A DNA stretch of 34,577 bases from Gemmatimonadota bacterium. Lineage in GTDB: Bacteria; Gemmatimonadota; Gemmatimonadetes; Gemmatimonadales; GWC2-71-9. Positions 1 through 34,577 of the stretch are shown here, piece after piece (the stretch's first letter is position 1; the number at the start of each line of letters is the position of its first letter). The stretch spans positions 1 through 34,577 of the forward strand of contig QHVD01000026.1 of assembly GCA_003222235.1 (NCBI GenBank). The letters run 5' to 3'. Made by a program: the position numbers and the translations under genes. Under the pieces are notes generated by a model that saw only the letters and a list, made by a program, of their open reading frames with translations, had not been told where the DNA came from and did no database searches.

Positions 1-2
1 CG

Positions 3-488
3 GAGCTCTCACGCCTGCTCGAGCCTTATTTCGACCGGCTGCGCCGCCGCAGCGACTACCGCGGCGGTGCGCCCTGGCAGCTGTTTCGGACGGGGCTCGC
101 GTCCGCACCGCACCGGCTTCTCTGGCCCGACCTGGCGCGCCGCCTGAGCGCCGCCGTGCCAGCGCCGGACGTCGTGCCGCTCAACACCGTTTACGGCATC
201 GTCACGCGCAACGCCGACGACGCGCACGCCCTCGCCGCGCTGTTCAACTCCCGGATCCTCACCGCTCTGGCCCGGCTGCGCGCCGATCCCGCGCGCGGCG
301 GCTTCCGGCGGTTCAACGCGCGCGTCGTGCGCGAGCTTCCCGTGCCGCCCGCCGAGCCGGTCGTCTGGCGCGCGCTCGCCGCGGCCGGCCGGCGTGGCGC
401 GGCGGACGACGACGCCGTCGCCGAGCTGTATCAGCTCGATGTCCAGGATCGCCGTGCCCTGGCCGCACTCGTCCCGGATCCTTTCTGA
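3..488 (+). CDS. 3' fragment (5' end outside window) of a DNA methyltransferase / type IIG-like R-M enzyme: TaqI-like C-terminal specificity domain
   Basis: Frame 3 is open from the first base. The translation ELSRLLEPYFDRLRRRSDYRGGAPWQLFR...VVPLNTVYGIV...LAALFNSRILTALARL...GGFRRFNARVVRELPVPP has the layout of the C-terminal target-recognition module of Eco57I/PglX-type N6-adenine methyltransferases. Stop TGA at 486-488. Confidence 0.6.
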   Translation, partial: ELSRLLEPYFDRLRRRSDYRGGAPWQLFRTGLASAPHRLLWPDLARRLSAAVPAPDVVPLNTVYGIVTRNADDAHALAALFNSRILTALARLRADPARGGFRRFNARVVRELPVPPAEPVVWRALAAAGRRGAADDDAVAELYQLDVQDRRALAALVPDPF

Positions 489-2793
489 GCAGCTCGCGCC
501 CCTGCCCGAGCCGCTCGCCTGCCTGCTCCGCGCGGGGGCGGAAGCGCCGCCGGCGGCCGTCGCGGCGCTCGGCGCACGGGCGCTGCTCGACCTCCGAGCG
601 GTGGCGCCGCGGGCATGGCCGTCGTGGCTCGCGCCGCACCAGATCCCCGCCGCAGAACGACTTCTCGCGATGCTCCGCCGCTACGGCGGAGCCCTGCTCG
701 CCGACGCTGTCGGGCTCGGCAAGTCGTACGTCGCGCTCGCGGTGGCGCTCGAGATGCGAGACCCGTTCGCGCTGGTGGTGCCCGCCGTGCTGGTCCACCA
801 GTGGCGTACCCTGCTGGCTCGGCACGACACTGAAGCGCCGATTGTGACGCACGAGTCGCTGAGCGTCAACCCTTGTCGCCCCCTGCCGCCCCGTGCCGCC
901 CCCTACCGCCTCTTCATCGTCGACGAGGCTCACCGGTTCCGAAACCCTGACACCAACCGTTACCGCGCGCTCGCGAAGCTCGTCGTCGGCGCGCGCGCCC
1001 TGCTCGTCACCGCCACGCCAGTGCACAACCAGGTCGCCGATCTGTTTCATCTGTTCCGGCTGTTCCTGCGCGATCACGACCTGACCGCCCTTGGCGTGCC
1101 GTCGCTGCGGCGGGCGGCGCGGGAAGAGGTGCCGCCCGACGCGCTGGCCGCAGTCGCCGCGCGGTTGTCGGTCGCCCGTTCCAGGAGGCGGGTGAGCGCG
1201 GGCTATGAGAAAAGCCCGCTGGTGCTCTCCTTCCCCGAGCGTGGAGTGGGTGAGGTCATCCGAGCCGCCCCCGCCGGCGACTCGCAGCTGGCGGAGTTGA
1301 TCGCCGGGATTCGCGAGCTCGCCGCGGTGGGCGACGCCGCGGCGCTGTTCCGCCTCGTCCTTTTGTCCCAGCTCGGATCCAGTCTCGCCGCGTTCCGAGC
1401 AAGCCTCGGCCGATACGAGGCGTTCCTCGATCTGGCGCGAGACGCGGCGGCCGGGGGGCGGACGCTCGGTCGCAAAGACTTCCAGCGGCTCTTCCCCCCC
1501 GCAGACTCGGACGCGCTGCAACTGACGTTCTTCCCGTTGCTGCTTGCACCGGGCGCGGGGCCCCCGGGGCTGCCGAGCGAACGCGACCGCGCGTTGGCGC
1601 GCCGCCTGCGGGAGCTCTCCGTGCTCACCGAGGACCCCAAAGCCGACGCTCTCGACCGGCTGCTCGGTCCGCGGCCGGAAAAGACCATCGTGTTCGTGCG
1701 GCCGCGCGCCACCGTGCGATATCTGCTGCGCCAGCTGCGCGGCAGGCGCGTCGCTGCGGTCATGGGGGACACCGGCGTGCTTGCGACGGGGCGCGCGGCG
1801 CCCGCCGAGGTGCTGCGCGCCTTCGCGCCTCACGCGCAAGGAGCGGGGGGAGCGGCCGCGCCGGCCGCGGCGCTCGAAACCGACGTCCTGATCGCGACCG
1901 ACCTGTTGAGCGAGGGTCTGAACCTCCAAGACGCGGCGCGCGTGATCCACTACGACCTGCCCTGGACCCCGGCACGGCTGGCTCAACGGGTCGGCCGCAT
2001 CGACCGGCTGGGATCGCCGCACGCCCGCATCGAGGCGATCACGTTTCTGCCCCCGCCGCCGCTCGAGCGCGCGCTTGCGCTGGAGCAGCGTCTGGCGGCG
2101 AAGGTGAGCGCTCAGCGCGCCGCCGGAGCGGCGCAGGTCGAAGCGGTCGCCGGGCCGTCAGGAGAACCCGGCGCCCTCGATTGGTGCGACCGGCTGCAGC
2201 GCCTGCCGGCGGCACCCCAGCCGGCGTCGGTCGGCGCCTGCGCCGGAGTGCTCGCGCCGGAGCGGGCCGTGGCGCTCATCGTGCGGATCGGCGCGCTCGC
2301 GGAAGCACTGGTCGTGACGGATACGGAGGTGCGCGCCGACCCGGCTCAGGCGACCGGACTGCTCGAGCGGGCGGTGGCGCTCGAGCCGCATCCGGTCGAC
2401 CGCGCGCTCCTCGACCGAGCCATCGGACGCGCCGCCCCACTCATCCGGGAGCGTCTCGCGCGGATGGAAGACGCCCGCTGGCGCGCCGAGGACCGCGATC
2501 GGCTCGGCCGCCGGCTCATCCCCTGGGTGCTGACCGCGGCGCGCAGGGCCGCGCGGCGCGGCGACGCACCCGAGCTCGCCCGCCTCGACCAGCTCGTGTC
2601 GCGCCTCGCCCTCGGCATGACCGCCGGGGAAGAGCTGCTACTGGAGGAGCTGCTCGCGCGCCGGACCTCCGTCTCCGTCCACGACCTCCGCGCGTGGCAA
2701 GCGCGGCTGCCGCCGCTCGGCGAGGCGCCGGTTCCCTCGCGTGTCGAGCTCGTGGCGGCCGTGGTGCAGGGGCCCCCGTCCGATACCGGGTGA
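394..2793 (+). CDS. SNF2-family (SF2) helicase/ATPase with a long Ala/Arg/Leu-rich C-terminal extension
   Basis: Motifs read in the 799-aa ORF: LADAVGLGKSYVA (Walker A), FIVDEAHRFRN (DEAH), LLVTATPVHNQVADLFHLFRLF (SNF2 motif III), LIATDLLSEGLNLQDAARVIHYDLPWTPARLAQRVGRIDRLGS (helicase C motifs V/VI). The start is uncertain: 394, ATG 439 or GTG 601. The first two overlap the upstream CDS. Confidence 0.85.
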   Translation: MARRTTTPSPSCISSMSRIAVPWPHSSRILSEQLAPLPEPLACLLRAGAEAPPAAVAALGARALLDLRAVAPRAWPSWLAPHQIPAAERLLAMLRRYGGALLADAVGLGKSYVALAVALEMRDPFALVVPAVLVHQWRTLLARHDTEAPIVTHESLSVNPCRPLPPRAAPYRLFIVDEAHRFRNPDTNRYRALAKLVVGARALLVTATPVHNQVADLFHLFRLFLRDHDLTALGVPSLRRAAREEVPPDALAAVAARLSVARSRRRVSAGYEKSPLVLSFPERGVGEVIRAAPAGDSQLAELIAGIRELAAVGDAAALFRLVLLSQLGSSLAAFRASLGRYEAFLDLARDAAAGGRTLGRKDFQRLFPPADSDALQLTFFPLLLAPGAGPPGLPSERDRALARRLRELSVLTEDPKADALDRLLGPRPEKTIVFVRPRATVRYLLRQLRGRRVAAVMGDTGVLATGRAAPAEVLRAFAPHAQGAGGAAAPAAALETDVLIATDLLSEGLNLQDAARVIHYDLPWTPARLAQRVGRIDRLGSPHARIEAITFLPPPPLERALALEQRLAAKVSAQRAAGAAQVEAVAGPSGEPGALDWCDRLQRLPAAPQPASVGACAGVLAPERAVALIVRIGALAEALVVTDTEVRADPAQATGLLERAVALEPHPVDRALLDRAIGRAAPLIRERLARMEDARWRAEDRDRLGRRLIPWVLTAARRAARRGDAPELARLDQLVSRLALGMTAGEELLLEELLARRTSVSVHDLRAWQARLPPLGEAPVPSRVELVAAVVQGPPSDTG

Positions 2794-3473
2794 AGCGTAC
2801 GGTCGCGGCGACAGCGGCCGTGACGTTAGCTTCCGGCGTGCTCTCCACGTTTCTCTTCGACCTCGACGGCACACTCATCGACTCGATCGAGCTGATCCTG
2901 CGATCGTACCGGCACACCATGCGCGCCCATCGCGGGCTCGAGCCGCCGGACGAGGTGTGGATGCAGGGCCTCGGGACGCCGCTCTGGGTGCAGTTCCACC
3001 ACTGGACCGAGGATCCCGCCGAGATCGAGGCCATGGTGGCCACGTACCGCGCCTACAACCTCGAGCACCACGACGAGCTGGTGCGGCCGTACGAGGGCGT
3101 CGTTGCCGCGGTGCGGGATCTCCGGAAGAACGGAAAGACGCTGGGGCTCGTGACGAGCAAGATACGGGAGGGCGCCCTTCGCGGGCTCCAGGTCGCCGGG
3201 CTCGAAGACGGCTTCGAGGTGATCGTCGGCGCCGACGACGTTACGCACCCCAAGCCGCACCCGGAGCCGGTATTGAAGGCGCTCGAGCGGCTGGGCGCGC
3301 CCGCCGCCGACACCGTGTTCATCGGTGATTCGCGCCACGACATCGAGTGCGGCCGAGCCGCAGGGGTGAAAACGGCCGCCGTGTTGTGGGGGCCGTTCGA
3401 TCGTACTTACCTCGCGGACCTCGTGCCCGACTATTGGCTGGAGCGACCGGAAGACCTCGCCACGTTGGCGTAG
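2790..3473 (+). CDS. HAD-superfamily hydrolase (phosphoglycolate phosphatase / PpaX-like, subfamily IA)
   Basis: Motifs FLFDLDGTLIDS (motif I DxDGT), LVTSK (motif II) and FIGDSRHDIECGRAAG (motif IV). GTG at 2790 overlaps the SNF2 stop as GTGA. The 430-aa track ORF from 2181 is an out-of-frame overlap of the SNF2 gene. Confidence 0.85.
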   Translation: MKRTVAATAAVTLASGVLSTFLFDLDGTLIDSIELILRSYRHTMRAHRGLEPPDEVWMQGLGTPLWVQFHHWTEDPAEIEAMVATYRAYNLEHHDELVRPYEGVVAAVRDLRKNGKTLGLVTSKIREGALRGLQVAGLEDGFEVIVGADDVTHPKPHPEPVLKALERLGAPAADTVFIGDSRHDIECGRAAGVKTAAVLWGPFDRTYLADLVPDYWLERPEDLATLA

Positions 3474-3490
3474 GGAGCGCAGTTTATTGG

Positions 3491-3518
3491 CACCTGACAC
3501 CCGACACCCAGCACCTAT
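3491..3518. repeat. Degenerate heptamer array CACCYRR x4 (reverse complement of the GGTGTCG family), ending at the aminotransferase ATG
   Basis: The sequence reads cacctga cacccga cacccag cacctat directly before ATG 3517. The same family, in inverse orientation, occurs at 23748-23769 inside lhr. Confidence 0.6.
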
Positions 3519-4641
3519 GCCTTTCATCCCCTTCGACCTCGAGCGCTGGCAGAGCACCTGGGAAAACCGGGTGCGCTACAACCTGTCCGAATCGGGCGTC
3601 CACCCGCTCTCGATCGGGGAGCTGCTCGAGCTCGCCGGCGCACCGGCACGGCCGCTTCTCGAGGTGCGGCTCGGTTATAGCCAATCGAACGGGACCGACC
3701 TGCTCCGCAGCCGCATCGCGACGCTGTATCCTGGGGTCTCGCCCGACCAGATCCTCGTGACTACCGGCAGCTCGGAGGCGAGCTTCGTGGTCTGCTGGCG
3801 GCTGATCGAGCCGCGAGACAAGGTCGCCGTCATGCTGCCGAACTATCTGCAAACGTGGGGGCTGGCGCAGACCTTCGGCGCCGAGGTGAGCGGCTTCCAT
3901 CTGCGTCCAGAGCGGCAGTGGGAGCCGGCGCCCGAGGAGATCCGTGCTGCGATTGCGCCCGGGACGAAGCTCGTCGTGGTCACGAACCCTCACAACCCCA
4001 CGGGCCATGTGCTCTCGAACGACATGCGCGACGCGATCGTCGAGCGCGCGGCGGAAGTCGGAGCGTGGCTGCTCGCCGACGAAGTGTACCAGGGGGCCGA
4101 GGTCGACGGCCGTACGACCCCGTCCTTCTGGGGAAGCTACGAGCGGGTGATCGTGGTGAACGGGCTGTCCAAGGCGTACGGGCTGCCGGGGCTGCGCATC
4201 GGCTGGCTCATCGCGCCGCCGGGGTTCTCGGCTGAAGCCTGGGCGCGGCACGACTACACCACCATCGGACCCTCAGGGGCGAGCGACCACCTCGCCGCCG
4301 TGGCGCTCGAGCCCCGGGTGCGTGGAGAGCTGCTCGCACGTACCCGTCGCATCCTTCGGACCAACTACCCGGTGCTCGAGACGTGGCTCAGGGGCTTCGG
4401 GGACACGTTCAGCTGGCAGCCACCGCAGGCAGGCGCCATCTGTCTCGTGAAGTACCGCCAGGCGGTCGGCGCGCTCGACGTCGTGGAGAGGGTGCGTGCC
4501 GAGTACGACGTGCTGCTCGTGCCGGGGGATCATTTCGGACTCCCGAACCACCTCCGCTTCGGCTACGGGGAGGAACTGCACCATTTCAAGGACGCGCTGG
4601 CCGAAACGGAGCGTGGCTTGAGGCGCGTCTTCACCGACTGA
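3517..4641 (+). CDS. Pyridoxal-phosphate-dependent aminotransferase, class I/II
   Basis: Motifs NPHNPTG and the PLP-lysine motif LSKAYGLPGLRIGW, with overall fold-type I layout. ATG 3517 is preferred over the TTG at 3487 used by the track. Confidence 0.85.
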   Translation: MPFIPFDLERWQSTWENRVRYNLSESGVHPLSIGELLELAGAPARPLLEVRLGYSQSNGTDLLRSRIATLYPGVSPDQILVTTGSSEASFVVCWRLIEPRDKVAVMLPNYLQTWGLAQTFGAEVSGFHLRPERQWEPAPEEIRAAIAPGTKLVVVTNPHNPTGHVLSNDMRDAIVERAAEVGAWLLADEVYQGAEVDGRTTPSFWGSYERVIVVNGLSKAYGLPGLRIGWLIAPPGFSAEAWARHDYTTIGPSGASDHLAAVALEPRVRGELLARTRRILRTNYPVLETWLRGFGDTFSWQPPQAGAICLVKYRQAVGALDVVERVRAEYDVLLVPGDHFGLPNHLRFGYGEELHHFKDALAETERGLRRVFTD

Positions 4642-4642
4642 G

Positions 4643-5542
4643 ATGCGGGTCGTCCCGCTCGAAGCGTTCCGGGAAAAGATCCCGTTCGCGGTCGCCGTGC
4701 GGGCGGTGGAGCGAGGGTTCCGCGCCCTCGCGCTCGGCGAGGCGACGCTCCCCGACCCGCTGGTGATGGAGCTGGCCGAGCAGCGGGCCGAGGTGCACGT
4801 GAAGGGGGCGCACCTGCGCGGCGGGCCTCACATCGTGCTCAAGCTCGCAACCGGGTTCTACCGGAACCGCGAGCGGGGGTTGCCCTCCGGCGACGGCATG
4901 TTCCTGCTGCTCGACGCCGAGACGGGCGCGCCCGAGATGCTGCTCGAGGAGCACGGCTACCTCACCGACCTGCGCACGGCCGCCGCGGTGGCGCTGACGC
5001 TCGAGTACCTCGCGCCGAAAGAGGAGAAGCAAGCGTTGCTCGTGGGGGCGGGCGCGCTTGCCCGGCTCACCGCCCGCGCCATGCTCGCCGAGCGGCCGCT
5101 GGAGCGGCTCACGCTGTGGAACCGCAGCCGCGAGCGCGCGGAGGCGCTCGCCCGTGAGCTCGCGCCGCTCGTGGAGGTGCGGGTCGCCCCGGCGCTCGAG
5201 CCAGCAGTGCGCGATCACCGCGTGATCGTCACCGCGACCGCGAGCACGACGGTCGGCACGGGCAGTCCCGAAAAGATCGAGCTCGAGCCGGCGCTCCTCG
5301 CTCGGGCGGACAAGCTCGTCGCCGACCGCGTATCTCAGACCGAGCGCTACGGCAACCTGCACCACGCGATCGCCGCCGGCCTGGTCACGCGCGCCAGGGT
5401 CTACGGCGAGCTCGGCGACCTGGCTGCGGGCCGGCTCGCCGGACGCGAGCGGCCGGGCGAGCTCACCGTGGCCGACCTTACCGGGGTCGGCGTCCAGGAC
5501 GCCGCCATAGCGCAGTCGGTCATCGAGGTGTTGGGCCTGTAA
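4643..5542 (+). CDS. Ornithine cyclodeaminase / mu-crystallin family protein
   Basis: HGYLTDLRTAAAVALTLEYLA followed by the Rossmann segment LLVGAGALAR is typical of the OCD/mu-crystallin family. The ATG lies 1 nt after the aminotransferase stop. Confidence 0.75.
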   Translation: MRVVPLEAFREKIPFAVAVRAVERGFRALALGEATLPDPLVMELAEQRAEVHVKGAHLRGGPHIVLKLATGFYRNRERGLPSGDGMFLLLDAETGAPEMLLEEHGYLTDLRTAAAVALTLEYLAPKEEKQALLVGAGALARLTARAMLAERPLERLTLWNRSRERAEALARELAPLVEVRVAPALEPAVRDHRVIVTATASTTVGTGSPEKIELEPALLARADKLVADRVSQTERYGNLHHAIAAGLVTRARVYGELGDLAAGRLAGRERPGELTVADLTGVGVQDAAIAQSVIEVLGL

Positions 5543-5544
5543 TC

Positions 5545-5561
5545 GAGCGGCCCGCCCGCTC
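5545..5561. terminator. Short GC hairpin between convergent genes (possible bidirectional terminator)
   Basis: GAGCGG-cccgc-CCGCTC lies between the OCD-family stop (5540-5542) and the pit stop (5560-5562). There is no U-tract. Confidence 0.25.
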
Positions 5562-6601
5562 AGCGCAGCACGCCCCGTAAGACCACGTAACTCAACCCCG
5601 CGATCCCCGCCGCCGCCGGGATGGTGAGAATCCAGGCCCACACGATCCGCCCGGCCACACCCCACCGCACCGCCGACAGCCGGCCGGTGCGCCGCGCCGA
5701 CCCCGGAGATCGCGCCGGTGATCGTGTGCGTCGTGCTCACGGGGATGCCGAAGTACGAGGCGAGCGAGATGGTGAATGCCGCGCCGGTCTCGGCGCAGAA
5801 GCCGCCGAACGGGGTCAGCTTCGTCAGACGCTGCCCCATCGTCTTCACGATCCGCCAGCCGCCGGCCATCGTGCCCGAGGCGATGGCGAGGTAGGCGGCG
5901 ACCACCACCCAACCCGGCACCGTGTCGGCCGAGGTGAGGTGCAGCGCCCGAATCGGAAAGTCCTTGAACACCCCCTGCTCCGCCACCAGCAGGCTGACGA
6001 TGATGCCCATCGTCTTTTGCGAGTCGTTGCTGCCGTGGCTGAGCGACATGCTGCTGGCCGAGACGAGCTGCAGCAGGCGGAACGCCCGATCCACTTGCCG
6101 CGGCCGGGCGCGGCGCAGGGCCCAGGACAGCCCCACGGTCATGAGGAAGGCGACTATGAGGCCCAGAAGCGGGGAGGCCACGATGAACGCCAATGTGGAG
6201 ATCCACTTGCCGGGAAGGACGAGCGCGGCCGTTCCGGCCTTCGCCATCGCCGAGCCCGCGTAGCCGCCGATCAGGGCGTGCGAGGAGGACGACGGCAAGC
6301 CGGCGTACCACGTGATGAGGTTCCAGGCGATCGCGCCGATGAGCCCGGCGAGGATGACGGTGGCGTCCACGACCGCGAGGTCCACCATCCCCTTCGCGAT
6401 GTTCTTCGCGACCGCCGTGCCGAACACGAACACGGCGGCGAAGTTGAAGAATGCGGCCCACCCCACGGCGATGAACGGGGAAAGCACCCGGGTCGAGACC
6501 ACGGTCGCGATCGAGTTCGCGCTGTCGTGGAATCCGTTGATGAAGTCGAAGACGAACGCGACCAGGACGATCGCGAGGACGAACCACACCGTGGGCACCA
6601 T
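5560..6601 (-). pseudogene. pit: PiT-family inorganic phosphate transporter carrying a single-base frameshift near its 3' end
   Basis: From ATG 6601 the protein reads MVPTVWFVLAIVLVAFVFDFINGFHDSANSIATVVSTR ... SNDSQKTMGII ... VSTTHTITGAISGVG. The conserved tail ARRTGRLSAVRWGVAGRIVWAWILTIPAAAGIAGLSYVVLRGVLR* then continues in a different frame. The span is 1042 nt, which is 3n+1. The uninterrupted frame runs on as antisense of the OCD gene and creates the 687-aa track ORF. Confidence 0.8.
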
Positions 6602-7260
6602 CAGGCGTGCTTGAGCGTGATGGACTCGAGCACGTTGGCGACGTCCTCGGACTGGTCGAGAGTCAGCTCGAGGTTGTCGTAGATCTCCTTCCATTTGATC
6701 AGTTCCACGGCGTCGCGCTCCTTGTCGAACAGCCGGCCGAGCGAGTCATGGTAGATTGCGTCGCCCTCCTCCTCGAGGCGCTTCGCCTCGATGCAGTAGC
6801 GCATCACGTCGTCGCCCTTCTTGAGCCGGCCCACCCCTTCGCCGAGCACGCCGACCATGCGCTCGATCACGTCGGTGAGCTGTTTTACGCCCTCGGGCGC
6901 CACACCCAGGCGGAAGATCTGCGAGCGCCGCGCAGTCCCGTCCATCGCGTCCATCACGTCGTCCAGGTCGGAGGCGAGCTGGTGGATGTCCTCGCGGTCG
7001 AGCGGCGTGATGAAGGTGCGGTCGAGCCGGTTCACCACCTCGTGGGTGAGCTGGTCGGCTTCGTGCTCGAGACGCTTGATCGCTTCGATGTAGGGGATGC
7101 GGCGCTCGGGGGGCGCAGCGAACAGCTCGCGCAGGAGCCGGGCCGCCTCCTTGTTGCGCTCGGCGACCGCCACGAACAGATCGAAGAATTCCTCTTCCCG
7201 CGGCAACAGGCGCACGACGATGCTCTCCCTCGTCGGGGTGCAATCCGTGGCGGACAACAT
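6601..7260 (-). CDS. DUF47 / PhoU-like phosphate-transport regulator (TIGR00153-type partner of PiT)
   Basis: LLPREEEFFDLFVAVAERNKEAARLL...EHEADQLTHEV...PLDREDIHQLASDLDDVMD...LEEEGDAIY is the two-repeat DUF47 pattern. The stop overlaps the pit ATG by one base. A likelier start is GTG 7215, which is preceded by AGGGAG. Confidence 0.8.
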   Translation of the reverse strand: MLSATDCTPTRESIVVRLLPREEEFFDLFVAVAERNKEAARLLRELFAAPPERRIPYIEAIKRLEHEADQLTHEVVNRLDRTFITPLDREDIHQLASDLDDVMDAMDGTARRSQIFRLGVAPEGVKQLTDVIERMVGVLGEGVGRLKKGDDVMRYCIEAKRLEEEGDAIYHDSLGRLFDKERDAVELIKWKEIYDNLELTLDQSEDVANVLESITLKHA

Positions 7261-7324
7261 AGCGGCCCGCGGCGGGAGCCACTAGGTTACCACGCGAACT
7301 TCGACCCAGGGTGAGGATCGCCGG

Positions 7325-8770
7325 ATGGCCACCACGCAGCCGCCTCAGACGGACTTCGTCAAGGCGATTTCCCGACTCGACGCCACCGCGCTCGTCGTGG
7401 GCTCGATGATCGGCTCGGGGATCTTCATCGTCTCCGCGGAGATCCTTCGCGAAGTCCACACCCCGGGCCTGCTGCTCCTCGTGTGGGGCCTGTCGGGAGT
7501 GGTCACCTTGATGGGGGCCCTCACCTACGGGGAGCTCGCCGCCATGTTCCCGAACGCGGGCGGCCAGTACGTCTACCTGCGCGAAGGCATCTCGCCGCTC
7601 TTCGGCTACCTCTACGGATGGACCCTGTTCGTCGTGATCCAGACGGGCACGATCGCCGCGGTCGCCGTGGCGTTCGCGCGGTTCACGTCGGTGCTCGTCC
7701 CCGCGCTGAGCCCCGACGTGTGGCCCGGCTTCGGCACCACCATCACCCTGCCGCAGCCAATCGGGACGCTCATCGTCGGCTTCTCTCCCCAGCGCGTGTT
7801 CGCAATCCTCTCGATCGTGTTGCTCACCTGGGTCAACGTGCGGGGGGTGCGGACGGCCGCGATCGTGCAGACCAGCTTCACGACGGTCAAGACCGCGGCG
7901 CTGGCCGCGCTGATCCTGCTAGGACTCACCATCGGGCGGAACGCGGTCGCCACCGCCGCGAACTTCGGCGCGGGGTTCTGGCCGGCGGAGGGGCTGACGC
8001 CGGCGCTCCTCCCTGTGATCGGGGCCGCGACGGTCGGCTCGCTCTTCTCGATGGACGCCTGGAACAACGTCGGCTTCGCGGCGGCCGAGCTAAAGAACCC
8101 CCGGAAGGACCTGCCGTTCGCGATGGCGGCAGGGGTGCTCACCGTGACGCTGCTCTACCTGCTGGCCAACGTGGCGTACCTCAACGTGCTGCCCGCCGCG
8201 GCGATCGCCAACGCCCCGCAGGACCGCGTCGGCACGGCCGCCCTGCAGGCGATCTTCGGCGAGCCGGGCCTCTATATGATGGCTGCGGCCATCATGATCT
8301 CGACCTTCGGCTGCAACAACGGACTCATCCTGTCGGGCGCGCGAGTGTACTACGCCATGTCGCGCGACGACCTGTTCTTCAAGTCGGCGGGCGTGCTGCA
8401 CCCGCAATACAAGACGCCAACCGTCGCGCTGGTCGTGCAGGCCGTCTGGACGAGCGTGCTGTGCTTATCCGGCTCGTACAGCCAGCTCCTCAACTATGTG
8501 ATATTCGCCGCCCTTCTGTTCTACCTGCTCACCGCGCTCGGCTTGTTCGCGCTGCGCAGCAAGCGCCCGGGCGCCGAGCGGCCCGTGCGCGCACCGGGCT
8601 ATCCCTGGCTCCCCGCGCTGTACGTCGTGATGACCGGGCTCATCGCTCTGGATCTGCTGTTCAATGCGACGACGCGGACGTACAGCGCCCTGGGCCTCGG
8701 CTTCGTCCTGGCCGGAGTACCGGTGTACTACCTGTGGCGCCGGTTCGTCGCGCGGGGGCGGTCGGGGTGA
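7325..8770 (+). CDS. APC-superfamily amino-acid permease
   Basis: The protein is 481 aa with about 12 hydrophobic segments. The N-terminal signature is LVVGSMIGSGIFIVSAEI...GALTYGELAAMFPNAGGQYVYL. Confidence 0.85.
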   Translation: MATTQPPQTDFVKAISRLDATALVVGSMIGSGIFIVSAEILREVHTPGLLLLVWGLSGVVTLMGALTYGELAAMFPNAGGQYVYLREGISPLFGYLYGWTLFVVIQTGTIAAVAVAFARFTSVLVPALSPDVWPGFGTTITLPQPIGTLIVGFSPQRVFAILSIVLLTWVNVRGVRTAAIVQTSFTTVKTAALAALILLGLTIGRNAVATAANFGAGFWPAEGLTPALLPVIGAATVGSLFSMDAWNNVGFAAAELKNPRKDLPFAMAAGVLTVTLLYLLANVAYLNVLPAAAIANAPQDRVGTAALQAIFGEPGLYMMAAAIMISTFGCNNGLILSGARVYYAMSRDDLFFKSAGVLHPQYKTPTVALVVQAVWTSVLCLSGSYSQLLNYVIFAALLFYLLTALGLFALRSKRPGAERPVRAPGYPWLPALYVVMTGLIALDLLFNATTRTYSALGLGFVLAGVPVYYLWRRFVARGRSG

Positions 8771-8771
8771 G

Positions 8772-9608
8772 TCAAGCCGGCGGCGTGAAGCGCGGGTAGT
8801 CGCCGAGCAGAGTGACCACCGCGCCCTGCGCCGCCAGTACCGCGAGGGCGGACTGCATCGCGGGCTCGTCGGCTCGCGCTTCCACGTCGAGGTAGAAGAG
8901 ATACTCCCACGGCGCCGTCCGGTCGGGCCGGCTCTCGAGCTTCGTGAGATTGAGGCCAGCCTCGGCGAAAGGCGCGAGCGCGCGCGCGAGCGTCCCCGGC
9001 CGGTGCGGCAGCTTGAGGCGTAGCGTGGTCTTCGCCGGGACGCCGGGCGGCGGCGGCGCCGGCTCGCGCGCCACGACCAGGAACCGTGTCTGGTTGTGCG
9101 GCTCGTCCTCGATCCGCTCGGCGAGGACGGCGAGCCCGTAACGCCGCGCCGAGAGCGCGCCCGCCACGGCACCGAGCGACGCGTCCGCGCGCCGCGCCAC
9201 CTCCGCCGCCGCTCCTGCCGTGTCATAGAAGGCCACCACTTCCACCCCCGAGAGCCCGCGCAGGAAACGCTCGCACTGCGCCAGAGCCACGGGGTGCGAC
9301 AGCACGCGCGTGAGCGACGCGCGGCTGGCACCGGGAACGGCGAGCAAGCAGTGATGGACGGCGGTCACCACTTCAGCCACGATCGCAAGACCCGACTCGG
9401 CGATCAGGTCGAAGTTCGTCGCGATCGAGCCGACCAGCGAGTTCTCAATCGGCAAGAGGCCCAGCTCGGCGCGCCCGGCGAGTACCGCGCCCGCCACGTC
9501 GCGAAACTCGCGATACGGCTGCGAGCGGTCATCAGGGTATTGTAAGAAGAGCGCTTCCTCGCTGTACGCCCCGGGCTCGCCCTGGAAGGCTATCCATTTG
9601 GTCGGCAC
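8772..9608 (-). CDS. pheA: Prephenate dehydratase
   Basis: The PDT domain reads IAFQGEPGAYSEEA...LLPIENSLVGSI...LSHPVALAQC. The C-terminal ACT domain reads TLRLKLPHRPGTLARALAPFAEAGLNLTKLESRP. Confidence 0.85.
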   Translation of the reverse strand: MPTKWIAFQGEPGAYSEEALFLQYPDDRSQPYREFRDVAGAVLAGRAELGLLPIENSLVGSIATNFDLIAESGLAIVAEVVTAVHHCLLAVPGASRASLTRVLSHPVALAQCERFLRGLSGVEVVAFYDTAGAAAEVARRADASLGAVAGALSARRYGLAVLAERIEDEPHNQTRFLVVAREPAPPPPGVPAKTTLRLKLPHRPGTLARALAPFAEAGLNLTKLESRPDRTAPWEYLFYLDVEARADEPAMQSALAVLAAQGAVVTLLGDYPRFTPPA

Positions 9609-9634
9609 GGGCTTAGAGTAACGGGTCGCGCCAC

Positions 9635-9666
9635 TTGCTGGCAGTGGTCTTCGGGATATATTCGGG
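9635..9666 (+). promoter_or_regulatory. Putative sigma70-type promoter (TTGCTG-16-TATATT) with an embedded 19-nt motif TCTTCGGGATATATTCGGG (candidate SOS/LexA-type operator)
   Basis: The 19-mer at 9648-9666 is identical to 13496-13514, upstream of imuB. It contains nTTC-N7-nTTC and a TTCGGG-N5-TTCGGG direct repeat, and it overlaps the -10 hexamer. Confidence 0.45.
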
Positions 9667-9707
9667 GTTGTTATCAGAATCGACCACCGAGCAGGCAGGA
9701 GCCGCAG

Positions 9708-9866
9708 ATGCAGATCCCCCTTGAGCTACCGCGCCCCCACCCCCACCCCTTCCCCGTGCCTGTCCCGCCGTCCCCCGGCACCGGGTGCCCAGACTGCGGA
9801 GCCGGCTTGGTCCGGCAATCGGGCTGCCTGGTTTGTGTCCAGTGCGGGTGGGCGCGATGCGGGTGA
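9708..9866 (+). CDS. Small (52 aa) zinc-ribbon protein, not in the ORF track because it is under 60 aa
   Basis: AGGAG lies 6 nt before the ATG. Translation: MQIPLELPRPHPHPFPVPVPPSPGTGCPDCGAGLVRQSGCLVCVQCGWARCG*. The paired CxxC motifs resemble, from memory, the C-terminal zinc ribbon of class II ribonucleotide reductases. Confidence 0.45.
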   Translation: MQIPLELPRPHPHPFPVPVPPSPGTGCPDCGAGLVRQSGCLVCVQCGWARCG

Positions 9867-9869
9867 GCC

Positions 9870-11036
9870 ATGGCGGACAGGCGGACTGACCGACCGGCGG
9901 ACGGTGGAGGCGTAGGCGTGCGCGCGCGGCAGGTGCTCGAGCTTCAATTGTTTCCGTCCACCTGTCCGCCAGTCGCTCCGTCCGCCCTGTCTTCGTCCGC
10001 CAGTCCACCGGTGCGTCCGTCCGCCCTCCCGGTGCTCGACCAGCGGCTCCGCGGCACCAAGTTCGTGTCGCTCTCCCCGAAGTCGCTTCTCAACTCACCG
10101 CAGCAGACGGGCGTGGACTTCTGGTCCCTGAACCCGTACGTCGGCTGCGAGTTCGGTTGCACGTATTGCTACGCCCGTTATGCACACCGCTACGTGGTCG
10201 AGCGGGCGCACGACGCTGGGAAGCTCTCGGACGACGAGTTCCGCGAATTCCGCGGACCGCAGGGCTGGGAGGCGTTCGAGCGGCGCATCTTCGTCAAGGA
10301 ACGGACTCTCGGCGCGCTGGAGTCGGACCTGCAGCGTTACTTCCGGTCCGCCGGCCGGTCGCACGCTCAGCCCGCACCGATCGTCATCGGCACCGCGACC
10401 GATCCCTACCAGCCCGCCGAGCGGCATTTCCGGATCACCCGCCGGATCCTGGAGCGCCTGGCGTGCTGCGAAGGCCTCAACCTCGGGATCATCACGAAGA
10501 GCCCGCTCATCGCGCGCGATCTGGACGTGCTGCGGGACATCCAGGCCCGCAACGATCTCGAGGTGTACGTCTCGCTCATCACGGTGGACGCGCCGCTCAT
10601 CCGGAAGGTCGAGGCCCGCTCGCCGATGCCAGCGGTGCGGCTGCGAGCCCTGAAGCGGCTGACGGACGGCCGGATCAACGCCGGGCTCATCGTGGCGCCG
10701 GTCCTTCCGGGGATTACGGACGATTTGCCTCAGCTGGAAGCCCTATTCCGGGCGGCCCGCGAGGCCGGCGCCAGGTTCGTACACGCGGGACCCTTGCGTC
10801 TCTACCCCGCCGTGCGCGACCGCTACCTGCCGGTTCTCGAGAAGCACTTCCCGCATCTCGCCGGGCGCTACCGGCGCGCCTACGCTCGCCAGAGCAGCGC
10901 GCCGCGGGAATACGCGGCGGCGCTGGCGCGTCGCATCAAACAACTCCAGCGGAGGTTCGGGTTTCCGGCGAACGACGGGATGCGGGACCGCTACGCGCGG
11001 CGGCGGCCGCCCACCCAGGGAGCGCTCGAGCTATGA
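9870..11036 (+). CDS. Radical SAM protein, COG1533 / SplB-like (PA0069/Rv2578c-type) family
   Basis: SPKSLLNSPQQTGVDFWSLNPYVGCEFGCTYCYARY carries the CxxxCxxC cluster, followed by TDPYQP and further family blocks. The first ~54 codons are translated repeat sequence, so the true start may be GTG 10032. Confidence 0.85.
   Translation: MADRRTDRPADGGGVGVRARQVLELQLFPSTCPPVAPSALSSSASPPVRPSALPVLDQRLRGTKFVSLSPKSLLNSPQQTGVDFWSLNPYVGCEFGCTYCYARYAHRYVVERAHDAGKLSDDEFREFRGPQGWEAFERRIFVKERTLGALESDLQRYFRSAGRSHAQPAPIVIGTATDPYQPAERHFRITRRILERLACCEGLNLGIITKSPLIARDLDVLRDIQARNDLEVYVSLITVDAPLIRKVEARSPMPAVRLRALKRLTDGRINAGLIVAPVLPGITDDLPQLEALFRAAREAGARFVHAGPLRLYPAVRDRYLPVLEKHFPHLAGRYRRAYARQSSAPREYAAALARRIKQLQRRFGFPANDGMRDRYARRRPPTQGALEL
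9872..10025. repeat. Inverted arrays of an ~8-nt unit (GGCGGAC x3, then GTCCGCC x4)
   Basis: GGCGGAC occurs at 9872, 9880 and 9896. GTCCGCC occurs at 9964, 9980, 9995 and 10019. The arrays could form a long imperfect hairpin. They are stop-free in the frame of the downstream ORF. Confidence 0.55.
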
Positions 11037-11447
11037 CGGCTCAACCTGGCCCAGCTCGGTGACGGCGCGGATTTCCGCCCACAGGATACTCAAGTCGAGC
11101 GGCTGCGAGAGGAAGCGCTCCGAGCGGACCGGGCCGCCGAACGAGTCCGGCAGCGGGCTCGCCCCGCAGAGGATGAACCGGCCGAGGAGCTCCGGGCGCA
11201 ACGTCGTTGCCTCCCGCCACAGCCACAACCCGCCGTCCGACAGCATCACGACGCTACTGACCACGGCGTCAAACCTGCTCAGCAGGATCGCTTTCAGGCC
11301 CTCCAAGCAATCGGCCGCGGTGGCCACGCGGCAGCCGCGGTTGCGGAGGTGACGCGCCAGCGTCTCCCGCAGGTCGGGGTCGTCCGCGACGACCAGAATC
11401 GAAAGGGCAGATCGATTCACGGCGGAGAGCTGCGAACGGAAAACCAT
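11031..11447 (-). CDS. Single-domain response-regulator receiver, probably a pseudo-receiver
   Basis: ILVVADDPDLRETLARHLRNRGCRV matches a REC N-terminus. At the expected phospho-acceptor position, FDAVVSSVVMLSDGG reads Ser-Ser rather than the usual (D/S)D. There is no output domain. Confidence 0.65.
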   Translation of the reverse strand: MVFRSQLSAVNRSALSILVVADDPDLRETLARHLRNRGCRVATAADCLEGLKAILLSRFDAVVSSVVMLSDGGLWLWREATTLRPELLGRFILCGASPLPDSFGGPVRSERFLSQPLDLSILWAEIRAVTELGQVEPS

Positions 11448-11477
11448 GCGTGCACTCCGCCCGGGCGTCGCCGAACG

Positions 11478-11759
11478 CTAGGACACGCGGCTTTTCCCGT
11501 TGTAGTGGGTGATCAGTCGCTCGACCCAGCGCGGGGCTCGACGTCCTCGACCCGCGTAGGCCTCCGCCAAGAGGCGGCAGATCTTCCGGCCGAGGAAGGC
11601 GCCGTCCCGCCCGTCGATGCCGGTGGTCAGCCCTTCGACGAGAGCGACGATAGCGGCCGCCTTGCGTGACCGCGGTCCCCTGCGCATCGTCGCCGACCGG
11701 CGTTTGGGCCGCGTGCGGCTTGCAGGGACCCTCGCAGTGCGCTTCACCCTGCTTCCCAT
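11478..11759 (-). CDS. Truncated paralogue (P3) of the two upstream HTH proteins: C-terminal domain only, with a basic N-terminus
   Basis: AAIVALVEGLTTGIDGRDGAFLGRKICRLLAEAYAGRGRRAPRWVERLITHY aligns with IGQLVRLLDELSGDLSPQQTMRLGREIAGLLAAAYETRRLSPPRWVQQFLQQY of P1. Confidence 0.45.
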   Translation of the reverse strand: MGSRVKRTARVPASRTRPKRRSATMRRGPRSRKAAAIVALVEGLTTGIDGRDGAFLGRKICRLLAEAYAGRGRRAPRWVERLITHYNGKSRVS

Positions 11760-11784
11760 GCAGTTCCCACCGCCTCAAGAGCAT

Positions 11785-11805
11785 AACTGCACAAACCGCA
11801 CACAC
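11785..11805. promoter_or_regulatory. Direct-repeat motif AACTGCAC-AAACCGCAC-ACAC upstream of P3 (candidate operator)
   Basis: On the gene-sense strand it reads GTGTGTGCGGTTTGTGCAGTT, just downstream of a TTGCCG-17-TATATG promoter-like pair. Related motifs lie at 12392-12416 and 12901-12921. Confidence 0.35.
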
Positions 11806-11850
11806 ACATATACCACGACAACGCCGGAGCGGCAAGTCCCGGCGCGCGCA

Positions 11851-12270
11851 CTAGGCGACTTCGCCGGCGGCTTTGCCCCGGCGGGGGCGGTAATGACGCA
11901 GCAGTGCTCGTACCCAGGGCGGTGGGACCAGGCGCCGCGTCTCGTACGACTCGACGAGCAGCGCGGCGATTGCGCGCCCGAGCTGCACTGTCTGCTCGGG
12001 CGAGAAGTCCACGGCCAGCTCATTCAGCAGGCGGACGAACTGGCCCACGTTCGGCGGGCGCGTGGCCGTGCCCTGGGCGGTGAGCCAGCTCTCCAGCCTG
12101 GTGCGGGTTGCGCTGCGGGGCGACGAGCCCCGCAGGAAATCGCGCAGCCCGTTCGGGCTCACACCCGTCTCTCTCGCCAGACGTCGCAGGGAGAACCGCG
12201 CCGCCTCGCGAGCGAGCCCGTCCCGCAGCAGGGGGACCGGCAGCGTCGGGGCGGCTGGGCGTGCCGTCAT
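11851..12270 (-). CDS. Uncharacterised HTH protein, paralogue P2 (139 aa)
   Basis: MTARPAAPTLPVPLLRDGLAREAARFSLRRLARETGVSPNGLRDFLRGSSPRSATRTRLESWL... is alignable over its whole length with P1. The 291-aa track ORF is an N-terminal over-extension. Confidence 0.7.
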   Translation of the reverse strand: MTARPAAPTLPVPLLRDGLAREAARFSLRRLARETGVSPNGLRDFLRGSSPRSATRTRLESWLTAQGTATRPPNVGQFVRLLNELAVDFSPEQTVQLGRAIAALLVESYETRRLVPPPWVRALLRHYRPRRGKAAGEVA

Positions 12271-12391
12271 TGGACCCCTGCGAGGTGTCCGGTGCGCACC
12301 TCCGGGCCATGTCCGATGACGACGCCGTCGCCGGAGCGGCGATCGTCGCTCGGCGTCTCGACCTGCTCCTTGCGCCGTTTGGCACCACCCC

Positions 12392-12416
12392 GAACCGAAC
12401 TGCACGAACTGCACAC
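12392..12416. promoter_or_regulatory. Direct-repeat motif GAACCG-AACTGCAC-GAACTGCAC-AC upstream of P2 (candidate operator)
   Basis: On the gene-sense strand it reads GTGTGCAGTTCGTGCAGTTCGGTTC, downstream of a TTGACG -35-like hexamer. Confidence 0.35.
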
Positions 12417-12463
12417 GCCGTACAAGTACGGCAGCGGTTCCGCCCTCGTCAAGCCCCAATTCG

Positions 12464-12886
12464 TCAGGCGACTTCGCTGGCGGTTTTGCCTCGGCGCGCC
12501 CGGTACTGCTGCAGGAACTGTTGGACCCAGCGGGGCGGGGAGAGCCGGCGCGTCTCGTACGCCGCCGCGAGGAGTCCGGCAATCTCGCGCCCGAGTCGCA
12601 TCGTCTGCTGAGGGGAAAGATCCCCCGAGAGCTCATCGAGCAGGCGGACGAGCTGACCGATGTTCGGGGGGCGCGTGACCCGCTGCTGATTGGAGAGCCA
12701 GCGCTCGAGCTTCGCGCGGGTGGCACTGCGGGGAGCCGATCCGTTGAGGAAGTTCCGCAGGCCGTTCGGGCTCAAGGAGATCTGCGCAGCCGCCTGGCGC
12801 AACGAGAGCCGGGCCGTCTCGCGCGCGACGGCATCACGCAAGAGGGGAACTGGGAGCGTCGGGACGTTACGCCGGCCACCACTCAT
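12464..12886 (-). CDS. Uncharacterised HTH protein, paralogue P1 (140 aa)
   Basis: LPVPLLRDAVARETARLSLRQAAAQISLSPNGLRNFLNGSAPRSATRAKLERWL is an XRE-like helix-turn-helix. The C-terminal domain ends ...PPRWVQQFLQQYRARRGKTASEVA*. Confidence 0.7.
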   Translation of the reverse strand: MSGGRRNVPTLPVPLLRDAVARETARLSLRQAAAQISLSPNGLRNFLNGSAPRSATRAKLERWLSNQQRVTRPPNIGQLVRLLDELSGDLSPQQTMRLGREIAGLLAAAYETRRLSPPRWVQQFLQQYRARRGKTASEVA

Positions 12887-12900
12887 TCGGCGGCCCCCGG

Positions 12901-12921
12901 GTGTGCAAGTTGTGCGGTTTG
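12901..12921. promoter_or_regulatory. GTGTGCAAGTT-GTGCGGTTT-G motif upstream of P1, in inverted orientation relative to the P2/P3 copies
   Basis: The plus-strand sequence here resembles the minus-strand reading of the 11785 and 12392 motifs. A TTGCAC-17-TAAGGT promoter-like pair lies on the gene-sense strand just upstream. Confidence 0.3.
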
Positions 12922-13010
12922 CCCGGAGCTACACACCACAACCTTAGCATAACCCGGAGGACCGTGCAACCGGGAACGCCGCCCGTGGGCTCCTCCCCCG
13001 GGGCTCCGCG

Positions 13011-13436
13011 TCACCCCTCGCCCGTCATTGCCGCCGCGAGCGCGCGGATCGGCGTCGGGCGAGGATCAACGCCTCGATACGTCCACGGCAGATCGATCTG
13101 CTCCCTGAACGTCGGCATTTCGGTCCACGAGTTGAACACGTGCGCCACCTCGTGCCGCGCCGGCACCGCGCCTGTGCGCGTCGGTCAAAGAGCTCCGGGT
13201 TGCGCTGTTCGACCGCGTACGGAAATCCCGCGGGAGCCACCGGAAGAAACGGTCGAGCATACGCCGCAAGCACGTCCTCTGAGGGCGGCTCGTAAAACGC
13301 GCTGTCGATCCCCACCCAGGTCGACGCTGAACTCGACGGTGTGCGGGATCCATTTGCCGAGCTCAACCAGGTTCGCTGGAGGAGGCGGCAGCGCGGTGAC
13401 ATCGTCGAAGAAGCGGGGATGGTCCCGGCTGGCCAT
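13011..13436 (-). pseudogene. Decayed gene read in three frames (weak DUF72/UPF0759-like resemblance)
   Basis: Three frames each hold a protein-like piece. One reads MASRDHPRFFDDVTALPPPPANLVELGKWIPHTVEFS. One reads WVGIDSAFYEPPSEDVLAAYARPFLPVAPAGFPYAVEQRNPELFD. One reads VPARHEVAHVFNSWTEMPTFREQIDLPWTYRGVDPRPTPIRALAAAMTGEG*. No single frame is open across the span. Confidence 0.4.
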
Positions 13437-13480
13437 AGAAGTTGAAGTATAGCAACATGTTATCTCTCTAGAAACCGGCC

Positions 13481-13514
13481 TTGCGGCCCTTACAATCTTC
13501 GGGATATATTCGGG
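13481..13514 (+). promoter_or_regulatory. Putative promoter of the imuB-dnaE2 cassette (TTGCGG-18-TATATT) with the same embedded 19-nt motif (candidate SOS/LexA-type operator)
   Basis: TCTTCGGGATATATTCGGG at 13496-13514 is identical to 9648-9666 and overlaps the -10. It lies 20 nt upstream of the imuB ATG. imuB/dnaE2 cassettes are classically LexA-regulated. Confidence 0.5.
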
Positions 13515-13533
13515 TCCCTCTTGGGTGCTCTAG

Positions 13534-14832
13534 ATGGCGCGAAATCACCTGACGAGCTCCTCCGCCGTCTGCTGCTGGATACCGCTATTCGCGCTGCGCT
13601 GCGAAGCGGCGCGGCGACCCGAGCTCGGGTCCCGGCCCAGCGCGCTCGTCGCACCCGACGATACCCGCAGGGTGTGGCAGGTCTCGCCGCTCGCCCGGCA
13701 TGCGGGCGTGAAGCCCGGGATGACCGTCAGCCAGGCGATCGGTCTATGCCACACGCTCCTGCTGTGCGAAGCCGACCCGGTCTATTACGACGAGCAGTTC
13801 GCTCGACTGCTCTCCGCCCTGGGAGCGGTGAGTCCCGTCATCGAGGCGCCCGAGCTGGGCAGGGTGTTCGTGGGGACGGACGGGTTGGAAGGGTTGTATG
13901 GGGGGCCGGAACGGATCGCGGATGCGATCAAGTGCGGAGTGCGGAGTGCGGAGTGCGGAATTTCAATGCAAGCTCGTTCGCCACGACACTCACCTGAAAA
14001 CTCCGCATTCCGCACTCCGCATTCCGCACTCCGGGTGGGGTGGGGCATGGGCAAGTTCGTCTCCTGGGTGGCCGCGACCCGCGCCAAGCCAGGTGGCGCG
14101 GTCATCGTTCGCCCCGGGGAGGAGGGGAAGTTCCTCGCGGCGCAGCCGCTGGCCGTGTTGCCGCTCGATCCGGACACGCACCGCCGGCTGCGGCTGCTCG
14201 GGCTCCGCACGATTGGGGACCTCGCGGCGCTTCCGGAGGAAGCGGTGGTCTCGCAGCTCGGTCGCGCCGGGCGCCGCCTGTGGCGGCTCGCGGCGGGCGA
14301 GACCGCGGAGCGGGTCGTCGGCCGCGAGGCGCCTGAGCCGATCACCGCCGCCATCGCCTATTTCTCTCCGGTTGCCGAGCGGGAACTGCTCGCGCACGCG
14401 CTGGAGCAGCTGATCGAGCGCGCGCTCAGGCACCCGCGCCGCGCCGGCTGGCGGGTACAGGTGCTGCGTGCGCGCGCCGAGCTCGAGCACGGCGCGTCGT
14501 GGCTCGCCGAGGCGACGCTCAAGGACCCGTCGGCGGACCGGGATCGCATCGCCGCGCCGCTCAAGACGCGCCTCGAGCAGGCGCCCCCCACCGGGGCCGT
14601 GGAGCGGCTCGCCGTCGAGTTCACCGGGTTCGCGCCGGGCACCACCGAGCTGCAGCTCTTCGCGCGCGACGCGCGCGCCGCCGCCCGGGCCGGCCGACGC
14701 CGCGCGCTCCGCACCGCCGTCCACGAGATCAAGCTCCGGCTCAAGCGCCCGATGCTGTACCACGTCATCGCCGTCCAGCCATGGTCGCGCATCCCCGAAC
14801 GCCGCTACGCGCTGATCGACTATGAACCCTAG
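13534..14832 (+). CDS. imuB: ImuB, Y-family-polymerase-like component of the ImuB/DnaE2 mutasome; catalytic-fold part only, truncated by a repeat-borne TAG
   Basis: The N-terminus reads AVCCWIPLFALRCEAARRPEL...VSPLARHAGVKPGMTVSQA...DPVYYDEQF...SPVIEAPELGRVFVGTDGLEGLYGG. The gene sits directly upstream of dnaE2. It contains an in-frame ~35-codon repeat insert (CGVRSAECGISMQ...[12 protein letters not shown]). Confidence 0.85.
   Translation: MARNHLTSSSAVCCWIPLFALRCEAARRPELGSRPSALVAPDDTRRVWQVSPLARHAGVKPGMTVSQAIGLCHTLLLCEADPVYYDEQFARLLSALGAVSPVIEAPELGRVFVGTDGLEGLYGGPERIADAIKCGVRSAECGISMQARSPRHSPENSAFRTPHSALRVGWGMGKFVSWVAATRAKPGGAVIVRPGEEGKFLAAQPLAVLPLDPDTHRRLRLLGLRTIGDLAALPEEAVVSQLGRAGRRLWRLAAGETAERVVGREAPEPITAAIAYFSPVAERELLAHALEQLIERALRHPRRAGWRVQVLRARAELEHGASWLAEATLKDPSADRDRIAAPLKTRLEQAPPTGAVERLAVEFTGFAPGTTELQLFARDARAAARAGRRRALRTAVHEIKLRLKRPMLYHVIAVQPWSRIPERRYALIDYEP
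13931..14033. repeat. Hairpin-type heptamer element inside imuB: (AGTGCGG)x4 - 41-nt spacer - inverted 31-mer
   Basis: The left arm is 13931-13958 (+aat). The right arm, 14000-14030 (actccgcattccgcactccgcattccgcact), is identical to 21683-21713. The arms pair with G:T (G:U) wobbles. The element is read through in frame. Confidence 0.9.
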
Positions 14833-14861
14833 TGCGGAATGCGGAGTGCGGAATGCGGAAT
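14831..14861. repeat. 31-nt heptamer element AGTGCGGAATGCGGAGTGCGGAATGCGGAAT (left copy of a perfect inverted pair)
   Basis: The reverse complement of 15164-15194 is identical, 31 of 31. The preceding T plus the element's first AG form the imuB stop TAG (14830-14832). Confidence 0.95.
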
Positions 14862-15125
14862 AGGCCTGACAGGCTTCGGGCGCTAAATGTGCCGCAACGG
14901 GTGGAGGTGGAGCTGGACGAACGCGGGGTGCCGGCGTTCGTGAAACCGAAGACGGGAAACGGGAAACGGATCGAGTCCATCGGCGAGACCTGGCGCATCG
15001 ACGACGAGTGGTGGCGACGACCGATCTCGCGTCGCCATGTCGAGGCGATCCTGGAGAGGGGTAAGCGGGTGGTGCTGTTCGAGGATCTGATGACGGCCGA
15101 GTGGTGGATGCAGATGCCGACATAA
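14832..15125 (+). CDS. Stand-alone ImuB C-terminal domain (split from imuB)
   Basis: LNVPQRVEVELDERGVPAFVKP...IGETWRIDDEWWRRPISRRHVEAILERGKRVVLFEDLMTAEWWMQ matches my recollection of the ImuB C-terminal block (ERIxxEWW...RDY...LFRD...WFLHG). GTG 14832 overlaps the imuB TAG as TAGTG. Alternative starts are ATG 14853 and GTG 14889. Confidence 0.6.
   Translation: MRNAECGMRNRPDRLRALNVPQRVEVELDERGVPAFVKPKTGNGKRIESIGETWRIDDEWWRRPISRRHVEAILERGKRVVLFEDLMTAEWWMQMPT
14952..14970. repeat. AACGGGA-family heptamer array (about 2.5 units) inside the ImuB C-terminal ORF
   Basis: gacgggaaacgggaaacgga encodes KTGNGKR. The same family occurs at 17674-17708. Confidence 0.7.
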
Positions 15126-15126
15126 C

Positions 15127-15194
15127 GCGGCATTCGGAATGCGGCAGCGAAGCCCGACCTTCGATTCCGCATTCCGCACTCCGCATTCCGCACT
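15127..15194. repeat. Hairpin-type heptamer element between the ImuB-C ORF stop and the dnaE2 ATG (degenerate left arm, palindromic spacer, perfect 31-mer right arm)
   Basis: The element reads gcggcattcggaatgcggcag - cgaagcccgaccttcg - attccgcattccgcactccgcattccgcact. It ends one base before ATG 15195. Confidence 0.9.
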
Positions 15195-18100
15195 ATGTAT
15201 ATCGAACTTCACTGCCACTCCGCCTTCTCGTTCCTCGACGGCGCCTCACTCCCCGAGCAGCTCGCGCTCACGGCCGCGCAGCTCGGCTACCCGGCGTTGG
15301 CGCTCACCGATCACAACGGCCTGTACGGCTCGATGGCGTTCGCACAGGAGGCGAAGCACCTCGGCCTGCAGGCGATCACCGGCTCGGAAGTGACGCTGCT
15401 CGACGGCTCGCACGTGACGCTGCTCGCCGAAACGCCCGAGGGGTACGCGAACCTGTGCCGGCTGATCACCGAAGCACATCTGGGCCGTGTCGACCGCCGC
15501 GACCCGCGACTCGACTTCGCTTCGCTCGAGCGGCGGCACGAGGGGCTCGTCGTACTCTCCGGCTGCCGCGCCGGACTGCTCGCAACCGTGCTCGAGAAGG
15601 AAGGCCGCGCCGCCGCCCGGAGGCTGCTTGAGCGCTGCCGTGCCGAGTTCGGGAAGGAGAGCTTCTTCGTCGAGCTCCAGCGCAACCTGGTCCGCGGCGA
15701 TCGCGACCTTACGCGCGCACTCTGCGATCTCGCGGATCGCGTACAACTTGGCGTCGTAGCGACGGGGAACGTGCACTATCACACGCGCGAGCGGCATCGG
15801 CTGCACGACGTGCTCGTCGCGATCCGGCACCGCGCGACGCTCGACGGCTCGCACGACGTGCGGCGACCGAACAGCGAGTTCTCCCTGCGGCCGCCCCAGG
15901 AGGTCGCGGCGCTCTTCTCCGATCGGCCCGACGCGGTCGCGAACACCGGCGTGATCGCCGAGCGCTGCGGGACGTTCGACCTGACGCGCGACCTCGGCTA
16001 CGTCTTTCCCGACTTCCGTGGCGCAGGCCGGACGTCCGCCCCGCAGGCCCTGGCCGAGCTGTGCCGCACGAGGCTAGAGGAGCGCTATCCCCCGGGTTCC
16101 GCCCACCGGGACGAGGCCGAGCGGCGCCTCGAGCAAGAGCTGGCGCTCATCGAGCGCCATCGACTCAGCGGGTTCTTCCTGGTCTATCACGACCTCTTCG
16201 ACCTGGCCCGCGAAGTGGCGGCGGATGTGCGCCGGGGTACCCGGCGGGCCCACGGGAACCTGCTCCCCGGCCGCGGCCGCGGCTCGTCGGTGTCGTCCAT
16301 CGTATGCTACCTGCTCGGCCTGTCGCACATCGACCCGGTCGCGAACCGGCTGTTCATCGGGCGATTTCTCAACGAGACCCTCGCGTCGGTGCCCGACATC
16401 GATCTCGACTTCCCGCGCGAGATCCGCGAGGAGCTGATCCGCCGGGTCTACAGGCGCTACGGCGACGAGCACGTCGGGCTCGTCTGCTCGTTCCCCACCT
16501 ACCGGCTCCGCTCGGCGGTGCGAGAGATCGGCAAGGCGCTGGATCTGCCGCTGGGAGAGATCGAGCAGACGGCGAAACTGGCGGACCGGCGGTCGGGCGG
16601 GGGCGGACTGGCGGACGAGTTGGACCAGCTCCCGGGCTTCGAGGGACGGCGCACGGCCCCGCTCTGGAAAGAGCTTTGCGAGCTGGCCGAGGAGATCACG
16701 GGGCTGCCCCGCCACGTGTCGCAGCACGTCGGCGGGATGATCATCTCGAGCCGGCCTCTCGTCGAGCTCGTGCCGCTCGAGCGCGCGGCGATGGAGGACC
16801 GCGTCGTGTGCCAGTGGGACAAGGACTCCTGCGACGACGCGCGCTTCATCAAGATCGATTTTCTCGCGCTCGGCATGTTGTCGCTGGTGGAGGAGTGCGT
16901 CGAGCTGGTCGCCGCGGGCACGGGGACGCCGCCCGACCTCTCCCGCATTGATTTCGATGACCCCGCGGTCTACGACCGCATCTGCCGCGGCGACACCGTG
17001 GGGCTGTTCCAGATCGAGAGCCGCGCGCAGATCCAGATGATCCGCCGCACCCGGCCGAAGAACCTCGAAGACTTGGCCGTCGAGGTGGCGATCGTGCGGC
17101 CGGGGCCGATCGTGGGCGGCGCCGTGAACCCGTACGTGCGCCGCCGTGAGGCGCAGCGCCGCGCCGAAGCCGAGGGGCGCCGCTACGAGCCGCCGGTGGA
17201 CCACCCGCTCCTGAAGCCCGTGCTGGCGGAGACGCTGGGCGTGATTCTCTATCAGGACCAGGTGTTGCAGGTGTGCCAGGCGCTGGCCGGGTTCACGACC
17301 GGGCAGGCCGAGGCGCTGCGCCGCGCGATGAGCCGCCGGCGCAGCCGCGAGCTGATGGCGGGGTTCTGGGAGGAGTTCAAGGACGGGGCGGCGGCGCGCG
17401 GGGTCCCCGAGTCCGTCGCGCAGCGCGTGTTCACGCAGGTGATCGCGTTCTCCGAGTTCGGATTCCCCAAGTCCCATGCGGCGGCGTTTGGGCTGCTCGC
17501 CTACCAGTCGGCGTGGCTCCGGCACTATCACCCAGTCGAGTATTACTGCGCGCTCTTCAACAACCAGCCGATGGGGTTCTACTCGCTCGACGTGCTCGGG
17601 CGGGACGCGCAGCGCAACGGCATCGAGATCCGGCTCCCGGACGTGAACCGGAGCGACGTGTGGTGCACCATAGAACGGGAAACGGGAAACGGGAAACGGG
17701 AAACGGGGGCGGTGCGGGTGGGGCTCGGGTTCGTCCGTGACTGGAGCGAGGAGACGGCGACCGCCGTCGTGACCGAGCGCGAGCGCAACGGCCCGTTCCG
17801 GAGCGTCGGCGAGCTCGTGCGCCGCGCGCCTCCCAAGCTCAAGCGCAGCGCGATCGAGAACGTCGTGTGGGTGGGCGGGTGCGACGGCTTCGGTCTCACA
17901 CGGCGCGAGCTGTTGTGGCAGATAGGGCTGTGGCTCCCGCCCCGGGAGGAGCGCGGCGGTGACGCACGCGGCCGGCGCCAGCTCGAGCTCGCGCTCAACC
18001 ACCCGCACGAGCACTTGCGCTTCGGCGGCCTGGAGCCGGGCGAGCGGATGCTCGCCGAATACGCGGTGTTGGGGTTCGCGGTGAGCGGCCACCCGCTCGA

Positions 18101-18527
18101 GCTGCTACGCCAGGCGCTGCCGCGCGGGATGGCGAAGAGCGACGCGCTCCCGCGGCTCGAACACGGGACATGGGTCGAGGTGGCGGGCCTCGTGGTCGCG
18201 CGCCAGCGTCCCGAAACGGCGAAGGGGTTCATCTTCGTGCTGCTGGAGGACGAGGCGGGGATGGTGAACGTCATCGTACGGCCGGACGTATTCCAGCAGC
18301 ACCGCGCCGCGATCCGCGGCGAGCCGTTCCTGTGGGTGCGGGGGAAGCTCGCGAAGGACGACGGGACGGTGAACGTGGTGGCGGAGGAGGTGCGGGGACT
18401 CAGACTGAATGCGGAATGCGGAGTGCGGAATGCGGAATCGACGGGCGAGCCCACCATTCCCCATTCACCGTACGCCTTCCTGAAGACGATGCGCCGGGTG
18501 GCGCCGGAATCGAAGGATTGGGGCTAG
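15195..18527 (+). CDS. dnaE2: Error-prone DNA polymerase III alpha-like subunit DnaE2 (ImuC)
   Basis: The PHP domain reads YIELHCHSAFSFLDGASLPEQL...LALTDHNGLYG. Pol III alpha core blocks include GRGSSVSSIVCYLLGLSHIDP, DIDLDF, FQIESRAQ and RPGPIVGG. The protein is 1110 aa and lies downstream of imuB. Confidence 0.95.
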   Translation: MYIELHCHSAFSFLDGASLPEQLALTAAQLGYPALALTDHNGLYGSMAFAQEAKHLGLQAITGSEVTLLDGSHVTLLAETPEGYANLCRLITEAHLGRVDRRDPRLDFASLERRHEGLVVLSGCRAGLLATVLEKEGRAAARRLLERCRAEFGKESFFVELQRNLVRGDRDLTRALCDLADRVQLGVVATGNVHYHTRERHRLHDVLVAIRHRATLDGSHDVRRPNSEFSLRPPQEVAALFSDRPDAVANTGVIAERCGTFDLTRDLGYVFPDFRGAGRTSAPQALAELCRTRLEERYPPGSAHRDEAERRLEQELALIERHRLSGFFLVYHDLFDLAREVAADVRRGTRRAHGNLLPGRGRGSSVSSIVCYLLGLSHIDPVANRLFIGRFLNETLASVPDIDLDFPREIREELIRRVYRRYGDEHVGLVCSFPTYRLRSAVREIGKALDLPLGEIEQTAKLADRRSGGGGLADELDQLPGFEGRRTAPLWKELCELAEEITGLPRHVSQHVGGMIISSRPLVELVPLERAAMEDRVVCQWDKDSCDDARFIKIDFLALGMLSLVEECVELVAAGTGTPPDLSRIDFDDPAVYDRICRGDTVGLFQIESRAQIQMIRRTRPKNLEDLAVEVAIVRPGPIVGGAVNPYVRRREAQRRAEAEGRRYEPPVDHPLLKPVLAETLGVILYQDQVLQVCQALAGFTTGQAEALRRAMSRRRSRELMAGFWEEFKDGAAARGVPESVAQRVFTQVIAFSEFGFPKSHAAAFGLLAYQSAWLRHYHPVEYYCALFNNQPMGFYSLDVLGRDAQRNGIEIRLPDVNRSDVWCTIERETGNGKRETGAVRVGLGFVRDWSEETATAVVTERERNGPFRSVGELVRRAPPKLKRSAIENVVWVGGCDGFGLTRRELLWQIGLWLPPREERGGDARGRRQLELALNHPHEHLRFGGLEPGERMLAEYAVLGFAVSGHPLELLRQALPRGMAKSDALPRLEHGTWVEVAGLVVARQRPETAKGFIFVLLEDEAGMVNVIVRPDVFQQHRAAIRGEPFLWVRGKLAKDDGTVNVVAEEVRGLRLNAECGVRNAESTGEPTIPHSPYAFLKTMRRVAPESKDWG
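17674..17708. repeat. Tandem heptamer array (AACGGGA)x5 inside dnaE2, read in frame
   Basis: gaacgggaaacgggaaacgggaaacgggaaacgggg encodes ERETGNGKRETG. Confidence 0.9.
18408..18470. repeat. 31-mer heptamer element (30/31 to 14831-14861) plus a degenerate inverted arm, in frame near the dnaE2 3' end
   Basis: aatgcggaatgcggagtgcggaatgcggaat (18408-18438) is followed by cgacgggcgagcccacc and then attccccattcaccg. It encodes [21 protein letters not shown]. Confidence 0.85.
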
Positions 18528-18560
18528 CTTTCCAGATAGACTTATAGAGGGAGGTTCTGG

Positions 18561-19109
18561 ATGCCGCAGCACGAAGTTGCGACGCTCGCCGGCGGGTGCT
18601 TCTGGTGCCTCGAGGCCGCGTTCGCGCAGCTAAAGGGCGTAGAGCGGGTCGAGTCGGGCTACTCGGGCGGTCACGTGCCGAGCCCGAGCTACGAGGACGT
18701 GTGCACGGGATCGACCGGGCACGCCGAGGTCGTGCAGATCACGTTCGACCCCCAGGTATTGCCGTTCCGCGACCTGCTCCACGTCTTCTTCACGATCCAC
18801 GACCCGACCACGCCCGACCGCCAGGGAGGGGACGTCGGCACGCAATACCGCTCAGCGATCTTCTATCACACGCCGGAGCAGAAAGCCGAGGCCGGGCAGG
18901 TCATCGCGGAGCTCGAAGCCGAGAAAGTCTGGGACGATCCGATCGTGACCCAAGTGACGCCGCTCGAGAAGTTCTATCCGGCGGAGGAGTACCACCGCGA
19001 TTACTACCGCCGCAACCCGAACCAGGGCTACTGCCGCGCGGTGATCGCGCCGAAGGTCGCGAAGGTCCGCAAGCTCTACCTCGACAAGCTCAAACAGCCG
19101 GTGGCTTGA
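18561..19109 (+). CDS. msrA: Peptide-methionine (S)-S-oxide reductase MsrA
   Basis: Motifs GGCFWCLEAAF, GYSGG and HAEVVQITFDP. A GGGAGG RBS precedes the ATG. Confidence 0.95.
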   Translation: MPQHEVATLAGGCFWCLEAAFAQLKGVERVESGYSGGHVPSPSYEDVCTGSTGHAEVVQITFDPQVLPFRDLLHVFFTIHDPTTPDRQGGDVGTQYRSAIFYHTPEQKAEAGQVIAELEAEKVWDDPIVTQVTPLEKFYPAEEYHRDYYRRNPNQGYCRAVIAPKVAKVRKLYLDKLKQPVA

Positions 19110-19119
19110 GCGAGCGGTA

Positions 19120-20034
19120 TCACGGTTGGGGGCTTGCTGGCACGGCGATCGCCCCCGTCGGCCATTCACCGTCGAGGAAGCGCCGCATTGCCGCCAGGAC
19201 CGGCTCGGGTTGCTCAACGTAGAGCGCATGTCCCGCGCCGGGGAACATCATCAACCGCGCATTGGGCATTCGCTCGGCCCACACCCGCGCCCCTTCCGGC
19301 GGCGCGATGAGATCCCGATCGCCGTGCATCACGAGGGCCTCGGCCGTGATCGAGCCGGCCTGGTCCCGGAAGTCCCACTCGCCCAGCGACCGATCCACGT
19401 GACCATACCACGCAAATAGCTGCTCCGGTCGCTCGTTCGGCAGATCGCAGAAGTCCACCGGGAAACGATCGGCGAGCGCCGGGTCACCCACGTACACCGG
19501 TGCGTTCGCCCTCCAAAACCGGCGGCAAAAGCCCTCCGGGTCGCGCTTGCTCGCACCCGACTGGAGCAGGCGGGCGACCTCCTGCGCGGCCGGCGTCCTG
19601 ACTCGGAGCGCCTTCTCGGGGGGGTTGTAGGAGCGGCCGAGAGCCGCGGAAGGCGCCATAGCGCCGAGCGCAACCAGTCGACTGACACGGTCTGGGTGCT
19701 CCGCCGCGTACACCGCCGCGATCGCGCCGACGTAGGAAAAGCCCACGAGCGCCATGCGCTCGAGTCCGAAGTGGCGTCGCACCGCCTCGACGTCGGTGAG
19801 GTCGTGCGTGATGCCGATCCGCGCGGGGTCGCGCACCGCGTCCGAGCGGCCGCGACCGCGCAGATCGTAGAAAATCAGGCGCTGGCCGTCGGCGAGCGGC
19901 CCGAGCGGGCCCGCGAGGTAGACGGCAAGGGGAACGACGACCGCCTGGGAACCGCTGCCGCAGAGCTGGTAATGGAGGCGCAGGCCCTCTTCGGCCGGTA
20001 GCCAGCCCTCCGAGCGGGCGGCCCCACGCATCAT
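19120..20034 (-). CDS. Alpha/beta-fold hydrolase (proline-iminopeptidase-like)
   Basis: The oxyanion region reads [10 protein letters not shown]. The nucleophile elbow reads [34 protein letters not shown] and GAGH lie near the C-terminus. The ATG overlaps the lhr stop as ATGA. Confidence 0.8.
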
Positions 20035-23000
20035 TCGCGCAGTGAGGCCGGCCGGGGGCGGGGGCGGGGGCGGGTCTTTCCGAGATAGGTCCGCACCAGG
20101 GGCGCCACCCGGCGCTGGACCAACGCGGTCCTGATCTGTTGCTCTGCTTCTGGGCTAGCCTCGACCAGTAACTGCACGCCGCGCCCTTCGCCTTCCTGGA
20201 TCGCGATCGGGATGCCGTCGCGATAGAGCACGTGGTTCGTCGCGACCGCGGGCAGCGGGTTCCCGGCCGTGAGAATGCCGACGAGATTGAGCGGATCCGC
20301 CCCGCTCACCGCGACGAGCTCGCCGCTCGGGTCCTGGCGTCGCACGGAGCGGAGCAGTCCCACCGCCTCTGCAAGCGCGTACTGCTCGCCCGAGAACCCC
20401 GCGACGAAGCGGCCGCCGCGGATCTCGCCGCGCGCCTCGAGCCGGCGGTAGGCCCGCAGGACGTCCCGCCACGGCGGCAGCGGGGATTCACGCGTCACGA
20501 GCCGCCGGAAGACTACGCCGTAGCGTCGGAGCAGCTGCCGGGCGACGGCTTCCGCGACCTGGTCTTCCGGCAAGAGCGTCGACCGCGGCACGCGCGACCA
20601 CCGGCCGGCGGTCTCGACCCCGAACGGCGCGACCTTGCCGTGGCGGCGGAACCCGCCGATCGGCCGGCGCCGGTCGGATGGGACCAGCAGCGCCCGCAGC
20701 CCCGCGAAGCTGTCCGAGGTGACGAGCCCCCAGGCCACGAGCTCGCCGAGGCCCTTCTCGACCTCGGTCCGCAACAGTCCCGTCGCGCTCACGAGATCGC
20801 CGAAGAACGATGCGCCGCGCCGATCGAGCGCGTCGAGTAGCGCCCGCGCCGCGTGCGACAGAGGCAGCTCCCCGGACTCGGGGCTCACCGCGAGCGATCG
20901 CCACACGTCTCCTCGCTCCCGTCGAAACAGCGCGACGGGCGTCGAGCGGACGGGTCCAGCCTTGCGACCCCCCCCACCCCCCCCGCCCCCCCCACCGTTC
21001 AGGATGGTGCGCGGCGCCACTGCGGCGAGCCTCCCCCAGGCGATCTCCCCCGACAGGCAGAGCCCGTCGAGCCACAGGGGATCGTACTCCCGCAACCGCG
21101 CCGGCAGCACGTCCGTCTCCCACGCGCCAGCGGCAACCTCGCACCCGTCGAGCAGGTCGAGCACCGCCGCGAGCCCCTCGGGTCCCTCGGCGCGGGATTC
21201 GTCTGCAACCCGCTGCCACTGGAAGAGGAAGCGGGTGAAGTCGGCGGCGGTGACCGGCTCGATCTCCTTGCGCAGCCGGTCCAGGGTGTAGCGATGAATG
21301 CGGGCGAGGAGGCGGCGCTCGCACCACTCCAGCTCGCTCGTGCCGGGGGTGAACCGGCCGCGCAGCACGAACCCTTCGTGCTCGAGCGCGCCGAGGGCGA
21401 AGTCCACGTCGGCTACCGGCACGCCGAGCGCCGTCGCGACCGCCGCCGCCGTCGTCGGCCCGACAACCTCGAGCCGGCCCCGCACGAGCTCCCGCAGGGC
21501 GTCCTCGCGCGTCCAGCTCCTCGCCCGCTCGCGCTCGGGCGGCGTGAGCGCCGGCTCGCAGCGCGCGCCCGGGAACACCGCCGCGAGCATCGGCAGGCGC
21601 TCGGCCGCAAGCCACAGTCCTGCGCCCGCCTGAAGCACGCCGGCCCGCCCGGCCTGGACGAGCTGCCCGAAATACCCCTGCCACTCCGCATTCCGCACTC
21701 CGCATTCCGCACTCGGGAGGGCACCGGTGACCAGCAACGCATCGTGCAGCTCGTCCGCGGAGCTGACGTCGGGCCAAGCTTCGTCCTTCACCCGGTCGAT
21801 CGCCGCCTGGTCGAGCTTGCCGAGCTCGTCCGCCGTCTTCACGTCGAGCCCGCGGCGGGTGATCACGGCCTGGGTGCGGCGCTCCTCCAGCGGGGCGTCG
21901 TCCAGGAACGCGTACGGCTTCGCGTTCAGCGCCTCGTGCGACAGGGGCGACGGCTCCGCCGTGTCGCGCGCGACGAGCGCGAAGCGCCCCGCCTCCATCT
22001 CCTCGAGCACGCGCTTGAGTCCCGGGAAGTCCATCGCCTCGAGCAGGCAGTCCTCGATCGTCTGCTTCACGAGCGGATGGTCGGGGATCTCCCGGTCGCC
22101 CACCAGGTTCTCGGGGCAGGCGAGCTGATCGGGAAAGATCGCCGCGACCAGGTCTTCGGCCTCCATCCGCTGCAGCGGGGTGGGCACCTTCTTCCCACCG
22201 CGCTGGCGCAGCACGGCAAGTGCCCGGGTGGCGTTCCAGCGCCAGCGTGACTGGAACATCGGCGCGTCGAGCATCGCCTGGACGAGCAGCCCCTCGACCG
22301 TCGCGGGCTTCAAGTACTGGAATACGTCCTCGAGCGGGAAGCTGTGCTGAGGCCCGAGCGAGAGGACGATCGCATCCTCGGTCGCCGCGGCCTGCAGCTC
22401 GAAATTGAAGCTGCGGCAGAAGCGCTTCCGCAGGGCGAGCCCCCAGGCCCGGTTGACCCGGCTCCCGAACGGCGCGTGCAGCACGAGCTGCATCCCGCCT
22501 GCCTCGTCGAAGAACCGCTCGACCACGATCGTCTGCTGCGTCGGGATCACGCCGAGGATCTGCTTCGAGGCAGCGAGATACTCGACCATCTGGCGCGCGG
22601 CGGGCTCCGGGAGCCCCGGGATCTCGCGACCCACCCACGCCACGGCCGACTGGGGATCCGCGAGCCGATCGGAGATGTCCTGGCGCAGCCGCGACACGGC
22701 CTCCGACAGCTCCGCCGTGCGCGCCGGCGCCTCGCCGACCCAGAACGGGATGGACGGCGGCTGCCCCTGCGCGTCCACGACCCGCACCTGGCCCGACTCG
22801 ATCTTGCGAATGAGATAGGAGGTGTTGCCGAGCTGGAAGACGTCGCCCGGCATGCTCTCGATCGCGAAGTCCTCGTTGAGCGTGCCGACGAACGTGTCGG
22901 TGGGCTCGAGCACCACCCGGTAGTCGCCGATGTCGGGGATGGCCCCTCCCGACGTTATCGCCGCGAGTCGGGCGCCGCGACGGGCCCGCAGCCGGCCGTT

Positions 23001-24425
23001 CACCCCGTCATAGTGAACGTAGGCGCCGCGCCGGCCGCGCCGCGTGGTGAAGCCCTCGGCGAGCATCTGCACGACGTCGTCGAAGTCCTTGCGCGAGAGG
23101 TCGCGGTAGGGATAGGCGCCGCGCACGAGCTCGTACAGCGCCCCTTCGTCCCACTCTTCGCATGCCACCGCCGCCACGAGCTGCTGAGCCAGGATGTCGA
23201 GCGGGCGCCCCGGGATGATCAGCCGGTCGAGCCGGCGCTCGCGCGCGGCGCGGACCAGCGCCGCGCACTCGATCAGCTCGTCACGCGACAGCGGAAAGAT
23301 CCGCCCCTTGGGTACCGCTCCGAGGTGATGTCCCGACCGGCCCACCCGCTGCAGCAGCGTGGCGATCGAGCGCGTCGAGCCGATCTGGCAGACCAGGTCC
23401 ACCGCGCCGATGTCGATCCCGAGCTCGAGCGACGCCGTGGCGACGAGCGCCTTGAGCTTTCCCTCCTTGAGCCGCTGCTCCGCCTCGAGGCGCTTATCAC
23501 GAGACAGGCTGCCGTGATGCGACGTGACGTGCTCGGCGCCGACGCGCTCGGAAAGGTGCATCGTCATGCGCTCGGCGAGCCGGCGGGTGTTCACGAACAC
23601 GAGTGTGGTGCGGTGTTCGCCGATGAGCTGGGCCAATCGGTCGTACAGCTCCTCCCACACTTCCGCCGCCATCACCGCCTCGAGCGGCGAAGAGGGGATC
23701 TCGATCGCGAGGTCGAGCTGCCGGGCGTGGCCCGAGTCGATAATGCAGGTGTCGGGTGTCGGGTGTCGGATGCCCGCCAGGAAAGCGGCGATCTCCTCGA
23801 TCGGCTTCTGGGTCGCGGACAGACCGATGCGCTGGAGCGAGCGGCCCGCCAGATGCTCCAGCCGCTCGAGAGAGAGCGCGAGGTGGCTGCCGCGCTTGTC
23901 CCGCGCCACGGCGTGGATCTCGTCCACGATCACCGTGCGCACCGTGCGGAGCATCGCACGCGCGTTTTGGGACGTGAGGATGAGATACAGCGACTCGGGA
24001 GTCGTGACGAGGATGTGCGGCGGACGCTTCGCCATCGCCTGGCGGTCGGGCTGCGGCGTATCGCCCGTGCGAACGAGCGTGCGGATCTCCACGTCAGGCA
24101 GGCACAACTGCTCCAGCGTGCCGCGGATCTCGGCGAGCGGCTCGGCGAGGTTCTTCTGAACGTCGTTCGAGAGCGCCTTGAGGGGAGAGACGTACACCAC
24201 CTGGGTCTCGTCCCCCAAGGTGCCGTCCAGCCCCTGACGAAGCAGGGAATCGATCGCGGCGAGGAACGCCGCGAACGTCTTCCCCGAGCCCGTGGGGGCC
24301 GCGATCAGCGCGTGCCGGCCGGCCTGAATGATCGGCCAGGCGCCACGCTGCGGCTCGGTCGGATCGCGGAACCGCGACTCGAACCAGCGCGCGACGACGG
24401 GATGGAAGCCGGAGAGCGTCATCAC
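20031..24425 (-). CDS. lhr: Large ATP-dependent helicase Lhr (SF2 DEAH, Lhr core plus long C-terminal region)
   Basis: Motifs [35 protein letters not shown] and LELGIDIG...RVGRSGH. The protein is 1464 aa. It carries the in-frame inserts [11 protein letters not shown] and G10, and an RPRPRPRP tail. Confidence 0.9.
20053..20074. repeat. (CGGGGG)x3+ hexamer array encoding the RPRPRPRP tail of Lhr
   Basis: The sequence reads ccgggggcgggggcgggggcggg. Confidence 0.85.
20968..20996. repeat. (C8-N)x3 nonamer array encoding a Gly10 run in Lhr
   Basis: The sequence reads ccccccccaccccccccgccccccccacc. The homopolymer runs of 8 are also error-prone in sequencing. Confidence 0.85.
21683..21713. repeat. 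31-mer heptamer element (inverted orientation) in frame inside lhr
   Basis: actccgcattccgcactccgcattccgcact is identical to 14000-14030 and matches the reverse complement of 14831-14861 at 30 of 31 positions. Confidence 0.9.
23748..23769. repeat. (GGTGTCG)x3 heptamer array in frame inside lhr
   Basis: ggtgtcgggtgtcgggtgtcgg encodes HPTPDT on the minus strand. Confidence 0.85.
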
Positions 24426-24508
24426 ACCATTCTATGGCGAAAATTTACCGAAGGGGAGGGGCATGAACGCGGCGAACAGCCAGCAAACAGCATTAAACAG
24501 TATAATAG

Positions 24509-24537
24509 TTGACTAAACATCACACACGATCTACCTT
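24509..24537 (+). promoter_or_regulatory. Putative promoter (TTGACT-17-TACCTT) in an A/T-rich divergent intergenic region
   Basis: The 24426-24569 region is visibly more A/T-rich than the rest of the window and also contains TATAAT (24501-24506). A GGGGGAG RBS lies 10 nt before ATG 24570. Confidence 0.3.
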
Positions 24538-24569
24538 GCTTGCTCCTGCACAGGGGGAGCTCTTGAGCC

Positions 24570-25391
24570 ATGACGGCGCGCCCCGAGGTCGCGGCCCCGA
24601 AGCAGTCAATAACCACCTATCAGGACTTTCTCTCCGCGCTGCTCTCCGACCGAGAGCGCTTCTTTGACGAGGTGGTCGCAGGCACCGCGCTTCGCGCCAA
24701 GCTCCGATACGCCGCCGTAACGATCGTCGGACTGGCCGGGTTCTTCGGGTTGGTTGCCGGCGCCTATTCCGGACCGGCGCAGGCCCTGTCGGCCGCCATC
24801 AAGCTGCCATTCCTATTCTTCGCGACGTTCGCGGTCTGCTTCCCGGCGTTCTTTGTCGTGCAGGTTCTCGTCGGCTCCCGCCTGCGCTTGCTGCAGGTGG
24901 TCGTGCTGGTATTCGGAGCGCTGGCGCTGACGTCCGTTCTGCTCGCTGCGTTCGTGCCGATCACGCTCTTCTTCCTCATTACCGGCGCCAATTACTATTT
25001 CCAGCACCTCTTGAACATCACGATCGCGGGCGTCTCCGGACTGTTCGGCATGTACGCCCTGCACGAGGGGCTCAGCGTCGTCTGCGAACAACGCGGGGTT
25101 TACCCGAGGAAGGCGCTGACCATCATGCGGGCGTGGGCGGTACTGTTCGGATTCGTGGGAATCCAGCTGGCGTGGAGCCTTCGCCCCTTCCTCGGCGATC
25201 GCAACCAGCCGTTCCGTGTGTTCGGAAACTACCAGGGAAACTTCTACGCGGCGATCATTTACGCCGCAAAGCAGCTGGAAAAGCCTCCCGCGCCGGCCGG
25301 CAGACAAGATACGGTGCCTCGGTTTCGCGGCCTGCCGCTTGCCCCGGGCGACACCGCTCGAGACACGACCAACCGGCGTAACCGCCCATGA
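24570..25391 (+). CDS. Integral membrane protein of unknown function (about 6 TM segments)
   Basis: Hydrophobic segments include VTIVGLAGFFGLVAGAY, LPFLFFATFAVCFPAFFVVQVL, VVVLVFGALALTSVLLAAFVPITLFFLI, ITIAGVSGLFGMYAL and AWAVLFGFVGIQLAW. I recognise no family. Confidence 0.6.
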   Translation: MTARPEVAAPKQSITTYQDFLSALLSDRERFFDEVVAGTALRAKLRYAAVTIVGLAGFFGLVAGAYSGPAQALSAAIKLPFLFFATFAVCFPAFFVVQVLVGSRLRLLQVVVLVFGALALTSVLLAAFVPITLFFLITGANYYFQHLLNITIAGVSGLFGMYALHEGLSVVCEQRGVYPRKALTIMRAWAVLFGFVGIQLAWSLRPFLGDRNQPFRVFGNYQGNFYAAIIYAAKQLEKPPAPAGRQDTVPRFRGLPLAPGDTARDTTNRRNRP

Positions 25392-25618
25392 CACGTGACG
25401 GTCACGGCTTCGAGAATGAGATCCTCACCATCGAAGAGGTCGCCGCGTACTTACGCCTCACGCCGCAGACCATCTACCGGTGGGCGCAGGAAAAGCGCAT
25501 TCCAGCGGTCAAATTGGGCAAGGAGTGGCGCTTTCGGAGGAGCATCATCGACCAATGGCTCGATGCGCAGATCCTCGCCGATGACTCGGGCTTCGGCCAC
25601 CTCAAGAGGCAGCGTTGA
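25388..25618 (+). CDS. Excisionase-family (MerR-like) helix-turn-helix DNA-binding protein
   Basis: LTIEEVAAYLRLTPQTIYRWAQEKRIPAVKLGKEWRFRRSIIDQWL is the TIGR01764-type pattern. It shares an ATGA overlap with the membrane-protein stop. Confidence 0.75.
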   Translation: MTRDGHGFENEILTIEEVAAYLRLTPQTIYRWAQEKRIPAVKLGKEWRFRRSIIDQWLDAQILADDSGFGHLKRQR

Positions 25619-26816
25619 GCGCGGCTTCCAGCGACACTCCTCGCGCCGCGGCGATACGCTCGAGCGTTTCCCCGATCTTGTTGTTTGGGGTCGAAGCACC
25701 TGCGGTGATGCCGATCGCCAGGGGCCCGAGCGGAAGCCAGCCGGCGCGCCGCTCCTCTGCCGTCCCGCCCACCGGGCGGAAACGGATCGTGGCGGTCTCT
25801 GGATCGATGCAGGTCGCGTCCTCGATGTGATAGGTCGGCACCTTGCCGTCGCAGATCGCCGCCAGATGGGTCGTGTTGCTCGAGTTGTACCCGCCGATCA
25901 CGACCATGAGGTCGAGCCGCTCGGCGATCAGCTTGAGCACCGCGTCCTGCCGGTCCTGCGTCGCCGAGCAAATCGTGTCGAAGCTGCGGAAGTGGTCGGC
26001 CAACGCCGTTTCCCCATAGCGTCGCACCACGCTGCTCCGCAGCTCGGCCGCGATGGCGAGCGACTCGTTCGAGAGCATGGTCGTCTGGTTCGCCACGCCG
26101 ACGCGCTCGAGGTCGTGGTCGGGGTCGAAGCCCGGTGACATTCTCTCCGAAAAGCGGTCCAGGAACTGCTCCTTGCTCCCCGCCTCCTCGATGTACCCGC
26201 ACACCGCGCGCGCCTCGACCATGTCCCGCACCACGAGGTACCGCCCGGCGGGGTACCTCGTCACCTGGCTCGCGGTGGCCTTGGTCTCCTCGTGATGGTA
26301 CTTACCGTGGATGACCGCGGTGAAACCGTCCCTCGCGTAGGACTCCACCCGCTTCCAAACGTTGAGCACCGAGCCGCACGTCGTGTCCACCAGGACCGAG
26401 CCCAGGGCTCGGAGCCGCTCGAGGTCTTTCACGGTCACGCCGAACGCCGGCAGGATCACGACATCCTTCGGCGTCAGCGCCTCGAAGTCGAACTCCCCGC
26501 CCTCGGGGCGGCGCAGAAACTCCACCCCCATGCTGCGCAGCTTGCTGTTGACGTGCGGGTTGTGGATGATCTCGCCGACCAGGAAGAGCCGTCGGTCCGG
26601 GAATTGGGCGCGGGTCTCGTAGGCGTACTCGACGGCGCGGTCCACGCCGTAGCAGAATCCGAACTCACGGGCGAGTTTGAACGTCAGGTCACCCACCGTG
26701 AGCGCGTAGCCGTGCTCGCGCATCAGGTCCACCAAGCGGCTGTGGTAGTCCGCGGTCAGGGCGCCCGTGATGCGACCTTTCAGGCCGAATCCGCGCCGGA
26801 AATACGTTTGCTCCAC
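25602..26816 (-). CDS. ispH: 4-hydroxy-3-methylbut-2-enyl diphosphate reductase (long-form IspH/LytB)
   Basis: Blocks FGFCYGVDRAV, GEIIHNPHV, TCGSVLNVW, VANQTT and SSNT. The start is GTG. Its 3' end overlaps the convergent HTH gene by 17 nt. Confidence 0.9.
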   Translation of the reverse strand: MEQTYFRRGFGLKGRITGALTADYHSRLVDLMREHGYALTVGDLTFKLAREFGFCYGVDRAVEYAYETRAQFPDRRLFLVGEIIHNPHVNSKLRSMGVEFLRRPEGGEFDFEALTPKDVVILPAFGVTVKDLERLRALGSVLVDTTCGSVLNVWKRVESYARDGFTAVIHGKYHHEETKATASQVTRYPAGRYLVVRDMVEARAVCGYIEEAGSKEQFLDRFSERMSPGFDPDHDLERVGVANQTTMLSNESLAIAAELRSSVVRRYGETALADHFRSFDTICSATQDRQDAVLKLIAERLDLMVVIGGYNSSNTTHLAAICDGKVPTYHIEDATCIDPETATIRFRPVGGTAEERRAGWLPLGPLAIGITAGASTPNNKIGETLERIAAARGVSLEAALNAAS

Positions 26817-26867
26817 GGAGGTGAATGTAACCGCACGGTGACCGCCACGCGTTGCGATGAAGCATGC

Positions 26868-27542
26868 TCAGGGCATCGCCTCGCACGAGACGGAATCCGA
26901 GCCAAGCGCGATCGCCTCGAACGACGCGACGAGCGACGACCGCCCGGTGGTCCCGACCTCGACCCCGGTGCCGTGCGCCGTGATCCTCAGCCGGCCGGCC
27001 CTGCGGCCGACCGAGACCGTACCGCTGTCCACCCAGAGGCCGTGCGCGACGTCGCCCAGCATGAAGCGCACGGCCACCACGGCCCCGCGCGCGGCTATGG
27101 TGTCGCCCCGCTCGAGCAAGGAGAAATCCCCCGCTGCCAGTGAATCGCCCGAGCGCAACCAGACGAGCACGCCGTTGCCGCCCTGGGTTCCTCGGATCAG
27201 CACTCCTCTCCCGACCCCGCCCCCCCCCGCCGCACGACGGCATCGGCCTGCGCTGGCGGGCGCATCGAAGCGGACCGTGTCTCGGGGCGGGTGGGTGACC
27301 TGCGCGCGCAGCCGCGCGGCGGGCTGCAGCGAGTTGCCGCAAGCAGTGCCCGCGACGGCGAGCGCGCACAGCGCGAGGCCGCGACCGCTCAGGGGGAGGG
27401 GGAGGGGGAGGGGGAATCCGCGCCGAGCAACGCGCGCGCCGCTGCTGGCGGCAGGGTGTGGGGAGCGAGCGCGTCGATCAGGTCGGCGGGCAGGGGTCGA
27501 GACTTGAGGTGCTTGCGATCCACGCACACGAGCACCATCCAC
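26868..27542 (-). CDS. Secreted protein or possible lipoprotein of unknown function; start uncertain
   Basis: The signal-like segment is SGRGLALCALAVAGTACGNS. The only ATG/GTG starts (27542, 27527) give a ~45-aa pre-signal extension that overlaps the thioesterase gene. CTG at 27392 would give MSGRGLAL... and a CTGA overlap with the thioesterase stop. Confidence 0.5.
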   Translation of the reverse strand: MDGARVRGSQAPQVSTPARRPDRRARSPHPAASSGARVARRGFPLPLPLPLSGRGLALCALAVAGTACGNSLQPAARLRAQVTHPPRDTVRFDAPASAGRCRRAAGGGGVGRGVLIRGTQGGNGVLVWLRSGDSLAAGDFSLLERGDTIAARGAVVAVRFMLGDVAHGLWVDSGTVSVGRRAGRLRITAHGTGVEVGTTGRSSLVASFEAIALGSDSVSCEAMP

Positions 27543-27868
27543 CCCGCGGCCACGAGCCCGGACCCGGGCGCCCGCAGCACGTCGAAGTTCAGGGTCATCG
27601 ACTTCGTGCCGACCCGGCCAACGTATGCGGCGACCGTCAACCGGTCGTCCAGCCGCGCGGGCGCGTAGAACTCGCTATGGACCGCTTTCCGGGGCAGGAA
27701 GATGTCGTAGCGATCGAAGACCCGCGTGTAGGCGAGGCCGCACGAGCGGAACAGCTCGGTCTCGGCGATCTCGAAGAACCGCACGTACGACCCGTAAAAA
27801 ATGATGCCCGCGAAGTCTACGTCGGACCACCGGACGTACTCTTCGATGATATACGGCGTGGCGGGCAT
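27389..27868 (-). CDS. Acyl-CoA thioesterase, 4HBT (YbgC-like) hotdog fold
   Basis: The protein reads MPATPYIIEEYVRWSDVDFAGIIFYGSYVRFFEIAETELFRSCG...KSMTLNFDV. The tail SPSPSPSP* is encoded by the (GGGGGA)x4 array. Confidence 0.8.
   Translation of the reverse strand: MPATPYIIEEYVRWSDVDFAGIIFYGSYVRFFEIAETELFRSCGLAYTRVFDRYDIFLPRKAVHSEFYAPARLDDRLTVAAYVGRVGTKSMTLNFDVLRAPGSGLVAAGWMVLVCVDRKHLKSRPLPADLIDALAPHTLPPAAARALLGADSPSPSPSP
27392..27415. repeat. (GGGGGA)x4 hexamer array
   Basis: The sequence reads gggggagggggagggggaggggga. On the minus strand it is read as SPSPSPSP (thioesterase frame) and PLPLPLPL (downstream ORF frame). Confidence 0.9.
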
Positions 27869-27944
27869 CGCGTCCCGACCGGTGGAGCCCGAGCGGGAAG
27901 CTAGGGTAGGTAAAACGCCGACGCCAGGATCGGCGGGTCGGCGG

Positions 27945-28438
27945 TCAGGCGCGCGCGGCGGAGCTAGCGCCTCCGTGCCCGTTGTGGCGCAGGCCGTAGG
28001 CGCGCAACCGGCGCCACAGCGTCGTGCGACTGATGCCGAGGCGCCGCGCGGTCTCGGCGAGCGCCGCGCCGTCTCGGCGAGCCTCCCGCCGGTAACCTCA
28101 AGAGTGTCGACGATCGCCTGCCGCTCTCGCTCGGCCAACGTCTTCGCGTGGTCCCCGTCTGCCAGGAAGATGGCCTCACCCAGGTCGGTGGGGCCGTGCT
28201 TCAGCGCGCGGACCCGGCCGCCGAGCGCCACCAGGCGCTCCCGGAGCGCCGGGCCGCGCACGAAGGCAGGGTCGCCGAGACTGTCGATCAGCCTGCGGGC
28301 GCGGTGGTTCGCGTACAGCATCCGGCCATGGGTGTCGAACACTACGACTCCTTCGCTGAACGACTCCATCACGGCTTGGCCGATGGGGGCGAAGGTGGGC
28401 GGTGACGGGAGCATTGGGCCCTTCTCTCGCGTTGCCAT
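27945..28438 (-). pseudogene. Small PAS-like + Fis-type HTH (HTH_8) regulator, disrupted by a 20-bp tandem duplication
   Basis: The N-terminus reads MATREKG...AVMESFSEGVVVFDTHGRMLYANHRARRLI...ERERQAIVDTLEVTGGRLAETARR and then goes out of frame. Removing one 20-nt unit restores ...AETARRLGISRTTLWRRLRAYGLRHNGHGGASSAARA* with its stop at 27945-27947. As sequenced, the frame runs into the thioesterase ORF and forms the 366-aa track ORF. Confidence 0.7.
28041..28080. repeat. Tandem 20-bp duplication (19/20 identical)
   Basis: The units are gcgccgcgcggtctcggcga and gcgccgcgccgtctcggcga. Confidence 0.95.
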
Positions 28439-28642
28439 ACGTGATTGGATACTCGGAATGGGGGTCAGAGTTTCAGGCAGCGCCGCCATAAGGAGGACCC
28501 TCAGAGTGGTGCGACGTCACAACTCGGGTGCGCCCTGAACGACCACTCTCCCCCTCCCTAAGTTAAGCCCGGCTCGCGTAGTGTGAGCGCCACAGGGGTG
28601 CGCGCCAGGGCGAGCGCCGTCTCCCAGGGCGCCGCGTCAGGG

Positions 28643-31231
28643 CTAGCGCCCCCGATGCCTGCCCCCCCGCCCCAGCCGTGCCCCATGCGCGACCTGCTTC
28701 CCCCGCTCCCGCCGCTCCCCGTCCGCGCGCCCGCCCTCGCCGAGTTGGCGCCGCAGGTCATCGAGGGTATCCGAGCGCAGCGCCTCCCGTTTCCCACGCA
28801 CCACGGTGAACCGGACCGGCCGGTCGAAGGCGGGGAGGTCCCGCACCTGGAGTCGCCGCGCTTGGCCCTCCTTGAGTCGCAGCCGCACGACGCCGACGCC
28901 GTTCTCCACCTCGTACTCCAAGGGGACCCGATCGCCGTACAGGTGGGCCGACGACGGCAGCGCCTCGAGTGCCTGCCGCGTGGCGACGGGGATGGTCTCG
29001 TCCACGTCGAGTGTAATCCGCGTTTCGATGAAGTTCTGCCAGGACGCCACGCTGTCGAGCTGCCGCCCGAGCCGCGCGGCAATCTGCTCGGTCGCGGCCT
29101 CTGCCAGCCGGCCGCCGGAGCGGCGCCAGTAAAACCCGAACCGCTCGAGCGCCCGCCGCACCCGCGTCTGATCGGGGTGAGGCGTGTGGCCCGCGAGCAG
29201 GGAATCGACCAGCGCCGCCCGAGCTGAGCCCGCGAGCTCCTGCGGGAACGGGTTCGGCAGGGGCTCCGCGTCCCGCTCGAGGAGGAACCCCGAGTATTCC
29301 ACGGTCCGGACCACGATGAGCCCTTCCCGCCGTCGCTGCCGTTCGAATGCGACCGTGGGTGCTCCGCGCCGACTGTAGCGGCGGATGGCGCGCGCTGGGA
29401 CGTGGGTGCCTTCGATGCTCGCGCGGGGCACGCCGAACCGATCGGCGAAGTAGCGCAGCGTCCCCGCGACCGCTCCCCGGGTGCCGCACATGGAGCCCCG
29501 GCTCACCCGGACTTCGCGGCCGTCGGCGGTCTCTTCATCGATCACCAAGTCGAACGGCATCACGCGCGCGACGAGGTCGGCGAACGCGGAGACGGTCTTC
29601 TCCCCCGCGTAGGGCAGCTGCTCGGGCAGGCTGAGCTCGAGCTGCCGGTACACGGACGCGGTTCCGAGCGCCACGTCCTCGATCGCCTTCACGAGCACGC
29701 CACGCCCTTCCGCCCAGGAGTCAACCGACTCGTGGAACAGATGGCGCGCCAGGCCGTAGACCTCCCCCAGGTAGCCGTGCTTGTTGACCGCCTCGGCGTA
29801 GACGTTGTAGGCCGTCAGATGATCGCTCCCCGCCACGGCGAGGCCTCGCAGGTTCCGCTCCTCACGGGTCATACGATGCAGGGACTCGATGTTCGCGGCC
29901 ACCGCCACGACCGGGATCAACTCGGCATCCGCGTGATACAGCAACTCGCCCCACGGCCGCTCGACCGGCATCGCCTCGACCTCGCGCCCGTAGCGCGTCA
30001 GCCGTCCGTTTTCGACGAGCCCCCGCTCGGTCAGGACGTCCACGGCATCCCGGTAGGCCCGCCGGTCCAGCGGCACGGGGAGATCGAGATCCCGCGCATC
30101 GACGCCCAGCGCGGCGCACGTGATCGCCACGCGCTCCGCGTCCCCGGCGAGTTGGAACTCGGGTGCGGTGGGCTGGAGACGCTCGAAGGCGAGATCGCGG
30201 TCGCTCAGGATGTAGACCTCGCCGCGTTCCACGCGCCCGTGCACGCGACCCGCCATCTGGAGGATTTCGTTGGCGCCGAGGTACAGCCGCGTCAGCACGT
30301 TGCGGCCGCGCTCGACGACGTTCGCGTAGCGCGCGTCGTAGATCACGACGGTGTCGAGCCCGCGGATGTTGAGCGCGGATTGGCCGGCGGCGGTCATGGC
30401 CAGGAGAAAGGGGCGCCTCACCTGGCCGTCCAGAAAGGGGCGGATGACCCGGATCGGCTCCCCGCCGTGGTAGAACGCGGTCGCCAGAGCCTGCCACCGA
30501 TCGCCAAGCTCCTTCGCGATCTGCTCCACCTCCGCCCGCGTGGGGACGAACACCGCCACCCCGCGACGCTCGCGGATCACCCGTCGGACGAAGGGTTCGT
30601 TGAGAAACTCCAGCGCCTGCTCCGGCAGCACGCGCACATCGGCGGCCCTGGCCGGATCGAACGCGTGCGTCTCGAGCACCTCGATCGAGGCGAGGTAGCG
30701 CGCGTAGAACGTCGGGTCCACGGTCGCCGACAGCCAGATGAAGCGGCACCGTGCCCGCTTGCCGAGCGCGAGGCAGAGCTCGAGCTCCGCCGAGGTCTGA
30801 TGGATCTCGTCCACGACCAGGGTGTCCCGGTCGGTGATGAGCCCGTCCTCGAACCAGCGCCGCGCGATGCCGGTGGTAACGATGACGACGTTCCAGGTGG
30901 GCGTCTCGGGGGTCGCTTCGCGCTCGCGGTTCACGACGCCGACTTTGAGCGGCGCGCCCAGGATCGTCGCCGCGATCGGCCGGATGGCGAGGGTCTTCCC
31001 GGTCCCCGTCCCGGCCACGATCCCGAACCCGCGGCCCGACGCCGCGAGACGCCGGATGTCGGCGCCGTGCTCCCGCTCGAGCAGCGTCTCGATGTCCAGG
31101 GTCATGGCGAGCTCGATCGTCTCGCACGCCGCCCGGGTGGGGGCGATGACGATGACCCGTCCGGTCGCGGGCTCCGCCGCGAGGAACGCTTGAGGATCGG
31201 GGGGGAGAAAATGATCGCGGGAGATGCGCAC
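28643..31231 (-). CDS. DEAH/RHA-family (HrpA/HrpB-like) ATP-dependent helicase, divergent
   Basis: Motifs GIVAGTGTGKT, LVVDEIHQ, WLSATV, TAAGQSALNIRGLDTVVIYD and QMAGRVHGR. The C-terminal region VPLEYEVENGVGVVRLRL is reminiscent of the HrpA C-terminal domain. The GTG start at 31231 lies 74 nt after the pfkA stop. The 1250-aa track ORF upstream of it is an out-of-frame overlap of pfkA. Confidence 0.85.
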   Translation of the reverse strand: MRISRDHFLPPDPQAFLAAEPATGRVIVIAPTRAACETIELAMTLDIETLLEREHGADIRRLAASGRGFGIVAGTGTGKTLAIRPIAATILGAPLKVGVVNREREATPETPTWNVVIVTTGIARRWFEDGLITDRDTLVVDEIHQTSAELELCLALGKRARCRFIWLSATVDPTFYARYLASIEVLETHAFDPARAADVRVLPEQALEFLNEPFVRRVIRERRGVAVFVPTRAEVEQIAKELGDRWQALATAFYHGGEPIRVIRPFLDGQVRRPFLLAMTAAGQSALNIRGLDTVVIYDARYANVVERGRNVLTRLYLGANEILQMAGRVHGRVERGEVYILSDRDLAFERLQPTAPEFQLAGDAERVAITCAALGVDARDLDLPVPLDRRAYRDAVDVLTERGLVENGRLTRYGREVEAMPVERPWGELLYHADAELIPVVAVAANIESLHRMTREERNLRGLAVAGSDHLTAYNVYAEAVNKHGYLGEVYGLARHLFHESVDSWAEGRGVLVKAIEDVALGTASVYRQLELSLPEQLPYAGEKTVSAFADLVARVMPFDLVIDEETADGREVRVSRGSMCGTRGAVAGTLRYFADRFGVPRASIEGTHVPARAIRRYSRRGAPTVAFERQRRREGLIVVRTVEYSGFLLERDAEPLPNPFPQELAGSARAALVDSLLAGHTPHPDQTRVRRALERFGFYWRRSGGRLAEAATEQIAARLGRQLDSVASWQNFIETRITLDVDETIPVATRQALEALPSSAHLYGDRVPLEYEVENGVGVVRLRLKEGQARRLQVRDLPAFDRPVRFTVVRGKREALRSDTLDDLRRQLGEGGRADGERRERGKQVAHGARLGRGGRHRGR

Positions 31232-31305
31232 GGCTGAATACAAGGTAACCGGTGCGGCAAGCGCAAACGGCCGCGGCGGCCGCGCCGCGGCGGCCGGTGC
31301 GCCCG

Positions 31306-32376
31306 TCAGTCTCCCAGGCTGATGCCGAGATCCCGCGCGGTGGCGATGGTGTCGGAGTCGAGCGGCACGCGTTTGGGGGTGGCGAGCGCCTCGTCGATGG
31401 CCACGAAGTCGAACGTCGGGGGCCGGAGGGCGACCATGTTCCCGAACTTGCCCTCGGCGATGAGGCGCACCGCGGCGGCGCCGAACCGCAGCCCGAGCAG
31501 GCGGTCGAACGTCGTGGGACTGCCGCCCCGCTGCAGGTGGCCGAGCACCAGAGTGCGCGTCTCCTTGCCCGTCATTGCCTCGATCGAGTTCGCGACCTTG
31601 TCGGCGACGCCGCCCAGACGCTCGTGCACCGGGTCGATGAGCGATACGGTCCCACCCTTGGGCGCCGCCCCTTCCGCCGCCACCACGATGCTGAAATGGC
31701 GGCCCTCGACCTCGCGCCGGCGGATCTTCTCGCACACCTTCGCGAGATCGAAGGGGATCTCGGGGATTAGAATCACGTCGGCCGAGCCGGCTATCCCTGA
31801 GTGCAGCGCGATCCACCCGGCATACCGGCCCATCACCTCGACCACCATGACGCGCTCGTGGCTCTCGGCCGTCGAATGGACCTTGTCGATCGCGTCGGTG
31901 GCGGTCTGGACCGCGGTGTCGAACCCGAAGGTCGCCACCGTGCCGCCGACGTCGTTGTCGATCGTCTTCGGAACGCCGACGACCGGGATGCCCTTCTCGC
32001 GGAACAGTCGCTGCGCGATGCGCAACGAGCCGTCGCCGCCGATGGCGATCAGCGCGTCGATCTCGAGCGTCCGGAACGCTGCGACAAGCTCGTCGGAGCG
32101 GTCGCGCTCGACCGAGGCACCACCGGACCGGGATGTAGGCCAGCGGAAGGGATCGCCGCGATTGGTGGTCCCCAGGATGGTGCCGCCGAGATGGGTGATG
32201 CCGCGCACCGCGTTCGCGTCGAGCGGGACGACACGATCCTCCCCGAGCAGCCCGCCGTAACCGCGTCGGATGCCGACGCATTCCCAGCCGCGATGGAGCG
32301 AAGCGAGGACGGCGCCGCGGATGACGGCATTGAGGCCGGGCGCATCGCCGCCGCCGGTGGAGATGGCGATCTTCAA
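31306..32376 (-). CDS. pfkA: 6-phosphofructokinase (PfkA family)
   Basis: Motifs KIAISTGGGDAPGLNAVIRG, IGGDGS, VGVPKTIDNDV and MGRYAGWIAL. The TTG start overlaps the upstream selenoprotein stop as TTGA. Confidence 0.9.
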   Translation of the reverse strand: MKIAISTGGGDAPGLNAVIRGAVLASLHRGWECVGIRRGYGGLLGEDRVVPLDANAVRGITHLGGTILGTTNRGDPFRWPTSRSGGASVERDRSDELVAAFRTLEIDALIAIGGDGSLRIAQRLFREKGIPVVGVPKTIDNDVGGTVATFGFDTAVQTATDAIDKVHSTAESHERVMVVEVMGRYAGWIALHSGIAGSADVILIPEIPFDLAKVCEKIRRREVEGRHFSIVVAAEGAAPKGGTVSLIDPVHERLGGVADKVANSIEAMTGKETRTLVLGHLQRGGSPTTFDRLLGLRFGAAAVRLIAEGKFGNMVALRPPTFDFVAIDEALATPKRVPLDSDTIATARDLGISLGD

Positions 32377-32615
32377 CGCGATGGAGGCGGCGCAACCTGC
32401 TGCATCAGCCGCAGGACTTCTCCCGGCTCGGCGTGGCGGCCCACGGCTTTTTTCGAGAAGATCCGGCGCCCGTCTACCTCGACCTCGAACACGCCGCCGG
32501 AAGACTGGATAAGCTTCACGTCGGCGTGCGGATACACCTTGCGCAGTTCGGCCGCCAGACCGGCGGCTCGGGGCTCATAATTTCAGACGACGCAGTATTC
32601 GATCGTGACTCGCAT
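32373..32615 (-). CDS. SelW/Rdx-family selenoprotein (80 aa) with in-frame UGA (Sec) at 32583-32585
   Basis: The protein reads MRVTIEYCVV-U-NYEPRAAGLAAELRKVYPHADVKLIQSSGGVFEVEVDGRRIFSKKAVGRHAEPGEVLRLMQQVAPPPSR*. The CxxU redox motif and the GGxFEVxVDGxxIFSK block are the Rdx signature. The track shows only the N-terminal fragment, as the tail (...MRVTIEYCVV*) of the spurious 242-aa ORF 32583..33311. Confidence 0.75.
32551..32567 (-). promoter_or_regulatory. SECIS-like hairpin downstream of the UGA
   Basis: On the sense strand, GCCGCC-GGUCU-GGCGGC begins 15 nt after the UGA. From memory, the apical GGUCU resembles the loop of the E. coli fdhF SECIS. Confidence 0.55.
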
Positions 32616-32680
32616 ACGAATGATGAAGAATAGTCGCGCTTGACACCCGGCGCCACAGTCCCGAGCTTGCGCGACAATCC

Positions 32681-32989
32681 ATGAGCCTGCTCCTCCGCCT
32701 GAAGGCGTCTCCGGGGTTGCTGGTGCAGGGGCTCGTGTCGCTCGCGGCCGGGCTCGCGTCCGGATGGGCGGCGATTGGGTACGCTTCGGGGCGGGCGAAC
32801 GTCGGCTCCACGCTCGGGCTCGAGTTCCTAATCCTCGTCGGGGTCGGCGCGCTGACCCGGGGTTACGGCATCGCGCTCCCGGGCAATGGCTTCTCTTCCT
32901 ACGTCTTGGGCGTGACGACGTTCGCAGTGCTCGACGGCACGTGGAGGCTCGCCGCCGTCGTAGCGCCGCTCGCGCTCGCGCCCACGTGA
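32681..32989 (+). CDS. Membrane protein (about 3 TM), probably the detached N-terminal part of the downstream sensor
   Basis: Hydrophobic segments include [34 protein letters not shown] and [26 protein letters not shown]. The stop overlaps GTG 32986 as GTGA. Confidence 0.5.
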
Positions 32990-34548
32990 CGGCCGGGAGC
33001 GCCGTCGCCGGCCTCGTATATGAGCGGCTGGGCGGCGCCACGGGCACGCAGGCGCTGGCCACCGTGAACCTCGGCGCGCTGGCCGCCCTGCTCGTGCTGC
33101 TGCCGGTCGCGGTGAATGCCTCGCTGTACCTCGAGCTCGCGCTCGGCCGCCCGCTCGCGTCGCTGGACTCCGGGCTCACGGCACGCTGGGAGGCGATCGT
33201 GTACGCGTGCTCCGCAGCGCTGGCACTCGGGTGGCTGCGCCTGACCCACGCCGGTCTCGAGAGCGCGGACGCGCTCACCTTGGCCGCCGTGCTCGCGGTT
33301 GCGACCGTCACGAGCGCCTACGTGATCCGCAGAGCCGTACGCGCCGACGAGCTGGAGCTGCTCCAGGGGCTATCGCAAGCAATTGCCGGGGACTTGAGCC
33401 TCGCCAGGAGCTTCGCGCGCATCCAGAATCTCACTCGGCGGCTGGTCCCCTGGGAGCAGATGTGCTTTGCCCGCTACGACCCGCGCACCAATCAGATGGA
33501 GCTCGTCGCCGACACCGCGGCGGGAGCGAGGGGCGGAGCAGCGGGAGCGGCCGTCGAAACCGGGCGCCCGCAGCTCCGGTTCGATGCGACCGCCGGGGCG
33601 ACGGTCGAGGCGGTGCGGCTGCGGCGTCCGGTGGTCGCCGCGCCCGAGGCCGGCCTGGGAGGGGGGATCGTCCCCGGCCGAGAGACACCAGGTTCCGAAG
33701 TTCTCGTGCCCCTGTATCACGCCGGCGAGCTCGTCGGCCTGTGGAGCGTGCGCCATTCCCGACCCCGGATCTACCAGGACAGGGACGCGGCGCTCTTGGC
33801 CCTGCTCGCGCCGCAGCTCGCGCTCCTGCTCGCGATCGAAGCCTCCGTGCAGCCGGTGGCGGGGGCCTCGGAGCGGACCGGCGCTTTCGTCCAGACGCTG
33901 CGCGCCACGGCGCGGCACATCCACGCCTCGAGCCAGGGGGTGACGGCGGCAGCGCAGCGCTCCAGCCACGGTGCCCGGCAGGCGGCAAGCATCCTGACCT
34001 CGCTCGGGCGTGATTCTGAGCAGCTGCAGCGCCACGCCGGGGCGGTCGCCGAGGCCGGGGACCAGACCCGGCAATCGGGCGCGCAGATGGACAAGACCAC
34101 CGACAGGGTCCGGCTCGCCACGCAGGCCGCCGTCCGCCGCCTCACCGACCTGGGCGCGACGACCGAGGAAAGCGCAAATGAAGTCCGCCGGCTGCGGGAC
34201 GTCGCCGAGCAGGTGGAGAAGTTCTCGGAGACGATCGGCCTCGTCGCGAACCAGACCAACCTGCTGGCCCTCAACGCCACGATCGAGGCAGCCCGCGCCG
34301 GTGTGCACGGGCGCGGCTTCGGGGTGGTCGCCGACGAAGTCCACAAGCTGGCGGAGGCGAGCGGGCGCGAGGCGCGCAACGTCGGCAAATCCGCTCAGGA
34401 CACGCGCAAGGCCCTAGACCGAGCGGCGCAACTCCTCGAGCGGATCCGCACGGAACTGAGCGCAGTCGCGCAGGGCTCGGCGGACTGGGTCGGGGACCTG
34501 GACCACATCCCCGAGGCCGCCTCGCAGACCGCACGCGCCGGAAAGTAG
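32986..34548 (+). CDS. Membrane-anchored GAF-domain protein with a methyl-accepting chemotaxis (MCP) signalling domain
   Basis: TM segments come first, followed by a GAF-like region ([20 protein letters not shown]...[17 protein letters not shown]). The MCP hairpin core reads [43 protein letters not shown]. The part of track ORF 32764 upstream of 32986 is not protein-like. Confidence 0.8.
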
Positions 34549-34577
34549 GTCGTACACATGGCGGGAGAGGTCATGGA

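What the first reader, a model, noticed from the sequence alone, without database searches (positions are those of the whole stretch)
11031..12886. Tandem array of three paralogous genes of an uncharacterised HTH family plus a pseudo-receiver, wedged between the two putative SOS units
P1 (140 aa) and P2 (139 aa) align end to end. Each has an XRE-like HTH (SL/LR..A...G.SPNGLR.FL.GS) and a C-terminal domain (PPN.GQ.VRLL.EL...S P.QT..LGR.IA.LL...YETRRL.PP.WV...L..Y) that I cannot place in any family. P3 keeps only the C-terminal domain behind an Arg/Lys-rich N-terminus.

A REC-like protein follows on the same strand. Its acceptor position appears to be Ser rather than Asp (VVSSVVM). Local triplication with domain loss suggests a rapidly evolving regulatory or antagonist set, for example a regulator plus a decoy. 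Its position between a LexA-box-like promoter pair makes it a candidate accessory module of the damage response.
Basis: partly seen in the sequence, partly recalled or inferred. Interest (0 to 1): 0.6.

Follow-up and report, generated by a model that had tools for sequence, protein, structure and literature searches.

The report
Self-regulated HTH paralogue cluster, Gemmatimonadota
Three related small genes and a decayed receiver gene form an old, conserved and transcribed regulatory cassette of a DNA-binding protein family found only in the soil phylum Gemmatimonadota; it has its own operator, and nothing found here ties it functionally to the DNA-damage genes on either side.

Summary
P1 (140 aa) and P2 (139 aa) are 63% identical XRE-type HTH proteins with an unclassified three-helix C-terminal domain. 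P3 (93 aa) keeps only that domain behind a basic, disordered N-terminus. The REC protein has Ser at the acceptor position and Gln at the conserved Lys position.

The "rapidly evolving local triplication" reading does not hold. P2 and P3 each arose once, deep in Gemmatimonadales. All three evolve under purifying selection (median dN/dS 0.13, 0.21, 0.32).

Every transcription unit of the cluster carries a private 17-bp tandem repeat, AACYGCAC-A-AACYGCAC. It lies at or just after the predicted transcription start. This differs from the TTCGGG-N5-TTCGGG box on the flanking imuB and radical-SAM promoters.

Distant family members elsewhere in the phylum keep the same layout with a different 8-mer (AAGTGGAC) and a different recognition helix. 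This makes the repeat the likely operator of the family.

A stand-alone receiver is the recurrent partner. It is canonical where P1 stands alone with it, and degenerate or truncated wherever P2 and P3 exist.

Four soil metatranscriptomes show RNA from P1, P2 and P3-REC, but none from the neighbouring SOS-type units.

Best reading: an autoregulated repressor circuit with a SinI-like HTH-less antagonist. A role in the damage response rests on neighbourhood alone.

The parts
12464..12886 (-). P1: the core member of the family. N-terminal XRE-type HTH (helices 13-66), a three-helix C-terminal domain (76-127) and a disordered tail ending in -SEVA.
   Evidence: ORF. HTH_31 at 29.2 bits. AF2 model pLDDT 80.8. 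Orthologue present in all 44 genome loci. dN/dS 0.13. RNA contigs 12431-12917.
11851..12270 (-). P2: a full-length paralogue (HTH plus C-terminal domain), 63% identical to P1.
   Evidence: The P2-type forms a single clade (100/99). dN/dS 0.21. RNA contigs 12076-12382.
11478..11759 (-). P3: an HTH-less paralogue with a basic, disordered N-terminus (about 31 aa) and the three-helix domain. A GTG at 11747 is an alternative start, matching the orthologues that begin V/L/M-K-R behind an AGGAG.
   Evidence: AF2 helices 32-45, 50-70, 77-91. Single clade (100/97). dN/dS 0.32. RNA contigs 11567-11784.
11031..11447 (-). Degenerate stand-alone receiver (REC): D57 to S, K109 to Q, T87 to G, D12 to A. It is co-transcribed with P3, and its stop overlaps the stop of the convergent radical-SAM gene.
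   Evidence: RNA contigs 11379-11556 span the P3/REC junction.
12903..12919 (-). Motif B copy in the P1 leader: AACCGCACAACTTGCAC, ending 17 nt before the P1 start codon.
   Evidence: The same position (17 nt in most, 8-26 nt in the rest) recurs in front of P1 orthologues.
12398..12414 (+). Motif B copy at the P2 promoter, inverted relative to the gene. It reads GTGCAGTTCGTGCAGTT on the gene strand.
11785..11801 (+). Motif B copy at the P3-REC promoter, inverted relative to the gene. It reads GTGCGGTTTGTGCAGTT on the gene strand and starts 6 nt after the predicted -10.
12941..12969 (-). Predicted P1 promoter: TTGCAC (12964-12969), 17 nt spacer, TAAGGT (12941-12946), followed by the conserved GTGTAGC/GTGTAAC block.
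   Evidence: Read. The layout is conserved in P1 upstream regions of relatives and of distant family members. Inference, not mapped.
12423..12452 (-). Predicted P2 promoter: TTGACG (12447-12452), then a weak -10 (TACTTG).
   Evidence: Read. L002 has TACGTT at this place. Inference.
11807..11836 (-). Predicted P3-REC promoter: CTTGCC (11831-11836), 18 nt spacer, TATATG (11807-11812).
   Evidence: Read. Conserved in P3 upstream regions. Inference.
13498..13514 (+). Context only: motif A, TTCGGGATATATTCGGG, on the imuB promoter 20 nt before the imuB ATG. Probable SOS (LexA-type) box.
9650..9666 (+). Context only: an identical motif A copy upstream of the radical-SAM unit.
13077..13442 (-). Context only: frameshifted and deleted remnant of a DUF72 gene. 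In about 30 relatives this gene is intact and lies directly upstream of P1.

Best explanation
P1 and P2 are sequence-specific DNA-binding proteins of a Gemmatimonadota-specific branch of the XRE-type HTH superfamily. They would assemble through their three-helix C-terminal domain.

They would bind a tandem direct repeat of two 8-mers, AACYGCAC-N-AACYGCAC. One copy lies at or just downstream of the predicted transcription start of each unit in the cluster (P1, P2, P3-REC). The cluster would therefore be a closed negative-feedback circuit.

P3 is the assembly domain without the HTH. It would form mixed oligomers with P1/P2 and lower their operator binding, as SinI does to SinR.

The stand-alone receiver is the ancestral signal input of the family. 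A phosphorylatable REC is encoded beside the HTH gene. In this genome it has lost the acceptor Asp and the conserved Lys. It is then either phosphorylation-independent or decaying, its role having passed to P2/P3.

Shown here: paralogy, fold class, purifying selection, single origins of P2 and P3, motif positions, change of the motif together with the recognition helix, REC decay where P2/P3 are present, and transcription in situ.

Inferred only: DNA binding to the repeat, repression, the P3 heteromer, and REC-to-HTH signalling.
For: Motif B in this order:
- Motif B occurs three times in the window against 0.01 expected.
- Across about 600 kb of related loci, all close matches (up to 2 mismatches) but one lie in front of family or REC genes. 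It is in direct orientation 8-26 nt (17 nt in most) before P1 starts. It is in inverted orientation behind a -35/-10 pair before P2, P3 and REC.
- No other transcription-factor gene lies in the cluster.

The same layout elsewhere in the phylum:
- Distant members (a Gemmatimonadota MAG and Longimicrobium) keep the order promoter, then GTGTAAC in three of the five, then tandem 8-mers. The 8-mer there is AAGTGGAC or AAGTAGAC.
- Their recognition helix is SP(S/T)GL(R/Q)KF instead of SPNGLRNF.

The proteins:
- The P1 model has an XRE-type HTH plus three helices. The HTH part matches HipB, P22 C2 and MBF1 locally.
- P3 is homologous to the C-terminal domain only.
- P3 is conserved as one clade with dN/dS 0.32.

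The receiver:
- REC sits next to the HTH gene in three separate subfamilies.
- It is canonical in 14 of 16 P1+REC-only loci. It is degenerate or truncated in all 5 loci that also have P2/P3.

Expression: RNA contigs from four metatranscriptomes cover P1, P2 and P3-REC as separate pieces. Their 5' ends lie about 17 nt short of the predicted starts for P1 and P3, and about 30 nt short for P2. DNA runs cover the whole region evenly.
Against: - No binding, interaction or regulation was measured.
- XRE-type dimers usually read inverted repeats, not direct repeats 9 bp apart.
- L035 and L044 have a conserved HTH but no motif B upstream.
- The exact 17-mer also occurs in six high-GC metagenome contigs without family genes, so targets outside the cluster or another binder are possible.
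- The C-terminal domain has no known relative that shows it oligomerises.
- The REC-versus-P2/P3 pattern is not corrected for shared ancestry.
- RNA contig depth is low (2-6) and contigs carry no strand.
Confidence: 0.5

Rival explanations
1. Accessory module of the DNA-damage response. The cluster would be controlled with, or would itself control, the imuB-dnaE2 mutasome, the radical-SAM repair unit and lhr. It could act, for example, as a second regulatory layer or as a stand-in for the missing imuA.
For: - P1 lies between DUF72/imuB-dnaE2 and the Rv2578c-type radical-SAM gene in about 30 genomes. In a distant clade it lies between lhr and that radical-SAM gene.
- All three neighbours carry the TTCGG-N6-TTCGG box.
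- No imuA gene is present in these cassettes.
- The top full-length Foldseek hit is DdrO, the Deinococcus damage-response repressor, but it is not significant (E 0.31).
Against: - None of the cluster promoters has the TTCGG box, and none of the SOS-type promoters has motif B.
- RNA contigs cover the cluster but not imuB, dnaE2 or the radical-SAM gene in four samples.
- The amino-acid permease and pheA are equally conserved neighbours, so the synteny may simply be inherited.
- Distant members sit beside REC, SNF2/SWIM, TPR or unrelated genes.
- No similarity to ImuA or RecA was found.
Confidence: 0.2
2. P1/P2, rather than LexA, bind the TTCGGG-N5-TTCGGG box. P1 would then be the LexA-independent master repressor of the flanking damage genes, and motif B would belong to another factor.
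For: - The box is a direct repeat, like motif B.
- P1 sits between two copies of the box.
- The box and P1 co-occur in all clades that have the radical-SAM neighbour.
Against: - Motif B, not motif A, tracks the family genes one to one and changes with the recognition helix.
- Earlier scan notes report the same TTCGG repeats on lexA and recA promoters of other Gemmatimonadales. This is a lead I did not test.
- Direct-repeat LexA boxes that regulate polymerases, a helicase and a radical-SAM gene are documented in other phyla (PMC7739468).
Confidence: 0.05
3. Motif B acts at the RNA level. The P1 leader carries the sense copy and the P2, P3 and REC transcripts begin with its complement. The mRNAs would pair with each other, or a leader structure would control translation.
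For: - The copies are 17-nt near-perfect complements.
- In most loci the P1 copy sits at a fixed 17 nt from the start codon.
Against: - The P1 leader folds no better than shuffled sequence (z +1.12).
- There is no Rfam match in the cluster.
- Single-copy loci have only the upstream copy.
- RNA contig ends fall 1-3 nt (P3) and 16 nt (P2) downstream of motif B, so it may be largely untranscribed.
- The motif changing together with the HTH recognition helix fits protein-DNA reading.
Confidence: 0.04
4. Only P1 is functional. P2, P3 and REC are duplicates and remnants on their way out, with no role as antagonist or input.
For: - REC has lost key residues here and is truncated in L010, L014 and L143.
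- Copy number and gene order vary, and many genomes have P1 alone.
- The DUF72 gene next door is a pseudogene.
Against: - P2 and P3 are intact in about 20 genomes.
- dN/dS is 0.21 and 0.32.
- Each has a single old origin.
- Each has its own conserved promoter and operator and RNA coverage.
Confidence: 0.1

Closest known systems
SinR / SinI of Bacillus subtilis (XRE-type repressor and its small antagonist)
   Same: - An HTH repressor with a helical C-terminal assembly domain.
- An adjacent small protein homologous to that assembly domain only.
- The small protein is expected to form a heteromer that removes the repressor from DNA.
- SinR (1b0n) appears among the Foldseek hits.
   Different: - The SinR hit rests on the HTH only and is not significant (E 0.81).
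- The three-helix domain has no detectable similarity to the SinR/SinI hook.
- P3 has a long basic N-terminus.
- There are two HTH paralogues.
- The operators are direct repeats.
- No interaction has been shown.
DdrO (with the IrrE/PprI protease) of Deinococcus
   Same: - About 130 aa, with an XRE-type HTH plus a helical C-terminal domain.
- The gene lies among DNA-repair genes.
- Best full-length Foldseek hit (6jq1).
   Different: - The hit is not significant (E 0.31, TM 0.32, rmsd 12.7).
- No COG2856-type protease gene lies in the window or the related loci.
- The operator is a tandem repeat and not the palindromic RDRM.
- The cluster is not co-regulated with the neighbouring damage genes as far as the motifs and RNA show.
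Single-domain response regulators that act by protein binding (CheY, CpdR, RssB receiver)
   Same: - The REC orthologues are stand-alone receivers with D12/D13/D57/S87/K109.
- The best NCBIfam match of the window copy is CpdR (E 1e-10, far below the cut-off).
   Different: - The window copy lacks D57 and K109, so it is a pseudo-receiver.
- No kinase gene lies nearby.
- A partnership with an XRE-type HTH protein is inferred from adjacency only.
Direct-repeat LexA boxes (Alphaproteobacteria GTTC-N7-GTTC; Balneolaeota, PMC7739468)
   Same: This applies to the flanking motif A only. It is an 11-bp-period direct repeat on the promoters of an error-prone polymerase cassette, a radical-SAM gene and a helicase.
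   Different: - It is not part of the finding itself.
- The cluster's own repeat (motif B, 9-bp period) is a different sequence and occurs only at family genes.

Membership tests
XRE-type HTH (Pfam HTH_31 / HTH_3, lambda-repressor-like fold) | Profile score at or above the curated cut-off | tested here: met
   P1 scores 29.2 bits on HTH_31 against a cut-off of 27. P2 scores 24.7 bits, below the cut-off, but is 63% identical to P1.
XRE-type HTH (Pfam HTH_31 / HTH_3, lambda-repressor-like fold) | Four- to five-helix bundle with helix-turn-helix | tested here: met
   The AF2 model has helices 13-25, 29-36, 40-47 and 54-66 at pLDDT 86-96. It has local Foldseek matches to HipB, P22 C2, MBF1 and ClgR at rmsd 1.8-3 A over 52-60 residues and probability 0.9-0.99. 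Whole-chain E-values are above 0.1.
SinR/SinI-type repressor-antagonist pair | The antagonist is homologous to the repressor's assembly domain and lacks the HTH | tested here: met
   P3 aligns to P1 residues 55-128 (E 2e-10) and has no HTH.
SinR/SinI-type repressor-antagonist pair | Sequence or fold homology to the SinR C-terminal/SinI domain | tested here: not met
   The C-terminal domain has no Pfam hit. The P3 model has no PDB fold match (best E 4.3).
SinR/SinI-type repressor-antagonist pair | A heteromer forms and abolishes operator binding | not testable with these tools
   Only single-chain prediction was available, and there are no binding data.
DdrO/IrrE damage-response switch | Homology of the repressor to DdrO | tested here: inconclusive
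   DdrO (6jq1) is the top Foldseek hit over 139 columns, but with E 0.31, TM 0.32 and rmsd 12.7. There is no sequence hit in the PDB.
DdrO/IrrE damage-response switch | Cognate COG2856 metalloprotease and a palindromic RDRM operator | tested here: not met
   No such gene lies in the window or the neighbourhoods, though the whole genome could not be searched. The operators are tandem repeats.
LexA | S24 peptidase domain with an Ala-Gly cleavage site | tested here: not met
   P1, P2 and P3 have no Peptidase_S24 hit. The proteins are 140 aa or shorter and all-helical.
Response regulator receiver (PF00072) | Profile match | tested here: inconclusive
   28.5 bits against a cut-off of 30.2, residues 17-79 only. 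NCBIfam receiver models match residues 16-129 (E 1e-10).
Response regulator receiver (PF00072) | Phospho-acceptor Asp57 and Lys109 (CheY numbering) | tested here: not met
   The window copy has S57 and Q109. The orthologues L024, L029, L030, L032, L034, L043, L080, L121, L155, L159 and others keep D57 and K109.
ImuA / ImuA' (mutasome RecA-like subunit) | RecA-like fold or sequence | tested here: not met
   No such hit in Pfam or NCBIfam. The models are all-helical and small.

The most novel reading that the evidence does not exclude
The family is a phylum-wide, split two-component output. A stand-alone receiver, phosphorylated by a distant kinase, docks on the three-helix domain of an XRE-type repressor that reads tandem 8-mer direct repeats.

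In the crown Gemmatimonadales the receiver has been replaced by an HTH-less paralogue (P3) and a second repressor (P2). The rewired switch sits in the SOS island because it gates the error-prone polymerase cassette together with LexA.
Probability: 0.12. Interest if true: 0.65.

Novelty: new variant of a known kind. Interest (0 to 1): 0.4.

Why it matters
Gemmatimonadota are abundant soil bacteria with almost no experimentally studied regulators. This cluster gives a testable entry point.

- It is a phylum-specific HTH family.
- It has a predicted operator whose two variable positions change together with the recognition helix.
- It contains a natural regulator-plus-truncated-paralogue pair.
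- It records a stand-alone receiver decaying where that paralogue appears.

If the circuit also touches the adjacent mutasome, it would add a LexA-independent layer to induced mutagenesis. The present evidence does not show that.

Tried and rejected
- **Inversion switch:** P1 is flanked by inverted motif B copies. Four DNA metagenome runs show even coverage and no strand-changing joints, and all 44 loci have one orientation.
- **RNA element:** the P1 leader is not more stable than shuffles. Rfam gives only spurious miRNA hits on the heptamer hairpin inside imuB.
- **Defence or phage origin:** P1-P3 have no PADLOC or PHROGs hit.
- **Placing the C-terminal domain:** Pfam on 27 members, a PDB profile search, and Foldseek of the P1 and P3 models all found nothing significant.
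- **Regulon by motif:** I scanned metagenome contigs for the exact 17-mer. Most of the 120 stretches are low-GC chance matches and 17 carry family genes. Six high-GC contigs without family genes stay unexplained.
- **Own-genome searches:** lexA, further motif B sites, a kinase and IrrE could not be looked for because the genome search was shut.
- **Literature:** I found no paper on a Gemmatimonadota SOS system or on this family.
- **Promoter and terminator scan:** it found none of the cluster promoters. Their -10 hexamers are of the TAnnnT type with G/C inside. It found no terminators.

Full report
**1. What is there**

Four ORFs lie head to tail on the minus strand.
- P1, 12464-12886, 140 aa.
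- P2, 11851-12270, 139 aa. Its ATG follows AGGGG inside a longer open frame.
- P3, 11478-11759, 93 aa.
- REC, 11031-11447, 138 aa. Its stop overlaps the stop of the convergent radical-SAM gene (9870-11036).

P1 and P2 are 63% identical over their whole length. P3 aligns with P1 residues 55-128 (31% identity, E 2e-10) and with P2 (E 4e-8).

Pfam HTH_31 scores P1 above its cut-off and P2 just below it. P3 has no hit.

The AlphaFold model of P1 has a mean pLDDT of 80.8. It shows an XRE-type helix bundle (helices 13-25, 29-36, 40-47, 54-66), a linker, three further helices (76-86, 92-112, 119-127) and a disordered tail.

The P3 model (pLDDT 70.7) shows a disordered basic N-terminus and the same three helices.

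The three-helix domain cannot be placed.
- Pfam gives no family shared by the 27 members tested.
- The PDB gives no sequence match.
- Foldseek gives no fold match (best E 4.3).

For full-length P1, Foldseek gives only non-significant hits. DdrO is first (E 0.31), followed by XRE-type HTH domains such as HipB, SinR, P22 C2 and MBF1.

Aligned with CheY, REC has S at D57, Q at K109, G at T87 and A at D12.

**2. Surroundings**

To the right of the cluster lie these features.
- The remnant of a DUF72 gene (13077-13442, frameshifted and shortened).
- The divergent imuB-dnaE2 cassette.
- msrA, a hydrolase gene, lhr and ispH.

To the left lie these genes.
- A radical-SAM gene of the Rv2578c/PA0069 type.
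- pheA.
- An amino-acid permease gene.

The 17-mer TTCGGGATATATTCGGG ("motif A") occurs at 13498-13514, 20 nt before the imuB ATG, and at 9650-9666 before the radical-SAM unit. That is 2 matches against 0.02 expected. A one-mismatch TTCGG-N6-TTCG copy lies 12 nt before lhr.

Direct-repeat LexA boxes that control polymerases, a helicase and a radical-SAM gene are documented in other phyla (PMC7739468). Earlier notes of this scan report the same repeats on lexA and recA promoters of other Gemmatimonadales. I could not test that lead here because genome search was shut. I take motif A to be the probable SOS box of the lineage. It is context, not part of the finding.

**3. Relatives and history**

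P1 has 375 close homologues, all unnamed or "hypothetical" and from soil-type metagenomes and Gemmatimonadetes MAGs. A scan of species-representative genomes gave 44 loci, all Gemmatimonadales or Gemmatimonadota.

The usual gene order is dnaE2 <- imuB <- | -> DUF72 -> P1 [-> extras] <- radical-SAM, followed by the permease. DUF72 is intact in about 30 loci. A distant clade (L036-L042) instead has ispH -> lhr -> P1 <- radical-SAM.

Copy number varies (further P1-REC pairs came from the metagenome scan).

| Composition | Loci |
|---|---|
| P1 alone | L018, L021-L023, L025-L027, L036-L042 |
| P1-REC | L017, L024, L029, L030, L032, L034, L043, plus 11 metagenome contigs |
| P1-P2-P3 or P1-P3-P2 | about 20 loci |
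| Two P3-type genes | L019, L020 |

A maximum-likelihood tree puts all 22 short proteins in one clade (100/97). All P2-type proteins form one clade (100/99) nested among crown-group P1 sequences.

Pairwise dN/dS within clades has these medians: 0.13 for P1, 0.21 for P2 and 0.32 for P3. The paralogues are therefore old, retained and constrained. They are neither a recent triplication nor pseudogenes.

**4. A private operator**

Upstream of every P1 orthologue the layout is as follows.
- TTGCnn, about 17 nt, TAnnnT.
- The conserved block GTGTAAC.
- AACYGCAC-A-AAYTGCAC ("motif B"), ending 17 nt before the start codon in most loci and 8-26 nt in the rest.

In front of P2, P3 and REC genes there is another -35/-10 pair. 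It is followed within 5-8 nt by the same 17-mer in inverted orientation.

In the window the copies are at 12903-12919, 12398-12414 and 11785-11801, 3 matches against 0.01 expected. Across about 600 kb of related loci, close matches (up to 2 mismatches) occur only next to family or REC genes, apart from one 2-mismatch site in L021. A few 3-mismatch sites lie elsewhere. Motif A never occurs at these promoters.

A profile search of 1.84 billion representatives found 969 relatives. Those that could be named are a Gemmatimonadota MAG and a Longimicrobium.

Five such distant genes carry tandem 8-mers upstream. Three of the five also show the promoter and a GTGTAAC-like block before them. The 8-mer is AAGTGGAC, or AAGTAGAC in L174. 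Their recognition helix reads SP(S/T)GL(R/Q)KF instead of SPNGLRNF.

The half-sites differ at two positions (AA-S-TG-S-AC). The cis-element thus changes together with the DNA-reading helix. This is the main argument that the repeat is the family's own operator. No binding was measured.

**5. The receiver**

A stand-alone receiver sits beside the HTH gene in three separate subfamilies.
- Downstream of P1 in basal Gemmatimonadales.
- Divergent from P0155 in L045, with a canonical Response_reg match (E 8e-17).
- Divergent from P0156 in L051, where it is weakly REC-like.

In loci with P1 and REC only, REC keeps D57 and K109 in 14 of 16 cases. In the five loci that also have P2/P3 (window, L019, L010, L014, L143) it is substituted or truncated. 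In about 14 further P2/P3 loci it is absent. By my own hand calculation, Fisher's exact test on 14/2 against 0/5 gives about 0.001, uncorrected for shared ancestry.

This pattern fits a hand-over of the receiver's role to the new paralogues.

**6. Expression**

Four soil metatranscriptomes hold 18-45% of the words of the cluster. Their contigs cover these stretches.
- P1, 12431-12917.
- P2, 12076-12382.
- P3, 11567-11784.
- The P3/REC junction, 11379-11556.
- REC, 11280-11430.

The gaps fall exactly at the motif B promoters. The 5' ends stop about 17 nt short of the predicted starts for P1 and P3, and about 30 nt short for P2.

Over 13 kb, no genuine contig lies on the radical-SAM gene, the DUF72 remnant, imuB or dnaE2. 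Only snippets of the heptamer repeats match there. DNA runs from the same kind of samples cover the whole stretch evenly, so the RNA pattern is not DNA carry-over.

The cluster is therefore transcribed as three units (P1; P2; P3-REC) under conditions in which the SOS-type neighbours give no RNA contigs. Depths are low and contigs carry no strand.

**7. Mechanism proposed**

P1 and P2 bind motif B, which lies at or after the predicted +1 of each unit, and repress their own cluster. P3 lacks the HTH but keeps the assembly domain, and would titrate them as SinI does SinR. REC was the ancestral input and is defunct or phosphorylation-independent here.

One further detail is worth recording. Of 107 full-length homologues, 78 end in -(E/D)VA on a disordered tail, and P3 never does. 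From general knowledge of C-terminal degrons this could be a protease tag. That is speculation.

**8. Rivals**

- **Damage-response module.** This rests on neighbourhood only. The separate operators, the expression pattern and the varied contexts of distant members weigh against it.
- **P1 as binder of motif A.** This is not favoured, because motif B, not motif A, tracks the family.
- **RNA-level role of motif B.** There is no leader structure (z +1.12) and no Rfam match.
- **Inversion switch.** No inversion joints appear in the DNA runs.

**9. Limits**

- The window's own genome and its relatives could not be searched. The rest of the motif B regulon, a cognate kinase, lexA and an IrrE-like protease are therefore untested.
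- The metagenome scan for the exact 17-mer was dominated by chance matches.
- Six high-GC contigs carry the 17-mer without family genes and remain unexplained.

**Verdict**

This is a new, phylum-restricted variant of a familiar kind of circuit: an autoregulated HTH repressor with a truncated-paralogue antagonist and a receiver partner. It is of moderate interest.

Noticed in passing
window 13077-13442 (-): The DUF72 gene is intact and directly upstream of P1 in about 30 relatives. It is tandemly duplicated in L010 and L014-L017. Here, and in L001, only a frameshifted and shortened remnant is left.
   Followed up: partly
window 24437-24452 (-): A one-mismatch copy of the TTCGG-N6-TTCGG box (TTCGGTAAATTTTCGC) lies 12 nt before the lhr start. 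lhr probably belongs to the same regulon as imuB-dnaE2 and the radical-SAM unit.
   Followed up: no
window 13930-14031, 14832-15195, about 17670-17710, about 18410-18440: Heptamer repeats (AGTGCGG/AATGCGG, translated as ...[10 protein letters not shown]...) are embedded in and between imuB and dnaE2. They give spurious miRNA hits in Rfam. They also attract partial RNA and DNA contigs from other organisms.
   Followed up: no
P0135, P0140, P0151, P0129 (wider family): Some family members are chains of 3 to about 14 copies of the roughly 55-aa HTH module. At least one of them (P0140) ends in a stretch resembling the C-terminal domain. Such proteins could read long tandem arrays of the 8-mer.
   Followed up: no
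L118 3570-3586; L093 526-542; L165 3595-3611; L106 4949-4965; L078/L139: The exact motif B 17-mer occurs in high-GC metagenome contigs that hold no family gene. In L118 it sits right behind a CTTGCT-N17-TAGTAT promoter. L093 and L165 share conserved flanks. These could be further targets or chance matches.
   Followed up: partly
L028 7408-7575: In this genome the P1 position holds only a C-terminal fragment and DUF72 is missing, while P2 and P3 are intact. P1 is therefore not indispensable once P2 exists.
   Followed up: no
window 12741-12772 and 13286-13316: In soil DNA runs these 31-32-mers reach 5-15 times the depth of their surroundings. They encode the SPNGLRNF helix and a DUF72 block. 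Many co-occurring relatives evidently share them letter for letter.
   Followed up: no
L176 356-1579: A distant lineage also has two family paralogues on one strand (P0235 and a 140-aa protein), with a 125-aa gene between them. Local duplication of this family has happened more than once.
   Followed up: no
window 11031-11036: The REC and radical-SAM genes converge and their stop codons overlap. No terminator-like hairpin was found anywhere in 10900-13650.
   Followed up: no

Follow-up and report, generated by a model that had tools for sequence, protein, structure and literature searches.

A direct repeat of TTCGG half-sites as predicted LexA operator at an ImuA-less mutasome cassette of Gemmatimonadota

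Known LexA boxes and the repeat upstream of imuB

The LexA box of alphaproteobacteria is GTTC-N7-GTTC (as cited in PMC8565304). Control promoters included in the present analysis carried the boxes expected of them, namely GAAC-N7-GAAC at Cereibacter lexA and Azospirillum imuA, GTTC-N7-GTTC-N7-GTTC at Sphingomonas lexA, and CGAAC-N4-GTTTC at Bacillus lexA. The GTTC-N7-GTTC box has been reported for Acidobacterium capsulatum too, and the box of Gram-positive bacteria (Cheo or DinR box) is the palindrome CGAAC-N4-GTTCG. In the literature covered, which did not include subscription journals, no published description of a LexA motif was found for Gemmatimonadetes, Gemmatimonadota or Gemmatimonas. 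With respect to the genes under study, mutasome architectures that lack ImuA have already been published, both as the Kyrpidia tusciae-type operon (PMC6511836) and as the DnaE2X module, in which ImuB is split (PMC12926913), and RecA was proposed in place of ImuA in both variants (PMC6511836, PMC12926913).

The stretch of DNA analyzed here (34,577 nucleotides, hereafter the window) is one contig (C280) of a soil Gemmatimonadales metagenome-assembled genome (MAG) of 603 contigs and 3.84 Mb, 86% complete; all labels found among the relatives of the window's ImuB and LexA were Gemmatimonadetes, Gemmatimonadales or Gemmatimonadota. Direct reading of the imuB promoter (Table 1) gave TCTTCGGGATATATTCGGG at positions 13496-13514, with TTCGGG half-sites at 13498-13503 and 13509-13514 and TATATT in the spacer, which is the direct repeat that an earlier note on this DNA had described. 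The hexamers TTGCGG (13481-13486) and TATATT are separated by 18 nt, the imuB ATG lies at 13534, and the intergenic region before imuB had 51% GC, compared with approximately 69% for the genome. The overlap of the box with the -10 hexamer was retained in related imuB promoters, and the gene content of the window places neither imuA nor lexA between promoter and imuB, in agreement with the same note. Taken with the evidence given below, this 17-base repeat is predicted to be an operator of the Gemmatimonadota LexA, a reading to which we assign a probability of about 0.88.

Table 1. Positions of predicted genes, promoter elements and candidate operators in the window.
Feature	Position	Strand	Description
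Candidate LexA operator, radical-SAM operon	9650..9666	+	Second operator; 19-mer 9648-9666 identical to the imuB one
Zinc-ribbon ORF	9708..9866	+	52 aa; first gene of the radical-SAM operon; homologue in locus L024
Radical-SAM protein	9870..11036	+	Rv2578c / PA0069 (COG1533) kind; family-model match below cut-offs
-35 hexamer, imuB promoter	13481..13486	+	TTGCGG; CTTGC(C/G) at fixed distance in ~25 related promoters
Candidate LexA operator, imuB	13498..13514	+	TTCGGG-ATATA-TTCGGG direct repeat; conserved block reaches 13496-13518
-10 hexamer, imuB promoter	13505..13510	+	TATATT, inside operator spacer; same spacer in relatives' recA and radical-SAM boxes
imuB-like gene	13534..14832	+	432 aa; catalytically dead Y-family polymerase; IMS domain (Pfam)
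Standalone ImuB C-terminal domain gene	14832..15125	+	97 aa (GTG start at 14832) or 90 aa (ATG start at 14853)
dnaE2	15195..18527	+	1110 aa; error-prone DNA polymerase; NCBIfam 963.9 bits vs cut-off 939
lhr	20031..24425	-	1464 aa; large helicase-related protein
Weaker LexA-type box, lhr	24437..24452	-	TTCGGTAAATTTTCGC; 17.0 bits; before -10-like ATAGAAT and lhr start

A promoter scan proposed another pair of hexamers (TAGAAA/TACAAT at 13469-13496), which was not conserved in relatives and would set the box over the transcription start instead of the -10. The conserved -35 and -10 hexamers flank the box or sit within it in the imuB and lexA promoters of relatives, and under either pair the predicted geometry at imuB is of the repressor type. 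With the conserved TTGC(N)/TATATT pair, the -10 fell within the operator at imuB, at the radical-SAM (rSAM) operon and at recA, while lexA differed in having one box that fills the -35/-10 spacer and the other 3' of the -10.

The resemblance to the alphaproteobacterial box that had been suggested in the earlier note held for the architecture (direct repeat, 11-bp period, TTC core), and extended to the placement in SOS promoters, including those of lexA, recA and the imuB-dnaE2 cassette, but it did not hold for the half-site or for the protein. The Gemmatimonadota half-site is TTCGG(G), in which the G of GTTC is not conserved: among 116 sites the base before TTC was A in 18, C in 43, G in 34 and T in 21, with TTCGG conserved. 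In alignments with the Cereibacter and Sphingomonas proteins, the alphaproteobacterial recognition helix was SKSGIHRLI, compared with SLATVHEHL here, and a hinge insert of approximately 25 residues was absent from the Gemmatimonadota LexA. With the Gram-positive type there are likenesses of another kind, since the GTTCG half-site overlaps TTCGG and 10 of 16 recognition-helix residues are common with Bacillus LexA, including TVH-HL (TVHGHL in Bacillus); the Gemmatimonadota half-sites, however, stand head to tail at an 11-bp period and not as a palindrome, and Gly at residue 44 is replaced by Glu or Lys. An origin from the alphaproteobacterial LexA was ruled out by the comparison of helix and hinge. 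As helix, hinge and half-site all differ, the Gemmatimonadota system appears to represent a separate solution and not a branch of the alphaproteobacterial LexA lineage, and its site is predicted to be a variant LexA box, not an alphaproteobacterial-type one.

The lexA and recA promoters and the LexA protein

A single S24/LexA gene was found in the genome (contig C499; TIGR00498, 204.7 bits), whereas a second LexA-like gene, with 32-35% identity, was observed in some relatives (G010, G013, G016, G034, G037, G043, G077, G116, G117, G125, G130 and G133). The upstream region of the single lexA reads CTTGCG-TTCGGGCGATTTTCGGG-TAGATT-agc-TTCGGTTTATCTTCGGG-agccaag-GTG, with box 1 between the -35 TTGCGT and the -10 TAGATT and box 2 between the -10 and the start codon. 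Two boxes were present in 79/79 related lexA promoters, both of them exact in 78. Throughout this set the TTCGG pentamers were invariant and the 11-bp period within each box was fixed, while spacers varied and the distance from box to box ranged from 25 to 31; no other conserved motif was visible in these promoters. When a 20-base signature of the lexA promoter was searched in 185,579 species (one genome each), at least 120 stretches were retrieved. Approximately 70 of the 80 stretches listed bore Gemmatimonadota names (Gemmatimonad- or Longimicrobi-), the other listed ones comprising bacteria without a name and three bins under the labels Gammaproteobacteria, Akkermansiaceae and Nitrosopumilaceae.

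Upstream of recA (contig C118) stood the box TTCGGCTTATATTCGGG, at a distance of about 45 nt from the ATG. Full boxes were detected in 21/30 recA leaders from three families of the order when 150 nt were examined, and in 5 further leaders the box lay at the edge of those 150 nt. Inspection of both promoters thus showed at lexA and recA the same motif as at imuB, and not the different box that the earlier note had considered.

The LexA protein has an encoded HTH domain, an Ala87-Gly88 cleavage site and a Ser122/Lys160 dyad, these four residues being invariant. Across the phylum, the sequence of the recognition helix and that of the box changed together. The helix was SLATVHEHL in 80/80 Gemmatimonadales LexAs and contained ATVHEH in 7 LexAs sampled at class level, in both cases with TTCGG boxes, and the lexA promoters of other orders of the class carried two TTCGG-N6-TTCGG boxes. 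All 11 LexAs from other classes had AT(V/A)HKH instead, with TTCGC boxes wherever a box was found; lexA promoters of these classes showed TTCGC-N6-TTCGC between TTGACT and TATAAT. The residue concerned (position 44; Lys in the other classes vs. Glu) aligned without gaps with Glu45 of Escherichia coli LexA, which belongs to the helix III residues listed as contacting DNA (PMC3091678), and the pairing of a Glu-to-Lys change with a G:C-to-C:G change would be chemically sensible. Given that it reflects a single phylogenetic split, this co-variation is supportive and does not amount to statistical proof.

TTCGC boxes with AT-rich spacers were also found before umuD-like peptidase and dinB-like polymerase genes of the Lys-type genomes, yet no motif was detected within 220 nt upstream of recA in these other classes, where co-variation at the level of the regulon fails. 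At the recA loci concerned (L241-L246), recA follows a B3/4-domain-like gene, and a homologue of the latter in G080 (L280, contig C6) carries a TTCGC box, so recA there might be reached by read-through. At one umuD-like gene (L279, 85-122; G065:C119) the arrangement was TTCGC-N6-TTCGC-N6-TTCGT, with an 11-bp period, after the -10, and a similar triple GTTC occurs in the Sphingomonas lexA promoter; arrays of head-to-tail half-sites may be bound by LexA.

A more specific proposal, which we advance tentatively and at slightly less than even odds, is that half-sites in head-to-tail order are read in Gemmatimonadota by a LexA with a Firmicutes-like helix and a short hinge, an arrangement that would have arisen independently of that in alphaproteobacteria, and that residue 44 reads the fifth base of the half-site (Glu with TTCGG, Lys with TTCGC). 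If true, this would amount to a specificity switch found in nature and provide a compact model of the way in which a symmetric LexA dimer engages an asymmetric site.

The repeat could instead be the operator of another DNA-damage regulator, LexA binding elsewhere; other bacteria are known to have regulators that work alongside LexA or take its place, among them DdrO, PafBC and DdiA. Such a regulator would agree with the absence of the motif at recA of the other classes and with the second, divergent LexA-like gene (~35% identity) of some relatives. It is nevertheless unlikely, because the genome of the window encodes one canonical, cleavable LexA, the double sites at lexA fit autoregulation, the half-site changes along with a DNA-contacting residue of LexA, and the lexA promoters offer no alternative conserved motif. 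Control by LexA is therefore the reading that we retain.

Occurrence of the repeat across the genome and at the radical-SAM operon

Exact copies of TTCGGG-N5-TTCGGG were limited to 5 in the 3.84-Mb genome, located at imuB, at the rSAM operon (9648-9666), at lexA, on contig C130 and at one GC-rich, probably coding site, and recA was preceded by a one-mismatch copy. The shorter TTCGG-N6-TTCGG occurred exactly in 16 copies, against approximately 7.6 expected by our estimate from base composition, and within the window itself the motif, when one mismatch was tolerated, was not above chance (4 matches vs. 3.25 expected). Given these counts, the signal resides in the placement at SOS promoters and in the conservation among relatives, not in the number of copies. 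When a scoring matrix (PWM) built from the related lexA sites was used to scan the whole genome, the sites ranked in the order lexA box 2, lexA box 1, imuB (26.8 bits), C130, recA, C83 and rSAM, with lhr lower. At lhr, a box was found at the corresponding position in 7/21 of the upstream regions examined, that of the window included. Some good matches adjoined genes without a link to repair, namely those on C130, C83 and C349; the C130 box (15157-15173, TTCGGGTTGTATTCGGG, 25.7 bits) is followed after about 150 nt by a gene for a predicted outer-membrane beta-barrel protein, with no evident link of this kind.

It might also be argued that the repeat is an element recognized by RNA polymerase or an alternative sigma factor and not a repressor site, as it always lies in or beside the core hexamers and its spacer is often TATATT. 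This is improbable, even more so than a different regulator, because the position of the repeat varies from promoter to promoter (between -35 and -10 in lexA box 1, after the -10 in lexA box 2 and the umuD-like gene, and over the -10 at imuB and recA), its 11-bp period is unlike the -35/-10 spacing, it is accompanied by separate, conserved hexamers of the sigma-70-like type, and in the PWM scan it was confined to a set of damage-response genes. Finally, a chance match or functionless dispersed repeat, the latter also raised in the earlier note, is hardly credible: although the one-mismatch count in the window equals chance and short heptamer repeats abound in the genome, exact copies are few (16 genome-wide) with the best of them at SOS promoters (lexA, recA, imuB, rSAM), and the box is conserved amid diverged flanks in dozens of genomes.

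The rSAM operon has a promoter of its own (-35 TTGCTG, 16 nt, TATATT). Its first ORF matched the tail found at the C-terminus of B12-dependent ribonucleotide reductase, and the rSAM gene matched the models of the PA0069 and Rv2578c families below their cut-offs (190 and 181 bits). PA0069 carries a LexA box and belongs to the LexA regulon of Pseudomonas aeruginosa, and the rSAM operon of the window likewise has a LexA-type box; the difference is that in many Gemmatimonadales the rSAM gene is the first large gene of a unit with imuB, imuB-C and dnaE2. An inverted second box (CCGAACAAACGCCGAA) was observed about 10 nt after the rSAM-operon box in L024 (1735-1750) and approximately 20 related loci, where it falls within the codons for MTEQTPK with which the zinc-ribbon gene begins; the copy in the window is degenerate (~9680-9697).

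An rSAM gene was found upstream of imuB, adjoining or distant, in 38/52 related loci, and the other 14 were cut short upstream or did not extend to the rSAM gene. Where the rSAM gene abuts imuB (17 loci) there was no box before imuB and a single one before the zinc-ribbon/rSAM pair, while loci with intervening genes, the window included, had a box at both the rSAM and the imuB units; altogether, a box preceded imuB or the rSAM-imuB operon in 46/46 loci reaching far enough upstream. In approximately 25 genomes the block CTTCGGGATATATTCGGGTCC and CTTGC stood at a fixed distance before imuB, with flanks that diverge freely. The distribution of boxes across the 46 loci suggests that one ancestral operator served an rSAM-imuB-imuBC-dnaE2 unit. 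In the lineage of the window, this ancestral unit would have been split by inserted genes, leaving the promoter-operator block present twice.

The genes inserted between the two units comprise a response-regulator-like gene, HTH paralogues and a DUF72 gene. On the minus strand, positions 11031-12886 hold two to three paralogous HTH genes of 140 aa and a receiver-domain gene, with the same paralogues in many relatives, and positions 12901-13436, divergent from imuB, hold a DUF72 homologue that is split among three frames. In the relative L005 this gene is intact (Pfam DUF72, E 2.4e-26; ~314 aa) and occurs in duplicate; the split copy represents a pseudogene or else a fault of the assembly.

An ImuA-less cassette and its predicted control

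In the imuB product, Trp15, Gly109 and Arg110 occupy the places at which E. coli Pol IV has its catalytic carboxylates Asp8, Asp103 and Glu104. The sequence also showed a clamp-type QLF motif and a stretch resembling the RecA N-terminus (RRRALRTAVHEIK), the latter by eye, with ImuB 392-418 (AGRRRALRTAVHEIKLRLKRPMLYHVI) compared with RecA 12-38 (DERRKALNLAITQIEKTCGKGAIMRMG). The end of the protein at 432 aa was constant in 52 relatives, none with a fused ImuB-C domain. An ORF for this domain instead fills the 362-bp gap between imuB and dnaE2 and was present in 52/52 relatives, with identities of 38-76%. Among relatives its frame with respect to imuB can be each of the three, which indicates a separate gene and not a frameshift product; a frameshift or truncation of imuB at 14832 was excluded, since the 432-aa end is found in all relatives and the small ORF, in all three frames, has a start of its own.

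The profile of the ImuB-C family, compared with four canonical fused ImuB C-termini, gave an hhalign probability of 80% (E 1.4e-5), the aligned part being the last 50 residues of canonical ImuB (ERIE-GWW...RDYY...W-Y...RWF-HG); the single-sequence match covered residues 470-520 of 524. This link to fused ImuB was made through plasmid-borne canonical ImuBs. In a large representative search the ImuB-C protein yielded 1194 matches at E <=0.001, and the best 150 of these were short standalone proteins only (66-197 aa), among which no link to fused ImuB appeared. The profile found no match in the PDB and no Pfam family above threshold, and distant members gave weak DUF6504 matches. Lack of a close PDB relative has been described for ImuB-C (PMC12926913).

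The earlier note had taken the third mutasome component to be missing or encoded elsewhere. As far as imuA is concerned, the genome searches bore this out, while a third gene had been overlooked, the standalone ImuB-C gene. No imuA was found in the cassette of the 52 relatives. In the genome of the window (86% complete), NF033429 retrieved only RecA (33 bits) and a DnaB-like protein (18 bits), with a Caulobacter control below cut-off, and a profile of three ImuA sequences had no match. Further searches, by tblastn with Azospirillum ImuA and by running the three-sequence profile over 41 genomes of the family, gave no match in the genome of the window. They pointed to 34 places, most of them in frames of 360-390 aa; the seven that were cross-checked were recA. 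At the short ORFs of G149:C50:60952-61389 (229 aa) and G159:C13:36960-37370 (270 aa) the proteobacterial ImuA profile scored 35 and 27 bits, better than RecA, and a few members of the family, these two among them, may hold a canonical ImuA.

Unlike the canonical ImuA-ImuB-DnaE2 cassette, that of the window is devoid of imuA or imuA' and has ImuB-C unfused. From its gene content it fits the known ImuA-less type, as it combines a Y-family polymerase that is inactive, a free-standing ImuB-C and DnaE2 with no imuA detected in the genome; the RecA-N-terminus-like stretch of the polymerase tail, seen by eye only, may be a further likeness to the Kyrpidia-type and DnaE2X systems. It differs from them in that Gemmatimonadota are named in neither PMC6511836 nor PMC12926913, and in that the cassette is joined to, or placed after, a zinc-ribbon/rSAM operon, a link that neither paper mentions. 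Runs of GCGGAAT/GCGGAGT heptamers were observed at 14833-14860 and 15128-15194, flanking the ImuB-C gene as inverted copies, and the same heptamers are read through inside imuB (~13931-14033). In relatives, the recA leaders are filled with heptamer arrays of other kinds.

From the placement and conservation of the motif and the features of the LexA protein, we infer that LexA would bind a direct repeat in which TTCGG recurs every 11 bp (TTCGG-N6-TTCGG, the half-site often being TTCGGG). Because the AT-rich spacer forms the -10 hexamer at imuB, bound LexA would block RNA polymerase there. Upon DNA damage, activated RecA would trigger self-cleavage of LexA at Ala87-Gly88, and a three-gene operon encoding the dead Y-family polymerase, the ImuB-C protein and DnaE2 would be released from repression, with RecA possibly standing in for ImuA. 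The same operator would govern lexA (through two sites), recA, the zinc-ribbon/rSAM operon and probably lhr.

LexA motifs differ among bacterial groups, and the motif is the key to reading the damage response of a phylum from sequence. Gemmatimonadota are an abundant soil phylum known mainly from MAGs, for which the repeat predicts a small regulon in this genome, composed of lexA, recA, the split-ImuB/DnaE2 cassette, the rSAM operon and lhr, and places the ImuA-less mutasome found here under predicted SOS control. The combination of a direct repeat, a Bacillus-like helix and matching Glu/Lys and G/C changes offers a testable case of co-evolution between repressor and operator, with a bearing on the way in which direct repeats are recognized by LexA dimers.

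What the first reader, a model, noticed from the sequence alone, without database searches (positions are those of the whole stretch)
13931..14033. Hairpin-forming heptamer element embedded in frame in imuB
(AGTGCGG)x4, a 41-nt spacer and an inverted 31-mer are translated as [34 protein letters not shown]. This lies between ...ERIADAIK and VGWGMGKF..., which looks like a loop between conserved blocks of the Y-family fold.

The protein therefore tolerates a ~35-residue insert whose mRNA can fold into a stem of about 28 bp with G:U pairs. This is a mobile or expanding DNA element that survives inside a CDS because it has no stops in any frame.
Basis: partly seen in the sequence, partly recalled or inferred. 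Interest (0 to 1): 0.6.

Follow-up and report, generated by a model that had tools for sequence, protein, structure and literature searches.

The report
Fast-swapping heptamer hairpin inside imuB
A 103-base hairpin made of 7-base repeats is read through as a floppy surface loop of the mutagenesis protein ImuB. All 80 related soil bacteria examined keep a hairpin (a few only a remnant) at this exact spot, yet its arms and core are rewritten, swapped and flipped far faster than the gene around it evolves.

Summary
**Observation:** confirmed. At 13931-14033, (AGTGCGG)x4, a 40-nt spacer and an inverted GGARTGC array lie in frame in imuB. They fold into a 29-bp stem (-71 kcal/mol, z = -8).

**Not a recent insertion.** All 80 orthologous soil-metagenome loci (72-99% identity) carry an in-frame insert at the same codon. 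Distant ImuB homologues lack it. It maps to a disordered loop (pLDDT <50) of a Y-family fold.

**What is conserved is the palindrome, not the peptide.**
- The arm heptamer differs between lineages (GGAGTGC/GGAATGC, GGAACGC, GGATTGC), and both arms match in 67 of 69.
- The same spacer is read in two frames.
- The core occurs in both orientations.

**Decoupled from the gene.** Arm class is unlinked to gene phylogeny (at least 26 switches on 71 tips; no association beyond about 45 nt).

**No mRNA-strand bias** was found in the pairing.

**Context.**
- Heptamer arrays are 32-fold enriched in this imuB-dnaE2 operon over its flanks.
- The same heptamer sits in frame in housekeeping genes of many phyla.
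- Elsewhere it brackets 23S-IVS-type four-helix-bundle genes.

**Best reading:** a passenger palindromic repeat, kept perfect by DNA-level slippage, arm-to-arm template switching, inversion and block replacement. A regulatory role is not excluded.

The parts
13534..14832 (+). imuB: a catalytically dead Y-family polymerase homologue and the host gene of the hairpin.
   Evidence: PF00817 E = 2.3e-15. Foldseek matches DinB/Dpo4/Rev1 at E about 1e-23. Pol IV D103-E104 align with G109-R110.
13931..14033 (+). The complete in-frame hairpin element (H1), spanning codons K133-R167.
   Evidence: An insert is present at the same codon in 80 of 80 orthologous loci.
13931..13959 (+). Left arm: (AGTGCGG)x4 + A. 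It has a GCGGA core with variable dinucleotide GT.
   Evidence: TRF reports 4.1 copies at 100% match. It pairs with 14002-14030.
13960..13999 (+). Spacer/loop containing a small inner stem. It is homologous to the spacers of other RT-class alleles. Those are read in another frame or lie inverted.
14000..14033 (+). Right arm: an inverted array of alternating ACTCCGC and ATTCCGC units.
   Evidence: TRF reports period 14, 2.4 copies, 100% match. The inverted repeat is 33 nt at 91% complementarity.
14831..14861 (+). Left arm of a second pair of the same family (H2). It overlaps the imuB stop codon.
   Evidence: The position is conserved in orthologues.
15164..15194 (+). Right arm of H2. It ends at the dnaE2 ATG. 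The two arms bracket the small ImuB-C-like ORF.
   Evidence: Arm class matches the left arm in 30 of 30 loci, with at least 7 switches on the tree.
18405..18438 (+). Same-family array in frame near the C-terminus of dnaE2 (H3). Its partner arm is degenerate in this genome but intact in relatives.
21682..21714 (+). Same-family array, with units in minus orientation. It is translated in frame ([10 protein letters not shown]) inside the Lhr-like helicase ORF at 20031-24425 (-).
14948..14969 (+). Array of a second heptamer family (ACGGGAA) in the ImuB-C-like ORF. The position is conserved in orthologues.
17674..17707 (+). (AACGGGA)x4.9 in frame in dnaE2. The position is conserved in orthologues.

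Best explanation
**What it is.** H1 is an old, positionally fixed palindromic repeat. It consists of two inverted arrays of a heptamer with a constant GCGGA core and a variable dinucleotide, around a short spacer. It sits in a disordered surface loop of the inactive Y-family protein ImuB and is translated as a passenger peptide.

**Shown here**
- What is conserved across lineages is the nucleic-acid palindrome. The amino-acid sequence, reading frame and orientation are not conserved.
- The palindrome changes as a block, uncoupled from the gene around it.

**Inferred**
- The stem is kept near-perfect, and is remodelled rapidly, by DNA-level processes acting on the palindrome itself:
  - unit slippage within arrays;
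  - arm-to-arm template switching or gene conversion;
  - inversion of the core;
  - short-patch replacement by another allele or copy.
- Selection only filters for an open imuB frame.
- The element belongs to a widespread family of heptamer-armed hairpins. These are gene-less relatives of cassettes whose inverted heptamer arms enclose a 23S-rRNA-IVS-type four-helix-bundle gene.

**Not shown**
- Whether the cell also exploits the stem.
For: **Fixed site, variable content**
- 80 of 80 orthologous loci have an in-frame insert at the same codon. It spans 81-180 nt between anchors, always a multiple of 3.
- Distant homologues lack it.

**Palindrome conserved**
- Nearly every allele folds at -44 to -86 kcal/mol.
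- On core-anchored arms, 91% of cells pair.
- 88 cells show two-sided changes, against 31 +/- 5 in shuffles (0 of 500 reach it). Slid controls reach at most 0.09, against 0.255.
- Arm class is the same on both arms in 67 of 69 loci (26 expected).

**Peptide is a passenger**
- The homologous spacer is read in codon phase 1 in the window and phase 2 in L130 and L163.
- The core is inverted in 7 of 25 RT and 8 of 27 AC alleles. This includes transfer of the irregular CCCACTTCC unit to the other arm.
- The loop is disordered in the model.

**DNA-level rather than mRNA-level**
- Sense and antisense folds are equally stable (35 vs 25 alleles; G:U pairs 124 vs 131).
- Within the RT class, A/G at paired positions is independent (Fisher p = 0.46).

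**Block behaviour**
- Arm class needs 26 changes on a 71-tip gene tree, and well-supported branches force at least 10-16.
- The gene itself has a clonal frame. 5' and 3' distances correlate at r = 0.82, and pseudo-type Fst is 0.16-0.2 at all separations.
- Arm-class Fst with the flanks is only about 0.03, reaching 0.10 only in the adjacent 45 nt.
- Sister lineages about 4% apart carry entirely different cassettes.
- The same flank-plus-hairpin haplotypes recur in independent assemblies.

**Published mechanism**
- Template switching creates and maintains perfect stems and inverts loops (PMC8794818; PMC13100816).

**Family membership**
- The same TGCGGAR arrays lie in frame in ValRS, PurL, HypF, Mfd, aminotransferases and other genes of many phyla.
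- Inverted heptamer arrays enclose PF05635 genes in L048 (same heptamer; E = 3.6e-16) and L104 (E = 1.3e-38).
Against: - **Enrichment suggests selection.** Period-7 arrays are 32-fold enriched in the operon (1.27 per kb, against 0.039 per kb in flanks). No other repeat period shows this. GYGGA-core arrays number 170 inside the operon and 0 outside.
- **No complete loss.** None of the 80 lineages has lost the insert entirely. Only about 5 show independent partial deletions. Both points suggest selection for the stems, or an operon-specific cause that this explanation does not supply.
- **H2 is hard to explain by template switching.** Its arms are 330 nt apart and switch class together (30 of 30 loci, at least 7 events), while the enclosed ORF is unlinked.
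- **Gradual change is not enough.** Wholesale cassette differences between close sisters need a donor that was not identified.
- **Data limits.** All comparative data are short-read metagenome assemblies. Strain chimeras at repeats cannot be fully excluded.
Confidence: 0.5

Rival explanations
1. **Selected cis-regulatory structure.**
- H1, together with H2 and H3, would be kept because long double-stranded stems in the imuB-dnaE2 transcript restrain expression of a dangerous mutasome.
- Possible routes are RNase III cleavage, stalled or uncoupled translation, or polarity.
- A DNA hairpin or cruciform affecting transcription or replication of the operon is an alternative form of the same idea.
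For: - Three hairpin sites are positionally conserved in all lineages.
- Period-7 arrays are 32-fold enriched in the operon over its flanks, specific to period 7.
- No lineage has completely lost the insert.
- H2 arms overlap the imuB stop and abut the dnaE2 start. They co-switch in 30 of 30 loci although the enclosed ORF is unlinked.
- Stems of 28-31 bp exceed the length RNase III needs (established knowledge, not tested here).
- Heptamer repeats upstream of recF and recO affect expression in Nostoc (bioRxiv 10.1101/2022.06.06.494920).
Against: - There is no sense-strand signature. G:U and A:C mismatches are equally frequent, and the antisense strand folds as well.
- Partial-deletion alleles persist in intact genes, one on a long branch (L138/L160).
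- The same arrays sit in unrelated housekeeping genes in other phyla.
- There is no Rfam family for it.
- No expression data exist.
Confidence: 0.27
2. **Programmed intragenic inverton or contingency switch.**
- The inverted arms would be recombination or slippage sites.
- They would flip the core, or shift the frame by one 7-nt unit, to vary or switch off ImuB within a population.
For: - Both orientations of the core exist in the RT and AC classes, with at least 3 and at least 4 orientation changes on the tree.
- A 7-nt unit is not a multiple of 3.
- Arrays occur in imuB, the ImuB-C ORF and dnaE2.
Against: - 80 of 80 assembled alleles are in frame.
- Inversion only recodes a disordered loop.
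- The loop is 20-44 nt, very short for a site-specific recombinase. No recombinase was seen next to the operon.
- Within-population variation could not be tested. Runs are held as contigs that break at the arms.
Confidence: 0.08
3. **Recent transposition of a MITE-like element into imuB.** This is the first reader's view: a mobile element that happened to land in frame.
For: - It has a palindromic architecture with terminal inverted arrays.
- The same heptamer arrays are dispersed through many genomes and are hugely abundant in soil reads. Word depth is 3,700-49,000, against about 10 for the flanks.
- Gene-carrying relatives exist.
Against: - No empty site occurs among the 80 orthologues.
- A degenerate hairpin lies at the same site in a 55%-identical relative.
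- No target-site duplication is visible.
- Spacers are site-specific, not family-wide. H1 RT-short and AC alleles share a spacer that H3 lacks.
Confidence: 0.05
4. **The insert is kept for what its peptide does in ImuB**, for example as a partner-binding loop.
For: The insert is always translated: frame 0 has 0 stops in 61 distinct inserts.
Against: - The peptides differ completely between classes (CGVRSAECG, RGTRNAERGT, LRIVDCGLRI).
- The same DNA is read in two frames and in both orientations.
- The region is disordered in the model.
- Deletion alleles exist.
Confidence: 0.03

Closest known systems
Rickettsia palindromic elements (RPEs; Ogata et al. 2000, as summarised in PMC10969869)
   Same: - Short palindromic repeats inserted in frame in unrelated functional genes.
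- They are read through at positions compatible with the protein fold.
   Different: - RPEs are about 150 bp, belong to ten sequence families and encode a conserved peptide.
- This element is built from tandem heptamers and has no conserved peptide. It is read in two frames and in both orientations.
- Its arm sequence and core are swapped at a fixed site.
- The same heptamer occurs across many phyla.
REP/REPIN-RAYT systems (PMC8049555; bioRxiv 10.1101/2022.05.22.493013; PMC3733652)
   Same: - An inverted doublet forms a long hairpin of about 100 nt.
- The elements persist at orthologous sites over long times.
- Several sequence classes coexist in one genome.
   Different: - REPINs are extragenic, carry GTAG/CGTC-tagged REPs rather than tandem heptamers, and depend on a RAYT gene.
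- None of these features was found here, and the presence of a RAYT could not be tested.
Heptanucleotide simple-sequence repeats: cyanobacterial STRR, TAACTGA repeats of Beggiatoaceae, and long SSRs in prokaryotes (PMC4679880 and work cited there)
   Same: - Tandem 7-nt units in short arrays of 3-6 copies.
- Several heptamer families occur per genome.
- One heptamer is shared by distant phyla with no known transfer mechanism.
   Different: - The described arrays are mostly intergenic direct repeats.
- Here the arrays are paired in inverted orientation and lie in frame in coding sequence.
- The two arms co-vary, and the arrays are concentrated in one operon.
23S rRNA intervening sequences and cassettes carrying an S23p / PF05635 four-helix-bundle ORF
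   Same: - A long stem is formed by inverted terminal sequences around an insert placed in a transcribed, functional gene.
- In L048 the very same TGCGGAR arrays enclose a PF05635 gene.
   Different: - H1 encloses only 40 nt and no gene.
- It is translated rather than excised. The in-frame, frame-0 stop-free state of all alleles argues against removal from the mRNA.
Template-switch-generated hairpins (PMC8794818; PMC5453318; PMC13100816)
   Same: - Multi-base changes appear on both stem halves at once.
- Imperfect arms are homogenised.
- Loops are inverted while their length is kept.
- There is no strand bias.
   Different: - Those cases are described mainly for rRNA and miRNA genes and yeast promoters, with short stems.
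- Here the stems are 28-35 bp tandem-repeat arms inside a protein-coding gene.
- Some changes replace the whole cassette, which is more than one switch event explains.

Membership tests
ImuB (host gene) | Y-family polymerase fold | tested here: met
   PF00817 E = 2.3e-15. AlphaFold model pLDDT 88.6. Foldseek matches DinB/Dpo4/Rev1 at E about 1e-23 to 1e-25.
ImuB (host gene) | Catalytic carboxylates lost | tested here: met
   In the phmmer alignment to E. coli Pol IV, L-D103-E104 aligns with L-G109-R110. The N-terminal D-x-D position reads CCWIPLF.
ImuB (host gene) | Operon with a DnaE2-type polymerase | tested here: met
   ORF 15195-18527 has PHP, Pol3 alpha, finger, HHH and OB domains. The arrangement is conserved in orthologous loci.
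Rickettsia palindromic elements | Palindromic repeat inserted in frame in a functional gene at a structurally tolerant site | tested here: met
Rickettsia palindromic elements | Conserved encoded peptide or sequence family | tested here: not met
   Peptides differ by class, frame and orientation.
REPIN / REP-RAYT | Inverted REP doublet forming a hairpin | tested here: met
   Two inverted 29-34-nt arms with a 40-nt spacer.
REPIN / REP-RAYT | Extragenic location and a GTAG/CGTC tag | tested here: not met
   The element is inside a CDS. The arms are tandem heptamers with no GTAG or CGTC tag at their ends.
REPIN / REP-RAYT | Cognate RAYT gene in the genome | not testable with these tools
MITE | Target-site duplication and empty sites in relatives | tested here: not met
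   No direct repeat flanks 13931-14033. 0 of 80 orthologous loci have an empty site.
Heptanucleotide SSR / STRR-like arrays | Tandem 7-nt units, 3 or more copies, several families per genome | tested here: met
   TRF results. Ten period-7 arrays of 4 unit families in the window.
Heptanucleotide SSR / STRR-like arrays | Intergenic direct repeats | tested here: not met
   The arrays are in frame in coding sequence and paired in inverted orientation.
Heptamer-armed PF05635 (23S-IVS-type) cassette | Inverted heptamer arrays as termini | tested here: met
   Arms of H1. The same heptamer forms the termini in L048.
Heptamer-armed PF05635 (23S-IVS-type) cassette | Enclosed four-helix-bundle gene | tested here: not met
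   H1 encloses 40 nt. tblastn with the L048 and L104 proteins finds nothing in the window. At most, H1 is a gene-less relative.
Intragenic inverton | Inverted repeats with both orientations of the enclosed segment | tested here: inconclusive
   Both orientations exist between lineages. Variation within a population could not be read from contigs.
Known RNA families (Rfam 15) | Match at the gathering score | tested here: not met
   Only sub-threshold hits to miRNA-precursor hairpins (38 bits or less, against cut-offs of 77-168).

The most novel reading that the evidence does not exclude
**Heptamer-armed hairpins are written and rewritten by a dedicated, widely distributed machinery.**
- The machinery might be linked to the Avd-like PF05635 four-helix-bundle cassettes and a polymerase or reverse transcriptase.
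- Alternatively, it might be the ImuB/DnaE2 mutasome acting preferentially on its own damage-induced locus.
- It would overwrite both arms and the core of a resident hairpin as one block without touching the flanks.
- This would make H1, H2 and H3 targeted hypervariable cassettes inside the mutasome operon.
- It would also explain why one heptamer (GGARTGC) recurs in frame in housekeeping genes from Acidobacteriota to Chloroflexota.
Probability: 0.15. Interest if true: 0.88.

Novelty: new variant of a known kind. Interest (0 to 1): 0.68.

Why it matters
- **A maintained palindrome inside a working gene.** A protein-coding gene can carry, for a very long time, a nucleic-acid palindrome that is maintained independently of the protein it is translated into.
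- **A natural system for hairpin maintenance.** The palindrome evolves by block changes (arm rewriting, inversion, replacement) at least an order of magnitude faster than its host gene. This gives a natural system for studying how perfect hairpins are kept up: by template switching and conversion, or by selection.
- **A possible layer of mutasome control.** Period-7 arrays are 32-fold concentrated in an error-prone-polymerase operon. This raises a testable question: do these stems control the mutasome, or does damage-induced synthesis generate them?
- **A class not described in the searched literature.** The same heptamer lies in frame in housekeeping genes of many soil phyla and brackets IVS-type genes. 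This points to a widespread repeat class that I could not find described.
- **A practical consequence.** Such arrays break short-read assemblies and inflate protein-length differences in MAG annotations.

Tried and rejected
2. **mRNA-specific selection.** I tested sense vs antisense stability, G:U vs A:C counts, and unit-level A/G pairing within the RT class. There was no bias.
3. **General recombination as the cause of scrambled arm classes.** Rejected. The gene has a clonal frame (r = 0.82; pseudo-type Fst 0.16-0.2), and only the hairpin is unlinked.
4. **Frameshifted (phase-off) alleles.** The nine loci my first regex missed are all in frame.
5. **"Stop-free in all frames".** No stop lies in the arms of the window copy, but inserts overall are no more open in off-frames than the flanking CDS (26 of 61 vs 225 of 366).
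6. **Rfam.** Only miRNA-hairpin noise.
7. **Literature.** Searches for the exact DNA and the encoded peptides gave 0 papers.
8. **DNA-repair bias across phyla.** Genes carrying TGCGGAR arrays in other phyla showed no such bias: 80 Pfam families in 45 ORFs.
9. **Co-switching of H1 and H2.** The direction is consistently positive, but the test is underpowered (p at least 0.06).
10. **Orientation variants within one population.** Not readable, because Logan unitigs break at the arms.
11. **Assembly artefact.** Considered for the class/flank decoupling and judged unlikely. Identical flank-plus-hairpin haplotypes recur in independent assemblies, and the 5' and 3' flanks stay correlated. It is not excluded.
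Full report
**1. What is there**

- Window 13931-14033 reads (AGTGCGG)x4, then a 40-nt A/T-richer spacer, then an inverted array of alternating ACTCCGC and ATTCCGC units.
- It lies in frame in ORF 13534-14832 and is translated [34 protein letters not shown].
- The ORF is a Y-family homologue (PF00817, E = 2.3e-15). The catalytic D-E of Pol IV aligns with G109-R110, so it is inactive, as ImuB proteins are.
- A DnaE2-type gene follows at 15195-18527.
- As a single strand, the element forms a 29-bp stem with two G:U pairs, at -71.4 kcal/mol and z = -8.2.
- The heptamer pattern occurs 14 times in the window, against 0 in shuffles.
- It is not an artefact. An independent 99%-identical contig carries it (L121). 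Unitigs of three soil runs cover 13933-14025 without a difference.

**2. It is an insert in a loop, but an old one**

- Homologues at 30-43% identity (about 395 aa) lack these residues.
- In an AlphaFold model (pLDDT 88.6), the insert extends helix 125-140. It then forms a pLDDT <50 loop before strand 167-172. The fold matches DinB, Dpo4 and Rev1.
- Proteins at 73-99% identity, named Gemmatimonadetes or Gemmatimonadales by their sources, all have about the same length as the query.
- All 80 orthologous loci fetched from soil metagenomes have an in-frame insert at the same codon.
- The insert spans 81-180 nt between anchors and is always a multiple of 3.
- Five lineages show partial deletions. 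None has an empty site.
- A 55%-identical relative has a degenerate hairpin of another heptamer at the same site. A 58%-identical relative has none.

**3. What is conserved is the palindrome**

- Almost every allele folds at -44 to -86 kcal/mol.
- The heptamer differs between lineages: GGAGTGC/GGAATGC ("RT"), GGAACGC ("AC"), GGATTGC ("TT"), once an 8-mer, and once GGTRCGT.
- The core GCGGA is constant, and the two positions before it vary.
- Both arms carry the same class in 67 of 69 loci (26 expected).
- On core-anchored arms:
  - 91% of cells pair;
  - 88 cells show changes on both sides, against 31 +/- 5 in shuffles (0 of 500);
  - slid controls give at most 0.09, against 0.255.
- This alignment was anchored by me on the repeat core, and cells are not independent events.
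- The peptide is not conserved:
  - the homologous spacer is read in two different phases;
  - the whole core is inverted in 7 of 25 RT alleles and 8 of 27 AC alleles, including an irregular unit that moves to the other arm;
  - this needs at least 3 and at least 4 orientation changes on the tree.
- Frame 0 has no stop in 61 distinct inserts, while other frames do. The insert is therefore translated, and "no stops in any frame" fails for the spacer; no stop lies in the arms of the window copy.

**4. It changes as a block, independently of the gene**

- On a tree of the flanking imuB DNA (71 tips), arm class needs 26 changes. Well-supported branches force at least 10-16.
- This is not general recombination:
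  - 5' and 3' pairwise distances correlate at r = 0.82;
  - pseudo-types defined from any 45-nt window keep Fst 0.16-0.2 across the gene;
  - hairpin class has Fst of about 0.03 with the flanks, and 0.10 only in the adjacent 45 nt.
- Sisters about 4% apart (for example L149 and L181) differ in arms, spacer and length.
- Some RT alleles (L173, L129, L149) share the AC-type 27-nt spacer. Arms can therefore be rewritten around a retained spacer.
- Mixed arrays look like intermediates.
- The same flank-plus-hairpin haplotypes recur in independent assemblies, which argues against chimeras. Short-read assembly remains a caveat.

**5. DNA level or RNA level?**

- Sense and antisense strands fold equally well (35 vs 25 alleles; G:U pairs 124 vs 131).
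- Within the RT class, A/G at paired positions is independent (p = 0.46).
- There is thus no mark of selection on the mRNA strand, and no base-by-base compensation. Complementarity comes from both arms being made of the same unit.
- Published work shows that template switching during replication homogenises inverted-repeat arms, makes multi-base "compensatory" changes in one event, and inverts loops (PMC8794818; PMC13100816).
- Together with slippage and short-patch replacement, this accounts for most of what is seen.

**6. Context that complicates a purely neutral reading**

- The same family occupies conserved positions elsewhere in the operon:
  - at the imuB stop and just before the dnaE2 ATG (H2; 14831-14861 and 15164-15194);
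  - near the dnaE2 C-terminus (H3; 18405-18438).
- H2 arms are 330 nt apart and are the same class in 30 of 30 loci, with at least 7 switches. The ORF between them is unlinked to arm class.
- Across the orthologous loci, period-7 arrays run at 1.27 per kb inside the operon and 0.039 per kb outside. Periods 5, 6, 8 and 9 show no such contrast.
- GYGGA-core arrays number 170 inside the operon and 0 outside.
- In the window, the sixth array of the family lies in frame in an Lhr-like helicase.
- This enrichment, and the absence of complete loss, keep a regulatory role alive at 0.27.

**7. A wider family**

These include Acidobacteriota, Verrucomicrobiota, Planctomycetota, Chloroflexota, Gemmatimonadota and Nitrospirota.
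- Its word depth in soil runs is 3,700-49,000, against about 10 for the flanks.
- 69 of 110 arrays lie in long open frames.
- 45 such ORFs hit 80 Pfam families, including ValRS, PurL, HypF, Mfd, CobQ, MiaA and aminotransferases.
- Spacers are not conserved between sites.
- Inverted heptamer arrays enclose PF05635 (23S-rRNA-IVS protein, Avd-like) genes in L048 (same heptamer) and L104. L108 has one adjacent. This confirms a lead from earlier notes of this scan.

**8. Verdict**

It is an in-frame insert in a tolerant loop that forms a hairpin. It is not a recent mobile insertion and is not stop-free throughout.
- I could not find the element or its peptides in the searched literature.
- It resembles RPEs, REPINs and heptanucleotide repeats, but it fails a defining feature of each. 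I rate it a new variant of a known kind.

Noticed in passing
window 14831-14861 and 15164-15194: A second inverted pair of the same heptamer family (H2) overlaps the imuB stop and ends at the dnaE2 ATG. It brackets a small ImuB-C-like ORF. The arms are the same class in 30 of 30 orthologous loci, with at least 7 switches, while the enclosed ORF is unlinked to arm class.
   Followed up: partly
window 13534-18527, and L121-L200: Period-7 arrays are about 32-fold denser in the imuB-dnaE2 operon (1.27 per kb) than in its flanks (0.039 per kb). Periods 5, 6, 8 and 9 show no such contrast.
   Followed up: partly
window 21682-21714 and 23746-23769: Two heptamer arrays (GGARTGC and GGTGTCG) are translated in frame inside the 1464-aa Lhr-like helicase ORF at 20031-24425 (-).
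   Followed up: partly
window 14948-14969 and 17674-17707: A second heptamer family (AACGGGA, peptide GNGKRETG) lies in the ImuB-C-like ORF and in dnaE2. The positions are conserved in orthologues (about +110 and +2840 from the imuB stop).
   Followed up: partly
L048 522-1013; L104 120-593; L108 1835-2265: PF05635 (23S rRNA intervening-sequence protein, Avd-like four-helix bundle) genes are enclosed by, or adjacent to, inverted heptamer arrays. In L048 the arms are the same TGCGGAR heptamer as in the window.
   Followed up: partly
L084 1-3717 (-): A Chloroflexia Mfd (TRCF) gene carries at least four in-frame heptamer arrays of several unit types, placed between its domains.
   Followed up: no
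window 9870-11036; L201 229-1452; L202 2823-4004: A radical-SAM gene lies directly upstream of imuB in the two more distant relatives fetched (L201, L202), and a radical-SAM-sized ORF lies upstream in the window. It may be part of this mutasome cassette variant.
   Followed up: no
runs X1, X2, X3, X6 laid on window 13700-14250: Logan unitigs break exactly at the heptamer arms. The arms have word depths of 3,700-49,000, against about 10 for unique flanks. This heptamer array is therefore extremely abundant in soil metagenomes and fragments short-read assemblies.
   Followed up: partly

Follow-up and report, generated by a model that had tools for sequence, protein, structure and literature searches.

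What do tandem heptamer arrays do in a bacterial mutasome operon, and what keeps them there? In a 34,577-nt stretch of Gemmatimonadota DNA (hereafter the window), a preliminary description had reported a nearly invariant 31-nt element that colonises coding DNA and is concentrated on DNA-damage genes. Heptamer repeats in bacteria have been unexplained since 1990. Because arrays occur, in a group of soil Gemmatimonadales, at fixed sites in and between the mutasome genes and in lhr, with none nearby, the locus offers a rare handle on what such repeats do.

Searching the whole window with the 31-mer, at up to 3 mismatches, returned exactly six sites, each with 0-2 mismatches, where 100 shuffles gave an expectation of 0.00. 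The copies lie where they had originally been placed, and the remaining ~27 kb contains no further copy at this threshold. The 14-mer RTGCGGARTGCGGA occurs 18 times, on every occasion within the six array sites (0.16 expected), and Tandem Repeats Finder resolved the copies as period 7/14 arrays of 4.1-4.9 units. The array in the window can be written as (A[G/A]TGCGG)x4.4, each arm comprising about 4.4 tandem heptamers in which GCGGA is the core and the other two bases vary. All six copies are hosted by imuB, a small ORF, dnaE2 or lhr, as identified by Pfam (IMS domain for ImuB; PHP/pol3-alpha/OB fold for DnaE2; DEAD/DEAD_assoc/WH_Lhr for Lhr). At the protein level, the small ORF is similar to the C-terminal end (~40 aa) of a longer homolog of ImuB. 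A location in coding DNA was borne out for four of the six copies, which fall within the conserved reading frames of imuB (two), dnaE2 and lhr. The 7-base unit is stop-free in all six frames, long ORFs run through the copies uninterrupted, and the peptides named earlier are present in DnaE2, Lhr and ImuB (SAFRTPHSA in ImuB). With further unit families included (Table 1), imuB, dnaE2 and lhr carry two arrays each, and lhr carries three in some relatives.

Table 1. Arrays, stem arms and associated features of the window
Feature	Position	Strand	Details
Six 31-mer sites	13931-13961, 14000-14030, 14831-14861, 15164-15194, 18408-18438, 21683-21713	+, -, +, -, +, -	
Hairpin 1, 5' arm	13931-13961	+	G-rich; AGTGCGG x4.4, in frame in imuB; codes KCGVRSAECGI
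Hairpin 1, spacer	13962-13999	+	38 nt; small apical stem
Hairpin 1, 3' arm	14000-14030	-	C-rich; in frame in imuB; codes a 10-residue peptide
Long-range stem, 5' arm	14831-14861	+	G-rich; overlaps imuB stop TAG (14830-14832)
Small-ORF start ATG, as called	14853	+	Inside the long-range stem 5' arm
Small ORF	14853-15125	+	90 aa as called; lies between the two arms of the long-range stem
GGGAAAC x2.9 array	14950-14969		Inside the small ORF
Short local arm	15127-15147	+	G-rich; just 3' of the small-ORF stop; alternative partner of the 15164 array
Long-range stem, 3' arm	15164-15194	-	C-rich; last base adjoins dnaE2 ATG (15195)
AACGGGA x4.9 array	17674-17707	+	In frame in dnaE2; codes ETGNGKRETG; second unit family
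dnaE2 C-terminal tail array	18405-18438	+	G-rich; in frame, 3' of the OB fold
lhr array	21683-21713	-	Single; in frame at Lhr aa ~905-915, coding an 11-residue peptide; the sense strand of lhr is the G-rich one
GGTGTCG x3.4 array	23746-23769	+	Within lhr, whose sense strand is C-rich here; further unit family, which a few relatives carry at this site too

The preliminary description did not note that the six copies fall into three convergent pairs (+ then -). In two of them the arms are genuine partners; the 18408 and 21683 arrays are not. As a structural description, we hold with high confidence that the copies are the arms of a hairpin-forming repeat family. The imuB hairpin (hairpin 1) has a predicted stem of 29 bp, with a minimum free energy of -82 kcal/mol as RNA (z -7.1) and -50.6 kcal/mol as DNA (z -7.9). 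In the second pair, 14830-14861 and 15164-15194 form a perfect 32-bp stem that encloses the small ORF, and folding of the sequence between the imuB stop and the dnaE2 start predicts this stem with z -6.1. The short variant arm listed earlier is genuine, and its local pairing partner is the 15164 array (z -3.3). The lhr array and the window's dnaE2-tail array have neither a partner nor a significant fold, and a hairpin role thus cannot cover every copy; the partner arm of the dnaE2-tail array is degenerate in the window (about 18455-18475) and intact in some relatives. Intrinsic terminators were rejected, as reading the flanks by eye showed no run of T after the 3' arms, either in the window or in 44 hairpins of other phyla. 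G-quadruplexes were likewise rejected for the GGARTGC arrays, since none emerged when ViennaRNA was run with G-quadruplex terms; a quadruplex, a three-layer RNA structure, is predicted solely for the GGGAAAC array in dnaE2.

Array positions are kept across 85 related Gemmatimonadales loci, in which 259 arrays fall within imuB..dnaE2 and lhr, against 0 in 462 kb of flanks. The proposed bias towards DNA-damage genes is accordingly real in this clade, and far stronger than a single window could reveal, but it does not extend further: in many phyla and in other Gemmatimonadales, the array adjoins unrelated housekeeping genes. Near-invariance of the element gave way on comparison, because the same sites in relatives hold other 7-base units (across the loci, the unit is GGARTGC, GGAACGC, GGATTGC or GGTGAGC), with the partner arm changing in step, and partner-arm pairing is the conserved feature. 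Across 51 distinct arm pairs, pairing holds in 90.5% of cells, both-sided changes occur in 12 of 28 pairs, and double-change cells number 139 against 57.6 +/- 5.7 in shuffles (0 of 500 shuffles get there), figures obtained with arm windows chosen for best complementarity and from sequences that share kinship, so that the counts do not represent independent events. Unit type agrees between partners in 46 of 49 imuB hairpins and 35 of 41 long-range pairs, but between the two G-rich arms within one locus in only 24 of 43. The long-range stem is retained in 44 of 55 distinct loci using four different units, its 5' arm beginning -3 to +8 nt relative to the imuB stop and its 3' arm finishing -1 to +13 nt relative to the dnaE2 ATG. 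An invertible segment was rejected, the small ORF facing the same way in each of the 79 tblastn matches from related loci. The stems are nevertheless dispensable, since imuB hairpins are truncated in about 10% of lineages and 11 of the 55 distinct loci have no long-range stem.

Non-multiple-of-3 tandem units within coding DNA raise the idea of contingency loci, in which adding or dropping a single 7-nt unit would change the frame and toggle imuB, dnaE2 or lhr. Heptanucleotide phase variation is known elsewhere, for example in the Haemophilus hmw genes. Here, however, 82 of 85 related loci possess the imuB hairpin, each time in frame (82 of 82 anchored copies), unit number is nearly constant, and Lhr length at the array is unchanged in 20 of the 21 relatives with full-length alignment, the exception (L182) having gained two residues in frame. 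Phase variation is contradicted by these in-frame copies and by the constancy of Lhr, and we give it almost no credence.

A close rival to an explanation based on mRNA structure is that the repeats are selfish or neutral DNA of the REP, RPE or MITE kind, devoid of cell function and spread by copying to places in non-essential damage genes that tolerate them. Only in-frame, stop-free copies would have survived, and the arms would be kept complementary by slippage within arrays, quasi-palindrome template switching and arm-to-arm conversion. The imuB insert fits such an origin. It spans 81-180 nt, is invariably a multiple of 3 and stop-free in 82 loci, and is missing from a loop of ImuB homologs at 30-58% identity, making the hairpin a derived, clade-specific insertion; the closest ImuB relatives are Gemmatimonadetes MAGs throughout. 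Yet the hairpin DNA is better conserved than silent positions, with spacer identity at 0.81-0.87 and arm identity at about 0.9 versus 0.61-0.62 at flanking imuB third codon positions. Truncated and one-armed copies exist, which agrees with selfish DNA. In ungapped arm comparisons, which bear on whether pairing acts at the RNA or the DNA level, G.U appositions (54) and A.C appositions (38) do not differ significantly; near-equal numbers would suit transient mismatches better than RNA wobble filtering. The sense strand folds somewhat better than the antisense strand in 43 of 58 cases. Arm-to-arm conversion must also account for pairing that remains partner-specific even ~330 nt apart, while direct copies ~850 nt apart have not been homogenised.

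The wider distribution may fit the selfish reading. The array is found on 40 viral-contig stretches, and one locus (L059) carries a homologous arm-spacer-arm cassette at an unrelated intergenic site; this site shares the type-A spacer with 30 imuB loci, and the spacer was otherwise not found in 160 other array-bearing loci or viral contigs. Across phyla, an inverted partner lies no more than 600 nt away for 52 of 135 arrays, and in every case the 5' arm is the G-rich one and the 3' arm the C-rich one (52:0), a strict topology consistent with descent from one element type. The hairpin begins within 40 nt past an ORF end in 21 of the 52, versus 12% of random positions, and arrays start at the stop codon of the upstream ORF in 35 of 129 cases in the G-rich orientation versus 8 of 131 in the C-rich one. 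For selfish DNA, it is odd that flanks including many intergenic regions remained array-free in the clade and that arms sit exactly at stop and start codons. Moreover, no target-site duplication was detected in 52 arm-pair views (about 44 distinct hairpins), flank duplications being no longer than in random controls, and the lhr copy overlays a native segment without changing its length; as a length-neutral replacement, it is not a simple insertion. We rate the selfish reading somewhat below the one based on mRNA structure.

In 35 of 38 single arrays, or at 5 of 6 sites, the G-rich strand is the sense strand of the host gene, even though dnaE2 and lhr lie on opposite strands. A multimeric protein might read GCGGA every 7 nt on ssRNA, ssDNA or duplex DNA and thereby control these genes, with hairpins hiding or exposing its sites. 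Units at the main sites all keep GGA..GC while two positions vary, and array length across many phyla peaks at 30-33 nt, or about 4.4 units (135 arrays), unlike a slippage distribution. There are precedents: the Nostoc recF/recO heptamer repeats, which adjoin DNA-repair genes, alter reporter output and were suggested to have a binding partner (bioRxiv 10.1101/2022.06.06.494920), and a binding protein was likewise suggested for TAACTGA repeats (PMC4679880). No candidate protein was identified here, however, and coreless units occupy conserved sites (GGGAAAC, GGTGTCG, GGTGAGC and the octamer GGAACGAT). Most arrays are locked in highly stable duplex stems and lie away from promoters, where a separate operator-like box sits. 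Phased protein-binding sites are thus an unlikely explanation. The same box argues against the suggestion of a regulon tag in its simple form, since a radical SAM gene, the third gene in the window to share the box of imuB and lhr, is array-free.

The arrays might instead be written by the mutasome itself, with slippage and template switching by DnaE2/ImuB near their own damage-induced genes creating and renewing both arrays and fold-back partners. If so, bacterial heptamer repeats would be a polymerase signature. Confinement of arrays to mutasome genes and lhr in the related loci and flanks agrees with this idea, the lhr array resembles a templated equal-length replacement, and a suggestion that heptanucleotide units reflect polymerase contact length is attributed to Mrazek 2007 in PMC4679880. 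Nevertheless, arrays are missing from msrA and a hydrolase gene, both located between dnaE2 and lhr, as well as from the radical SAM gene that shares the box; positions are inherited rather than recurrent; and the recurrence of one unit at independent sites requires copying, not de novo slippage. The array is also present in one Thermoplasmatota MAG and in MAGs of gut Firmicutes and Bacteroidia, all of them unlikely to carry imuB-dnaE2. A mutasome footprint is therefore very improbable.

The repeats were fixed in an ancestor of the clade at several sites of the imuB-small ORF-dnaE2 operon and in lhr, and have been held since then as pairing partners. Judging from anatomy alone, we tentatively favor an mRNA-level cis-acting structure that couples or damps mutasome expression, with a probability of roughly 0.4. 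Points in its favor are the strong predicted folds, the in-frame imuB hairpin of most related loci, the partner-specific covariation, conservation above silent positions, the restriction of arrays to these genes within the clade, and the preference of G-rich arrays for the sense strand and for upstream stop codons. By joining the imuB stop to the dnaE2 start, the 32-bp stem would hide the starts of both the small ORF and dnaE2; these buried starts would be opened mainly by ribosomes completing imuB, which would couple production of the mutasome subunits. The in-frame stems of about 30 bp in imuB and the dnaE2 tail may act as brakes or as targets for a double-strand RNase, and such brakes would hold basal expression of the error-prone polymerase low. 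Fold-back copying between arms could maintain the pairing without selection.

The preliminary description did not recognise the repeat as a known family, and this judgement stands: Rfam returned no match at gathering score, with only generic long-hairpin models (eukaryotic miRNA precursors) at E<=1 and far under their cut-offs, and no paper describing the array sequence was found in the literature searched. Among the closest known kinds are the Gmet_H4## elements of Geobacter metallireducens, four tandem heptanucleotide repeats of GGACCGG for which a regulatory RNA role was proposed, not shown (Aklujkar et al. 2009, PMC2700814). Like them, the present arrays are GC-rich, consist of about four heptamers (4.1-4.9 units), and occupy intergenic as well as genic positions, with some genes containing more than one. 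The units differ (GGARTGC, GGAACGC, GGATTGC, GGGAAAC and GGTGTCG), and the Geobacter elements were described in a single genome, with no report of inverted pairing, partner covariation or gene-class bias (PMC2700814). The cyanobacterial STRR heptamers and TAACTGA direct repeats (MacGregor 2015, PMC4679880), together with the Nostoc repeats, are likewise short dispersed arrays of 2-6 tandem heptamers that span distant phyla and whose function is unknown. However, their units are AT-rich and mostly 5' of start codons, and they are neither long hairpins nor in frame in genes. STRR units (CCCCAGT and others, from heterocystous cyanobacteria) were not matched; the units here are unrelated, and the nearest ImuB relatives are all Gemmatimonadetes.

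The earlier likening to STRR, REP and MITE elements is apt. REP/BIME elements have arms of about 30 nt and often form inverted pairs and stable stem-loops right after stop codons in many copies, with known roles in mRNA stability or termination; the REP unit is an extragenic, imperfect palindrome with a GTAG/CGTC head. The present repeats share the inverted pairs giving stem-loops past genes, but a single arm is a tandem heptamer array that is not palindromic by itself, no GTAG/CGTC head was seen in the flanks of arrays, single arrays lack a significant fold, and most window copies (four of six) are not extragenic. The inverted arms of about 31 nt, G-rich arm first, resemble the terminal inverted repeats of a MITE. 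Rickettsia palindromic elements (RPE), reportedly described by Ogata et al. in 2000, also come close. These repeats are palindromic, measure about 100-150 nt, have inserted in frame within protein genes and are translated as extra surface loops, and the imuB insert is similarly palindromic, always in frame and missing from distant homologs. Compared by description, RPE comprise unrelated sequence families without heptamer arrays, spread over many gene classes, and the taxon and base composition differ.

For the long-range stem, the nearest parallel is the MS2 coat-replicase system, in which long-range RNA pairing couples translation of adjacent cistrons. In coupling of this type, the downstream start is buried by the end of the upstream cistron and opens only when the latter is translated. 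The geometry here, as predicted from sequence and folding, is MS2-like in that the stem spans stop codon to start codon; unlike that of MS2, it is unusually long and perfect, is built from tandem repeats, and holds a whole small ORF inside.

A search of the window (G+C 70%) with the 31-mer returned six sites with 0-2 mismatches each, where none was expected by chance, and every site consists of 4.1-4.9 tandem A[G/A]TGCGG heptamers. The observation in the preliminary description is thus confirmed. A location in coding DNA holds for four of the six copies, while the remaining two (14831 and 15164) lie exactly at gene boundaries. The window's scaffold (ENA ERZ28573639, 36 kb) comes from a soil-type metagenome. 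Both GGGAAAC arrays of the window encode TGNGKR-type peptides, and for the one in dnaE2 the prediction is a three-layer RNA G-quadruplex (-12.3 versus -5.0 kcal/mol); a G-quadruplex in the GGARTGC arrays was considered and is not predicted. Other G-rich tracts include three G8 runs with a period of 9 (20967-20996, minus strand), which give a poly-glycine stretch in the C-terminal region of Lhr, CGGGGG x3.7 at the lhr 3' end (20053-20074), and AGGGGG x4.2 (27391-27415) at the 3' end of a minus-strand gene (27389-28489).

Positions of arrays, stems, genes and upstream boxes in the window
Feature	Position (strand)	Basis or context
31-mer copies (starts)	13931(+), 14000(-), 14831(+), 15164(-), 18408(+), 21683(-)	31-mer search
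Hairpin 1, arms	13931-13961 and 14000-14030	inside imuB
Long-range stem, arms	14831-14861 and 15164-15194	imuB stop to dnaE2 start
Small ORF	14853-15125(+)	enclosed by long-range stem
Extra short arm	15127-15147	alternative local pairing with the 15164 array
imuB (ImuB-type inactive Y-family polymerase)	13534-14832	Pfam
dnaE2	15195-18527	Pfam
msrA and a hydrolase gene	between dnaE2 and lhr	Pfam
lhr	20031-24425(-)	Pfam
GGGAAAC array x2.9, in frame in the small ORF	14950-14969	tandem-repeat search
GGGAAAC array x4.9, in frame in dnaE2	17674-17707	tandem-repeat search
GGTGTCG array, inside lhr	23746	tandem-repeat search
Direct-repeat box	9649-9664(+)	upstream of radical SAM gene
Direct-repeat box	13497-13512(+)	~25 nt upstream of imuB ATG
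Direct-repeat box	24438-24453(-)	just upstream of lhr start

Four of the copies pair. Those inside imuB are separated by a 38-nt spacer and form a 29-bp stem, hairpin 1, with a predicted energy of -82 kcal/mol as RNA (z -7.1) and -50.6 kcal/mol as DNA (z -7.9). The boundary copies form a perfect 32-bp long-range stem (z -6.1), which starts within the TAG stop of imuB (14830-14832) and has as its last base the one preceding the dnaE2 ATG (15195). The small ORF within this stem (90 aa as called) has its predicted ATG in the 5' arm. In a pairwise comparison its product, which has a WRIDDEWW... motif, aligns with the C-terminal ~40 aa of P0206, a longer homolog of ImuB (E 1e-11), and it has no matching family in Pfam or NCBIfam; ImuB and its C-terminal module are therefore separate ORFs in this clade. 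DNA inversion between the two arms was rejected, the small ORF having the same orientation in 79 of 79 matches. The single arrays in the dnaE2 tail (18405-18438) and lhr (21683-21713) showed no significant local fold in the window, and their pairing with each other over 3.3 kb was discarded, as the units often differ in relatives (e.g., the related loci L152 and L188).

Conservation was assessed across 85 related loci, with L122-L125 taken from exact-protein look-ups (L122 and L123 trace to the assemblies GCA_009771655.1 and GCA_009772095.1) and L126-L205 from a metagenome scan with the ImuB alignment. In this clade, arrays are restricted to the mutasome operon and lhr: 259 arrays of at least 3.4 units lie within imuB to dnaE2 and lhr (360 kb) and none in the other 462 kb, an enrichment of more than 100-fold in induced-mutagenesis genes, and none occurs in msrA or the other genes between dnaE2 and lhr at these 85 loci. 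That the mutasome left the arrays as a footprint when acting on the genes that encode it is very unlikely, given that the intervening genes are array-free and that identical units recur at separate sites. The sites kept in related loci are the internal hairpin of imuB, the imuB stop, the interior of the small ORF, the position immediately 5' of the dnaE2 ATG, dnaE2 at ~aa 830, the dnaE2 tail (often as a local hairpin pair), and Lhr at ~aa 905 and sometimes at ~aa 1120 and 1400.

What is conserved at these sites is the pairing of the arms, not the near-invariant 31-nt element originally described. The unit of the imuB hairpin varies by locus (GGARTGC, GGAACGC, GGATTGC/T or an octamer), and the opposite arm is always its complement. 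The earlier interpretation is partly upheld; the set consists of covarying hairpins of heptamer arrays and is more structured than had been seen. In 51 distinct arm pairs, pairing covers 90.5% of cells, and both sides have changed in 12 of 28 pairs; double changes amount to 139 cells versus 57.6 +/- 5.7 after shuffling (0 of 500 shuffles as high), for windows picked for best complementarity and sequences that are related. As judged from unit types, the covariation is partner-specific, with matches in 46 of 49 imuB hairpins and 35 of 41 long-range pairs, compared with 24 of 43 for the two G-rich arms of one locus. The long-range stem, found in 44 of 55 distinct loci and in four unit types, always lies a few nt from the imuB stop and the dnaE2 ATG, and the imuB hairpin is truncated in about one-tenth of lineages. 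By identity within length classes, hairpin 1 is better conserved than silent sites (spacer 0.81-0.87 and arms ~0.9, versus 0.61-0.62 at flanking imuB third positions). Phased binding sites for a multimeric protein reading GCGGA every 7 nt would agree with the constancy of the core and with array lengths held closely to ~4.4 units, and would echo proposals for the Nostoc and Beggiatoaceae repeats; nevertheless, conserved sites are also occupied by units other than the GCGGA type and no candidate protein has emerged, making this explanation unlikely.

Within genes, the elements are in frame. The closest ImuB homologs (73-99% identity, 416-460 aa, all from Gemmatimonadetes MAGs) all terminate in ...RYALIDYEP and all carry the hairpin 1-encoded segment. 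The stretch flanked by two conserved ImuB motifs is stop-free in 82 of 85 related loci, and its length there (81-180 nt) is a multiple of 3. The segment (~25-33 aa) is absent from homologs at 30-58% identity and is therefore a clade-specific insertion, located in a protein loop. In distant ImuB representatives, no 7-aa periodicity was detected by a test that is insensitive to 10-aa tracts. In Lhr, the array is in frame at residue ~905, and the tract has equal length in 20 of 21 relatives; the one exception (L182) has two more residues and stays in frame. The lhr array looks like a replacement of a native segment rather than an insertion, because the sequence of the M. smegmatis Lhr structure, which includes LTEADIAQRCTAD, spans the tract without net insertion. 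The dnaE2 array lies 3' of the OB fold, ahead of the conserved C-terminal tail. Ribosomal bypassing of the imuB insert was rejected because the insert is stop-free and always a multiple of 3. Phase variation through gain or loss of units is extremely improbable and was likewise rejected, because the reading frame is invariant: 82 of 82 imuB copies are in frame, and the Lhr frame is kept in every relative.

When one genome from each prokaryotic species was scanned for GCGGARTGCGGARTGCGGARTGCGG, at least 120 stretches matched; the matches listed belong to Acidobacteriota, Verrucomicrobiota, Planctomycetota, Gemmatimonadota, Chloroflexota, Actinomycetes, several gut MAGs and one archaeal MAG, and a further 40 array-bearing stretches were found on viral contigs. 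Among the matches listed, 301 arrays have a period of 7 (about half being the query matches themselves), versus at most 19 at periods 5, 6 and 8-12 and 108 at period 4; the arrays at these matches represent 87 unit classes and have a median of ~4 units, and the length of query arrays peaks at 30-33 nt. In the same matches, an inverted partner lies within 600 nt of 52 of the 135 arrays, always with the G-rich arm 5' and the C-rich arm 3' (52:0). Arrays in these matches start a few nt from the stop of an ORF of at least 80 codons in 35 of 129 cases for the G-rich orientation, compared with 8 of 131 for the C-rich orientation and 4% of random positions. Hairpins at the matches listed have no U tract 3' of their stems and no target-site duplication beyond chance; intrinsic terminators and transposon-like target duplications were rejected on these grounds.

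In tblastn searches, the window ImuB, DnaE2 and Lhr had no real homologs at the 120 array-bearing loci among the matches listed, and a bias toward DNA-damage genes across phyla was dismissed. Arrays of other Gemmatimonadales adjoin hflX, dtd/glmS, acrB, tgt/ruvB and ksgA. The concentration on DNA-damage genes initially claimed thus applies to the clade (259 arrays versus 0 in 462 kb) but not across phyla, where the neighbors are non-repair genes. In many of the loci from other genomes (L001-L120), a second array built on a different heptamer (ATCCGCA, TCCGAAA, CTTCGTC, CCTCGAC, GAAGGGC and others) lies some tens of nt away from the GGARTGC array, which suggests that heptamer arrays cluster in the genomes concerned. 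In a Saprospiraceae MAG (L062, minus strand, ~2188-2212), a GGAATGC array directly follows the apparent 3' end of a tRNA gene, GGTTCGAATCCCTGTCTCTCCGCT, and may offer a hint about insertion sites.

One locus from a Gemmatimonadales MAG (L059, 2480-2680, minus strand) contains a homolog of the imuB hairpin, complete with both arms and the spacer, between unrelated neighbors: the end of a cupredoxin-like gene and a next gene that weakly matches a ZIP transporter. Among ~160 array-bearing loci, no other copy of the type-A spacer, the hairpin 1 spacer class of imuB loci, lies outside imuB; this spacer has no match in the viral contigs. The arm-spacer-arm composite is therefore able to reach new sites by copying. 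Together with the wide scatter of arrays in other genomes, the derived state of the imuB insertion and the about equal counts of G.U and A.C, this copy fits a selfish or neutral repeat in which pairing is maintained through fold-back copying. Such a repeat is possible but somewhat doubtful in view of the array-free 462-kb flanks, the partner-specific covariation at 330 nt, the conserved spacer, and the placement of arms at stop and start codons.

As stable fold-back structures, the elements have been kept as pairing partners over a divergence that brings silent sites close to saturation, and they sit in frame within genes or exactly at stop or start codons. This hairpin set is fixed in and between the induced-mutagenesis genes and lhr; as its function, we infer mRNA structures that couple or damp mutasome expression, a tentative reading with a probability of roughly 0.4. 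The arrays would then act at the mRNA level, with the long-range stem hiding the initiation regions of the small ORF and dnaE2. On reaching the end of imuB, at its stop codon, a ribosome would open the outermost turns of this stem and free the bases just 5' of the dnaE2 ATG, such that the catalytic subunit would be made only alongside ImuB. The ~30-bp perfect stems in imuB and the dnaE2 tail may be obstacles or targets of double-strand RNases, leading to low basal expression. A transcript-level role is favored because the single arrays are G-rich on the sense strand, although their genes lie on opposite DNA strands, and because arrays are polar relative to stop codons across phyla. Against it, the wobble comparison in the arms (G.U 54 versus A.C 38) is not significant and does not tell RNA-level from DNA-level pairing; the sense strand folds somewhat better than the antisense strand.

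A direct-repeat box, CTTCGG-N-WWWWW-TTCG, occurs three times in the window versus 0.01 expected; it resembles boxes of the type GTTC-N7-GTTC and is a candidate SOS/LexA-type operator, and the copy upstream of imuB is kept in nearly all related loci. The radical SAM gene has its best NCBIfam match in the Rv2578c family, under that family's cut-off. Counting against the coupling or damping of mutasome expression, this gene shares the operator-like box yet has no array, stems have been lost in some lineages, and a role for hairpins leaves the single arrays unexplained. No imuA precedes imuB in the window. Synteny is conserved for an XRE-type HTH gene of 140 aa (12464-12886, minus strand), and the 650 nt from it to imuB contain no called gene; relatives have one or two DUF72 genes there.

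The 85-locus comparison shows that heptamer arrays function as pairing partners, or at any rate survive as such, with the unit shifting in step on both arms even when these are ~330 nt apart. The stem geometry predicts translational coupling of ImuB, the small ImuB-C-like protein and DnaE2. Should the stems control mutasome expression, stress-induced mutagenesis would have a new layer of regulation in an abundant soil phylum; should they instead be selfish, they would provide a clear non-Rickettsia case of palindromic repeats in frame inside proteins.

Bacterial tandem heptamer repeats (cyanobacterial STRR, Geobacter, Beggiatoaceae) have been noted for decades with, to our knowledge, no demonstrated function. 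Rickettsia palindromic elements are inserted in frame in proteins, and REP/BIME, stem-loops that follow genes, are also among the closest described systems. The sequence had not been recognized as a described family; indeed, no Rfam family matches the window arrays, and six exact 18-mers of the array are absent from the searched literature. The searched literature on heptamer repeats yielded only analogues: elements of four tandem heptanucleotides between and inside genes of Geobacter metallireducens (PMC2700814), cyanobacterial STRR and TAACTGA repeats (PMC4679880), and heptamer repeats at recF/recO in Nostoc (bioRxiv 10.1101/2022.06.06.494920). The element shares defining features with the Geobacter, STRR/TAACTGA, Nostoc, REP/BIME and Rickettsia elements but departs from each in at least one, and is therefore a variant of the heptamer-repeat or REP-like kind, outside any named family.

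Follow-up and report, generated by a model that had tools for sequence, protein, structure and literature searches.

The window (the whole stretch of DNA that was analysed, 34,577 nt) contains, within the gene for a small regulator, two near-identical 20-nt units lying side by side, and the question is whether this arrangement exists in a living bacterium or was made during assembly. A sequence-only reading had described it as a 20-bp tandem duplication that disrupts the Fis-type HTH of the regulator and fuses its frame to the adjacent thioesterase gene, and had offered three accounts of it: that it switches the regulator on and off by mutation, that it is a recent inactivation, or that assembly created it. 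The window makes up the start of C280, a 54.7-kb scaffold of a metagenome-assembled genome (MAG) of 3.84 Mb in 603 scaffolds (68.6% GC, estimated completeness ~86%), which contains 204 N-gaps amounting to 14 kb of N, the gap lengths being variable estimates. The genes run in the order DEAH-type helicase, small regulator, thioesterase, a further ORF and ispH, as they do in a genome of the same genus, G001. The apparent duplication is very probably the product of a chimeric misjoin in this fragmented soil MAG, and not a real biological feature.

The duplicated units and the reading frames

On its minus strand the window reads ...GGGAGGC TCGCCGAGACGGCGCGGCGC TCGCCGAGACCGCGCGGCGC CTCGGCATC..., where the first two blocks are units 1 and 2. 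Re-computation confirmed that the units adjoin, are 19/20 identical and have ACG versus ACC as their sole difference. Chance would not be expected to produce such a pair of 20-mers; in 1 Mb of sequence simulated with a first-order Markov model of matched composition, tandem repeats with units of 16-60 nt and at most one mismatch were found 0 times. The effects on the reading frame that had been read from the sequence were also borne out. Removal of either unit gives an identical 174-aa ORF, ending at a TGA at 27947-27945, in which HTH_8 (PF02954) is complete (profile positions 1-42 of 42, 56.2 bits). As sequenced, HTH_8 is truncated (positions 1-27 of 42, 19.7 bits, under the 22-bit cutoff), and the regulator frame remains open into the thioesterase coding sequence to give an ORF of 366 aa at 27389-28489. 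Exact look-up of public protein records returned none for the 366-aa product nor for the two repaired versions.

The N-terminal part of the regulator gives a weak match to PAS_8, followed by the first 27 positions of the HTH_8 profile; among NCBIfam models the regulator aligns best with DhaR, over the C-terminal 50 residues that form its DNA-binding module. The true 175-aa protein resembles HTH_8 regulators such as DhaR, NtrC and Fis in having a full HTH_8, here with a weak PAS-type N-terminus; it differs in having neither an AAA+ sigma-54 interaction domain nor a receiver domain. It is a minimal two-module protein that is conserved within one Gemmatimonadota family. When the one-unit protein was searched against 40 related genomes, an orthologue of ~150-185 aa, with the HTH and without an internal stop, was found in 22 of 24 same-family genomes sampled; in two more the orthologue carries a single in-frame stop, and in one incomplete genome no more than a weak match was obtained. 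Since intact one-unit orthologues are present in these relatives, the one-unit state is ancestral and the regulator is conserved. A paralogue of the regulator is present in the MAG at C431:5685-6059 (47% identity, a 170-aa open frame); G001 has a matching paralogue, so that genomes of this genus carry no fewer than two members of the family.

The neighbouring gene encodes a thioesterase of the YbgC/FadM group, with a 4HBT hot-dog domain, that matches TIGR02799 at 71 bits, below the equivalog cutoff, so that it is assigned at family level only; TIGR00051 also matches. It is a separate ORF of ~161 aa in G001, the MAG AG22 and the two metagenome contigs described below. The 366-aa "fusion" owes its existence solely to the chance that no stop interrupts the shifted regulator frame. 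The same shifted upstream frame is also open in AG22 itself (229 aa from stop to stop), and because of this the open frame joining regulator to thioesterase is a by-product of GC-rich sequence. A comparison of the longest ORF as sequenced and after collapse, made for all duplications in the MAG, showed that long open frames are common at 69% GC. A GC3-phase test, which used noisy 240-nt windows, gave a "weak" result at the focal site and a clear one at only 4 other sites.

Lineage of the sequence on either side of the junction

The 38 nt upstream of the units were used as the query in a scan of metagenome contigs, and two contigs from two different metagenomes were recovered: Ga0209378_1008746 (L020) and Ga0209056_10006303 (L021). 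In both the unit is single and carries ACG, the regulator is intact (175 aa, C-terminus ...RRLREYGLRPHGQKGHVQAARAS), and the thioesterase downstream is a gene of its own. G001 is likewise single-unit; its regulator ORF is 175 aa long, with 93% amino-acid identity across residues 1-174, its thioesterase (161 aa) is again encoded separately, and in all three the HTH motif is read through intact. These sequences show the form of the locus in the real population: a 175-aa protein with a PAS-like part and a Fis-type HTH, a C-rich spacer, and a separate YbgC-like thioesterase. The comparison with sister genomes, which had been proposed as a check, thus shows the lesion to be derived, as had been assumed; homologues that naturally lack the HTH and carry the fused architecture, which would have spoken against this, are not what G001, L020 and L021 contain.

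The differences between the window and the two contigs (165 from L020 and 340 from L021 over the whole comparison of 6-12 kb) are unevenly placed. Between 28062 and 28999 there are 0 differences, and above 28062 there are 0-2 per 250 nt from both contigs over kilobases; below 27775 the count is 0-18 per 250 nt, for the most part short indels within C-rich repeats. The 250-bp bins over 27776-28061 contain 125-137 differences. At its upper edge this divergent block stops precisely where units 1 and 2 meet, and unit 1 is the single unit of L020 and L021 save for its final base, 28061. Neither contig has the divergent block or a second unit, and the flanks of both match the window.

A 41-nt string from the divergent block matched a single public genome, the MAG "Gemmatimonadetes bacterium AG22", on contig QHUS01000045.1. 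AG22 has a single unit, with ACC, and unit 2 of the window is identical to it. The extent of the AG22-like patch was defined by a five-way alignment together with an exact-match scan, which gave exact matches to AG22 contig C67 at 27747-27817 and 27819-28062; BLAST high-identity HSPs between AG22 and the MAG had missed the patch, which is buried in a longer HSP of low identity. The patch covers the C-terminus of the HTH, the stop codon, a 76-nt spacer and approximately the first 30-40 codons of the thioesterase, and the window and AG22 are identical in the non-coding spacer (27869-27944) too. AG22-specific bases end at 27776, and the first bases to differ from AG22 are 27746/27745. Outside the patch AG22 and the MAG have ~77% identity over 183 kb of aligned synteny, where no other exact match to AG22 exceeds 61 nt, the length of the longest. 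Inter-species chimerism is not widespread across the 183 kb compared, because this patch is the only one found there. The coordinates of these and the other features discussed are collected in Table 1.

Table 1. Positions of features at the junction and elsewhere in the window and scaffold C280
Feature	Position	Strand	Remarks
Thioesterase gene, YbgC/4HBT-type acyl-CoA thioesterase	27389..27868	-	own ATG 27868-27866; 4HBT_2 46.7 bits
Foreign patch, 316 nt	27747..28062		matches AG22 MAG save one base (27818)
Lower crossover zone, seamless	27747..27775		29 nt identical in both lineages, inside conserved thioesterase N-terminus
Unit 2, TCGCCGAGACCGCGCGGCGC, ACC allele	28041..28060	-	first bases of AG22-like patch
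Unit 1, TCGCCGAGACGGCGCGGCGC, ACG allele	28061..28080	-	last bases of own-lineage sequence
PAS-like/HTH_8 regulator, own-lineage part	28062..28489	-	start codon through first part of HTH, ...LAETARR
14-nt tandem duplication, unit GCCGCGGCGGCCGC, perfect	31270..31296		TRF row; just upstream of helicase gene
Divergent contig end	34510..34577		~14 mismatches to L021 in last ~70 nt before Ns, after kilobases of identity
N-gap, 28 N	C280 34578-34605		window end is gap start

The alternative that AG22 is the chimera was considered and rejected; the patch is continuous with AG22's own intact genes, and L020, L021 and G001 agree with one another against the window within the patch.

These comparisons show that units 1 and 2 are not copies of each other; they are the same homologous 20 nt from two different organisms, set one after the other. 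Because unit 2 opens the 316-nt AG22-like block, the single difference between them, ACG/ACC, is an allele difference between two species and not a synonymous mutation that followed a duplication. Likewise, the "repaired" 174-aa protein is itself a two-species chimera, with ~135 N-terminal residues from the MAG's own lineage and ~39 C-terminal residues of the AG22 type; its C-terminus, ...RRLRAYGLRHNGHGGASSAARA, is AG22 sequence.

Between the stop codon of the regulator and the start of the thioesterase, the own-lineage spacer is rich in C, hypervariable, and different in L020, L021 and G001. Either it is a real homopolymer or phase-variable tract, or it is a stretch that none of the assemblies resolves; it is the kind of place where short-read assembly of the dominant strain can break and the path of a relative can be picked up. 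In L020 a run of ~40 C at 2965-3010 is the counterpart of the window spacer.

Origin of the junction

Duplication by replication slippage within one genome, as a reversible on/off switch or a recent inactivation followed by one synonymous substitution, was the account that the arrangement of the units first suggested. The units are adjacent and 19/20 identical with a 2-nt GC microhomology, and taking one away restores both the reading frame and the HTH; as in contingency loci that vary by slipped-strand mispairing, two near-identical units stand next to each other and their length, not being a multiple of 3, shifts the frame. Slippage copies local sequence, however, and here ~300 nt from unit 2 onwards, spacer included, are those of a species only 77% related, whereas unit 1 and the sequence upstream of it are identical to own-lineage contigs. 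The two flanks of 28041-28080 do not belong to the same lineage, as they would after slippage, and ACG and ACC match the alleles of the two lineages exactly. Further, the unit is a complex 20-mer in two copies, from two different organisms, unlike the simple-sequence tracts of contingency loci. An origin by slippage is therefore scarcely credible. The idea of a tandem microduplication that slippage could excise does not survive the finding that unit 2 is the start of a 316-nt AG22-like block, and the on/off switch is contradicted by the change of lineage at the unit boundary.

A second possibility is a genuine recombination lesion, in which a fragment of ~300 nt from an AG22-like donor was imported with one imprecise junction and the regulator was truly inactivated; the homology anchor would lie in the conserved N-terminus of the thioesterase, and the other end would have been joined by homology-facilitated illegitimate recombination (HFIR). 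HFIR has been described during natural transformation in Acinetobacter and Streptococcus pneumoniae, and its junctions normally fall at arbitrary, non-homologous positions with 3-10 nt of microhomology. The patch resembles such an event in that foreign sequence is anchored by homology on one side and joined imprecisely on the other: at the lower junction the crossover is seamless and falls within 29 identical nt, which form part of ~100 nt at ~94% identity. That the patch is unique in 183 kb, and that it has one SNP (27818) relative to the AG22 reference, as would be the case for a natural donor strain, are also consistent with an import.

Against this, the patch and the second unit are absent from two independent assemblies of the same population whose flanks are identical, and the 366-aa product is not on record elsewhere. 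The imprecise junction lies within 20 nt of the homologous position, which would be a coincidence for illegitimate joining, whereas contigs that end near the same place would naturally give a 20-nt offset; the microhomology at the join is just ~1-2 nt. Equivalent frame-breaking duplications in rpoB and folK of the same assembly cannot be real, and the regulator is conserved across the family. A genuine recombination lesion is therefore improbable. The corresponding claim about the organism, that a living subpopulation imported ~300 nt from a 77%-identical species and in doing so lost the PAS/HTH regulator and made a translational PAS-thioesterase fusion, is equally one to which little credence can be given. 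If true, the import would be a natural snapshot of HFIR between soil Gemmatimonadota genera.

The chimeric misjoin accounts for the junction as follows. One constituent contig carried the MAG's own regulator gene, ending ...GAGACGGCGCGGCG (28062). The next piece starts CTCGCCGAGACCGCG..., ~20 nt "earlier" in homologous coordinates and with AG22-like sequence, its source being a co-occurring AG22-like Gemmatimonadetes species, and returns to the MAG's own sequence within the 29 nt common to both species (27747-27775). The pieces are joined end to end with their 20-21-nt, 19/20-identical overlap left unmerged; because the overlap was not merged the homologous 20 nt appear twice and the HTH frame is shifted, and at 69% GC the shifted frame is by chance open into the thioesterase gene. 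We infer that the join at 28062 was made by software, for which a zero-gap join by a scaffolder and a patch from local re-assembly are candidate steps.

Known cases of chimeric contigs and misassembly in MAGs have much in common with this. There is a sudden change of nearest relative at the junction, the crossover lies where co-occurring relatives share a short conserved stretch, the feature is missing from independent assemblies, and the scaffolds are fragmented and gapped, with further frame-breaking lesions in essential genes. The upper junction of the window is unlike them in being an end-to-end join with a 20-nt overlap unmerged, and not a shared k-mer path.

A plain de Bruijn path is ruled out for the upper junction, because the exact stretches that the lineages share there are just 12 and 8 nt long and none reaches 21 nt. 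A simple model in which the scaffolder abuts overlapping contigs predicts duplicated sequence across N-gaps, and the 204 N-gaps showed no excess of it over the control. According to the AG22 paper (PMC6784897), assembly was by IDBA-UD, followed by scaffolding and an automated correction of scaffold errors; a tie between that project and the MAG of the window is only a lead.

Artefact was the third of the options first put forward and is the best supported. The closest relative switches abruptly at the junction, in non-coding as well as coding sequence; the independent assemblies L020 and L021 of the same population have the single unit and no lesion; and like lesions occur in the same assembly where they are biologically impossible, in rpoB, folK and glpD. 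The biological content of the locus is correspondingly slight: the real population has an intact regulator and neither a switch nor a fusion enzyme.

Other short duplications and repeats in the assembly

Perfect tandem duplications that shift the frame are present in rpoB (C363:5087-5137, 23 nt), folK (C546:8378-8420, 20 nt) and glpD (C84:3486-3519, 16 nt). All three are single-copy in G001 and, where matched, in G004 and AG22, and flank identity is uniform. After collapse, the translations are continuous across the junctions with the curated NCBIfam models for rpoB, folK and glycerol-3-phosphate dehydrogenase. No living population could have a frameshifted rpoB as its majority genotype, and the three lesions are evidence that the MAG produces short duplications as artefacts, systematically. 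Being perfect and having same-lineage flanks, they may have arisen by a slightly different route from the 19/20 inter-lineage join.

The MAG as a whole has 46 near-perfect duplications whose units measure 16-60 nt. Strict two-copy duplications make up 40 of these (15 of the 46 are perfect), and 25 of the 40 have unit lengths that are not multiples of 3. None with units of 16-60 nt was found in 227 kb of AG22 (C67), a comparison of low power since ~2.7 would be expected at the MAG's rate. Further candidates are at C51:2276 (22 nt), C498:10630 (23 nt), C527:8272 (23 nt), C78:4904 (25 nt) and C167:1030 (17 nt).

The 366-aa "PAS-thioesterase" and the split rpoB, folK and glpD are not to be read as pseudogenes, fusions or phase-variable loci. 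More generally, where a tandem duplication in a scaffolded MAG is not a multiple of 3 in length, a change of nearest relative across the junction should be looked for before a mutational story is told.

Elsewhere on C280 the ends of constituent contigs carry variant sequence. The last ~70 nt of the window, beside the N-gap, are another unreliable contig end; an AG22 origin was tested for 34400-34577 and no match was found. The 14-nt duplication upstream of the helicase gene is in one copy in L021, whose flanks are identical to those of the window, and it is probably either an artefact of the same class as the 20-nt one or a strain indel. Outside the window, at C280 38070, an OmpA-like ORF (...RRVELH|...) lacks, at its end, 24 nt that L021 has; the missing sequence, CAAGCTACCGTAGACGGCGGACTG, includes the stop codon that L021 has.

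Tandem repeats of other kinds are also present. Arrays of 7-nt units (AGTGCGG/ATTCCGC, AACGGGA and GAATGCG) appear in the TRF output for window positions 13931-21714. Copy number varies among the window, L020, L021 and G001 both in a (GGGGGA)n repeat encoding SPSPSP at the 3' end of the thioesterase gene (27391-27415) and in a poly-C stretch near 27215 (27200-27260).

Follow-up and report, generated by a model that had tools for sequence, protein, structure and literature searches.

A SelW-like gene with a predicted selenocysteine codon and a bacterial SECIS-type hairpin, truncated by gene callers, in a Gemmatimonadales genome

On the minus strand of the DNA analysed here, a 34.6-kb stretch of a Gemmatimonadales genome which we call the window, a short reading frame meets a TGA and, if this codon is read through, continues in frame until it touches the start of a 6-phosphofructokinase (pfk) gene. 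The question is whether the TGA is a genuine stop or the selenocysteine codon of a small redox protein, and whether the contact with pfk has a meaning of its own. A preliminary description had proposed a hidden SelW/Rdx-like selenoprotein gene with a SECIS-like hairpin, translationally coupled to pfkA. The frame and its main positions are as follows.

32373..32615, minus strand: full coding sequence of a predicted SelW-like (Rdx family) selenoprotein, from the translation; 80 sense codons including Sec-11, and a TGA stop
32613..32615, minus strand: ATG start codon, invariant in 40 Gemmatimonadota sequences; codon periodicity begins here
32592..32594, minus strand: TGC, Cys-8, first residue of the CxxU motif; column C8 is invariant
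32583..32585, minus strand: in-frame TGA, predicted Sec-11, at the second redox position of CxxU (C8-V-V-U11)

The preliminary description is accurate in all that it says about the sequence. Translation from the ATG at 32615-32613 gives 81 codons, which read MRVTIEYCVV, the in-frame TGA, NYEPRAAGLAAELRK...GGVFEVEVDGRRIFSKKAVGRHAEPGEVLRLMQQVAPPPSR and the terminal stop, while the 45 nt 5' of the ATG have no codon periodicity. With Sec read as Cys, the product exceeds the curated cut-offs of Pfam Rdx PF10262 (73.2 bits, E=2e-20, cut-off 22.6), NCBIfam NF041051 'SelT/SelW/SelH family (seleno)protein' (103.8 bits, cut-off 88) and TIGR02174 CXXU_selWTH (62 bits, cut-off 34.2), which bears out the proposed Rdx/SelW-like identity. 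It shares 93% amino acid identity with Gemmatimonadales MAG loci, and its sequence matches in the PDB are the SelW-related Atu0228 (2fa8, 2.3e-9), SAV_2001, MIEN1 and mouse SelW. For the fold we turned to the homologue P0002, which has Cys in place of Sec and shares 76% identity with the window protein. The AF2 model of P0002 (pLDDT 92.9) has the order beta1-CxxC-alpha1-beta2-beta3-beta4-alpha2, that is, the thioredoxin-like beta-alpha-beta-beta-beta-alpha fold. In this model a strand at residues 2-8 is followed by a helix at residues 14-27, with CxxC between beta1 and alpha1 and Cys-8 at the end of beta1, and the TM-score is 0.91 against 2fa8 and 0.67 against mouse SelW. The Cys Rdx structures (Atu0228 2fa8, SAV_2001 3dex, 2obk and 2p0g) have the same fold as the P0002 model (TM 0.84-0.91) at 26-40% identity, but their motif is CxxC and not CxxU, their chains exceed the window protein by about 20-25 residues, and they lack a SECIS. 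Mammalian selenoprotein W and MIEN1 (Rdx12) also have the thioredoxin-like Rdx fold with CxxU or CxxC at the same place (TM of the P0002 model 0.67 for 2npb and 0.72 for 2ljk), and their sequence similarity to the window protein is weak (E=0.34). We conclude, with a probability of roughly nine in ten for the whole explanation including SECIS-dependent Sec insertion, that the locus is the gene of a small thioredoxin-like redox protein of the Rdx (SelT/SelW/SelH) family, 80 residues long, with the motif Cys8-x-x-Sec11. Its product is probably a small thiol/selenol oxidoreductase that works via a Cys-Sec selenenylsulfide.

The surroundings of this gene contain three further features.

31306..32376, minus strand: 6-phosphofructokinase gene, 356 aa, directly downstream (Pfam PFK PF00365, E=6.6e-106)
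32373..32376, minus strand: TTGA, a 4-nt overlap of the pfk TTG start and the SelW-like TGA stop, read from the sequence
32630..32645, minus strand: conserved upstream motif TGTCAAGCGCGACTAT, 14 nt before the ATG, kept in the window and in L001-L029

The pfk product scores 433 bits with TIGR02483 PFK_mixed (cut-off 430.55). The terminal TGA (32375-32373) overlaps the TTG (32376-32374), and the same offset of -3 was found in 15 loci, as TTGA, GTGA or ATGA with the starts TTG, GTG and ATG. The coupling to pfkA proposed in the preliminary description stands as far as this stop/start overlap is real and recurs in relatives, but the link is confined to one lineage. Among 80 homologous loci, pfk adjacency is not conserved across the family: it was seen in 25, all from Gemmatimonadota (24 in a set of 40 Gemmatimonadota loci), where it persists at PFK identities as low as 61%. 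The closest relatives (L001, L002, L004-L007 and L010) have a DUF2167 gene on the other strand in place of a downstream pfk, pfk is likewise absent from the Cys-form locus L085, and in loci from outside Gemmatimonadota, without adjacent pfk, the neighbours are unrelated housekeeping genes (DAHP synthase, LemA, M48 peptidase, Zn-ADH). These patterns, together with the general sparseness of Shine-Dalgarno motifs in the source genome, favour the explanation that the juxtaposition is an accident of genome compaction which implies no functional or regulatory coupling, whereas its extent within Gemmatimonadota and the retention of the 4-nt overlap with three different start codons speak against it, and we give this explanation an even chance. 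On the gene orders compared, the pfk link is a lineage-specific arrangement and no property of the SelW-like family.

No terminator-like site was found on the minus strand between the two genes, which probably form a two-gene operon and would then be transcribed together. Since the pfk TTG overlaps the stop, part of pfk translation may come from terminating and re-initiating ribosomes. Upstream of the SelW-like ATG the Shine-Dalgarno sequence is absent in the subclade of the window and a sigma-70 promoter scan found nothing; the conserved motif TGTCAAGCGCGACTAT is possibly a promoter or operator. A further-reaching idea is that in this Gemmatimonadales subclade PFK synthesis is gated by Sec decoding, and/or that the SelW-like protein is a dedicated redox partner of PFK. 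With a weak TTG, no Shine-Dalgarno sequence and a 4-nt overlap, ribosomes would reach pfk mainly after read-through of the UGA as Sec, and PFK levels would then follow the selenium supply or SelB activity; we consider this idea unlikely.

The evidence on the internal TGA itself is comparative. We examined 80 loci from at least 8 phyla (Gemmatimonadota, Acidobacteriota, Actinomycetota, Chloroflexota, Bacillota, Cyanobacteria, Planctomycetota and Betaproteobacteria among them), and TGA stands at the aligned codon in 79, with Cys in the remaining one (L078). In the 10 codons 5' of the TGA, codon positions 1/2/3 vary by 0.06/0.035/0.225, in the 14 codons 3' of it by 0.04/0.007/0.23, and in the 5' flank, which has no coding pattern, by 0.50/0.49/0.48. 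Variation dominated by third positions on both sides of the TGA indicates translation on both sides, with coding conservation that continues past the TGA in relatives. Alignment with Cys- and Sec-containing homologues, which had been suggested earlier, gave Sec/Cys pairs at precisely this codon: Cys occupies the residue in P0002, P0003, P0007 and P0008, full-length Cys forms being 75-78% identical, and the close Cys-form relatives L085-L089 have TGT there. The ratio of TGC to TGT in the window is 79:5, yet these Cys-form relatives use TGT, one step from TGA. Judged from these alignments, the internal TGA almost certainly encodes selenocysteine, as had been proposed for the CxxU position.

A second line of evidence is an RNA element within the coding region.

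32549..32570, minus strand: SECIS-type hairpin of 8 bp with A32568 bulged and apical loop GGUCU (32561-32557), from folding and covariation

The sequence and spacing of the hairpin are as earlier claimed, namely GCCGCC (32567-32562), GGUCU (32561-32557) and GGCGGC (32556-32551) beginning 15 nt 3' of the TGA; the stem is extended by the pairs C32570-G32549 and G32569-C32550, and the loop starts 21 nt after the UGA. From one sequence the hairpin does not exceed chance: a 71-nt fold is no stabler than shuffles (z=-0.04), and about 5% of all TGA triplets in the window, with its 70% GC, precede a comparable 6-bp hairpin. As the single-sequence fold is not significant, our conclusion rests on comparative data instead, and by comparison the hairpin is far beyond chance. 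In 80 sequences 86.8% of cells pair, against 13-60% with the partner slid, and compensatory double changes occur in 6 of the 8 pairs; not one of 500 shuffles came up to this. A pair of silent sites (columns 21-33) is CG in 55 sequences, GC in 6, UG in 6 and UA in 1, and within the hairpin codons 7-10 never vary at the third position, whereas flanking codons do so by 0.3-0.65. The position of the hairpin is in register across homologues, its loop is GGUCU in 57 of the 80 sequences and G26 in the loop is invariant. In Cys-form relatives it is intact in L089, has the loop GGCCU in L085 and is degraded in L087. RNAalifold returned an empty consensus structure for the 80-sequence, 45-column alignment, and pairs were counted on the explicit structure instead. 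Rfam gave no SECIS family, either in the window at the gathering threshold or in 32480-32640 at E<=10, where only a chance snoRNA match appeared; this says little because Rfam has no general bacterial SECIS model.

A bacterial SECIS element is recognised as a stem-loop that directly follows the UGA and has a G in its small apical loop (PMC1088965), and the window hairpin has this form. The likeness to E. coli fdhF, which the preliminary description had pointed out, was confirmed against E. coli genomes, the fdhF SECIS query being matched at 100% in 5419 of them: both elements are coding-region stem-loops that follow the UGA and carry an apical GGUCU, and the loop starts at a distance of 18 nt from the UGA in fdhF and of 21 nt in the window. 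The window hairpin, a candidate SelB site, differs from that of fdhF in its stem sequence, in the C-G pair that closes the 5-nt loop and in the A bulged lower in the stem. The fdhF SECIS has a bulged U.

By analogy with the established bacterial pathway, from which the dependence on SelB and tRNA-Sec is inferred, the hairpin at 32570-32549 with its GGUCU loop would act in the mRNA as the SECIS element, binding the SelB-GTP-Sec-tRNA(Sec) complex and delivering it to a ribosome with the UGA (32585-32583) in its A site. Sec would be inserted there in place of termination, and translation would end at the following UGA (32375-32373), where no hairpin of this kind is present. Neither the window nor 568 kb of related loci yielded selA, selB, selD or a tRNA-Sec gene: ARAGORN detected no tRNA of any kind in the window or 60 loci, Pfam did not find SelA, SelB or SelD among 20 window proteins, and tblastn with approximate sequences of E. 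coli SelA, SelB and SelD gave 0 matches in the 568 kb. Genes of the Sec machinery need not be linked, and their local absence says little. This absence, and the translation of the codon as W in some JGI records, could nevertheless be taken to mean that the UGA is read through without Sec, by a near-cognate or suppressor tRNA (Trp or Cys) or after a lineage-wide reassignment, with the hairpin merely slowing the ribosome. The records with W carry a plain TGA in the DNA, however, and TGA is the normal stop of 13 of the 17 window genes, among them the SelW-like gene itself 70 codons later, so no change of code has taken place. In its GGUCU loop and in the spacing of this loop from the UGA, the hairpin agrees with the fdhF element that SelB binds, and phyla known to use Sec (PMC1794560) have this UGA and hairpin too. 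Read-through without Sec is therefore quite unlikely.

That the gene is missed by ORF finders, as had been stated, is borne out by public records.

32535..32537, minus strand: internal GTG taken as start by gene callers, giving a 54-aa product (ORF 32373-32537)

Gene finders truncate the SelW-like gene because the in-frame TGA, on our reading, encodes Sec: public calls lack the 5' part and are 54-65 aa long (P0014-P0026), and P0026, with 87% identity in the part that it shares, is called from this same internal start (MYPHADVKL...) as 54 aa on the 24 contigs read. The first 10 codons are found, as described before, at the end of a spurious 242-aa ORF (32583-33311, minus strand, ending ...MRVTIEYCVV) which lies antisense to a real GAF/MCP gene. 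One neighbouring gene of the window has an apparent frameshift. The public calls would be correct if the TGA were a genuine stop, the product a fragment of 54-65 aa from an internal GTG or CTG and the 10 upstream codons a leader ORF. Measured against the fold modelled at pLDDT 93, such a fragment would be missing beta1, the CxxU centre and a portion of alpha1, and the called starts are inconsistent among records (V-R-K, M-A-A-E, M-Y-P). Full-length Cys forms exist, and codons between the TGA and the internal GTG vary mainly at the third position, which indicates that they are translated, so that we regard a truncated product as very improbable. A pseudogene, derived from an ordinary Rdx gene whose Cys codon has become a stop, would need a single substitution (TGT or TGC to TGA) and could point to the frameshifted neighbour, but TGA in 79 species-level genomes, purifying selection on both sides of it and the covarying hairpin in effect refute it.

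Our verdict is that the gene belongs to the known SelW-like selenoprotein family of bacteria, is misannotated and carries a canonical bacterial SECIS. Bacterial SelW-like CXXU selenoproteins with a downstream SECIS are long documented; they were described as the most abundant selenoprotein family of the Sargasso Sea, with 48 genes, and are present in Deltaproteobacteria, Clostridia and Actinobacteria (PMC1088965, PMC1794560). The window gene shares with them a length of about 75-80 residues, an N-terminal CxxU right after beta1, an in-frame UGA, a coding-region SECIS just downstream and Cys homologues. Eukaryotic SECIS elements lie in the 3' UTR and have a structure unlike the bacterial one (PMC1088965). 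What sets the window gene apart is its soil Gemmatimonadales host, which is unmentioned in searchable selenoproteome papers, the lineage-specific overlap with pfk and the lack of a Shine-Dalgarno sequence in its subclade; no statement on Sec use in Gemmatimonadota was found in the searchable literature. Because the family has been known in bacteria for some twenty years, the find is sound but ordinary, and neither a new mechanism nor a new protein family comes out of it; only gene callers overlook the gene, and NCBIfam already has an equivalog model for such proteins. Public Gemmatimonadota MAGs contain the gene and dozens of its orthologues as fragments of 54-65 aa without the active site, and the correction is straightforward. 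The locus is also a teaching case of an RNA structure that constrains a coding sequence: silent sites covary, synonymous positions are frozen, and the hairpin decays once Sec has been replaced by Cys. For the biology of these bacteria, the gene implies that an abundant and largely uncultured soil lineage decodes UGA as selenocysteine.

The selW-like gene is encoded on the minus strand and its frame, opened by ATG, runs through a first TGA, predicted to encode Sec-11, and continues as NYEPRAAGLAAELRKVYPHADVKLIQSSGGVFEVEVDGRRIFSKKAVGRHAEPGEVLRLMQQVAPPPSR up to a second TGA. The features of this region, all on the minus strand, are:

32615-32613, minus strand: start codon ATG of the selW-like gene, opening the frame MRVTIEYCVV
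32585-32583, minus strand: in-frame TGA, directly after MRVTIEYCVV
32567-32551, minus strand: hairpin core GCCGCC-GGUCU-GGCGGC, 15 nt after the first TGA
32375-32373 and 32376-32374, minus strand: terminal TGA of the selW-like gene and TTG of pfk, overlapping in the sequence
32583-33311, minus strand: ORF of 242 aa from a mechanical ORF list, its tail being the first ten selW-like codons
32373-32537, minus strand: GTG-started ORF, listed separately, equal to the C-terminal 54 codons of the selW-like gene

The preliminary description, which proposed a hidden selenoprotein gene here, was accurate in everything it stated on the sequence itself, that is, the frame, the TGA, the hairpin, the TTGA overlap and the ORF list. 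The TTG at 32376-32374 is the start codon of a phosphofructokinase of 356 aa (Pfam PFK E=6.6e-106, TIGR02483 433 bits), while the 242-aa ORF is spurious because it lies antisense to a genuine GAF/MCP-domain gene. It was also rightly stated that the gene escapes standard ORF finders, since public calls are short post-UGA fragments: most database relatives are products of 47-65 aa starting after the UGA, some of them named 'hypothetical protein' or 'SelT/SelW/selH family protein' in Gemmatimonadetes MAGs, and the gene call on related contigs is a 54-aa Rdx fragment. Some JGI gene calls give the Sec codon as W (loci L090 and L091; proteins P0001, P0006, P0021, P0027, P0031, P0073 and P0100), and the resulting proteins are full-length but wrong; the DNA of P0001 has TGA at that codon.

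With the Sec position read as Cys, the protein scores above the curated cut-offs of three profiles, which supports its proposed Rdx/SelW-like identity: Pfam Rdx (E=2e-20, 73 bits, cut-off 22.6), the NCBIfam equivalog NF041051 'SelT/SelW/SelH family (seleno)protein' (103.8 bits, cut-off 88) and TIGR02174 CXXU_selWTH. Sequence matches in PDB are SelW-related Atu0228 (2fa8, 2.3e-9), SAV_2001, 2obk, also MIEN1 and, weakly, mouse SelW. A structure model built on P0002, a Cys homologue 76% identical to the window protein, has a pLDDT of 92.9, the topology beta1(2-8)-CxxC-alpha1(14-27)-beta2-beta3-beta4-alpha2 and TM-scores of 0.91 to 2fa8, 0.72 to MIEN1 and 0.67 to mouse SelW; ordinary thioredoxins come next.

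Reassignment of TGA in this organism is ruled out, as TGA is the stop of 13 of the 17 confident window genes, the selW-like gene included. A scan with one genome per species gave 80 homologous loci, the nearest being soil Gemmatimonadales MAGs with amino acid identity up to 93-95%, which places the window in this order; the scan patterns were derived from the Cys version of the protein and thus carry no bias towards TGA. Of the 80, 79 have TGA at the codon that aligns with 32585-32583, the sole Cys belonging to one Nitrospirota locus. Sec forms occur in Gemmatimonadota, Acidobacteriota, Actinomycetota, Chloroflexota, Bacillota (the isolate Marinithermofilum abyssi), Cyanobacteria, Planctomycetota and Betaproteobacteria. 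Both ATG and TGA are invariant in 40 Gemmatimonadota sequences, whose variability is distributed as follows.

Variability at codon positions 1/2/3 in 40 Gemmatimonadota sequences
45 nt upstream of ATG: 0.50 / 0.49 / 0.48
10 codons before TGA: 0.06 / 0.035 / 0.225
14 codons after TGA: 0.04 / 0.007 / 0.23

The pattern before and after the TGA indicates a single translated frame across it. Together with TGA in 79 of 80 loci, this supports the claim of Sec at the UGA, and we put the probability that this is a genuine Sec-encoding gene at about 0.88.

The hairpin, which grows to 32570-32549 by two more pairs and one bulged A, is unremarkable on the single sequence: the fold of a 71-nt segment is no better than shuffles (z=-0.04), and a comparable perfect 6-bp hairpin follows about 5% of all TGA triplets in the window (70% G+C). 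The decisive evidence is comparative. In a gapless alignment of 45 nt from the UGA in 80 sequences, with columns 16-24/30-37 as the structure tested, standard pairs fill 86.8% of cells, compared to 13-60% with the 3' partner slid by 1-3 columns; double-sided changes occur at six of the eight pairs, and 0 of 500 shuffles reached the observed values. This covariation supports the proposed bacterial SECIS-type hairpin. Selection on the protein is no explanation, because columns 21-33, one of two pairs joining third-codon positions to each other, covary at silent sites (CG 55, GC 6, UG 6, UA 1). Third positions of codons 7-10 in the hairpin are invariant or nearly so among Gemmatimonadota, with 0.3-0.65 in flanking codons. 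The window hairpin codes Ala-Ala-Gly-Leu-Ala-Ala (GCC GCC GGU CUG GCG GCC) and that of Actinomycetota Ala-Val-Gly-Leu-Thr-Glu (GCC GUC GGU CUG ACG GAG), so the protein co-varies with the RNA. Bacterial SECIS elements are characterised by a small G-containing apical loop directly 3' of the UGA (PMC1088965); here 57 of the 80 sequences have GGUCU as the loop, and all share one loop G. The comparison with the E. coli fdhF SECIS was correct, a 46-nt segment with GGUCU 18 nt after the UGA matching fdhF at 100% in 5419 E. coli genomes. The likeness is in this loop, which in the window lies one codon further on than in fdhF, beginning 21 nt past the UGA. Rfam has no model matching the hairpin, and RNAalifold returned no structure from the short 45-nt alignment; both outcomes are taken as uninformative.

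Cys-form relatives serve as a natural control. Homologues of the same clade (P0002, P0003, P0007 and P0008) are 72-78% identical, and the Cys-form loci (L085-L089, three lineages) have TGT at the codon aligned with 32583-32585. TGT is one substitution from TGA, and its use despite a preference for TGC (TGC:TGT is 79:5 in window genes) fits conversion of Sec to Cys. The hairpin is intact in L089, has lost the U of its loop in L085 (GGCCU) and is degraded in L087 via Gly to Ala and GCG to GCC, mixed states as predicted for relaxed SECIS constraint; with only three lineages the pattern is suggestive, not statistical. It suggests that the Cys forms may be recent conversions followed by SECIS decay.

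That 39 species-level Gemmatimonadota genomes retain the UGA and a SelB-type hairpin argues for a functioning Sec system, which would be the only economical reading of this conservation. Of the Sec machinery, no tRNA and no Sel protein were found within the window, nor any component in 568 kb of related loci, and the searchable literature holds nothing on Sec use in Gemmatimonadota.

The overlap with pfk recurs in relatives. PFK lies directly downstream in 25 of the 80 loci. All 25 are from Gemmatimonadota, 24 of them among the 40 loci that cluster with the window; PFK identity goes down to ~61%, and 15 of these 25 share the 4-nt stop/start overlap as TTGA, GTGA or ATGA. The arrangement is not found throughout: the closest relatives (L001, L002, L004-L007, L010) have an opposite-strand DUF2167 gene in place of pfk, ahead of the same downstream helicase, the Cys-form locus L085 also lacks it, and in other phyla the neighbours are unrelated (DAHP synthase, LemA, M48 peptidase, threonine-dehydratase-like PALP, Zn-ADH). 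The pfk-less L001 and L090 nevertheless have the same CGTTGAA stop context as the window. These comparisons suggest that pfk was recently gained or lost here. Co-transcription and termination-reinitiation coupling of the two genes are plausible; a functional link between selenol oxidoreductase and PFK is unsupported. Shine-Dalgarno motifs are generally sparse in this genome (~4 of 17 genes), so little can be read into the absence of one ahead of pfk.

In Gemmatimonadales the selW-like gene is constantly accompanied by the divergently transcribed GAF/MCP gene (32681-34577, plus strand), which codes for a membrane segment, GAF and an MCP signalling domain and overruns the window end. Its reading frame is +2 over 32681-32944 and +1 from 32983 onwards, and the break near 32945-32982 reflects a genuine frameshift or else an error of assembly; homologues in L001, L081-L085 and L087 are unbroken (705-729 aa). 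The motif TGTCAAGCGCGACTAT (32630-32645, minus strand), 10-14 nt before the selW-like ATG, which has no Shine-Dalgarno, is conserved in the window and L001-L029, and deeper Gemmatimonadota (L032, L034, L035, L038, L039) carry GGAGG in place of TGTCAAGCGCGACTAT, 5-8 nt ahead of the ATG. The motif could be the -10 element of an mRNA with a very short leader or an operator common with the divergent MCP gene. A terminator-like hairpin with a T-run (32432-32445, plus strand), antisense to the selW-like gene, is probably due to chance, as one was found and 0.6 expected in shuffles. Elsewhere in the window, a 183-aa ORF without Pfam match (12901-13452), an ImuB-like Y-family polymerase domain protein (13534-14832) and a DnaE2-like Pol III alpha (15195-18527), all on the plus strand, look like an imuA-imuB-dnaE2 mutagenesis cassette (12901-18527). 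The minus strand encodes a 1464-aa Lhr-type large helicase (20031-24425) as well as another helicase (28643-31237, ~850 aa) that matches DEAD only faintly; in every related Gemmatimonadales locus this second helicase comes after pfk.

Work from 2004-2006 already described SelW-like bacterial proteins that have a CXXU motif and a SECIS downstream; this was the most abundant selenoprotein family in Sargasso Sea data, and Sec-using organisms were noted to have few Cys homologues of it (PMC1088965, PMC1794560). As the family was described earlier and the NCBI equivalog model is passed, the gene adds a misannotated member to a known family, and its mechanism is canonical. What is new is modest, namely the host lineage, an overlap with pfk specific to that lineage and selection at the RNA level for which the evidence is unusually clear.
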